Below are positions 1-16,186 of a stretch of 16,186 nucleotides of DNA, piece by piece. The notes under the pieces are model-generated. The model saw nothing but the letters and a program-made list of their open reading frames with translations, was not told where the DNA came from and ran no database searches. The stretch is from an uncultured delta proteobacterium (lineage in GTDB: Bacteria; Desulfobacterota; Binatia; Binatales; Binataceae), in assembly GCA_963765675.1 (NCBI GenBank), contig CAVXXK010000002.1, forward strand, positions 1 through 16,186, in the 5' to 3' direction. The position numbers were made by a program, and so were the translations under genes. How positions within the stretch are numbered: the first letter of the stretch is position 1; each line of letters opens with the position of its first letter.

Positions 1-45
1 GTCGGCGCTCAACGTTGGCCCTCGTGAATATGATTCTCAGACCTT

Positions 46-91
46 TGGTGGGCCGTTGGAGACTCGAACTCCAGACCCGCTGATTAAGAGT
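46..91 (-). tRNA. 3' fragment of tRNA-Lys(CTT), anticodon loop to CCA; probable att scar
   Basis: Reverse complement reads ACTCTTAATCAGCGGGTCTGGAGTTCGAGTCTCCAACGGCCCACCA: CTT anticodon loop, T arm with TTCGA, acceptor strand and CCA. No D arm or 5' acceptor strand upstream. Confidence 0.88.
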
Positions 92-245
92 GAGTCGTGG
101 GGCGACCACCATCGATCACGACGCAACAACATCCGCGAGAAATGGGCGTTTTGTTCGAATCGAGGTCGGTGGTGATCGGTCCTTTTCGGTACTGATCGGC
201 AGTCGTTTGGCAGCGATCTGAGCGGTGCTCGATCTCTCCTGACCT

Positions 246-304
246 ATGCCGGAATTGGCGTAACGTTCAACCGGCACGCGGTTACCCACGGAGGATTTTA
301 AGTC
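246..304 (-). pseudogene. Degenerate 3' fragment of tRNA-Leu(TAA); old att scar
   Basis: Minus strand GACTTAAAATCCTCCGTGGGTAACCGCGTGCCGGTTGAAC gives a TAA anticodon loop, a long variable arm and a decayed T arm. Shares GAGGATTTTAAGTC with the 4200-4257 fragment. Confidence 0.65.
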
Positions 305-362
305 GTTTAACTATAACAAAAACGCTTTGTTTTATTGGCTTTATTTCCATCAAATGTGAAAG

Positions 363-383
363 TGTGTAAGTTTCTGTGTAAGT
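363..383 (+). repeat. Direct repeat pair TGTGTAAGT, candidate integrase arm-type sites
   Basis: TGTGTAAGT at 363-371 and 375-383, about 60 bp inside the Leu scar in AT-rich DNA. Function inferred from position. Confidence 0.45.
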
Positions 384-601
384 ATTGAAAAAAGCCCAAC
401 AATATCGGGCATCTTCACCTCTGTCGTTTTGAAGGATTTTCGTCGCATCCGTAATTTCCGATTGTTTTTCGGTCTTTTTTTGGGGGGCAGTTTCGTGGCA
501 TTCCGGTCATACTCCGGTCAGAACGGGCGCGGTGGCTGAAGAGCTTCTCGAGTCTCTGCTCAAGCCGGAACGGCGGGCCGTGGGCGGCGTCGGCATCGGA
601 T

Positions 602-3600
602 TTAGTCGCCAGCGCCCGCCTGCTTGTTGCTCATAAGCGAGCGCAGACCAAACGCAAGATCCTGCTCGGTGAGAACATCAGGAGATGCGTCACTCTCGGC
701 CGCCAACCGCCGAGCTTCAGCGCGTAACGCAAACTCCAGAAATGTCCTGACGTCTCTGCCATTCGACCAGTTTGGCGCGCCCGTTAAGGTTTCGAAAATA
801 TTTGTCAGTTGCTGGCCGGCCTCCGTGCTGAGTTCAAGTTTCTCGTCGACGATCATTCGCTTGAAAATCTCTGAACATTCCAGAGCGGTGTAGTCCGGAA
901 ACTGGATCAAGTTTGTGAAGCGAGATCGAAGGCCCGGATTGGAATTCAGGAAGTTGCGCATTTCTTTGTCGTAGCCGGCGGCGATCACGACCAGCCTGCC
1001 GCGATTGTCTTCCATGAACTTCAGAAGAGTTTCAATCGCCTCTCTGCCGAAGTCGCTGGCTCCGATATCATTTCCAACAGCCAGACTGTATGCCTCATCT
1101 ATGAAAAGGGTGCCGCCTAGCGCACGTTCCAGAGCCTCGCGGGTTTTAATGGCCGTTTGCCCTATGTAGCCCGCCACCAATGATCCCCGGTCAACTTCGA
1201 TGACCTGATCGCTCGGAAGATAACCAGCCTCTTTGAAGATTCGTCCCATGATGCGGGCAACGGTGGTTTTGCCGGTCCCCGGACTGCCCATCATCACGAA
1301 ATAAGGCTGCAATGCATCACGCGGATCTCGGCCCCGCAGTTTGGCAAGTCTGATCAGGGCCTCATATTCACGGACCGTTTCCTTGATCGCATCAAGCCCG
1401 ATCAGCCGATTCAACTCATCGGCGCTTGTTCGCACTTCAACAGTCGGTCCAAGAAGGTCGGGCCGTTCGAGTCGAATCAGAGTCTCTTTCACCAGAGCCG
1501 AGCCGGAACGTCGCAGCGTATCGAGGCGCGCTGCCTGGCGCCGAATGGCTTGCTCGAGAAGATTCCGCACCGCGCGTGCGTTACCGAAATACTTGCCGAC
1601 GCGTTCGCGCGCTAGCACGTCTACAGCCGCGGCAAGATCATCTTCGGAGATCGAATAGCTCCTTTCGCTGGCCATCGCGGCGAGAATGCTCTTGAGCTGA
1701 TCGTTCGAATAGTCTTCGAAGACGAGGCGTTCTCCGAACCTGCTCTTGAATCCCGGATTAGTCTCCAATAGCGCATCCAGTCGATCCGGATAGCCCGCCA
1801 GGATTACGACTAAATCGTCTCGATGGTCCTCCATGAACTTGAGAAGGGTGTCGATACACTCCTGCCCGAACCAATCTTGCTCGTCGTGCTTGAGCGAATA
1901 GGCCTCGTCTATGAACAAGACGCCACCCAAGCTCCCTTTCAAAACTTTCAAGGTTTTTTCGGCCGTCTGGCCCAAGAAACCAGCGACAAGAGTGCTGCGG
2001 TCAGCCTCAACCAAATGTCCTTTCGTCAGATAGCCATACTCGCGCAGCATCTGCGCATAGACGCGAGCGACCGTAGTTTTGCCCGTTCCCGGATTACCAA
2101 CGAACACGGCGTGCAGCGAGAGTCTCGAGACGAGGAGCCCAGCCGTCTTTCTTTCCGCATTGATTGCCAACAAACTCCGGATTTCGTTGAGCGATTGCTT
2201 GACCGAGTCGAGCCCTACCATGTCGGCGAGAGCGGGTGTGTCGGCTTCCGATTGGGCCGACGAACTGGCAACCGGAGGCGATTGCGTCTCCGTTTCATCC
2301 GCATTCTCGTCAGTCTGTGCACCTTCCTCGGTATCTGCCAAATGCCATATTGCGATCGCTCCCGATTCTCGGTGGTGAGCGATTTGGAAGGACGACCCGG
2401 ACGCTCCGAGCTGTCGCTGTGCCTGTCGAGCAACCCGCCGTGCTTCTCGCAGCTGGGCGTCGAACACACCGTCCCATATGTCCTGACGTCCTTTCAGCAG
2501 CTTGACTCGTTCCCTCTTGTTCCGCCCAGCTTCAACCATCTGGGCATCGATCTCTGAAAGATGCTTATAAACAGAGTCACCCGGATGGCAGATCATTAAG
2601 AGCTTACTTCCTCCGATAGGCACCCTCTTTAACTCGTCTGCTGTTAACTGAACGACGTCTGCACCTGTGCAGTCGCCGGGCACTTTGAGCACCAACGGGC
2701 CATCAGCGACGACTACAAATCCGCCGGTGTCGAGCGGCGTATATCGAGTGGTGTCGATGCCAGCCGTCTTACGGTTCTTAAGAAACCGTGACTTATCGAG
2801 ATCATCTTCCCGCTCGCGCCTTCCGATGGAAACTGTGTAATAATACCAAGCGGCAAGATCACGAATTGACATCAAGGTCTCGTCATTGAGGAGCTGGGGC
2901 AAACTGGGTGCTCTATCGAGTACTACGGTGTGAGCGCTTCTAGCTTGTTCCTTTGCCTCGTCTATGAAATCCAAAAGCCGAGAGTGAAGGCCAACTAGTG
3001 CGTTCGCTACTGAATGAAATATCTCTTCTAGGAAATTTCCTCCATCCCTTCGACGCACTTCATACAAAGCGGTGTCTATGGACTCAACTCCGCGCTCATG
3101 AACACGCTCAAGCGTACACCGCTCGAGCTGCCTAAGTGTTTCTTCGGAAATTGCGCGCTGGCGCTCACTAGGGTTTTGCAAGCGCATGGAGAACTCTTTA
3201 TCATCCTTCGCCAGTTGGTCGAGTTTAGGTTGTCCCCATGCCGCCCGCGATTGTTTCCATTCTTTAACTCGCTGCTTCGGCCAGATGAGCCAGGGTCGGA
3301 CACCTATAAAGAACAACTGTGGATGGATGTCGTAGCCGCGCACAATCTTAAGTGACGACAGTACGGCATCCAGCGCTCCAACCGCCATAGAGGTCGCGTT
3401 CCGCAATTGTTCGAGATTCTGGAGAGATGAATATTGCGACGCAAAAGCAATAGTATCTAAGACGTCTTGGCAATCCTCGATAACTCCCGCAGCGAAGGCC
3501 GCGTCTAGTATCCTGACAGCGTACTCCAACGCATCGGATGTAGCAGTTTTGTAAATTTCGTCCCGGCCGGTGAGGAAGGCGGTCGGGTCGTCAAGCGATG

Positions 3601-3619
3601 CGAGTAAGCGACGGAACAC
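602..3619 (-). CDS. Tandem AAA+ ATPase, SpoVK/CbbX/EccA-like, with unrecognised ~430-aa N-terminal region
   Basis: Two AAA modules: HAVFVGNPGTGKTTVAR / LFIDEAYSL / GFKSRF / FGNARAVRN, and MGSPGTGKTTVAR / LFIDEAYSL / NPGLRSRF / SNGRDVR. An acidic linker precedes module 1. Start is uncertain because the frame stays open about 40 codons upstream of the GTG. Confidence 0.92.
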   Translation of the reverse strand: MFRRLLASLDDPTAFLTGRDEIYKTATSDALEYAVRILDAAFAAGVIEDCQDVLDTIAFASQYSSLQNLEQLRNATSMAVGALDAVLSSLKIVRGYDIHPQLFFIGVRPWLIWPKQRVKEWKQSRAAWGQPKLDQLAKDDKEFSMRLQNPSERQRAISEETLRQLERCTLERVHERGVESIDTALYEVRRRDGGNFLEEIFHSVANALVGLHSRLLDFIDEAKEQARSAHTVVLDRAPSLPQLLNDETLMSIRDLAAWYYYTVSIGRREREDDLDKSRFLKNRKTAGIDTTRYTPLDTGGFVVVADGPLVLKVPGDCTGADVVQLTADELKRVPIGGSKLLMICHPGDSVYKHLSEIDAQMVEAGRNKRERVKLLKGRQDIWDGVFDAQLREARRVARQAQRQLGASGSSFQIAHHRESGAIAIWHLADTEEGAQTDENADETETQSPPVASSSAQSEADTPALADMVGLDSVKQSLNEIRSLLAINAERKTAGLLVSRLSLHAVFVGNPGTGKTTVARVYAQMLREYGYLTKGHLVEADRSTLVAGFLGQTAEKTLKVLKGSLGGVLFIDEAYSLKHDEQDWFGQECIDTLLKFMEDHRDDLVVILAGYPDRLDALLETNPGFKSRFGERLVFEDYSNDQLKSILAAMASERSYSISEDDLAAAVDVLARERVGKYFGNARAVRNLLEQAIRRQAARLDTLRRSGSALVKETLIRLERPDLLGPTVEVRTSADELNRLIGLDAIKETVREYEALIRLAKLRGRDPRDALQPYFVMMGSPGTGKTTVARIMGRIFKEAGYLPSDQVIEVDRGSLVAGYIGQTAIKTREALERALGGTLFIDEAYSLAVGNDIGASDFGREAIETLLKFMEDNRGRLVVIAAGYDKEMRNFLNSNPGLRSRFTNLIQFPDYTALECSEIFKRMIVDEKLELSTEAGQQLTNIFETLTGAPNWSNGRDVRTFLEFALRAEARRLAAESDASPDVLTEQDLAFGLRSLMSNKQAGAGD

Positions 3620-3982
3620 TTCGCGGCTCTCGTCCGCAATAGTCGGCGAAAATCTGTAAACTGGAATTTGCGTTTTAACTCTCCGATTGTCGCTCCTCGT
3701 ATAGATCGGGCAGTCAGTTCGCGCAAGGTTGGACGTCAGTTATGGTCCACGATCTTTCCAACGGTGCCAAGAGAAGCCAAGGTTGCGTCTGATGGCTTCA
3801 TCGCCGTCTGGAGCAGCGTAGCTGATACGCGGTCAGAAAAATAACGGGCGCCCTGCGGCGCTGACAGGGAGTGTGGGTTGGCGGGCATGTGCCGCCCATC
3901 AATTGTCTGAGATGCGAACGGTGCCATCCTCGGCGCCGGGGTGGCCGCATGGTGTCCCGCTTTTTCCCGGCTCAAGGAAGCT

Positions 3983-4036
3983 TGGTGCGGGCGGAGGGAC
4001 TCGAACCCTCACGAGCCGTTAAGCTCAACGGATTTT
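3983..4036 (-). tRNA. 3' exon of an intron-containing tRNA-Leu(U^AA); 5' exon absent
   Basis: Minus strand AAAATCCGTTGAGCTTAACGGCTCGTGAGGGTTCGAGTCCCTCCGCCCGCACCA begins right after the first anticodon base, with long variable arm, T arm and CCA. Confidence 0.88.
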
Positions 4037-4174
4037 CATACCGTCTACGGCTTTCGCCGCCCGGACACGGCGCTTTGACACGGCCGCGTCAGGTTTGCGG
4101 TCTGGACTATCCCTTCACCGTCCCCCGGAAAATCCGGGGCTTAGGTGCTGCCCGTCTAGTCTCTACACCTTCCC
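4037..4174 (-). ncRNA. 3' portion of a group I self-splicing intron (bacterial tRNA type), 5'-truncated
   Basis: Minus strand shows GAAGGTGTAGAGACTAGACGGG (4172-4151; J6/7, P7, P3'), P8 CACC...GGTG with a CCCCGGA/TCCGGGG hairpin, GAAGGGATAGTCC (4116-4104; J8/7, P7'), a CGGC-GAAA-GCCG GNRA hairpin (4059-4048) and a terminal G at 4037 abutting the exon. P1-P5 not found. Confidence 0.88.
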
Positions 4175-4199
4175 AGCTAGTTTGCTCGACGAAGTGAAA

Positions 4200-4257
4200 T
4201 GCCGGGGGCGGGACTCGAACCCGCACGGAACTTTCGCTCCAGAGGATTTTAAGTCCC
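4200..4257 (-). tRNA. Intron-less 3' fragment of tRNA-Leu(TAA); probable att scar
   Basis: Minus strand GGGACTTAAAATCCTCTGGAGCGAAAGTTCCGTGCGGGTTCGAGTCCCGCCCCCGGCA. No CCA and no contiguous 5' half. Confidence 0.85.
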
Positions 4258-4703
4258 TTAAGTTTACCCCCGCCGCCGCTTTCTCGCGCGCCGTCATCGC
4301 CGAATCGCGCCGCAAATCGGGCATCGACTGCCGCTTCGCTGCCAGTTTCGCCTCAACCCCCCGCTCGATAGAGACTCCCGGCTGAAGGATTCCGCGCCAA
4401 AGTGCCGGACTATTTCGCCTTCAAAGTCGCTCGTGCTGACGCGCAGTCAGCGGATCGAGCGAAAGCGGCACCACTTGCCGGAGACCCAGTGCAGACTCAG
4501 CCTTTTTCCCAGCAGCATTCTTCGGTGTTGGCAAGGAACGCCAAAGTCCCCTCCGAAAAATCGAAACAGAGAGAATCTTGCCAAATGGCCCCACATCGTA
4601 GTCAATGGACATTTCTCTGTGGGACTTTGGCCTCAGAAAACGCCGTGCACGCGGGCATTTCGCGACGCAGACCGCAATTTTCTCTGCTTCGGAGACTCGG
4701 GTG

Positions 4704-4790
4704 CGGAGGGGGTGGGATTCGAACCCACGAGGGACTTTCATCCCTGCCGGTTTTCAAGACCGGTGCCTTCAACCGCTCGGCCACCCCTCC
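4704..4790 (-). tRNA. tRNA-Ser(TGA), complete cloverleaf, CCA not encoded
   Basis: Acceptor GGAGGGG/CCCCTCC with discriminator G; D arm GCC...GGC; anticodon arm CCGGT-CTTGAAA-ACCGG; variable arm AGGGAT-GAAA-GTCCCT; T arm GTGGG-TTCGAAT-CCCAC. Confidence 0.96.
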
Positions 4791-4800
4791 AAGCCTTATA

Positions 4801-4813
4801 AATCAAGCACTTA
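4801..4813 (+). promoter_or_regulatory. IHF-binding consensus in att arm
   Basis: AATCAAGCACTTA matches WATCAANNNNTTR exactly. It lies between the tRNA and the arm-type repeats and overlaps the integrase stop codon. Confidence 0.6.
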
Positions 4814-6065
4814 CGCGATTCCGAGCCGCCGCGACAGGCTTTGACCTTCCACTTTTCTTCCACTTCCGCCGGGTTCCGGAAGAAACGCCCAGAGCTTGCT
4901 CAGCCAACCGGTCCGCCGCTCCCGTCTCCGCGTCCTTGAAAAAGTGCGAATACACCCGGAGCGTGATCGCCGGCGACGCGTGGCCTAAGCGATGCTGTAC
5001 CTCTGTGATTGGTGCGCCGGCCGCGATCATTGCGCTCGCGCACGAATGGCGGAGCGAGTGGAAAGTGACCTGCAGCAGCTCAGCGCGCCGTAGGGCCGGA
5101 TGGAGCCCGCATTTAAGAATCCGATCGCGACACGCCGGCTGCCCGTCGTCACCCGGGAACACCAAATCGAGATCTGATGGCGAGCATTGAATCTTCCACG
5201 CTTTGAGCATCGAGACCATCGCAGGTGCGATCGTGATCCAGCGCGTCCCCGCCTCCGTCTTAGGTGGGTAAAAGCGTGGCCGTACAGGTTCCTTGGGATC
5301 GACACGCGCCCGTGACATAGTCCGCTCGACGTGTATCTTACCGCGACTGCCATCAGCGGCATCGAACTCGATATTGCCCCATTGGAGCGCCAGCAGCTCG
5401 CCCGAACGCATACCCGTCACAAACGCCATCGTAAACAGCGTCCGGTAATAACCCGGCGTTGCGGCATCCAGCATCAAGCGCACCTGGCTCGGGCTAAGCA
5501 CGCTGTCCGGTTTTACGCTGTCGCCATCGCGCGCACCGTCCTCGCCCGGTACGAGCTCGCGCGTCGCCTTGAACGCGGGCTCGATGTCAGCAACGGGGTT
5601 GCTCACCGCTTGATGACGTCGAATCGCAGCACGAAACACCGCGCCGGCGATCCGAACGATCGTATTGATCGTCCGCGGTGCATACTCTTGCGCGCGCAAA
5701 TCGTTGCGAAGCGATTCAATCATTCCAACACTGATATGATTCAGCCGCAGGGCGCCGAACCGCGGTAGTAGGTGCTTGTCCAGGCGCGATCGCAAGTCCG
5801 CCACGTGAGACGCGCGACGATCGGTCTTCGACGCGTACCAGGTCTCGGCCGCGGCCTTGAACGTCGGAATCTCCTCAGGCGCAACATATTCGCCACGGCG
5901 AACTTTGACTTGCGTGTCAGCGCGGTGTTGCTCCGCTTTCCCCTTCGTCTTGAACTGCAGCATACGGCGCGGCCCCTTGACGCCCAGCGGCCGATAATCC
6001 AGTCGCCAAGGGCACTTACAATCGCCGCCCGCGCAATCGGTTCGGTGGATACGTTTGATCGCCAC
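4803..6065 (-). CDS. int: Tyrosine recombinase / phage integrase (~420 aa)
   Basis: Catalytic set R (TGMRSGELLAL), K (PPKT), HxxR (FHSLRH), LGH and Y (RVYSH). Start placed at GTG 6065, which has a GGAGG RBS and overlaps the upstream stop (TAGTG). Confidence 0.96.
   Translation of the reverse strand: MAIKRIHRTDCAGGDCKCPWRLDYRPLGVKGPRRMLQFKTKGKAEQHRADTQVKVRRGEYVAPEEIPTFKAAAETWYASKTDRRASHVADLRSRLDKHLLPRFGALRLNHISVGMIESLRNDLRAQEYAPRTINTIVRIAGAVFRAAIRRHQAVSNPVADIEPAFKATRELVPGEDGARDGDSVKPDSVLSPSQVRLMLDAATPGYYRTLFTMAFVTGMRSGELLALQWGNIEFDAADGSRGKIHVERTMSRARVDPKEPVRPRFYPPKTEAGTRWITIAPAMVSMLKAWKIQCSPSDLDLVFPGDDGQPACRDRILKCGLHPALRRAELLQVTFHSLRHSCASAMIAAGAPITEVQHRLGHASPAITLRVYSHFFKDAETGAADRLAEQALGVSSGTRRKWKKSGRSKPVAAARNRVSA
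4846..4865 (+). repeat. Arm-type direct repeats CTTCCACTT x2
   Basis: Copies at 4846-4854 and 4857-4865 inside the integrase 3' end. The same core and spacing recur at 16077/16088. Confidence 0.6.
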
Positions 6066-6250
6066 TATCGTTCCCTCCTCTCGTCCTGTGCCACGAGCGT
6101 CAACAGCAACCGCGCCGCGCTCTCGCGGATCGCCATCTGGCCTGTCTCCCACCGCGCAACAGATACGCGCGAAACACCGATCCGCTGCGCTAGCTCAGCC
6201 TGCGTGAGTCCCATGCGTTTACGAAGTCGCTGTATTTCCTTGCCAGTCAT
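6065..6250 (-). CDS. Xre/Cro-family HTH regulator (61 aa)
   Basis: IQRLRKRMGLTQAELAQRIGVSRVSVARWETG is a canonical HTH_3 pattern. Stop overlaps the int start. Confidence 0.92.
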   Translation of the reverse strand: MTGKEIQRLRKRMGLTQAELAQRIGVSRVSVARWETGQMAIRESAARLLLTLVAQDERRER

Positions 6251-6258
6251 TGTAGCGT

Positions 6259-6287
6259 AGCGTAACAGGAACGTCGGCAAGAGTCAA
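6259..6287 (-). promoter_or_regulatory. Sigma70-like promoter for xre-int, near-leaderless
   Basis: TTGACT (6287-6282), 17-nt spacer, TGn-TACGCT (6264-6259), 8 nt before ATG 6250. No RBS. Confidence 0.55.
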
Positions 6288-6302
6288 ACGGAACGCGGGC
6301 GC

Positions 6303-6526
6303 GGTTTAGGTACTTTAGCCACTTTACTGCTTGGGCTTATAGCTTCGTAACTTTTCGCGGCGTATTACTATCCGCGCGCGCGACTTACATAGAAGATACT
6401 TTAGGTGGTTTAGGTGGTATTTTTTTATATTATTGGACGTGGTGTGGCTGATCCCTCAAAAACGCATTTCACATATCCCTAAGCAGTAAAGCACCTAAGA
6501 TACCTAATCCACAGCCGCGAACCTAA
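6303..6526. repeat. 9-bp-phased iteron-like repeats in inverted arrangement around an AT-rich core; candidate origin
   Basis: TTTA at 6305/6314/6323, TTTAGGTGG at 6400/6409, inverted TAA units at 6487/6496/6505. 6303-6335 is an imperfect inverted repeat of 6478-6510 (26/33 by hand alignment). AT run at 6419-6434. Confidence 0.6.
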
Positions 6527-6727
6527 GAAGCCGCCCTCTTGGCACAACCGTTGCTGTCGCGGATATCAAAAGTCAGAAACCCCCTGAGCAGCGGCGCAAT
6601 CCCGCGATCCCTGGGCATCACATTCGATGCTCAGCTCGCGGCGCGGTTTGGCCGCGATATGGATGGCAGGTGGATGCCACATCGCTAAGGGCGTGATATT
6701 ATTAGGCTTTTAGCTATACTCCGGTTG

Positions 6728-7288
6728 TCATAACCGGTGCGTGAGTGCAGATCGTCTAGAATAACCTTTGTAAATTAGAGGTTTTTTCTGGCGCGCACGC
6801 GAGCGATCGGGCCGGGCGCGCAATCGTGCGGCGGCCTTCTTGATCTGCTCGATCTGTTTGGCGCTCGCGCCTTTTAACGATCCAGGGTCCGGCTTTTTCC
6901 CGAACGTGTAAGTTCGTAGTGATAGGATCGACGAGATATCGTCCTTGGTCGTGGGTCGCCGCGTCGCGCGCGGTAGGGCGTAGCTTGCCGGTATGACGCG
7001 CGCCACGGCAAGGCCGGCGGCCGTCAGGTTAGCGCTCACCCCTCCGGCGCCGCGATTCCAGATCGAAGCACCTGGGCGAACGTACTGGCGGACGATAACA
7101 ACCAAGTGCCGGCGCACGAGCGCGCGAACCGAGCGGCTGATGGCGGCCCTGGCAATTCGCAGTTCCGGGAAGGCGGCGCGGGGCAAGTGGTAAAATTTCC
7201 GGATGATCTCGCCATACCTCACCTCGCCTCCGCGTTCTGCGGCGCGCCGCAAAATGTAACGCTGCAAGTCGCTAAGCGTTTTTGCCAC
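6728..7288 (-). CDS. Basic hypothetical protein with winged-helix (MarR-like) N-terminal domain
   Basis: LSDLQRYILRR...ISRSVRALVRRHLV...LTAAG pattern. Start GTG 7288 lies 6 nt after TTGACG-17-AATACT. Confidence 0.6.
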   Translation of the reverse strand: MAKTLSDLQRYILRRAAERGGEVRYGEIIRKFYHLPRAAFPELRIARAAISRSVRALVRRHLVVIVRQYVRPGASIWNRGAGGVSANLTAAGLAVARVIPASYALPRATRRPTTKDDISSILSLRTYTFGKKPDPGSLKGASAKQIEQIKKAAARLRARPDRSRARQKKPLIYKGYSRRSALTHRL

Positions 7289-7457
7289 GCGCACAGTATT
7301 AACCGATAAGCGCGTGCCGTCAACGCCAGTAGCGAAAAACACATACGTAAAAGTTAGGTACGCGAAACTGAGGTATTATATTCGCGTGTGGAATCGAATT
7401 GTAAAAGTCGCGCGCGCGGATCAGGCACGCCGCCGGTGTGCCTCTATATTTCCCGTG

Positions 7458-7797
7458 GTGAGCCGAGTTGTAAATCAGGTGAGTGGTGGTGCGGATGGCA
7501 GGTCTTCCGATCCTTCGTGGGTTGATCAACTTCCGACGGAACAAATTCCGAAGGCGCTGGTTCAATTGGCCGGGTTGCACTGCCGACTAGCGGCGCGCTT
7601 GGCTATGGCGCCGCAGCCCGGTGTCGCATCCGCGGACGCCCTGGTTGAACGCGCCCACGCTCGCAAAGCGGTTGGGCGTTCCCGAGTCACACGTTCGCAT
7701 GCTGCAGCGCGCAGGCACGATCCCGAGCGTACGGGTCGGCGCGAAATATATTCGTTTCAGTATCGCAGCAGTCGCGGCGGCGTTGAAGGCGGTTTGA
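7458..7797 (+). CDS. Excisionase-like HTH_17 protein, one frameshift at ~7643-7644
   Basis: Removing one G joins ...IPKALVQLAGLHCRLAARL...DAL to LNAPTLAKRLGVPESHVRMLQRAGTIPSVRVGAKYIRF...LKAV* (TGA 7795-7797). The HTH part is not in the ORF track. Start is 7458 or 7479. Confidence 0.72.
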
Positions 7798-7802
7798 CGC
7801 GG

Positions 7803-9295
7803 ATGGGCAAAGTGACCGACATCGCGCGCGCCGCAGCGCTACCAAAACGAGAGCCTCCACAGCCGCTCGTCCGCGAAGTTCCGCCGGGCGAACCGTTCCC
7901 GACTGAGGCACTACCTGGACTGTTGGGCGACACGGTTCGTGCTGCTTGCGAGCGCACTCAGGCTCCTCTGTCGCTGTGTGCGCAGTCTCTTATGGCAACC
8001 ACGGCGCTGGTGGTTCAAGCGCAGGGAAACGTTGAACTGCCGACCGGCGCCGTGAAACCGATCAGCGAATATTTCGGAACCATTGCAGCGACCGGCGAAC
8101 GCAAGACCTCGGCCGATGACTGGGTGTCGCAGGCGATCAAGGAACGCGAGCTAGAGCTCGATATAACCTATCGCATCGAGCTTGTTCTGTATCAGAATCG
8201 ACTGGCGGCCTATGAGCGCCAGCGACATCAGGTTCTCTCAAACCGAAAGAGCAATCCGGACCTTTCATCGAAAGAGCAGGCGCTTGCCAAACTCGGCCCC
8301 CCTCCGACGCCGCCGATGAGCCCTTTGCTCACGGTTCCTGAACCGACATTTGAGGGCTTGACGCGATTTCTTAAGGATGGGCAGCCGAGTGTTGGGCTTT
8401 TCTCGACAGAAGGTGGGCAGTTTATCGGCGGTCATGCCATGAGCGAGGAGAACCGCCTCAAGACGGCCGCAGGCTTTTCGCGACTATGGGACGACGGCGA
8501 AGCTCGTCGATCACGGCAAGGTGAAGGCACCTACGTCGTTAGAGGGCGCCGCGTCTCAATGCATCTGCAGGTTCAGCCGGACGCTGCCGCAAGGTTCTTT
8601 GCGGATCTGGTCCTACAGGATCAGGGCCTGCTCTCGCGCTTTCTGACGGTCTGGCCTGTCAGCACTATAGGTTACCGCAAATCACGCAAACCCAGCGATC
8701 AGAGCGCGGCAATTCTTGACCAGTATCGCCAGCGGGCGCTTGCGATTCTCCGATCGCAGCCACCTCTTATAGGTAATGAACTCCGGCGCCGACTTTGAGG
8801 CTCAACCCTGGCGCGACCGAGTTATGGGTGCAGTTCTACGATTGGACGGAAGCTCAGCTTCGCCCTGGCGGTCCGCTCGAGCCCGCGACGGGCTTAGCCA
8901 ACAAGGCACCCGAACACGCAACGCGACTCGCGGCGATTCTGACTCTGTTTGTGGACCTGGATGCGCGGGAAATCGACGAGGCAAAGATGCTGAACGGCAT
9001 CACGCTGGCGCGGTTCTACCTGAGCGAAGCAATCCGAATCGTGAGTCTCACAAAAGTTGATCCGGATCTCGTGCTCGCGAAAAGGCTTGTGGCGTGGCTG
9101 CGCGATTCGTGGAAGGAACCCAACGGCTTAATCTCGCTGCCCGACATTTATCAGCGGTCGTTGAACGCGATCGGGGACAAGGCCACCGCGTCGAGAATTG
9201 TTGACATCTTAGCTGGGCATGGCTGGCTGCAGCCGCTCGGTCCCGATGAAGTGAACGGAATACGCCGACAGCAAGTGTGGAGGATTGTGCGATGA
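7803..9295 (+). CDS. DUF3987/YfjI-family putative replication protein (helicase-like), frameshift at ~8785
   Basis: Motifs FPTEALP, TIAATGERKTSAD (P-loop-like), EPTFEGL, LWDDG, QVQP, QGLLSRFL. Continues in the 8795-9295 frame with KAPEHATRLAAIL and a wHTH-like C-terminus. Confidence 0.85.
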
Positions 9296-9873
9296 AACCT
9301 TTACCGAAATTCGACCCGAACGCGAGTTCGGAATCTCAAAAAAAGGAAGGAAAAATGGACTTACGGCAGACAGAAACCCAGTCGAGCCCGGCGATCGTGG
9401 ACGCGGCCATCACGGAACAGCCGGCGGCTAGGCCCGACCGGAAACCGCGAACTCGGATCCAGCATGAGCGGAGCCAGTTCGTGCACGCGACCAACACCTA
9501 TCGCCGTGCGCTGGGCGCCGAGTTTGACGCGCCCGATCTGCTCCGTCTGACAGATGTCAACGAGGTCAGTCAGGACGAGTTCGCGGCAATTCGCGATCGC
9601 GTAGCCGCAGCGCTCGTCCTCGGTGTAGAGGGGATCGGAAAGTCCAAAGTTCCGTCGCTCGACGTTGAGCTTGAGAACTTCGAACTCTGGCAGCACCAAC
9701 GTGTGTCTTACTTTCACTGGGACGAGGCTGCGCTCGAAGCCCTTCGGCGGAAACTCGAACAGCTCGGGCCGGGGTGCGAACTCATTCCGTGTTTCGCGAT
9801 GAGCGTTCAAGTGAAGCTCCCCAGCGGCAAATTGATCTTAATCAATCGCCGCGGCGAGCAAACGAAAAGCTGA
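9292..9873 (+). CDS. Hypothetical protein (193 aa)
   Basis: ATGA overlap with the upstream stop; GGAGG at 9279-9283. Confidence 0.7.
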   Translation: MKPLPKFDPNASSESQKKEGKMDLRQTETQSSPAIVDAAITEQPAARPDRKPRTRIQHERSQFVHATNTYRRALGAEFDAPDLLRLTDVNEVSQDEFAAIRDRVAAALVLGVEGIGKSKVPSLDVELENFELWQHQRVSYFHWDEAALEALRRKLEQLGPGCELIPCFAMSVQVKLPSGKLILINRRGEQTKS

Positions 9874-9929
9874 AAAAGGACAGCCGCAGCGTTGGCGCGC
9901 TACGGCCGGAGAGCGAGAGCGAGAGCGAG

Positions 9930-10664
9930 ATGAGTGCAATAAGTCTAAACGATAGCTTGCGTGCCTATCGGAATGATCTGCGCGGCGAGCTGAACGCGCT
10001 CGCCAATCGAAACCTGGTACGTCTCAATGGGATCGGCGACCTTACGATAGATCCGCTCGTGATCGGAGTCCCCCTTGCCGACGGATGGCACTGCCTTATG
10101 CCGCGTTCGGTCTTCAATGACTTGGTGGATCACGAGAGACGTTTCGGGCGCATATCACGCATTGCAGATGAGGACCGCGTGCTCTCGGGCATCGATCTGT
10201 TGCACGACAACAGTTGGCCGTTCTGCCGCGACTGCCTGCTGCCGTTCGTGACCATGCTGAACGGACATCCGGGCTGCGGTGACTGGGTGAATCGAATCGA
10301 GGACGGCGCGGAACTTTGCGAATGCTGTTGGCTAGCGGAACACTACGCCGGTGATCGTCGCAAGATGATCGAGCACGCCTTGCGATGCGACGTGGGTGAC
10401 GACTCGCGACTCGTCCGCGTAGAACTACGCCGCGGGCGGGATCGCGACGGCATCATTGAAAGGTTGCAGCGATCCTATTGGCGATCTCCGGGGCTGCGCG
10501 AGCTGCTCCGTCTGCATCGCGTCAGCATGGCGGAATCGGCCGGCGTGATCCTGCGCATGCTCGAGGCGCTCATTGTTGAGGTGAAGGCCAAGGAAGGTGA
10601 GCGGAACTCGCGAGCGGAAGCGGCGCGACGCGCCATTTGGCGCGATGAGCGAGTCTCAGCATGA
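9930..10664 (+). CDS. Hypothetical protein with Cys cluster, possible Zn binding (244 aa)
   Basis: FCRDC...HPGCG...LCECCW motifs; co-directional with neighbours; stop overlaps the next ATG. Confidence 0.65.
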   Translation: MSAISLNDSLRAYRNDLRGELNALANRNLVRLNGIGDLTIDPLVIGVPLADGWHCLMPRSVFNDLVDHERRFGRISRIADEDRVLSGIDLLHDNSWPFCRDCLLPFVTMLNGHPGCGDWVNRIEDGAELCECCWLAEHYAGDRRKMIEHALRCDVGDDSRLVRVELRRGRDRDGIIERLQRSYWRSPGLRELLRLHRVSMAESAGVILRMLEALIVEVKAKEGERNSRAEAARRAIWRDERVSA

Positions 10665-10897
10665 CACCTGAAAAAAAAACAGGCACGCGGCGGATATGTT
10701 TCTGTTTATCGCGTATGGCAAGCAATCAAACCGATACGGGCCTGTTTCTCTCGATTCCGGCTGCGGCGCGAGAGTTGGGCGTGAGCATCAGGCGGCTGAC
10801 GCTTGCGATCGACTTGCGGCAGGTGCCGGCGATAGTGCTCGGCCGCCGCAAGGTAGTGCCGCGCGCTGCGATAGAGAAGCTCGCGCGATTGGACTGA
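10661..10897 (+). CDS. Excisionase-like HTH_17 DNA-binding protein
   Basis: LSIPAAARELGVSIRRLTLAIDLRQVPAIVLGRRKVVPRAAIEKL. Alternative start ATG 10715. Confidence 0.8.
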   Translation: MTPEKKTGTRRICFCLSRMASNQTDTGLFLSIPAAARELGVSIRRLTLAIDLRQVPAIVLGRRKVVPRAAIEKLARLD

Positions 10898-10918
10898 AAA
10901 AAAAAGGACTGCGGGGCA

Positions 10919-11530
10919 ATGATGAACGACCTAGATTTTGACCTGGCAAAACATTTCGGCACGGCCGTCGATCGCATCGACGCTCGCGAGGTGGACGAGA
11001 TATTGGCGCCCGACCTTCGCGAAAGCATCTTCGCTCAACCGCGCGCTGCCCTGTATGCGCGAGTGCAGGATGACTTGTGCGACTTTCGGCTTGATCGGAT
11101 ACCGGCGGCGCTGGCGGACTACCGGCTGGCTCTGCGCGAGAGAATGACCTTTGAGCGAACGCGGGGATCGCTGAAGCCGCCATCCACGCCGATCGATGAG
11201 GTCAAGCGCGTGGCTGAAACGGGCTACTTCGAAAAGTACCTGGTCAATGGCTTCGAGCTCCGCACGCTCGCCGACTGGCTTGAGCCTGGTGAGCGGATCG
11301 ACATTCACGCGCCCGCGTTTCGGCTGATCAAAACAGACCGGCGCGAAATCGTACGCGGCGGTGACTTTTTCGATCAGGGGCGCCCGGTCGGTTATACGAA
11401 GGAATTCTGGTTGAAAAAATGCACGCCGGCGCACCTGCTGGCCGAAGCGGAAGAAAAGCTAAAACGAGAGGAACGCGAAGCCGCTCGTCCGTTCAGCGAT
11501 TTCGCGGGTCCGAACGTGAGGCCGCGATGA
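10919..11530 (+). CDS. Hypothetical protein (203 aa)
   Basis: Long ORF in the operon direction with protein-like composition; ATGA overlap with the next gene. Confidence 0.7.
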   Translation: MMNDLDFDLAKHFGTAVDRIDAREVDEILAPDLRESIFAQPRAALYARVQDDLCDFRLDRIPAALADYRLALRERMTFERTRGSLKPPSTPIDEVKRVAETGYFEKYLVNGFELRTLADWLEPGERIDIHAPAFRLIKTDRREIVRGGDFFDQGRPVGYTKEFWLKKCTPAHLLAEAEEKLKREEREAARPFSDFAGPNVRPR

Positions 11531-11974
11531 TTGGAACGCAGGTCGGCGGCCTTCCGATCGAGCTTTTTGATCGGCAGGGGAATTTTTCAAGAAACGTGCG
11601 CGAGGGGAGAGATATGCCTCTATACAAAATTGAAACTGTGTCCGCCATCACCCAGGCGATGGGCGGAGATCCCGAGGCGGCCGTGTCGCTGGCGATCCGC
11701 ACGCTCGGCAGAGGTATGGCCGGCGTTCCGCTGACGCTGGCAGGCCGACAGGCGCTCGCCGTTCCCGGACGCAAAGCGCATCCCCGGCGATACCGGGCTT
11801 GCCGGCGGGCATGACGACGTTGACGACGAAACCGACGATCCTGGACTTGCCGATTTCGACGCGAACCTCGACACCGTGGAGCGCGTGCGGCGCAAAAAAG
11901 CACGCGACGCTGCGAAGCGTGAGGCTGCGAAACGCGCGAGCCCCATCGGCATCGTGTTTCCGAAACGGGTTTAA
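11527..11974 (+). CDS. Hypothetical protein, probably frameshifted near 11740, with acidic then basic C-terminus
   Basis: MIGTQVGGLPIELF...AVSLAIRTLG in one frame; ...HDDVDDETDDPGLADFDANLDTVERVRRKKARDAAKREAAKR...FPKRV* (TAA 11972-11974) in another. Confidence 0.45.
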
Positions 11975-12146
11975 GGATGAAAAAGTTTGCCGAGGCGCGG
12001 GCGACATCTCCGCTCGCGAAAGCCTGGCGCGGCGTCGCTTCCACGTCGGGTCCCCTCGGCAAGGCCGGGCAGCGCGTTGCTTGACCGTGGCGCGTGGGGG
12101 CGGGTCTTCCTCGTTCCGCCCGCCTCCAGCCCGGCGATTTTGATCC

Positions 12147-12534
12147 ATGAGTGACGATCTCACACCGCGCCCGAAATTCGCGCCCTCGCCAGTCGAGCGG
12201 CGGCGGCGGCGGGATATTCAAATCCAGCGCATTGTCAGGCAGATTCGCCGAAACGCACCGTGGACTGAGGGGATCGCCTACACTCCACTTTTACGGCGCT
12301 TCGCTGAACTCTCTCTCTTGGCCGAACGCGCCTACGCCACGCTTCGGGACGCCAACCTACTTAATGGACAGGGCGAGCTGAGATCTTCCCTAACTACCTA
12401 CCGCCAAATCTGTGAGACATCGCGGTCGCTCGCGCGGAACTCGGCCTCTCCCCAACTGTCGCGGAGACGCTTGCACCGCGCGCGAAAATCCTCGATCTGG
12501 AAAGCATTCGAAATGTCAGCGAAAAAGACGAGTA
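12147..12534 (+). CDS. terS: Terminase small subunit, P27-like; frameshift at GG 12436-12437, end uncertain
   Basis: Helical core LLRRFAELSLLAERAYATL...SLTTYRQICETSRSLAR. Adding one G gives ELGLSP, the LGL(T/S)P motif. Lies directly upstream of TerL. Confidence 0.65.
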
Positions 12535-14023
12535 TCTTGTCGGGTTCGCCGAACGGATCCTCTGCGCTGATCTGTGGGACACGCAGCGTGAGATTCTGAA
12601 CGCGATCGAAACCGAGCGACAGGTGGCGATCGCAGCCTGCCACGCATCGGGCAAGAGCTACGTCGCGGCCTGTGCTGCGATAGGGTTTGCGGCGCGATAC
12701 GAGGATGCGCGAGTCATAACGATCGCCCCGGGCTGGTTGGGCGTAAGAACGGTCCTATGGAGCGAAATCCATTCCCTGATCGAGCGCGCAAAGTACAAGC
12801 TACCCACCGTCATCAGCAATCAGACGGAGATTCGCCTCGGCACCCGCAACTTGATCCTCGGCTTGTCCGCATCGGACAGTGCCCGGCTCCAGGGCCACCA
12901 CGCCGAAAATGTTCTCATAATCGTTGACGAAGCTGCGGGCATCGATGAATCCTTTGGCCATCCATTCACGGTATTTTAGCCGGCGGCCACGCGCGGCTCC
13001 TGTTGCTCGGCAATCCGACGACGACGAGCGGCACTTTTTATGATTGCTTCGGCCGTGGCCGGGCCGCATGGCGCACGTTCACGATCAGCGGGTTCGACAC
13101 GCCCAACCTACGGGGCGTAAGTCTTGAACGATTGCTCGTAATGTCAGATGCCGATCTCGACACGAACGAGCGCGGGTACCTAATCACGCGCCGATGGATC
13201 CGCGAGCGGTACGCCGAGTGGTACAACGCGGTTGACGAGAATTCGCCTCTGCTGGCAGTGGTGGGTACTCGGAATTTTCCCATGTGAGTCATCGAATGCG
13301 TTGATCCCGCTGTCCGCGCTCGAGGCGGCCCGCAAGCCAGCCGACGACAGGGGCGGTGACGTCACGATCGGCATCGACATTGCCGGACCGGGGTAAGGAT
13401 CGCACAGTCGCGATAGCTTGCTGCGGGTGCGCGATCCTAGAGACAGGTATTTGGACTGGCGATAGCTATGGCCCCATCCTCGCGTTCATTCGCCGCTGGG
13501 CATCGCGTGCGAAAGTAGTGAACTGCGACTCCACCGGCCTTGGCTGGGGCATCGTTCAACGTCTCATAGCCGAACGCTTAGGTGTTCGCGTCGTCGGCCT
13601 CAATGCAGCGAGCAAGGCGCAAGAGTCTGAGCGTTTCGCGAACGATAAGGGAGCGCGGTACTGGTATCTACGCGAGCGCTTCACGCGCGGCGAAGTCAGT
13701 GGCGCAAGCGACGAACTGGTCGCAGAGCTAAGCGCCATTAACTACACTATTACCCCGGATGGCCTGGCACCGCGATCGAGGATAAAGCGAGCGTCAGGTC
13801 GGCGCTCGGGAAGAGTCCTGATCTCGCTGAGGCGCTCATGCTCGCGATGGGCGAGGCGCCCCAGGAGCCTTGGGTCTTCATCCCGCTGCCCGGCAGCTCC
13901 ACGCCCTACGTCGGCTCTAGCGAGCTGGAAAAACAGCAGAGGATCGATGCGGCTGAAGACGCGCGCGAGCGCTTTTCGCGCCAGCACATGCGGGGAAGGC
14001 ACGGAAAATGGTCGGGTTATTGA
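12513..14023 (+). CDS. terL: Terminase large subunit, split by 4-5 single-base frameshifts
   Basis: Stitched across frames: LWDTQREI (Q motif), ACHASGKS (Walker A), LQGHH...IIVDEA (Walker B), LLGNP (coupling motif), IGIDIA and NCDSTGLG (RNase H-like nuclease), SPDLAEALMLA. Shifts at ~12533, 12953-12955, ~13251, 13390-13393 and ~13765. Confidence 0.9.
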
Positions 14024-14205
14024 AAGGGATACGCCTCGATCGCCGGCGTCTGGTCACGCGCGAGATCTGCCCGAAATGCGAGATCGAGCCACGCCTCATT
14101 CCCGAATTCCAATGCGGGATCGCGGATTGTCCGGGCAGGACGGTGAAAATCACCAGAAGTTACCAGGCCTGGTTTGCGCGGAAAAAGGGAACAGCAAATG
14201 GCTAA
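14020..14205 (+). CDS. Small Cys-rich protein, possible zinc ribbon
   Basis: CPKC...CGIADC. TTG start overlaps the TerL TGA and the stop overlaps the next gene. Confidence 0.5.
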   Translation: MKGIRLDRRRLVTREICPKCEIEPRLIPEFQCGIADCPGRTVKITRSYQAWFARKKGTANG

Positions 14206-14446
14206 ACTTTTTGTCGGAAACCTAAGGTACGAAATGACCGAGCGGGAACTCCGGGACCTATTTTCGCCTTATGATTGCAGCGAGGCGACGATCGTGTTTG
14301 ATCCCCACACGCGCGACTCGCGGGGCTTCGGCTACGTCGTAGTCGCGGACGTAAAAGCAATTAGCGATCTCGACGGCCAGCAGGTCAATGGCCGGCGCCT
14401 GCACGTCGAAGCGGCGCGGCCAGAAACCCCCGAAGGCCGAGGTTGA
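14198..14446 (+). CDS. Single-domain RRM (RNP-1) RNA-binding protein (82 aa)
   Basis: RNP2 LFVGNL, RNP1 RGFGYVVV, C-terminal LDGQQVNGRRLHVEAARP; AAGGGA RBS. Confidence 0.93.
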   Translation: MAKLFVGNLRYEMTERELRDLFSPYDCSEATIVFDPHTRDSRGFGYVVVADVKAISDLDGQQVNGRRLHVEAARPETPEGRG

Positions 14447-14470
14447 GTTCGAGCGGAGACGATCGAAAAA

Positions 14471-14714
14471 ATGACACGATTATTTGTGGGACGCCTGCAG
14501 GACGGGACGACTGAGGTTGATCTGCGCGCGCTGTTCGCCAAGTATCGATGCACCTCGGCGGAAATCGCTGTCGATCGCTGGACGCGCGAGCCGCGCGGAT
14601 TCGGCTTCGTCGAGATCGAGGGAGTTTGCCGCCGCGATTCAGGATTTGCATGGCGCGAAAATTCGCGGCGAGCGCATCGTGGTGAAACTCGCGACGCCGC
14701 GGCAACCGTATTAG
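14471..14714 (+). CDS. Second RRM RNA-binding protein; one extra G at 14620-14622
   Basis: RNP2 LFVGRL and RNP1 RGFGFVEI. Removing one G continues EEFAAAIQDLHGAKIRGERIVVKLATPRQPY*. Confidence 0.88.
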
Positions 14715-14740
14715 GTTCCGCCAATCCTTGAAGTCTGTTC

Positions 14741-14775
14741 TGGCCCGGCACCTTCCCGAGGGGGGGCGCGGGTCA
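14741..14775. terminator. GC-rich imperfect hairpin between convergent genes
   Basis: TGGCCCG...CGGGTCA outer stem and CCTTCC/GGGGGG inner stem; no clear U tract. Confidence 0.3.
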
Positions 14776-15012
14776 GCACCGGGCCGGATCAGTGGGAGGA
14801 CGAATTGACGTTACCGGTGCTCGCCTGCCGCCCAGCGCGATGGTGCTCTCGCTCATCCAGCGTTCAATCGCGGCGCGATCGAATCGCCACAGATCGCCGA
14901 CCCGCATGGCGGGAATCTGCGATGTGCTGGCTGATCGGTAGATCGAACTGACGTTGCAACGCCACGCCGCCGCCAGTTCAGCGACCGTCAGAAGCTCGCC
15001 CAGCCTTTCCAT
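14773..15012 (-). CDS. Excisionase-like HTH_17 DNA-binding protein (79 aa)
   Basis: LLTVAELAAAWRCNVSSIYRSASTSQIPAMRVGDLWRFDRAAIERW. Start placed at ATG 15012. Confidence 0.85.
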   Translation of the reverse strand: MERLGELLTVAELAAAWRCNVSSIYRSASTSQIPAMRVGDLWRFDRAAIERWMSESTIALGGRRAPVTSIRPPTDPARC

Positions 15013-15116
15013 ACATGCCGCTCCCGCCGCCGGCGATGCCTGGTTCTCAACACCGCTCCCGCCGCGATTCCTGCGCCAAAGCTGATCACCGCGATCGCGA
15101 TCAAAACGGGATCCAT
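14988..15116 (-). CDS. Small single-pass membrane protein (42 aa)
   Basis: MDPVLIAIAVISFGAGIAAGAVL followed by RTRHRRRRER; overlaps both neighbours. Confidence 0.5.
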   Translation of the reverse strand: MDPVLIAIAVISFGAGIAAGAVLRTRHRRRRERHVWKGWASF

Positions 15117-15220
15117 CGCAACCCCATCCGACGCGCCGTAACGAGCATCTTCTCGAGCCGACGAATTTCCGCCCGATCCCGTCGCCGTTGCGCACGGCGC
15201 CGATTGCTGGTTCGCCTCAT
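15101..15220 (-). CDS. Small Arg-rich peptide (39 aa)
   Basis: MRRTSNRRRAQRRRDRAEIRRLEKMLVTARRMGLRWIPF; ATGA overlap with the upstream stop. Confidence 0.4.
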   Translation of the reverse strand: MRRTSNRRRAQRRRDRAEIRRLEKMLVTARRMGLRWIPF

Positions 15221-15369
15221 CGCCGTCGAATCCCGACCACATGCAGAACGCCATCAACGACGCGACGCCTGCGGCCTAGCGCGACCCATTCCATTGCAAA
15301 ATCCCACACGATCGAAAGCGCGACCAACACCAGCGCGGCGACGATCCAGGACCATCTGGTCGCCATCAT
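15217..15369 (-). CDS. Small single-pass membrane protein (50 aa)
   Basis: MMATRWSWIVAALVLVALSIVWDFAMEWVALGRRRRVVDGVLHVVGIRRR; starts 3 nt after the upstream stop. Confidence 0.5.
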   Translation of the reverse strand: MMATRWSWIVAALVLVALSIVWDFAMEWVALGRRRRVVDGVLHVVGIRRR

Positions 15370-15372
15370 ATC

Positions 15373-15579
15373 TCACATCTTCGACGCGCCGGTATCGCAT
15401 CGATCTGATCGTGCAGCGGATGGCGCACCGGCCAGCCGGAGATCGGGCCGCCGGGCGGCGGCGATGCTTTTCTGCAGCACGACGGCCAGAGCGTCGGCCA
15501 GCTCGGCAAAAAAAAGGCCGTCCGTTTCCAGTTCATGCGCGACGCGCGCGACCAAAGCCTGACGCTCGGGGTTTTCCAT
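15373..15579 (-). CDS. Hypothetical protein (68 aa)
   Basis: Strong RBS GGAGG 8 nt before ATG 15579; MENPERQALVARVAHELETDGLFFAELADAL. Confidence 0.6.
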   Translation of the reverse strand: MENPERQALVARVAHELETDGLFFAELADALAVVLQKSIAAARRPDLRLAGAPSAARSDRCDTGASKM

Positions 15580-15697
15580 TACCTTTTCCTCCGCGGTTCG
15601 TTTTTGACCCGCCGTGCGGGGTGGTAGTTGCTTGCTTACATACGCTTTTACAGATGCGTGTGTCAAACGCTTCTATTGAAGCATATTTGAAGGGCTT

Positions 15698-15735
15698 TTG
15701 GCGGATGCCGCGGCATCGGCTACATTGTGCCGATG
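15698..15735 (+). promoter_or_regulatory. Leaderless sigma70-like promoter with overlapping palindromic operators
   Basis: TTGGCG (15698), 17 nt, TACATT (15721), 6 nt, ATG 15733. Perfect palindrome GATGCCGCGGCATC (15704-15717). Inverted repeat CATCGGC-N8-GCCGATG (15714-15735). Confidence 0.55.
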
Positions 15736-15912
15736 GTCGAACTGAGCGAGCACCTGCGGCGGGCCAGGCGGGCTAGGTGGAAGGGCAAAACCGCGGAGGA
15801 AAAGTCAGCCACGGCATCACATGCCGCGAAGGCTTACTGGGACAAGTTGTCTCCCGAAGAGCGCTCCGCCGAGATGCGTCGCCGGGCAAAGAAGCGGAAG
15901 CGATCGAGCTGA
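15733..15912 (+). CDS. Small basic protein with internal ~20-aa repeat, likely nucleic-acid binding (59 aa)
   Basis: ARWKGKTAEEKSATASHAA / AYWDKLSPEERSAEMRRRA repeat units. Confidence 0.7.
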   Translation: MVELSEHLRRARRARWKGKTAEEKSATASHAAKAYWDKLSPEERSAEMRRRAKKRKRSS

Positions 15913-16076
15913 CGGCAGGCTTCACGCCGTTAGGTCGGGAAATGCGATCCCCAGTGGCAGCTCAGGTTTGCGCCGACGCTGGTATTACTCGCGCCTTGCT
16001 CTTGACCCCAAGGCGCATAAGCCGCGCGTTCGCCTCGAGCGCGGGTCGGCCGTGCCGCGTTGCGCGTGACGTCCAC

Positions 16077-16180
16077 CTTCCACCCGCCTTCCACTCCGTG
16101 CTTTTACACCGTAACCCACCATAACAGAAACCCTTATATTCCCTAGCAGGGTAACCCACCGTAGCCCTACAAAACCCACC
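16077..16180 (+). repeat. Candidate right att arm: CTTCCAC x2 plus 10-bp-phased GTAACCCACC-like units
   Basis: CTTCCAC at 16077 and 16088; GTAACCCACC at 16111 and 16151; GTAGCCCTAC at 16161; AAAACCCACC at 16171. Confidence 0.6.
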
Positions 16181-16186
16181 GCCTAG

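Follow-up and report, generated by a model that had tools for sequence, protein, structure and literature searches.

How does the 3' half of a group I intron, still joined to the 3' exon of a tRNA-Leu(UAA) gene, come to lie 25 nt behind the 3' half of a second, intron-less gene of the same kind, and does it have any function there? The piece that raises this question lies on the minus strand of a stretch of 16,186 nucleotides, here called the window, which is the whole of contig C2 (16 kb) of G000, a metagenome-assembled genome of an uncultured member of the Binataceae (16 contigs, 4.5 Mb, 95.6% complete, 4.3% contamination). Below, intron-containing tRNA-Leu(UAA) genes are called type I and intron-less ones type II. 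The original prediction, made from the letters of the window, had recognised P7, the 3' strand of P3, P8, P9 and the terminal G joined to a leucine 3' exon at the U^AA position, and a different, intron-less Leu-TAA 3' half about 25 bp upstream. Both descriptions hold: all of these elements were found on the minus strand, the intron-less half occupies 4257-4200 and is separated from the intron by a spacer of 25 nt, and the half group I intron on its tRNA-Leu 3' exon is confirmed as real. P1-P5 and the 5' exon are missing, as had been said, with the correction that the 3' strand of P6 is also present and the break falls in P6/P6a. The parts, read along the minus strand, are the following (G065 is a genome of another genus that is discussed below):

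4200..4257, minus strand: 3' half of a type II gene, comprising anticodon loop, long variable arm, T arm, 3' strand of the acceptor and discriminator
4175..4199, minus strand: 25-nt spacer between the type II half and the intron, conserved in G065
4037..4174, minus strand: 3' part of the intron (P6 3' strand, J6/7, P7, P3 3' strand, P8, P9, terminal G), delimited by alignment to complete introns and their Rfam alignment
4166-4152, minus strand: R element with the 5' strand of P7
4147-4116, minus strand: P8 hairpin
4115-4104, minus strand: J8/7 and the 3' strand of P7 (S element)
4103-4037, minus strand: P9 region up to the terminal G
3983..4036, minus strand: type I 3' exon, from A35 to the encoded CCA, starting with AAAATCC at 4036
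3794..3982, minus strand: conserved downstream flank of type I (blastn), with a candidate hairpin and T-run near 3950-3970

The 3' exon starts at 4036 just as it does in eight complete UAA-type genes, and the 3' junction at the intron site U34^A35, G/AAAATCC, is identical to that of the complete genes, whose 5' exon ends in ...GGACTT. The R and S elements pair as P7 with P8 between them, and the terminal G stands at the 3' splice site, so far as a 3' part can display a group I core. What is missing is P1, P2, the 5' strand of P3, P4, P5, the 5' strand of P6 and the 5' exon, and the piece is a fragment that has neither a 5' splice site with P1 nor a core complete in both strands of P3, P4-P6 and P7. 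By blastn, similarity continues from the intron through the downstream flank (87.5% across 3794-4173 against G062 and 85% across 3820-4178 against G132). Two plus-strand ORFs overlap the piece, and neither matched any family.

Identification as a group I intron does not come from a direct covariance-model match. The original prediction had looked to an Infernal search with the Rfam models, and RF00028, run on the window in three ways, including one with the sequence cut at 4182 to allow a truncated match, found nothing at E<=10; the whole of G000 likewise gave 0 matches at E<=10, and the piece does not reach the gathering score of 50 bits. This does not refute a half intron, since a global model cannot score half an intron, and complete relatives of the piece do match. 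In a blastn search with 193 nt, full-length matches of 84-93% identity were obtained in G010, G014 (two places) and G040, and in G008 a contig end matched at 98% over 90 nt; in all four genomes the matched stretch is the 3' part of a complete intron. At four loci these complete homologous introns score 39.9-48.7 bits with RF00028 (E 5e-10 to 2e-7), and in a further scan at the gathering threshold two of seven loci passed (51.6 and 50.8 against 50 bits). We regard the homology to complete introns, which by alignment begins in P6/P6a, as the decisive argument for the predicted group I identity of the piece; presumably these introns belong to subgroup IC3. With introns allowed, ARAGORN reported a class II tRNA with an anticodon-loop intron of 241-269 nt at all 12 complete loci, giving the anticodon as taa in two of the eight UAA-type genes and placing the border 1-2 nt off in the other six. 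The same setting returned no intron-containing tRNA in the window or at the corresponding relic of G065, and on the whole of G000 it made dozens of spurious intron calls and reported no Leu(UAA). Unless introns were allowed, ARAGORN missed every one of the intron-containing genes.

The neighbouring type II half is a different gene from the one that the intron belongs to, with a different variable arm and a different acceptor strand from those of the intron-bearing tRNA's 3' exon. It looks intact and encodes no CCA, and neither a D arm nor a true 5' strand lies upstream of it; an Rfam tRNA match at 4200-4273 (31.7 bits) passes over the D arm. The half shares 98% identity with the complete gene in G005 and, over 60 nt, 100% with that in G065, and only 87% with the copy that G000 itself has at the end of contig C5.

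Which of the two genes belongs to the host? In Binataceae, type II occupies a fixed chromosomal locus, and type I is interrupted at U34^A35 by a group I intron of about 240-270 nt. Behind two protocatechuate dioxygenase genes and Meth_synt_2, G000 has the 5' half of a type II gene, where contig C14 ends; at the orthologous locus G005 has a complete type II gene, and G010, an unpublished genome on which part of the locus synteny and one of the complete introns are based, has a type II 5' half with the core, which breaks off behind the anticodon loop and is followed after 1.4 kb by a complete type I gene. G014 has, at its own locus, a type II 5' half, 70 nt, a complete type I gene, 5.9 kb of cargo (HipA/HTH, an IS630-type transposase and a Big_2 protein), a P arm, the core and a type II 3' half. 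Type II halves also flank a type I gene in G051 (10.9 kb apart) and G108 (10.5 kb), and in G062 and G104 the attR lies about 64 kb and about 54 kb away. Judged by this synteny, the loci show the intron-less gene to be the chromosomal target and the intron-containing gene to be the apparent cargo of islands. The original prediction had expected the opposite, a host gene cured of its intron by integration; the polarity is reversed, with the intron-less gene in the host (G000, G005) and the intron gene inside the insert (G010).

These islands, of 6 to about 64 kb, are seated in the anticodon loop of type II. Since the common core is only about 12 nt long, attL is a bare 5' half, and attR a P arm followed by a bare 3' half; the attR P arms of the relatives align with one another over more than 45 nt. 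Beside attL the layout is a tyrosine integrase and then the complete type I gene: the 1.1-1.4 kb between core and type I encodes a protein of 378-433 aa in G062, G104, G091 and the second copy of G108, and these proteins are 78-91% identical to one another. Both of the two that were scanned matched the PHROG_1 integrase (E 1e-31), and Pfam gave Phage_int_SAM_5 (E 2e-5 to 2e-4), while a sequence search of the PDB with the island integrase profile found no match. Some islands carry restriction, PIN, SNF2, AIPR and ArdC-type genes and others metabolic genes, and no phage structural genes were seen in their annotated parts. With so short a core, the host gene is destroyed by integration, and its replacement comes with the island. 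In four of the five genomes checked (G014, G051, G062 and G104) no intact type II gene was found, the other full-length matches there being tRNA-Leu(CAA), and G108 retains an intact type II; the hosts of such islands would thus depend on the island's tRNA. Type I sequence is present in at least 16 of 165 genomes of the family, and in nine of 151 evenly sampled genomes of the class, where it falls in three of 19 families.

The window itself carries such an island, the parts of which are listed here from the intron side to the far end:

4256..4266, minus strand: P-arm remnant TAAACTTAAGG, 11 nt, directly upstream of the core
4244..4255, minus strand: att core GACTTAAAATCC, formed by the anticodon loop and the start of the 3' stem, common to attL, attR and the intact genes of relatives
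602..3619, minus strand: the only island gene, for a 1005-aa protein with two AAA+ ATPase domains (Pfam AAA E 3e-33, AAA_lid_6)
305..430, minus strand: full-length P arm, aligning with the attR P arms of G014, G051, G062 and G065
291..304, minus strand: second copy of the att core, forming direct repeat D3 with 4242-4266
247..290, minus strand: decayed type II 3' half, the displaced host half that is no longer of use

Core and 3' half thus occur as a direct repeat, at 4255-4200 and again at 304-247, and the P arm at 305-430 aligns with the attR of the integrase-bearing element of G062. With an att site at each end, 4255->291 belongs to the same family of islands. Its near end consists, in order, of the core, the intact type II 3' half, 25 nt, and type I from P6 onwards, and its far end of the P arm, the core and the decayed type II 3' half, with a changed variable arm, an insertion of 4 nt in the T loop and an altered acceptor strand. 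The suggestion in the original prediction that the locus is debris of integrative-element traffic at tRNA-Leu(UAA), with the intron-less half as an att-site half, agrees with this arrangement. The 1005-aa protein also corresponds to PHROG 4339, of unknown function, and no integrase lies between the att copies at 291 and 4255. An integrase elsewhere in the window (4803-6152) was considered as the island's own and rejected: it lies outside the att pair, abuts a complete second tRNA-Ser, and is unrelated to the integrase of the island family (hhalign probability 5%, though the catalytic motifs align; no tblastx match).

Upstream of the near core, the 11-nt remnant is identical to the sequence found in the attR of G014 and G051, where a P arm of more than 100 nt ends with it next to the core; in the window the similarity breaks off after these 11 nt and unrelated G+C-rich DNA follows. 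The 11 nt at 4256-4266 would be all that is left of the P arm of a later insertion into the rebuilt tRNA, an insertion that has itself been truncated and that would have taken the 5' half of the rebuilt tRNA, which is absent from C2, off the contig. A tblastx comparison of the window with the loci of 15 relatives found no common protein genes outside the tRNA region, so the integrase, DUF3987 and AAA genes of the window have no synteny in these relatives.

If a 5' half of the intron gene existed elsewhere in G000, the piece could be one half of a split intron, in which a separate transcript with the 5' exon and P1-P6 would be spliced in trans to make tRNA-Leu(UAA), as the original prediction had also considered. 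The sequence of the catalytic 3' part and of the 3' exon is intact, and trans-splicing group I introns do occur in organelles (PMC10027690). In G000, which at 95.6% completeness leaves room for a 5' half in unassembled DNA, neither a 5' exon nor a 5' intron half was found, by blastn with the loci of five relatives, by RF00028 or by R1, a covariance model that was built from eight 5' halves: the best R1 match in G000 had 14.7 bits (E 3.9) and fell on tRNA-Leu(CAA), R1 had no match in G065 or G005, and on both G014 copies, as a positive control, it scored 160-165 bits. The genome-wide search thus yielded no separately encoded 5' exon with P1-P5, in G000 or in G065, which is 96% complete in four contigs. 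The host's own tRNA-Leu(UAA), which the original prediction had suggested checking for an intron, is an intron-less type II gene, spread over C14 and C5: the end of C14 and the start of C5 are at adjacent bases in the anticodon stem-loop, and the gene that spans them is otherwise complete. ARAGORN found no other tRNA-Leu(UAA) in the assembly. A search for overlaps between the contig ends of G000 found none, so that C2 cannot be placed between C14 and C5. With a redundant intact gene and no partner in either genome, we consider splicing in trans very improbable.

The decisive observation on whether the junction is real came from G065. This genome, of another genus, has the same junction, with 93% identity over 273 nt across it (19 substitutions), and also the far P arm, with 91% identity over 138 nt (G065:C2:1326151-1326289 against the P arm at 305-430), 16.9 kb away. 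The cargo in between is unrelated to that of the window (a P-type ATPase, methyltransferases, AcrB fragments and others) and includes no integrase. At least three integrase-less islands follow one another here behind a complete type II gene, and this one is the second; each of them ends in a P arm, the core and a 3' half, and behind the tRNA halves of the other islands of the array lies unrelated DNA. A pattern scan of contigs for the junction returned one record, at the same place as in G065, and no further instance; the junction is thus found in two genomes only, G000 and G065.

One might suspect a chimera, in which a complete intron-containing gene was joined to an att site during assembly, the more so as several contigs of G000 terminate within tRNA genes and no contig from four public soil and peat runs bridges 4174-4200. 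In those runs 3986-4174 and 4200-4256 are covered separately, and the contigs over 3986-4174 diverge past 4174, as would be expected of complete introns from other strains. The runs speak neither for nor against the junction in this organism, as the 20 best public runs share only 0.13-0.21 of the sampled words and the organism is not in the four that were tested (0.19-0.21). The presence of the same junction in G065, a genome of another genus assembled independently, shows that it is not a misassembly, the outcome that the original prediction had named as fatal to it, and we regard a chimera as the least probable of all the explanations considered here, close to negligible.

Does the shared breakpoint, then, reflect a preferred site? 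The original prediction offered, among its mechanisms, an element that recombines inside the intron, and a mobile element might indeed use a fixed site in P6 for attachment, in which case the piece would be the displaced part of an intron-containing host gene. The breakpoint is identical in two genera, and a stable target would be offered by the conserved core immediately downstream. In other truncated copies of type I, however, the break lies elsewhere, at P3'/P8 in G058 (an unpublished genome, which provides this one alternative breakpoint and one member of the CAA subgroup, where C-G replaces U.G at the splice site) and 14 nt before the end of the intron in G011, and the P6 break is therefore not a fixed recombination site. 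No orphan 5' exon with a 5' intron half was seen, and among the matches listed from 165 genomes of the family the only copies without a 3' part are those cut by a contig end. The two copies share the far end of the island as well as the junction, which argues for a single origin followed by spread, and the upstream neighbour is half of another tRNA gene rather than the arm of an element. Attachment within P6 thus appears quite unlikely. A crossover in the anticodon loop with an intron-less attP, the other mechanism put forward at the outset, does not account for the piece either, because it would leave a whole intron, and here the intron starts in P6.

A further question is whether the half intron is retained for some purpose. 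At the end of an island it might serve as a P' arm with binding sites for the integrase or host factors, or as a signal for 3' processing or termination of the rebuilt type II tRNA, whose transcript would run into it. The piece is 93-94% identical to the working introns of G062, G014a and G010 and to the relic of G065, in a matrix that covers seven of 14 sequences (an end-motif filter dropped the other seven), and R, S, P8 and the terminal G are unchanged; it lies 25 nt behind a tRNA 3' end, and the flank at 3794-3982 is conserved too. Among those seven sequences the relic is as similar to the working copies as these are to one another, which points either to a recent event or to a constraint that is not visible here. 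Recent spread, however, would account for the similarity equally well. Moreover, in the relic of G065 one P8 pair is broken (GGTG has become GGCG opposite CACC), and the other islands of G065 have unrelated DNA behind their tRNA halves, which speaks against a general role for what lies there. A retained function is in our view improbable, though less so than the other alternatives.

We thus consider it likely, and with some confidence, that the piece is a non-functional fossil, namely the 3' two-fifths of a predicted self-splicing intron with its 3' exon, once part of a tRNA-Leu(UAA) that was the cargo of an island. The lower G+C content of C2 (58.9% compared with about 62%) and the contamination of 4.3%, with which C2 might stem from another cell line than C14 and C5, were counted against this explanation. 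A full element has the order P arm, core, integrase, type I. By deletion or imprecise excision, the sequence that immediately follows a type II 3' half would have been fused to the intron's middle, with loss of the integrase, the 5' exon and P1-P6, and a single illegitimate join between the position behind the type II 3' half and P6a of the intron would have been sufficient. The spacer is consistent with such a join: its right part can be aligned gap-free with the long P6a in the introns of G014 and G062 (17/25 and 14/25 identities, counted manually on the sequences), and its left part resembles the trailers of type II genes. We dropped a simpler version, in which the spacer is entirely host trailer and a single imprecise excision took place, because the spacer also aligns to P6a. 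Two routes could lead to the fusion, either the imprecise excision of an integrated full element, or a deletion that followed the integration of a rebuilding island upstream of a full element. G058 contains one complete type I gene behind which a type II 3' half follows directly; no intermediate forms between full element and derivative were found.

In the derivative, the integrase, the 5' exon and P1-P6 would have been swapped for a type II 3' half and a few nucleotides. The attP of such an island would rebuild the host tRNA on integration, and since the host tRNA is rebuilt, the cargo tRNA would become dispensable. The derivative then would have spread, presumably mobilised in trans by the integrases of full elements, as the presence of both island ends around other cargo in G065 suggests.

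How does this compare with systems already known? Group I introns occupy the tRNA-Leu(UAA) of cyanobacteria and plastids (PMC4476775). The Binataceae introns have the same insertion point, R, S, P7, P8 and terminal G, whereas the piece in the window is a 3' part only, and in Binataceae the introns are patchy within the family and lie inside inserted DNA rather than in a resident gene. The lone 3' intron part with its 3' exon also resembles one half of a split trans-splicing group I intron, but no partner was found and a redundant intact tRNA gene exists.

The closest parallel for the full islands is the tRNA-dependent lysogeny of actinobacteriophages (Guerrero-Bustamante and Hatfull, mBio 2024, PMC10865867), in which a tyrosine integrase acts at an attB within a tRNA gene of the host, the common core measures about 10 bp, the tRNA is not rebuilt, and the element carries an isotype-matched tRNA. 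The layout of the full Binataceae islands is exactly the same. Unlike these phages, the islands, from 6 to about 64 kb long, have cargo of defence type and metabolic cargo, and their complementing tRNA has a group I intron that is predicted to be self-splicing. A short core together with an unrebuilt tRNA is found in G014, G010, G062, G104 and G091, and an intact same-isotype tRNA is complete on the element at 12 loci of relatives; the window island has neither, and is a derivative that has left this mode, in that it would rebuild the tRNA while its cargo tRNA is cut short.

As an island, the derivative resembles other known elements more closely. Genomic islands with a tRNA gene on one side and a direct repeat of that gene's 3' part on the other are well known, as is their tandem accretion, and in the field of Streptococcus ICEs integrase-less, cis-mobilizable derivatives are known as CIMEs. 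Like a CIME, 4255->291 lacks an integrase and has a conserved P arm and, at each end, a tRNA 3' half, intact at one and decayed at the other, and the three such islands that stand in a row behind a complete tRNA in G065 are like tandem accretion. Tandems of a phage and an ICE have been reported (PMC13651849). Unlike CIMEs, the window island has a near end that starts with half a ribozyme gene, and it is this half gene that records descent from an element that disrupts and replaces. The context of the piece thus joins two known kinds of integration, att-flanked islands in tRNA genes and disruption with complementation, and what is unusual is the group I intron in the complementing tRNA. A literature search found no publication that combines Binatota with the intron, and none that combines tmrB with a group I intron.

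Beyond the window, close relatives of type I with the same acceptor and anticodon stems are found on conjugative plasmids of Bradyrhizobium, and an intron-containing relative with different exon stems stands next to a resistance gene in more than 1,200 plasmid records from enterobacteria and Acinetobacter. A wider reading, which we put forward tentatively and as a possibility short of probable, is that the intron-containing tRNA-Leu(UAA) is a portable replacement part: islands would knock out the host gene and supply a copy that is predicted to splice itself, the host would become dependent on it, and the introns would spread between phyla as passengers and not by homing. The relic would then represent an escape from this arrangement by capture of the host 3' half.

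For annotation, halves of this kind give rise to false or missed tRNA calls, as the Rfam tRNA match at 4200-4273 illustrates. The significance of the piece, itself presumably inert, is that of a footprint of two opposite lifestyles of islands, one that destroys the host tRNA gene and brings a spare and one that rebuilds it; the relic would record the switch from the first to the second. It also leads to a family of islands in an uncultured soil phylum that carry a spare tRNA with a predicted self-splicing intron, and it would extend the logic of disruption and complementation, described for actinobacteriophages in 2024, to large non-phage islands. Finally, it bears on whether the group I introns of tRNA-Leu are ancient residents or travellers, since such islands may provide testable vehicles for their lateral spread.

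The window carries a tyrosine integrase, a second tRNA gene for serine and several other features, listed here by window position.

Further features of the window
46-96, minus strand: tRNA-Lys(CUU), 3' half only, anticodon loop through encoded CCA
4704-4790, minus strand: second tRNA-Ser(UGA), complete (62 bits)
4803-6152, minus strand: tyrosine integrase of 449 aa (Pfam E 5.5e-22, PHROG_1 E 3e-67)
7314-8798 and 8795-9295, plus strand: two overlapping ORFs of a DUF3987 helicase/primase-type gene
14773-15195, minus strand: HTH_17 excisionase-like ORF

The integrase is transcribed towards the tRNA-Ser(UGA), whose 5' end follows the integrase stop codon after 12 nt, and the tRNA itself shares 91% identity with the contig C4 copy (179500-179590) in the same genome. 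Taken together, the two genes look like the integrase-then-attP order of a different element, one that targets tRNA-Ser; the other end of this putative element is absent from the contig. The two DUF3987 ORFs, over which the gene is split, span profile positions 1-264 and 280-363; the gene either has a frameshift or is broken. The contig end is 46 nt away from the tRNA-Lys(CUU) 3' half, which has no 5' half ahead of it and is probably a further att remnant. This half has a counterpart of 89% identity in the unpublished genome of a relative, G058 (locus L017, 6606-6651).

Two other relatives, G014 (G014:C1:1368300-1375000, locus L032) and G051 (contigs C61 and C18), hold additional orphan halves from the 3' side of the intron-less tRNA-Leu(UAA). 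These halves, with 79-92% identity, are dispersed across these island-bearing genomes and are probably older att remnants. Two unusual matches to the intron-containing gene were observed in the class sample. In G188 (C133:4637-4863) a gene resembling it has no match in its middle, the matches being limited to query positions 1-116 and 277-353, separated by 32 nt, and this gene could have a shortened intron. In G232 (C12:845916-845992) an isolated match covers the first 75 nt alone, i.e. the 5' exon and the start of the intron, and could be an orphan 5' piece.

Unannotated intron-containing tRNA-Leu or tRNA-Leu-like genes were also found on plasmids.

Plasmid-borne genes
CP142529.1 (E. coli plasmid, L035), about 27336-27630: tRNA-Leu(UAA)-like gene, group I intron present
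CP094621.1 (Bradyrhizobium plasmid, L036), 160676-160925: tRNA-Leu(UAA), group I intron of 204 nt

Across its initial 250 nt the first shares 60-80% identity with the Binataceae gene, and its intron contains R and S elements. The Rfam group I intron model RF00028 gave no match to it at E<=0.001, and ARAGORN reported a 219 nt intron with a wrongly called anticodon. The gene occurs in a total of 1269 plasmid records (Escherichia 485, Klebsiella 357, Salmonella 114, Acinetobacter 78, plus others), with an "AAA family ATPase" and aac(3)-IId as neighbours; a literature search for tmrB together with a group I intron found no publication. The Bradyrhizobium gene scores 45 bits with RF00028, is called with anticodon taa by ARAGORN, and has acceptor and anticodon stems identical to those of the Binataceae intron-containing gene. 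It resides on 317-kb conjugative plasmids, namely CP094621.1 and three sister plasmids.

In one subgroup of intron-containing genes (L023 in G091, L019 and L024 in G108, and L025 in the unpublished G058), the 5' exon closes with ...GGACTC and the anticodon stem is GUGGA/UCCAC. The spliced anticodon would be CAA rather than UAA, and in P1 a C-G pair would replace the usual U.G wobble at the 5' splice site. A group I intron in a tRNA-Leu(CAA) is not known to have been described.

Finally, the assembly of the genome that contains the window is itself interrupted at the target gene: in the anticodon stem-loop of this genome's own tRNA-Leu(UAA), the end of contig C14 and the start of C5 are neighbouring bases inside the att core, with zero overlap between the two contigs. 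The contig ends concerned are the right ends of C14 and C5, and also C3, C13 and C15. Several contigs besides C14 and C5 terminate within tRNA genes, which suggests that such ends are assembly-graph breaks where the sampled cells differ in their integrated islands.

Follow-up and report, generated by a model that had tools for sequence, protein, structure and literature searches.

What is a small integrated mobile element doing with both subunits of the phage DNA-packaging enzyme and no head or tail genes? The question is raised by the window, the whole stretch of 16,186 nucleotides analysed here, in which a Binataceae soil bacterium carries such an element. We see about an even chance that the stretch holds one copy of an approximately 8–13 kb family of tRNA-integrating Binataceae elements, helper-dependent satellites of the PICI kind in which a complete terminase makes up the sole virion-related genes, and such an element may move between cells by packing its DNA into empty heads supplied by another phage.

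Gene content and boundaries of the element

The gene list of an earlier note on this DNA is largely real (Table 1). The integrase, xre and DUF3987 genes it had named were all recovered with Pfam profiles, the last although it is split over two frames (PF13148 profile positions 1–264 and, at 5.7e-18, 280–363), and this gene also matches phrog_2373 DNA helicase (PHROGs). Because the integrase open reading frame overlaps xre, its true start probably lies downstream of 6152. The spacer described as ori-like is present and rich in repeats, its inverted arms being 74% complementary, and is a candidate operator or replication origin. The gene called xis-like does match HTH_17, but at a score under the 27-bit cut-off, and its N-terminal part seems by eye to lie in another frame; the proposed wHTH gene fell away, with no family in Pfam, PHROGs, NCBIfam or PADLOC. 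The element has three excisionase-type HTH genes, the one at 14773..15012 scoring above the TIGR01764 cut-off of 28.8 bits. This gene and the one at 10661..10897, the third and fourth HTH genes of the window, had been missed.

Table 1 Features of the window, with position, strand and supporting match or remark
Feature	Position	Strand	Evidence or remark
tRNA-Leu(TAA) 3' fragment, anticodon loop to 3' end	4200..4256	-	Rfam tRNA 31.7 bits
tRNA-Ser(TGA), complete	4703..4790	-	ARAGORN; Rfam 62 bits
Tyrosine integrase, intact	4803..6152	-	Phage_integrase 5.5e-22, Phage_int_M 1.8e-10
Xre/Cro-type repressor	6065..6280	-	HTH_3 1e-11
AT-rich spacer, repeat-rich	6294..6520		47-nt inverted arms and TTTAGGT(A/G) direct repeats
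204-aa ORF, no known family	6728..7342	-	wHTH of the earlier note
Excisionase/AlpA-type HTH	7612..7794	+	HTH_17 3.4e-5, 24.5 bits
DUF3987 helicase/primase-type replication protein	7803..9295	+	PF13148 2.4e-59; one frame break ~8795
Hypothetical protein	9292..9873	+	C-terminal part conserved in L003
Hypothetical 244-aa protein, intact	9930..10664	+	Conserved Cys/His positions
Small HTH protein, weakly excisionase-like	10661..10897	+	HTH_17 E 0.018
Hypothetical 203-aa protein, mostly helical, intact	10919..11530	+	Also in L003
Small hypothetical gene	11527..11974	+	Start overlaps preceding stop (ATGA)
terS-like gene, divergent P27/Terminase_4 type	12147..12530	+	One frame break near 12430
Terminase large subunit, five pieces in three frames	12513..14023	+	tblastn with P0001; PHROGs
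65-aa peptide, CxxC...CxxxxC, zinc-ribbon-like	14008..14205	+	Translation
RRM RNA-binding protein 1	14201..14446	+	RRM_1 8e-14
RRM RNA-binding protein 2, broken or truncated after RNP1 motif	14471..14731	+	RRM_1 1.1e-6
Excisionase-family HTH protein	14773..15012	-	HTH_17 5e-10; TIGR01764 31.4 bits
Hypothetical small ORF	15373..15666	-	No family (Pfam, PHROGs)
Small basic protein	15727..15912	+	tblastn 49–57% identity to L031 12374–12532
Three GTAACCCACC-type repeats	16107..16180	+	Very end of window

The same note had proposed a possibly undescribed satellite class, here ~11.4 kb long and bounded by matching arm repeats, and of this the element type is supported while the size and both ends are not: the right end lies outside the window, probably past base 16186, and the left end stays ambiguous within 4257–4803. 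No att repeat was found in the window, nor any direct repeat of tRNA-Ser or of the left junction anywhere in it. The supposed arm repeats are two distinct sets, at 6305–6510 and at the right end, with only a GGTGG(G/T)TT core in common (five matches against 0.28 expected, for a core picked post hoc), and the left set is 1.5 kb inside the element. The right-end set, GTAACCCACC twice and one variant, possibly represents arm-type integrase sites beside an attR just outside the window, by analogy with the relative L002, where arm-like GGGGTAAC repeats stand in pairs next to each att site. The region of the small basic protein still belongs to the element, since the homologue in L031 lies ~1 kb downstream of TerL. 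At the left, the tRNA-Leu fragment, overlooked before, lacks the D arm (Rfam) and matches the fragment bounding the L003 element at 56 of 57 bases, which makes an old or outer attachment-site remnant possible. The tRNA-Ser, whose 5' end touches the stop codon of the integrase gene, is 93% identical to the one holding the L002 insertion. The element sits 5' of tRNA-Ser, an unusual geometry that counts against the satellite reading.

Judged from their sequences, both terminase genes are real. The pieces of TerL cover the entire 501-aa homologue P0001 with no in-frame stop, at 58–87% identity per piece (74–87% for the four pieces covering residues 4–416), and the first piece has PHROG terminase-large-subunit matches. 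The TerL family profile matches solved large terminases (8dkr, 3.3e-15; 4idh, 7.8e-9), and the window protein keeps Walker A, Walker B and three Asp residues of the nuclease that never vary in alignment A1. The call of terL is upheld, albeit over five frame pieces, and that of terS is weaker: the window gene has no family match itself (Pfam, PHROGs) and was aligned with its orthologues in L001, L002, L003 and L031, two of which match Pfam Terminase_4 below cut-off (L002, E 0.0019; L031, E 0.054). The terS family comprises 480 representative clusters, and among 148 sampled, 17 match Terminase_4 and four Terminase_6. At least seven single-base frame breaks (five in TerL, one each in DUF3987 and terS) reflect either assembly errors or recent decay or inactivation.

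The four hypothetical ORFs listed earlier (9292, 9930, 10919 and 11527) are real and belong to no recognised family, and two have full-length relatives of the same size: 25 for ORF 9930 (210–287 aa, 41–73% identity, plus two short ones of 134–140 aa), all from Binataceae where a source is named, and 14 for ORF 10919 (206–216 aa), which is also 29% identical to L003 8381–9013. ORF 9292 is 39% identical over 71 aa to L003 7491–7694 (tblastn); neither it nor ORF 11527, whose tail by eye probably runs on in another frame after ~11800, has a family in Pfam or PHROGs. Structure searches covered ORFs 9930 and 10919, the two largest of these unknowns, and their predicted models, both confident (pLDDT 78 and 86.4), point to no HK97 or other capsid, portal or scaffold fold; at E<=0.001 the former had no match in the PDB, the Atlas yielding no lead, and the latter none in the PDB and BFVD. 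The Cys-rich peptide is there in translation with its four Cys, without a family in Pfam, PADLOC or NCBIfam. As to the reported RRM pair, RRM1 is sound and 34% identical to an RRM gene within the L029 element, and RRM2 is partial, its match covering only profile positions 1–45 of 70 and its remainder lying in another frame by eye, with no Pfam confirmation.

Relatives with the same architecture

The combination of integrase, replication module and both terminase subunits without a recognisable portal, capsid or tail is recurrent. Two complete att-bounded elements were found in other Binataceae genomes, L002 (7.8 kb, tRNA-Ser) and L003 (13.3 kb, tRNA-Leu), and in each the integrase, the excisionase, a replication gene of helicase/primase type, terS and TerL are all intact. 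L002 has tRNA-Ser(TGA) at 3905–3994 with its last 13 bases repeated at 11788–11800, and the stretch between these att sites encodes integrase, AlpA, a protein resembling DUF3987, TerS and an intact TerL of 518 aa, along with small ORFs. L003 lies between a full tRNA-Leu(TAA) at 16232–16316 and its 57-nt 3' copy at 2883–2939, and its integrase has no similarity to that of the window. It further encodes an excisionase, a protein that matches DNA polymerase/primase families of PHROGs, TerS, an intact TerL (524 aa) and counterparts of ORFs 9292 and 10919 of the window, and it carries type IIG restriction-modification cargo. A head module in homologous elements, the observation that the earlier note had named as speaking against its proposal, did not turn up in the complete ones; portal, capsid, protease and tail genes are absent from both L002 and L003 (Pfam, PHROGs). 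For the window copy, whose ends lie undefined, head genes could still lie to the right of the window.

Across L001, L002, L003, L025 and L029, TerL gave the only head-and-packaging matches in the ORFs scanned (57 in the main PHROGs scan, a few more in another, plus Pfam); labels of portal absence beyond these five closely scanned loci come from partial scans. In a quick TerL tree of 75 rows, the window falls in a clade of 12 rows (SH-aLRT 100) that includes L001, L002 and L003, the three rows of known context, all without a portal, and the portal is absent from the sister pair L025/L038 too. More distant TerLs do have portals beside them, the portal directly following TerL in L004/L005 and in 26 of the 31 Dehalococcoidia clade rows.

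Comparison with known satellites and a proposed life cycle

P4-like satellites resemble the element in integrating at tRNAs and in having a replication protein with a DUF3987-type domain, which P4 alpha carries. No P4-type gene such as Sid has a PHROG or Pfam match in the window; P4 itself uses the P2 terminase via cos sites and Sid for capsid resizing, as outlined in excerpts of PMC10690885. PICIs of the SaPI and Gram-negative types share with the element the size class (median 9.5 kb in the excerpted PMC10085698), chromosomal integration at a conserved site, the absence of head and tail genes, and the order integrase, regulator (AlpA/Xre type), helicase/primase-type replication gene and, at the far end, terS, the PICI order given in the same extract. 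According to excerpts of PMC10085698 and PMC10690885, PICIs encode TerS or Rpp and take TerL from the helper, whereas the window element has a full TerL after terS, no recognised capsid-morphogenesis gene and a host in the phylum Binatota. The cf-PICIs likewise combine TerS and TerL with integrase and replication module but are defined, in those excerpts (PMC10085698, PMC10690885), also by major capsid protein, protease, portal, head-tail adaptor, connector and HNH, none of which was found in the window, L002 or L003 (Pfam, PHROGs).

The minimal marine satellites, PICMIs and VEIMEs, are similar in their reduced genes, the lack of capsid remodelling and the several copies expected per helper head. 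PICMI mobilisation seems to depend on a DNA motif alone (excerpt of PMC11389934), and some VEIMEs carry TerS, the large terminase being presumed to be the helper's (excerpt of PMC9618062); in these extracts neither is described with TerL, which the window element has. The Streptomyces satellites MulchRoom and MiniFlayer also have small and large terminase subunits, and according to excerpts of PMC10690885 they add portal, major capsid, scaffold and head-to-tail adapter and miss key replication genes, which, so far as those excerpts go, is the opposite division of labour. Our literature search found no description of such a satellite class, agreeing with the suggestion that it is possibly undescribed, although absence from print is unprovable.

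For the satellite reading we infer the following cycle. Infection by, or induction of, a helper phage would lift Xre repression, and the integrase and an excisionase-type HTH protein would excise the element, which the DUF3987 helicase/primase-type protein would replicate from a repeat-rich origin. TerS would then mark the element's DNA, and its TerL would dock on the helper's portal-bearing empty heads and fill them, probably with several element copies per head, since no capsid-resizing gene is in view; helper tails would complete the particle. The satellite reading requires the element's TerL to fit a helper portal. Against it, no candidate helper was linked to the element, the nearest portal-linked Binataceae TerL (L005) being only ~42% identical, and neither a packaging signal nor an excised or encapsidated form of the element was observed.

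Alternative explanations

That the stretch is a decaying prophage remnant, in which head, tail and lysis genes were deleted, integrase, replication and terminase were left over and frameshifts are destroying the copy, we consider doubtful. Like cryptic prophages, the window copy combines an integrase with scattered phage genes and frame-broken genes, and its breaks fall chiefly in the genes for terminase and replication, with integrase, xre and a flanking AAA+ gene intact. TerL is likewise broken in three relatives (L028, L029 and L031), L031 has tape-measure fragments upstream of terS, and related TerLs occupy ordinary head modules in L004, L005, L011, L064 and 31 Dehalococcoidia loci. However, the att boundaries of L002 and L003 are precise, their genes are intact and their minimal architecture recurs across species, the two elements differing in both integrase and target tRNA; one would not expect separate deletions to yield the same set. 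The portal-less TerLs, moreover, form one clade. In the window itself, the five TerL breaks are all single-base length changes, seven of seven checked invariant catalytic positions are kept in a protein 84% identical to P0001, and neither of the neighbouring unknown ORFs, 9930 and 10919, is broken, both being conserved.

It is unlikely that the terminase pair is kept for a role other than spread, in anti-phage interference or the processing of replication products, with the RRM proteins as regulators. Interference could mean occupying or cutting at an invading phage's procapsid, or cutting phage DNA. Satellites and islands frequently carry defence cargo, and the type IIG restriction-modification enzyme of L003 fits that pattern. 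RRM genes recur beside the terS/TerL module (the window, L029 and an RRM-like stretch in L002), RRM_1 also matching one of the 148 terS relatives. SaPIs are known to interfere with helper packaging through TerS (excerpt of PMC10690885). Yet PADLOC defence families match no element gene except generic HTH, a full TerL with ATPase and nuclease domains and an overlapping cognate TerS just upstream is the standard packaging layout, and interference can coexist with self-packaging.

A partial assembly artefact, in which reads of several related elements were merged into one chimeric consensus that carries indels and perhaps a wrong order of genes, is improbable. In its favour, the breaks gather in TerL, which is better conserved among related elements than any other gene: it is 84–87% identical to P0001, whereas ORF 10919 is just 51% identical to the copy on a 206,632-base contig of the same size as that of P0001. 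Four of the five TerL breaks lie in or beside short single-base runs, and TerL is broken in three of five close loci with 'contig_N' record names. Against it, the window gene order agrees with L003 and L002, ORFs 9930 and 10919 are of normal length and have identical counterparts among the catalogued proteins of a 196,551-base contig, and merging would account for the indels, not for the gene content.

Genes of the window and condition of its terminase

Profile searches (Pfam, PHROGs and NCBIfam) across the window, whose 16,186 bases have a G+C content of ~60%, recovered the bulk of the genes that an earlier note had listed for the stretch 4791–16186, with the exception of a 'wHTH' gene, the corresponding 204-aa ORF matching no family. 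The only ORFs of the element longer than 335 aa are the integrase, the DUF3987 gene and TerL, and no portal, capsid, protease, tail or lysis gene was matched by Pfam or PHROGs among the window ORFs. A regulation module is present, formed by xre and excisionase/AlpA-type HTH_17 genes (PF05930 AlpA 3.3e-11 in L002, a complete relative).

Features of the window, with coordinates, strand and principal matches
Feature	Coordinates	Strand	Remarks
tRNA-like 3' fragment	about 46–80	minus	found by eye
tRNA-Leu anticodon-arm copy, 14–25 bases	291–315		
Tandem AAA+ ATPase, 1005 aa	602–3619	minus	SpoVK/CbbX/EccA-type match; frame uninterrupted
tRNA-like 3' fragment	3983–4058	minus	weak tmRNA/tRNA-like match
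tRNA-Leu(TAA) 3' fragment	4200–4256	minus	
tRNA-Ser(TGA), complete	4703–4790	minus	
Tyrosine integrase	4803–6152	minus	PF00589 5.5e-22; frame uninterrupted; at one end of the element
Xre repressor	6065–6280	minus	HTH_3 1e-11; frame uninterrupted
AT-rich spacer with inverted and direct repeats	6294–6520		
204-aa ORF, family-less	6728–7342	minus	
Excisionase-type HTH	7612–7794		profile score under cut-off
DUF3987 helicase/primase-type gene	7803–9295		DUF3987 2.4e-59, frame-broken; phrog_2373 DNA helicase; weak phrog_3022 DNA primase
Hypothetical genes	starts 9292, 9930, 10919, 11527		
Small HTH gene amid the hypothetical genes	10661–10897		
terS-like gene	12147 to about 12530		
TerL	12513–14023		
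65-aa peptide with four Cys	14008–14205		
RRM genes (two)	14201–14446 and 14471–14731		
Excisionase-family HTH gene	14773–15012	minus	
Two small ORFs, then three clustered GTAACCCACC-type repeats	repeats in the last 80 bases		

The left flank (1–4700) looks, from its sequence, like an integration hot spot. Its tRNA-like remnants bracket the AAA+ ATPase gene, which has no integrase of its own and gave weak matches to IetA/TRIP13 defence models.

The window TerL was recovered by tblastn with P0001, its closest full-length homologue (501 aa), as five pieces in three frames that together cover the whole protein. Identities of the pieces to P0001 are 58–87% (74–87% for the four spanning residues 4–416 and 58% for the C-terminal piece), and the TerL ATG lies in a different frame again from the first piece. 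All five breaks are single-base length differences, four of them in or beside short one-base runs, and reading through them gives zero in-frame stops and 84% identity to P0001 over 448 columns. The seven residues checked at invariant columns of the TerL alignment (G45, K46, D137, E138, D287, D337 and D434) are all kept, and the pieces show the positions of an N-terminal ATPase (Walker A and B) and the Asp positions of a C-terminal RNase H-like nuclease; the TerL family also matches large terminases in the PDB. The changes are confined to one base each, no stops occur and the motifs are kept, which indicates errors in the assembly or events of very recent date.

Other genes of the element are affected as well. 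DUF3987 is broken at about 8795, with profile positions 1–264 and 280–363 in separate frames, alignment with orthologues places a frame switch in terS near 12430, and the second RRM gene (RRM2) covers only profile positions 1–45 of 70. Continuations in other frames were suspected by eye for the RRM2 tail, the N-terminal part of the 7.6-kb HTH gene and the tail of ORF 11527 (ORFs are named by their start coordinate); Pfam confirmed none of the three, and BLASTP found no similarity between the RRM2 tail and the first RRM gene. The clustering of breaks in the terminase region argues against error spread uniformly, and those in TerL may have arisen where reads of related elements were mapped onto this gene, the most conserved one. 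Among the TerL loci retrieved by a genome scan (numbered with L), TerL is frame-broken in L028, L029 and L031 and intact in L001, L002, L003, L025 and L038.

Directly upstream of TerL, and overlapping it, lies the terS-like gene, which aligns with its orthologues in L001, L002, L003 and L031. Two of these four orthologues match Pfam Terminase_4, below the cut-off. A profile search gave 480 representative relatives, and in a sample of 148 terS relatives Terminase_4 was matched by 17, Terminase_6 by 4, an RRM domain by 1 and any further family by at most one member. The terS profile had no match in the PDB (best E 0.48), NCBIfam gave none either, and a profile-profile comparison with the terS that PHROGs recognise in the Acidobacteria loci showed no similarity (probability 0.2%). 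We accept the gene as a putative divergent P27-type small terminase.

Two of the hypothetical genes appear to be whole: ORF 9930 encodes 244 aa, against 210–287 aa in 25 of its 27 other matches, and ORF 10919 encodes 203 aa, against 206–216 aa in its relatives. Both have full-length relatives, several of which share a contig. AlphaFold models built from the relatives' alignments were confident (pLDDT 78.0 for ORF 9930 and 86.4 for ORF 10919). The model of ORF 9930 combines a small beta domain with a C-terminal half made of helices and has a loop rich in Cys and His that is poorly modelled, while that of ORF 10919 is mostly helical. The structure search proposed in the earlier note was run on these two ORFs and revealed no HK97-like fold: at E ≤0.001 Foldseek returned zero matches in the PDB for either and zero in BFVD, searched with ORF 10919 only, while the best Atlas score for ORF 9930, 0.86, was short of the lead threshold. 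Both ORFs were rejected as portal or capsid candidates, being too small for a portal and without an HK97 fold; a helical protein may nevertheless act like a scaffold or determine head size, a role that such searches could miss. RRM-type genes recur beside the terS/TerL module in varied positions (14201–14731 in the window, 8729–9088 in L029 and 9428–9553 in L002). The four-Cys peptide has no similarity to the protein that follows TerL in L003.

Related elements and the ends of the element

TerL homologues of about 500–520 aa were found with identities of up to 87%. The scan took one genome per species, and among the best 80 of 211 confirmed loci the closest belong to Candidatus Binataceae and 'delta proteobacterium' records. 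Two relatives, L002 and L003, are complete. The L002 unit spans 7.8 kb from tRNA-Ser(TGA) to a 13-base repeat of the tRNA 3' end; besides terS and an intact TerL it holds an integrase, AlpA, a DUF3987-like protein and small ORFs. The L003 unit spans 13.3 kb from tRNA-Leu(TAA) to a 57-nt 3' copy of it. Its terS and intact TerL are accompanied by an integrase, an excisionase, a protein with matches to DNA polymerase/primase families of PHROGs, homologues of ORFs 9292 and 10919, a small DNA-binding protein and a type IIG methylase whose specificity part is TaqI_C-like. Three further relatives (L001, L025 and L029) are cut by contig ends, with TerL near one end of an integrase-bearing unit and host genes beyond. 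The order in L001 is terS, TerL, three small ORFs, integrase and then host RtcB, and in L029 it is tRNA-Val, integrase, Prim-Pol, MT-A70, RRM, terS and TerL. A primase-replicase module is present in the window as the frame-broken DUF3987 gene, in L029 as Prim-Pol and in L003 as the protein of the polymerase/primase families.

Among the ORFs scanned from all five of these relatives, TerL was the only head-and-packaging match (57 ORFs and a few more against PHROGs, together with Pfam runs). A head module in homologous elements had been named beforehand as evidence that would speak against a satellite, and Pfam and PHROGs found none in the complete L002 and L003.

The type IIG restriction-modification cargo of L003 (12608–15710) combines Eco57I/N6_Mtase with the TaqI_C-like part, apparently in two overlapping ORFs. 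Satellites habitually carry defence genes, and this cargo is consistent with that habit. In L029, a 91-base tandem duplication of 92% identity (743–1039) comprises the region upstream of tRNA-Val and its first 25 bases, and sits just before the tRNA-Val that holds the inserted element.

The boundaries of the element differ from the earlier description of a stretch bounded by matching arm repeats, as no att repeat was found in the window. Of the two repeat sets, the left one is found 1.5 kb within the element, in the interval from xre to ORF 6728, and the right set takes up the very end of the window; the two differ and have in common only a core, GGTGG(G/T)TT, that was chosen post hoc. Searches with seeds of 10 and 7 and with blastn-short for a second copy of the tRNA-Ser, the integrase-side junction or the tRNA-like fragments in the window gave nothing above chance. 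A direct repeat of the tRNA 3' end is present at the far end of both L002 and L003. The element is situated 5' of tRNA-Ser; islands usually sit after the 3' end of a tRNA.

The tRNA-Leu(TAA) 3' fragment of the left flank, 57 nt long, is identical at 56 of 57 positions to the fragment bounding the L003 element, and this likeness suggests a possible insertion into tRNA-Leu, running rightwards. The fragment was dropped as the left border that the parallel with L003 had suggested, because the integrases of the window and L003 are unrelated and the complete tRNA-Ser intervenes; the left end may thus lie anywhere from 4257 to 4803. Most likely the right end is outside the window, given that a homologue of ORF 15727 is found ~1 kb past TerL in L031, with a tRNA-Leu ~1.2 kb further on, and that L002 has arm-like GGGGTAAC pairs 60–80 bases ahead of its att core which resemble the repeats ending the window. 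A 19-base stretch at 4795–4813, between tRNA-Ser and the integrase stop, recurs without a mismatch at 7995–8013 of L002, in the middle of an iteron-rich, origin-like spacer; as it is limited to L002 among the 80 loci, it is given no meaning.

Comparison with known satellites

Phage-inducible chromosomal islands (PICIs) have the order integrase, regulator, replication gene and terS (PMC10085698). The element has the same order, with TerL as an extra after terS. As described, PICIs carry no other packaging or structural genes and the helper provides TerL, whereas the element has a full TerL behind terS. TerL is common to the element and capsid-forming PICIs (cf-PICIs), but the definition of the latter also includes genes for capsid, portal, protease and connector (PMC10085698, PMC10690885), and neither capsid with prohead protease nor portal with head-tail adaptor/connector was found by Pfam or PHROGs in the window, L002 or L003. 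Streptomyces satellites are described as carrying TerS, TerL, portal and capsid (PMC10690885). TerS is described in some VEIMEs (PMC9618062), and PICMIs seem to require a DNA motif only (PMC11389934). The Sid/Psu/Delta-type capsid and transactivation genes of P4-like satellites were not found, as no hypothetical ORF of the window matched any PHROG. A literature search listed neither a satellite that has TerS and TerL but lacks head genes nor any work on Binatia mobile elements, although such a search leaves absence unproven.

The PICI gene order with an added TerL, together with the lack of a literature match, leads us to a PICI-like reading, and we consider the chances evenly balanced that this family is a PICI-like satellite whose own TerS and TerL, a complete terminase, are brought to proheads built by the helper phage. 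Most of the gene list and the terminase-without-head pattern of the earlier note stand, the boundaries it stated do not, and its satellite interpretation is partly supported, on the basis of the relatives more than of the window's damaged and cut copy. More tentatively, we propose that Binataceae, and perhaps other soil phyla, may hold an undescribed class of satellites whose sole virion-related genes are a complete terminase; such elements would supply helper proheads with a motor and a specificity subunit of their own, independently of the helper's packaging enzyme and without capsid remodelling, and the RRM proteins would be recurrent, functionally linked companions.

That the element is a prophage remnant seems unlikely. 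L031 has tape-measure fragments upstream of terS, as a prophage remnant would. The head, tail and lysis modules of an intact temperate prophage are absent from 4791–16186 and from the complete L002 and L003. A non-packaging or interference role is more doubtful still; TerL keeps its ATPase and nuclease positions, and PADLOC gave no match on the element genes besides generic HTH. An assembly-driven artefact behind the damaged state is very improbable.

The satellites compared here follow one of two strategies: P4-like elements and PICIs borrow the large terminase of the helper, and cf-PICIs and the Streptomyces satellites carry TerL with a whole head module. If the PICI-like satellite reading is true, an element with only TerS and TerL fills the gap between these two strategies, a packaging motor by itself can serve as a hijacking device, and satellites are extended to an uncultured soil phylum; it also raises how a foreign TerL recognises the helper portal. 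Rules for finding satellites would need widening, since current models would label such elements incomplete cf-PICIs or prophage debris.

Phylogeny of TerL

TerL phylogeny was estimated with a quick maximum-likelihood tree (75 rows, SH-aLRT support only), which left out ORFs <420 aa or >720 aa, including those of the frame-broken L028, L029 and L031 and some others. The window TerL falls with P0001 and P0002, its closest catalogued proteins, in a 12-row clade with 100% support that also contains L001, L002 and L003, and the sister of this clade is the L025/L038 pair, which is portal-less too. In the Dehalococcoidia clade a portal directly follows TerL in 26 of the 31 rows (portal PHROGs 1e-68 to 1e-78 in two representatives), and L004, L005, L011 and L064 have a portal plus protease or head-morphogenesis genes. 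Beyond the closely scanned loci, the label 'no portal' denotes absence both from the portal cluster and from partial PHROG scans, with at least 3 kb of downstream sequence. By the tree and gene contexts, this TerL lineage includes members that belong to ordinary head modules, whereas those of the window's own clade occur in small elements that lack a head. The existence of a TerL clade in which portals are repeatedly missing matters for metagenome studies that take TerL to mark prophages or viruses.

Several other loci have contexts of their own. Among L035–L079 (Dehalococcoidia), a portal gene was recorded directly behind TerL in 31 loci, and in at least one of these, L040, the large ORFs that come next have matches to esterase families, not head genes. 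In L007, L022 and L024 (Acidobacteriaceae), where a portal was not found, TerL lies near a primase/helicase, a short fragment of a head-morphogenesis gene and an ORF that looks like a tape-measure/endolysin fusion, and these loci may be another kind of reduced element. One Terriglobia genome has three near-identical TerL copies at three sites (L019, L021 and L023; branch lengths 0–0.05), again with no portal found; they look like a multi-copy element, and a transposase and a reverse transcriptase lie near L021.

Follow-up and report, generated by a model that had tools for sequence, protein, structure and literature searches.

Tail-less RRM genes directly follow the terminase genes of satellite-like elements in Binataceae

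In a little-known family of satellite-like elements, genes for RRM proteins lie right after the terminase genes, a pairing that is unreported; the family also gives a first look at such elements in Binatia, a widespread uncultured lineage of soil and sediment. In eukaryotes most RNA binding is done by RRM proteins, which have been little studied in bacteria. The element genes encode real, element-specific, tail-less single-domain RRM proteins, as demonstrated by their fold, RNP motifs, gene order, recurrence beside three terL lineages, purifying selection and split from chromosomal RRMs. That the RRMs were kept with the terminase across three terL swaps points to an undescribed RNA-level step in satellite late control or packaging. 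We tentatively favour, at somewhat under an even chance, a reading in which these tail-less RRMs, made with the terminase, would bind single-stranded RNA and act post-transcriptionally late, to the element's advantage.

The window, which is the entire 16.2-kb contig (16,186 nt) of an uncultured Binataceae bacterium, holds a satellite-like integrative element inserted beside tRNA-Ser. Its rightward operon runs in the order structured leader, terS, terL, Cys4 zinc-ribbon peptide, RRM1 and RRM2, within the following features:

4703..4790, minus strand: tRNA-Ser (UGA), the probable integration site (ARAGORN; Rfam tRNA, 62 bits; integrase gene start 13 nt off)
4803..6152, minus strand: intact tyrosine integrase, 449 aa (Pfam Phage_integrase, E 5.5e-22, plus Phage_int_M)
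7314..9295, plus strand: DUF3987 helicase/primase-like gene in two frames, split at about 8795 (Pfam DUF3987; phrog_2373 DNA helicase)
9774..10664, plus strand: orf296, Cys-rich and one of the core genes of the element family (7 of 151 family genomes have homologues, all within such elements)
10919..11530, plus strand: orf203, a core gene of the element family (homologues 5′ of terS at L044, L077, L078, L084, L168, L169 and L171)
11985..12137, plus strand: conserved structured element with two three-way junctions, ending about 10 nt 5′ of the terS start
12147..12599, plus strand: terS-like gene (tblastn to the gene preceding terL at L035, L043, L044, L045, L079, L084, L169 and L171)
12446..14023, plus strand: large terminase gene (terL), in at least five frame pieces in the assembly (phrog_2, phrog_5902; frame-by-frame tblastn with intact relatives)
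14008..14205, plus strand: 65-aa Cys4 peptide, a probable zinc ribbon (CxxC...CxxxxC), overlapping the terL stop and the RRM1 start
14198..14446, plus strand: RRM1, an intact tail-less single RRM of 82 aa (Pfam RRM_1; AlphaFold2; Foldseek; NCBIfam)
14471..14714, plus strand: RRM2, 42% identical to RRM1 and its diverged duplicate, with a frame break at about 14620-14626 (frame A holds RRM_1 positions 1-45, frame 14484-14714 the rest)
14773..15195, minus strand: HTH_17 (AlpA/excisionase-like) gene, convergent with RRM2 (Pfam HTH_17, E 1.6e-9; phrog_66 excisionase/regulator)

The element has the features expected of a satellite, namely an integrase, an AlpA/HTH_17 regulator and a replication gene on a 10-16 kb island at a tRNA. 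The satellite reading in the preliminary description fits the integrase at the tRNA, the primase/helicase, the possession of both terS and terL, and the lack of a capsid or portal match. Searches of the window with Pfam and PHROG profiles, which left several ORFs unassigned, returned no capsid, portal, protease or tail gene, and the only virion-type genes of relatives are a tape-measure-like gene and a fibre-like (pectate-lyase-like) gene, present in some members. The Binataceae elements share with PICIs, cf-PICIs and P4-like satellites a size of about 10-16 kb, an integrase at a tRNA, an AlpA/HTH_17 gene, a primase/helicase (DUF3987 or D5_N), a small terminase of their own and the lack of a full virion module, but differ from all of them in the Cys peptide, the RRM block and the structured leader. 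We found no description in the literature of such a Cys peptide and RRM block, or of such a structured leader, in satellites. In one account cf-PICIs encode all capsid and packaging proteins (10.1101/2022.09.08.507074), whereas in the Binataceae elements terS and terL are present and nothing matches a capsid, portal or protease gene; Pfam and PHROGs searches for capsid, portal and head-tail connector genes were negative in the window, L043, L044 and L167, which places these elements outside the cf-PICI class. No direct repeat of the tRNA occurs within the contig, so the right end of the element is undefined. The DUF3987 profile is covered by the two frames in succession (positions 1-264 on 7314-8798 and 280-363 on 8795-9295). 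Neither orf296 nor orf203 matches a Pfam or PHROG family; an ORF of 216 aa that lies 5′ of terS at L086 is similar to orf203 as judged by eye, and orf296 served as an independent marker for finding elements without RRM or Cys queries.

RRM1 matches Pfam RRM_1 (PF00076) from end to end (positions 1-70 of 70) with 52.1 bits, where the cut-off is 20.7, and E 5.9e-14, with LFVGNL as RNP2, RGFGYVVV as RNP1 and all three RNP aromatic positions kept. The RRM2 motifs are LFVGRL and RGFGFVEI, scored like those of RRM1 by general definitions of RNP2 and RNP1, and its frame A (14471 onward) reaches 28.8 bits over positions 1-45 only, owing to the frame break. Two RRM genes with intact RNP motifs had been described from the letters of the DNA; RRM1 is indeed an intact ORF, whereas RRM2, taken to end at 14714, is broken in the assembly and has to be read in two frames, with its C-terminal half in frame 14484-14714. 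The AlphaFold2 model of RRM1 (pLDDT 89) has the order beta-alpha-beta-beta-alpha-beta (E2-7, H15-21, E29-34, E41-49, H53-58, E69-72) with a 6-residue helix 2. At E ≤ 0.001 Foldseek gave this model 494 PDB matches; RRMs took all of the top places, and TM scores to canonical and RNA-bound RRMs were about 0.8. The domain ends the protein, with 0 residues after it, and the missing Gly-rich tail was thus described correctly. From RNP1 to the xDG turn RRM1 has a gap of 11 residues vs 14-15 in 12 measurable chromosomal RRMs, shorter by 4 than in 10 of these and by 3 than in the other 2. The shortening between RNP1 and helix 2 that had been proposed for both proteins therefore holds for RRM1, at 3-4 residues, but in RRM2 the apparent shortening lies exactly at the frame break. 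The RRM that follows terL at L079 is 60-62% identical to RRM1 (dN/dS 0.15). At the G004 loci, Lys replaces the RNP2 aromatic residue in the second RRM, of B type. Elements carry 1 to 4 RRM copies, and the paralogs share only 30-48% identity; accessory or arms-race cargo that evolves fast at an element end would be expected to look like this too.

Judged by their sequences, the element RRMs appear to be an old separate group and not recently captured host genes. In the tree, 15 chromosomal RRM rows form one group (support 92/80) and every element row falls outside it; nesting among host chromosomal RRMs, which would have spoken for recent copies, was thus not observed. No paralog that its own genome carries outside the window exceeds 43-45% identity with RRM1, and across 13 pairs of element RRM and Cys genes dN/dS is 0.15-0.47, indicating purifying selection. 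Known chromosomal single-RRM proteins (cyanobacterial Rbp; Bacteroides RbpA/B/C; P. gingivalis PG1; NF058537) are likewise small, with one RRM_1 domain and the fold of RRM1, and PG1 (PDB 7jly) is among the top Foldseek matches of RRM1 (37% identity, TM 0.84). Unlike these proteins, which are encoded by stand-alone genes, the element RRMs lie within the terminase operon of a mobile element, lack a tail, have a shortened helix 2 in the window lineage and form their separate tree group. RRM1 also falls below the cut-off of NCBIfam NF058537 (Rbp_regulator, 100 bits), for which it scores 62.8 bits (E 2.6e-17) and the chromosomal paralog L002:1474-1845 passes with 105.2 bits. A Gly-rich tail (Gly fraction ≥ 0.4) is present in 8/14 host RRMs vs 0/13 element RRMs; net charge and pI do not discriminate between the two sets.

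The linkage is not unique to the window; with the tree result, neither part of the refutation named in the preliminary description holds. Twelve related elements with integrase and primase genes were located, all in genomes of Binataceae except for one on an IMG/VR contig, and intact RRM genes (one to four) come straight after terL, or after terL and one small gene, at 10 of the 12 loci, a count biased by the fact that most loci came from RRM or Cys queries. One of the remaining two has a truncated RRM remnant (L168) and the other no RRM (L169). The seven loci marked by orf296 among 151 family genomes comprise five with an intact RRM after terL, one with a remnant and one with none. The module accompanies three unrelated terL lineages, belonging to PF03354/PF20441, Terminase_6N/6C and the window type (phrog_2/5902). 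As the preliminary description held, a portal gene normally occupies this site: of 18 IMG/VR contigs examined, 13 have a portal as the first ORF that follows a related terL and reaches 150 aa. One IMG/VR contig whose Terminase_6 relative is 76% identical has both RRM and Cys genes, and 0 of 79 other IMG/VR contigs with Terminase_6 relatives has an RRM or Cys match. No RRM or Cys genes occur at nine loci with relatives of the window-type terL, and the one viral contig with an L043-type terL (55% identity) is without RRM or Cys. RRM1 alone found no match in viral contigs and only two in 50,697 phage records, both Acinetobacter phage MD-2021a. The absence of RRMs at L169 and the mere remnant at L168 mean that at least decaying copies can do without the genes. 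Because the module remains on the same backbone when one terL takes the place of another, what it is linked to may be the end of the operon or element and not terminase function; the RRM block lies at the distal end of the element and adjoins host genes at L044.

The window copy itself is fragmented in the assembly. Its terL pieces lie at about 12446-12979, 13003-13287, about 13240-13387, 13356-13780 and 13838-14023, separated by at least four frameshifts; the N-terminal piece (12446-12979) matches the phrog_2 large terminase subunit (E 1.4e-8) and also phrog_5902, and every part aligns, via four frame changes, to intact relatives of 531-548 aa. An acidic-basic-aromatic C-terminal tail of terL, considered as a module-specific docking site, was dropped on finding similar tails at the RRM-less loci L037 and L039. 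The N-terminal ~100 aa of the terS-like gene are homologous to the terS of relatives and its 3′ part is out of frame (a three-frame reading); the gene has no match in Pfam, PHROG or NCBIfam. The Cys4 ORF starts 16 nt before the terL-frame stop (14021-14023) and ends 8 nt past the RRM1 ATG, and stop/start overlaps or gaps of at most 24 nt recur in the window and its relatives. The overlaps and Cys-rich peptide that were said to join terL to the RRMs are thus confirmed, although terL is not one intact gene in the assembly.

Fragmentation raises the question of whether this copy, and this copy only, is a decaying remnant with real frameshifts, which within 12147-14714 would perhaps express RRM1 alone. 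We consider this rather unlikely, though with a real chance of being right. Between 8.8 and 14.7 kb there are at least seven frame breaks, affecting terL, terS, RRM2 and the DUF3987 gene, and none in the 3-kb AAA gene or the 1.35-kb integrase, and terL is also split in the relatives L035 and L168. Against decay, the same pattern is expected from indel errors in a poorly polished small contig, and short-read contigs of near-identical DNA (runs X1 and X2; 95-99% alike, depth 2-5) lack the break at all 3 of the 3 break sites that they cover, with indels at 12952, 13765/13768 and 14624/14625 that each restore the frame; the terL breaks near 13240 and 13387, terS and DUF3987 lie outside this coverage. 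Applied by script, these indels join terL pieces at two junctions, and for RRM2 (14471-14714) the change, an insertion of 2 nt in one short-read contig, yields an uninterrupted ORF of 81 aa.

On the reading that we favour, the RRM genes would be translationally coupled to the terminase, and since they are so coupled their products would be made when the element packages its DNA. The proteins would bind single-stranded RNA through the canonical RNP surface and could act post-transcriptionally in the late phase, on the leader or late mRNA of the element or on transcripts of the helper phage or host, and would probably shift late gene expression and packaging in favour of the element; which RNA they would target, and in which direction they would act, is guesswork. 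The functions put forward in the preliminary description, namely post-transcriptional control, antitermination, RNA chaperoning and ssDNA binding, are likewise conjectural. Other small factors known to reprogramme late expression or packaging are P4 Psu/Delta, SaPI Ppi/Pti and the T4 translational repressor RegA. These and the PLE satellites share with our proposal the idea of a small element protein that alters late expression or packaging, but none of the proteins is an RRM and the analogy is functional only. For the effects of PLE satellites on ICP1, two accounts are available (PMC7567579; 10.1101/2024.04.22.590561).

A different possibility, which we regard as unlikely, is that the RRMs are moron-like cargo acting on the host, as RNA chaperones or decoys that alter host RNA metabolism, for stress or cold tolerance or in competition with the Gly-tailed Rbp proteins of the host, and that the terminase link reflects no more than last position in the operon. 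RRM proteins abound in the host clade (12 RRM_1 matches in G000; matches in 60 of 61 relatives), the block is distal and lies beside host genes at L044, and a variable copy number with tolerated losses would suit cargo. This explanation has to contend with the overlapping start and stop codons that tie the genes to terL, with a scan that found 0 sigma-70-like promoter sites in 11500-16186, with a kind of gene that does not change from locus to locus, unlike the usual mixture of kinds at cargo hotspots, and with the age of the element RRM group, which does not look like recent capture.

Also unlikely, in our estimate, is a role as packaging accessory, in which the RRMs, with or without the zinc-ribbon peptide, would hold or protect single-stranded cohesive ends or nicked intermediates, or aid terminase docking, and so replace factors that complete phages encode near terL. 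RRM folds in general bind ssDNA as well as RNA; the genes follow terL immediately with translational coupling, the association holds across three terL lineages, and searches of the elements with Pfam or PHROG turned up no terminase accessory gene, of HNH or any other type. Yet one and the same helper would have to serve three terL families whose nuclease domains differ, L169 manages without RRMs and L171, L084 and L168 without the Cys peptide, and ordinary phages of the same terL families do without such genes.

The structured element upstream of terS is a plausible cis RNA, still a candidate known from comparative folding. Its minimum free energy is -91.4 kcal/mol (z -3.54; 0 of 200 shuffles equally stable), independent folds at 12 loci give the same architecture, compensatory changes occur in 14 of 17 pairs, and 86% of cells are paired vs 39-53% when the structure is slid. 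About 20 G-U cells favour the sense strand. The element has no Rfam family (best scores 11-15 bits vs gathering scores of 36-86), and a hammerhead-type ribozyme, considered for the GAAA junction of domain 1, was rejected for want of a CUGAUGA core by eye and of an Rfam match. Cis-acting phage RNAs near packaging or late genes include the HK022 put antiterminator RNA, the phi29 pRNA and the P4 CI RNA. Comparable with these is the covarying RNA-like structure at the head of the terS-terL operon, which is predicted from sequence and differs in its two three-way junctions and in matching no Rfam family. We think it improbable that this structure is the cis target of the RRMs, and perhaps of the Cys4 peptide, in an RNA-protein switch that would serve antitermination or autoregulation of the packaging operon, or recruit the RNA into packaging in the manner of phi29 pRNA; if true, this would be the first RRM-dependent control of a phage-type DNA-packaging module. 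The structure is also present at the RRM-less L169, and it adds an unreported structured RNA candidate to what the element family offers.

Improbable too is a defence or counter-defence role, in which RNAs of phages or of host defence would be sensed or sequestered by the RRM and Cys proteins to the protection of element or host: the position at the element end, copy-number variation and fast divergence would fit, and satellites carry defence systems in one published account (PMC10085698), but a comparison of 8 RRM or Cys proteins with 5,027 PADLOC models gave 0 matches, the block has no effector domain (nuclease, TIR or toxin), and its genes are joined by coupling to the packaging operon.

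As a partner gene, that of the Cys4 peptide is common yet dispensable, being present at 8 of the 12 element loci and lacking at L171, L084 and L168. For biochemistry the family thus offers a new, putative zinc-ribbon peptide as well as a compact set of tail-less RRMs. In the peptide, the four Cys and several other columns are invariant among 14 sequences, dN/dS is 0.31-0.47 and the AF2 model has a pLDDT of 71. Complex predictions of the Cys4 partner with the terL tail and with RRM1, run without controls, scored 0.00 and 0.18 against a mark of 0.32. Scans with the Cys4 pattern found only three G004 loci in genome contigs and none in viral contigs, and the sole match in metagenome contigs (L085) proved false, having no terL or RRM nearby. 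Foldseek with the peptide model returned nothing at E ≤ 0.001. Among 1.84 billion representatives the profile found only 13 proteins at E ≤ 1e-3, and the ESM Atlas gave weak leads to small viral zinc-finger clusters, with scores of 0.89-0.90.

The window, which is all of contig C2 in a 4.5-Mb source genome of 16 contigs (G000), carries integrase, helicase/primase-like and terminase genes followed by a block encoding a Cys-rich peptide (Cys) and two small RRM proteins. Because profile searches matched no capsid, portal, protease or tail family in the window, we read it, on gene content, as a satellite-like integrative element that presumably depends on a helper.

Features of the window (strand where assigned)
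602-3619, minus: double-AAA ATPase, 1005 aa
4703-4790, minus: tRNA-Ser
4803-6152, minus: tyrosine integrase
7314-8798 and 8795-9295: DUF3987 helicase/primase-like gene, two frames
9774-10664: orf296, no assigned function
10919-11530: orf203, no assigned function
11985-12137, plus: predicted structured element, directly upstream of terS
12147-12599: terS-like gene
about 12446-14023: terL pieces
14008-14205: Cys-rich ORF, 65 aa
14198-14446: RRM1
14471-14714: RRM2
14773-15195, minus: HTH_17 gene, convergent

RRM1 covers the full Pfam RRM_1 profile (E 5.9e-14) with both RNP2 (LFVGNL) and RNP1 (RGFGYVVV), and its AF2 model (pLDDT 89) shows the canonical strand and helix order with a helix 2 of just six residues, matching many solved RRMs, bacterial PG1 among them, at a TM of about 0.8 in Foldseek. 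It lacks a Gly-rich tail and its RNP1-to-xDG spacing is 11 residues, versus 14-15 in chromosomal RRMs (12/14 measurable), in agreement with the preliminary description of a shortened, tail-less RRM with intact motifs. The coupling to terL through overlapping stop and start codons also stands, as the Cys ORF starts 16 nt upstream of the stop codon that ends the final terL piece and ends 8 nt past the RRM1 start; a 24-nt spacer separates RRM1 from RRM2.

The same description does not hold for terL and RRM2, which are frame-broken in the assembled sequence. Aligned with intact relatives, the window terL runs through frames 2, 1, 2, 3 and 2 in turn and so contains at least four frameshifts, while RRM_1 positions 1-45 of RRM2 lie in one frame and the remainder in another; the terS and DUF3987 genes are likewise frame-split. 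Short-read contigs from two public runs belonging to a single study, 95-99% alike to the window at depth 2-5, have one extra nucleotide after 12952, lack one nucleotide each at 13765 and 13768, and carry a 2-nt insertion at 14624/14625. By script, each indel set restores the frame, fusing two pairs of terL pieces and making RRM2 an uninterrupted 81-aa ORF ending at 14714. Since all three breaks spanned by these contigs are absent from near-identical DNA, the frameshifts probably reflect either indels of the assembly or strain-specific decay; we consider it rather unlikely that this particular copy has truly decayed.

A search of relatives yielded 11 further loci with a common backbone of orf296 and/or orf203/220, terS and terL.

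Genes after terL in the further element loci
L077, own genome (G000:C3): Cys and four RRMs
L043, L044, L045, genome G004 (a relative at genus level): Cys and two RRMs in each
L078, genome G305: Cys and one RRM
L079, genome G340: Cys and one RRM, 60-62% identical to RRM1
L086/L167, IMG/VR contig: Cys and one RRM
L084, genome G032: 190-aa ORF, then one RRM
L171, genome G465: directly one RRM, 68% identical to RRM1
L168, genome G110: split terL, truncated RRM remnant
L169, genome G401: 248-aa ORF, without RRM

The linkage is thus not unique to the window: intact RRM genes follow terL in 10 of the 12 loci, with a remnant in one and none in another, a tally that is biased because most loci were found by RRM or Cys queries. 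Cys is present in 8/12. The marker orf296, independent of those queries, has matches in 7 of 151 family genomes, and the loci found with it carry an intact RRM after terL (5/7), a remnant (1/7) or none (1/7).

The second element in G000 (G000:C3:276227-279450; L077:10228-13450) comprises a leader, terS, an intact 561-aa terL, Cys and four tandem RRMs of 79, 90, 84 and 80 aa, the first with degenerate RNP motifs. In two members (L084:10496-11068 and L169:6277-7023, both minus) terL is followed by an ORF of 190-248 aa whose C-terminal stretch is HTH-like; it stands before the Cys/RRM block or replaces it, and the L169 copy is overlapped by a 71-aa double-zinc-ribbon-like ORF. Some members carry a tape-measure-like gene of 596-602 aa (phrog_28, E down to 2.9e-35; L078:12827-14617, L079:13521-15314, L167:5516-7324) and one of them also a pectate-lyase-like fibre or spike gene (1073 aa; L167:7344-10565); none of these has capsid or portal genes, an odd combination for a satellite. 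A TIR-domain gene (TIR_2, E 2.7e-11; L079:17254-18006, plus) adjoins the element in G340, beside a second integrase.

The terL genes fall into a TerL_ATPase/TerL_nuclease type (L043 and L077 by profile match; L169, L171 and L045 by similarity), a Terminase_6N/6C type (L044, L078, L079 and L086 by profile match; L084 and L168 by similarity) and a third type, phrog_2/phrog_5902, in the window. The preceding terS-like gene is homologous throughout, and this pairing of one terS family with three unrelated terL families on the same backbone (window, L043, L044, L079, L171) suggests that terL has been swapped within it.

Neither RRM nor Cys gave a hit in the fetched flanks of nine loci with window-type terL relatives, and among 80 IMG/VR contigs whose Terminase_6 genes are related to the L079 terL they are present only in L086 (76% identical terL; 0/79 others). 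Twenty of those contigs were picked for enough downstream sequence; in 18, a complete ORF of 150 aa or more comes shortly after terL, and in 13 of these it is a portal, consistent with the claim that the RRM genes lie where a portal is expected. Against 50,697 phage records, tblastn with RRM1 gave two matches, both from one Acinetobacter phage (37% identity), and a 5.8-billion collection contains four more close relatives (68-84% identity, 89-105 aa), one being the L171 gene. Of 1.84 billion representatives, 13 proteins match the Cys profile at E<=1e-3; roughly ten of them are peptides of 61-73 aa, and all nine examined are singleton clusters on 1-3 contigs.

RRM_1 matches number 12 in G000, with several each in 60 of 61 relatives. 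In a 29-row maximum-likelihood tree, built without same-locus duplicates, the truncated copy at C1:40728 or the frame-broken RRM2, the 15 chromosomal RRMs group together (support 92/80; one row is from G027, an unpublished genome), with all 13 element rows outside, along with row L030, which is the L084 element RRM. The NCBIfam Rbp_regulator cut-off is passed by a chromosomal paralog and failed by RRM1, and across 13 pairs of RRM-A, RRM-B and Cys genes dN/dS is 0.15-0.47, with two more pairs saturated. On these sequence comparisons the element RRM and Cys genes are old, element-specific and constrained, and not recent copies from the host. The truncated chromosomal RRM (G000:C1:40728-40862; L083:7756-7962) covers profile positions 1-44 only and then runs into unrelated sequence.

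Folded separately, the 80-170 nt preceding terS share a common architecture in 12/12 loci (for example L043:3591-3740, L079:11734-11879 and L086:3521-3675, with eight more besides the window). Domain 2 is a three-way junction in all 12; domain 1, 5′ of it, is a second three-way junction in nine, a plain hairpin in L045 and absent from L077 and L084. The window element has an MFE of -91.4 kcal/mol (z -3.54; 0/200 shuffles equally stable). When domain 2 is aligned with MAFFT, 86.2% of cells are paired, versus 67.7% when shuffled and 39-53% with slid partners; compensatory changes occur in 14/17 domain 2 and 7/17 domain 1 pairs, and about 20 G-U cells favour the sense strand. In a sample of 151 family genomes a covariance model hit just the ten element loci present there, all training sequences, which speaks to specificity and not discovery; Rfam holds no matching family. 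A U-run follows the last stem in five or six loci. Possible roles for the element are as a leader or antiterminator, as a processing site or within a packaging signal.

For the RRM genes, fold and motifs, terL coupling, recurrence, selection and element specificity are established. The proteins would be single-stranded RNA binders at work in the late phase, and we tentatively rank RNA-level action on late transcripts first; the boldest reading, an unlikely one, would have them and Cys bind the predicted leader RNA of their own operon. That they are host-directed cargo seems unlikely, and an ssDNA or packaging accessory role slightly less probable still. Defence or counter-defence is improbable, none of the eight RRM or Cys proteins tried having matched a PADLOC model. 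In the titles and abstract openings returned by full-text searches we found no report of terminase-linked or satellite-borne RRM genes; these do list chromosomal bacterial RRM proteins and known satellite families.

Outside the element, across the tRNA, the 1005-aa protein at 602-3619 (minus) has two AAA modules; it scores above the SpoVK cut-off of NCBIfam and is also close to the models for CbbX and EccA. A weak second tRNA-like match at 4200-4273 (minus; Rfam tRNA 31.7 bits versus 29, without an ARAGORN call) is partly repeated at 291-315 and partly resembles the end of contig C5 (G000:C5:91104-91169).
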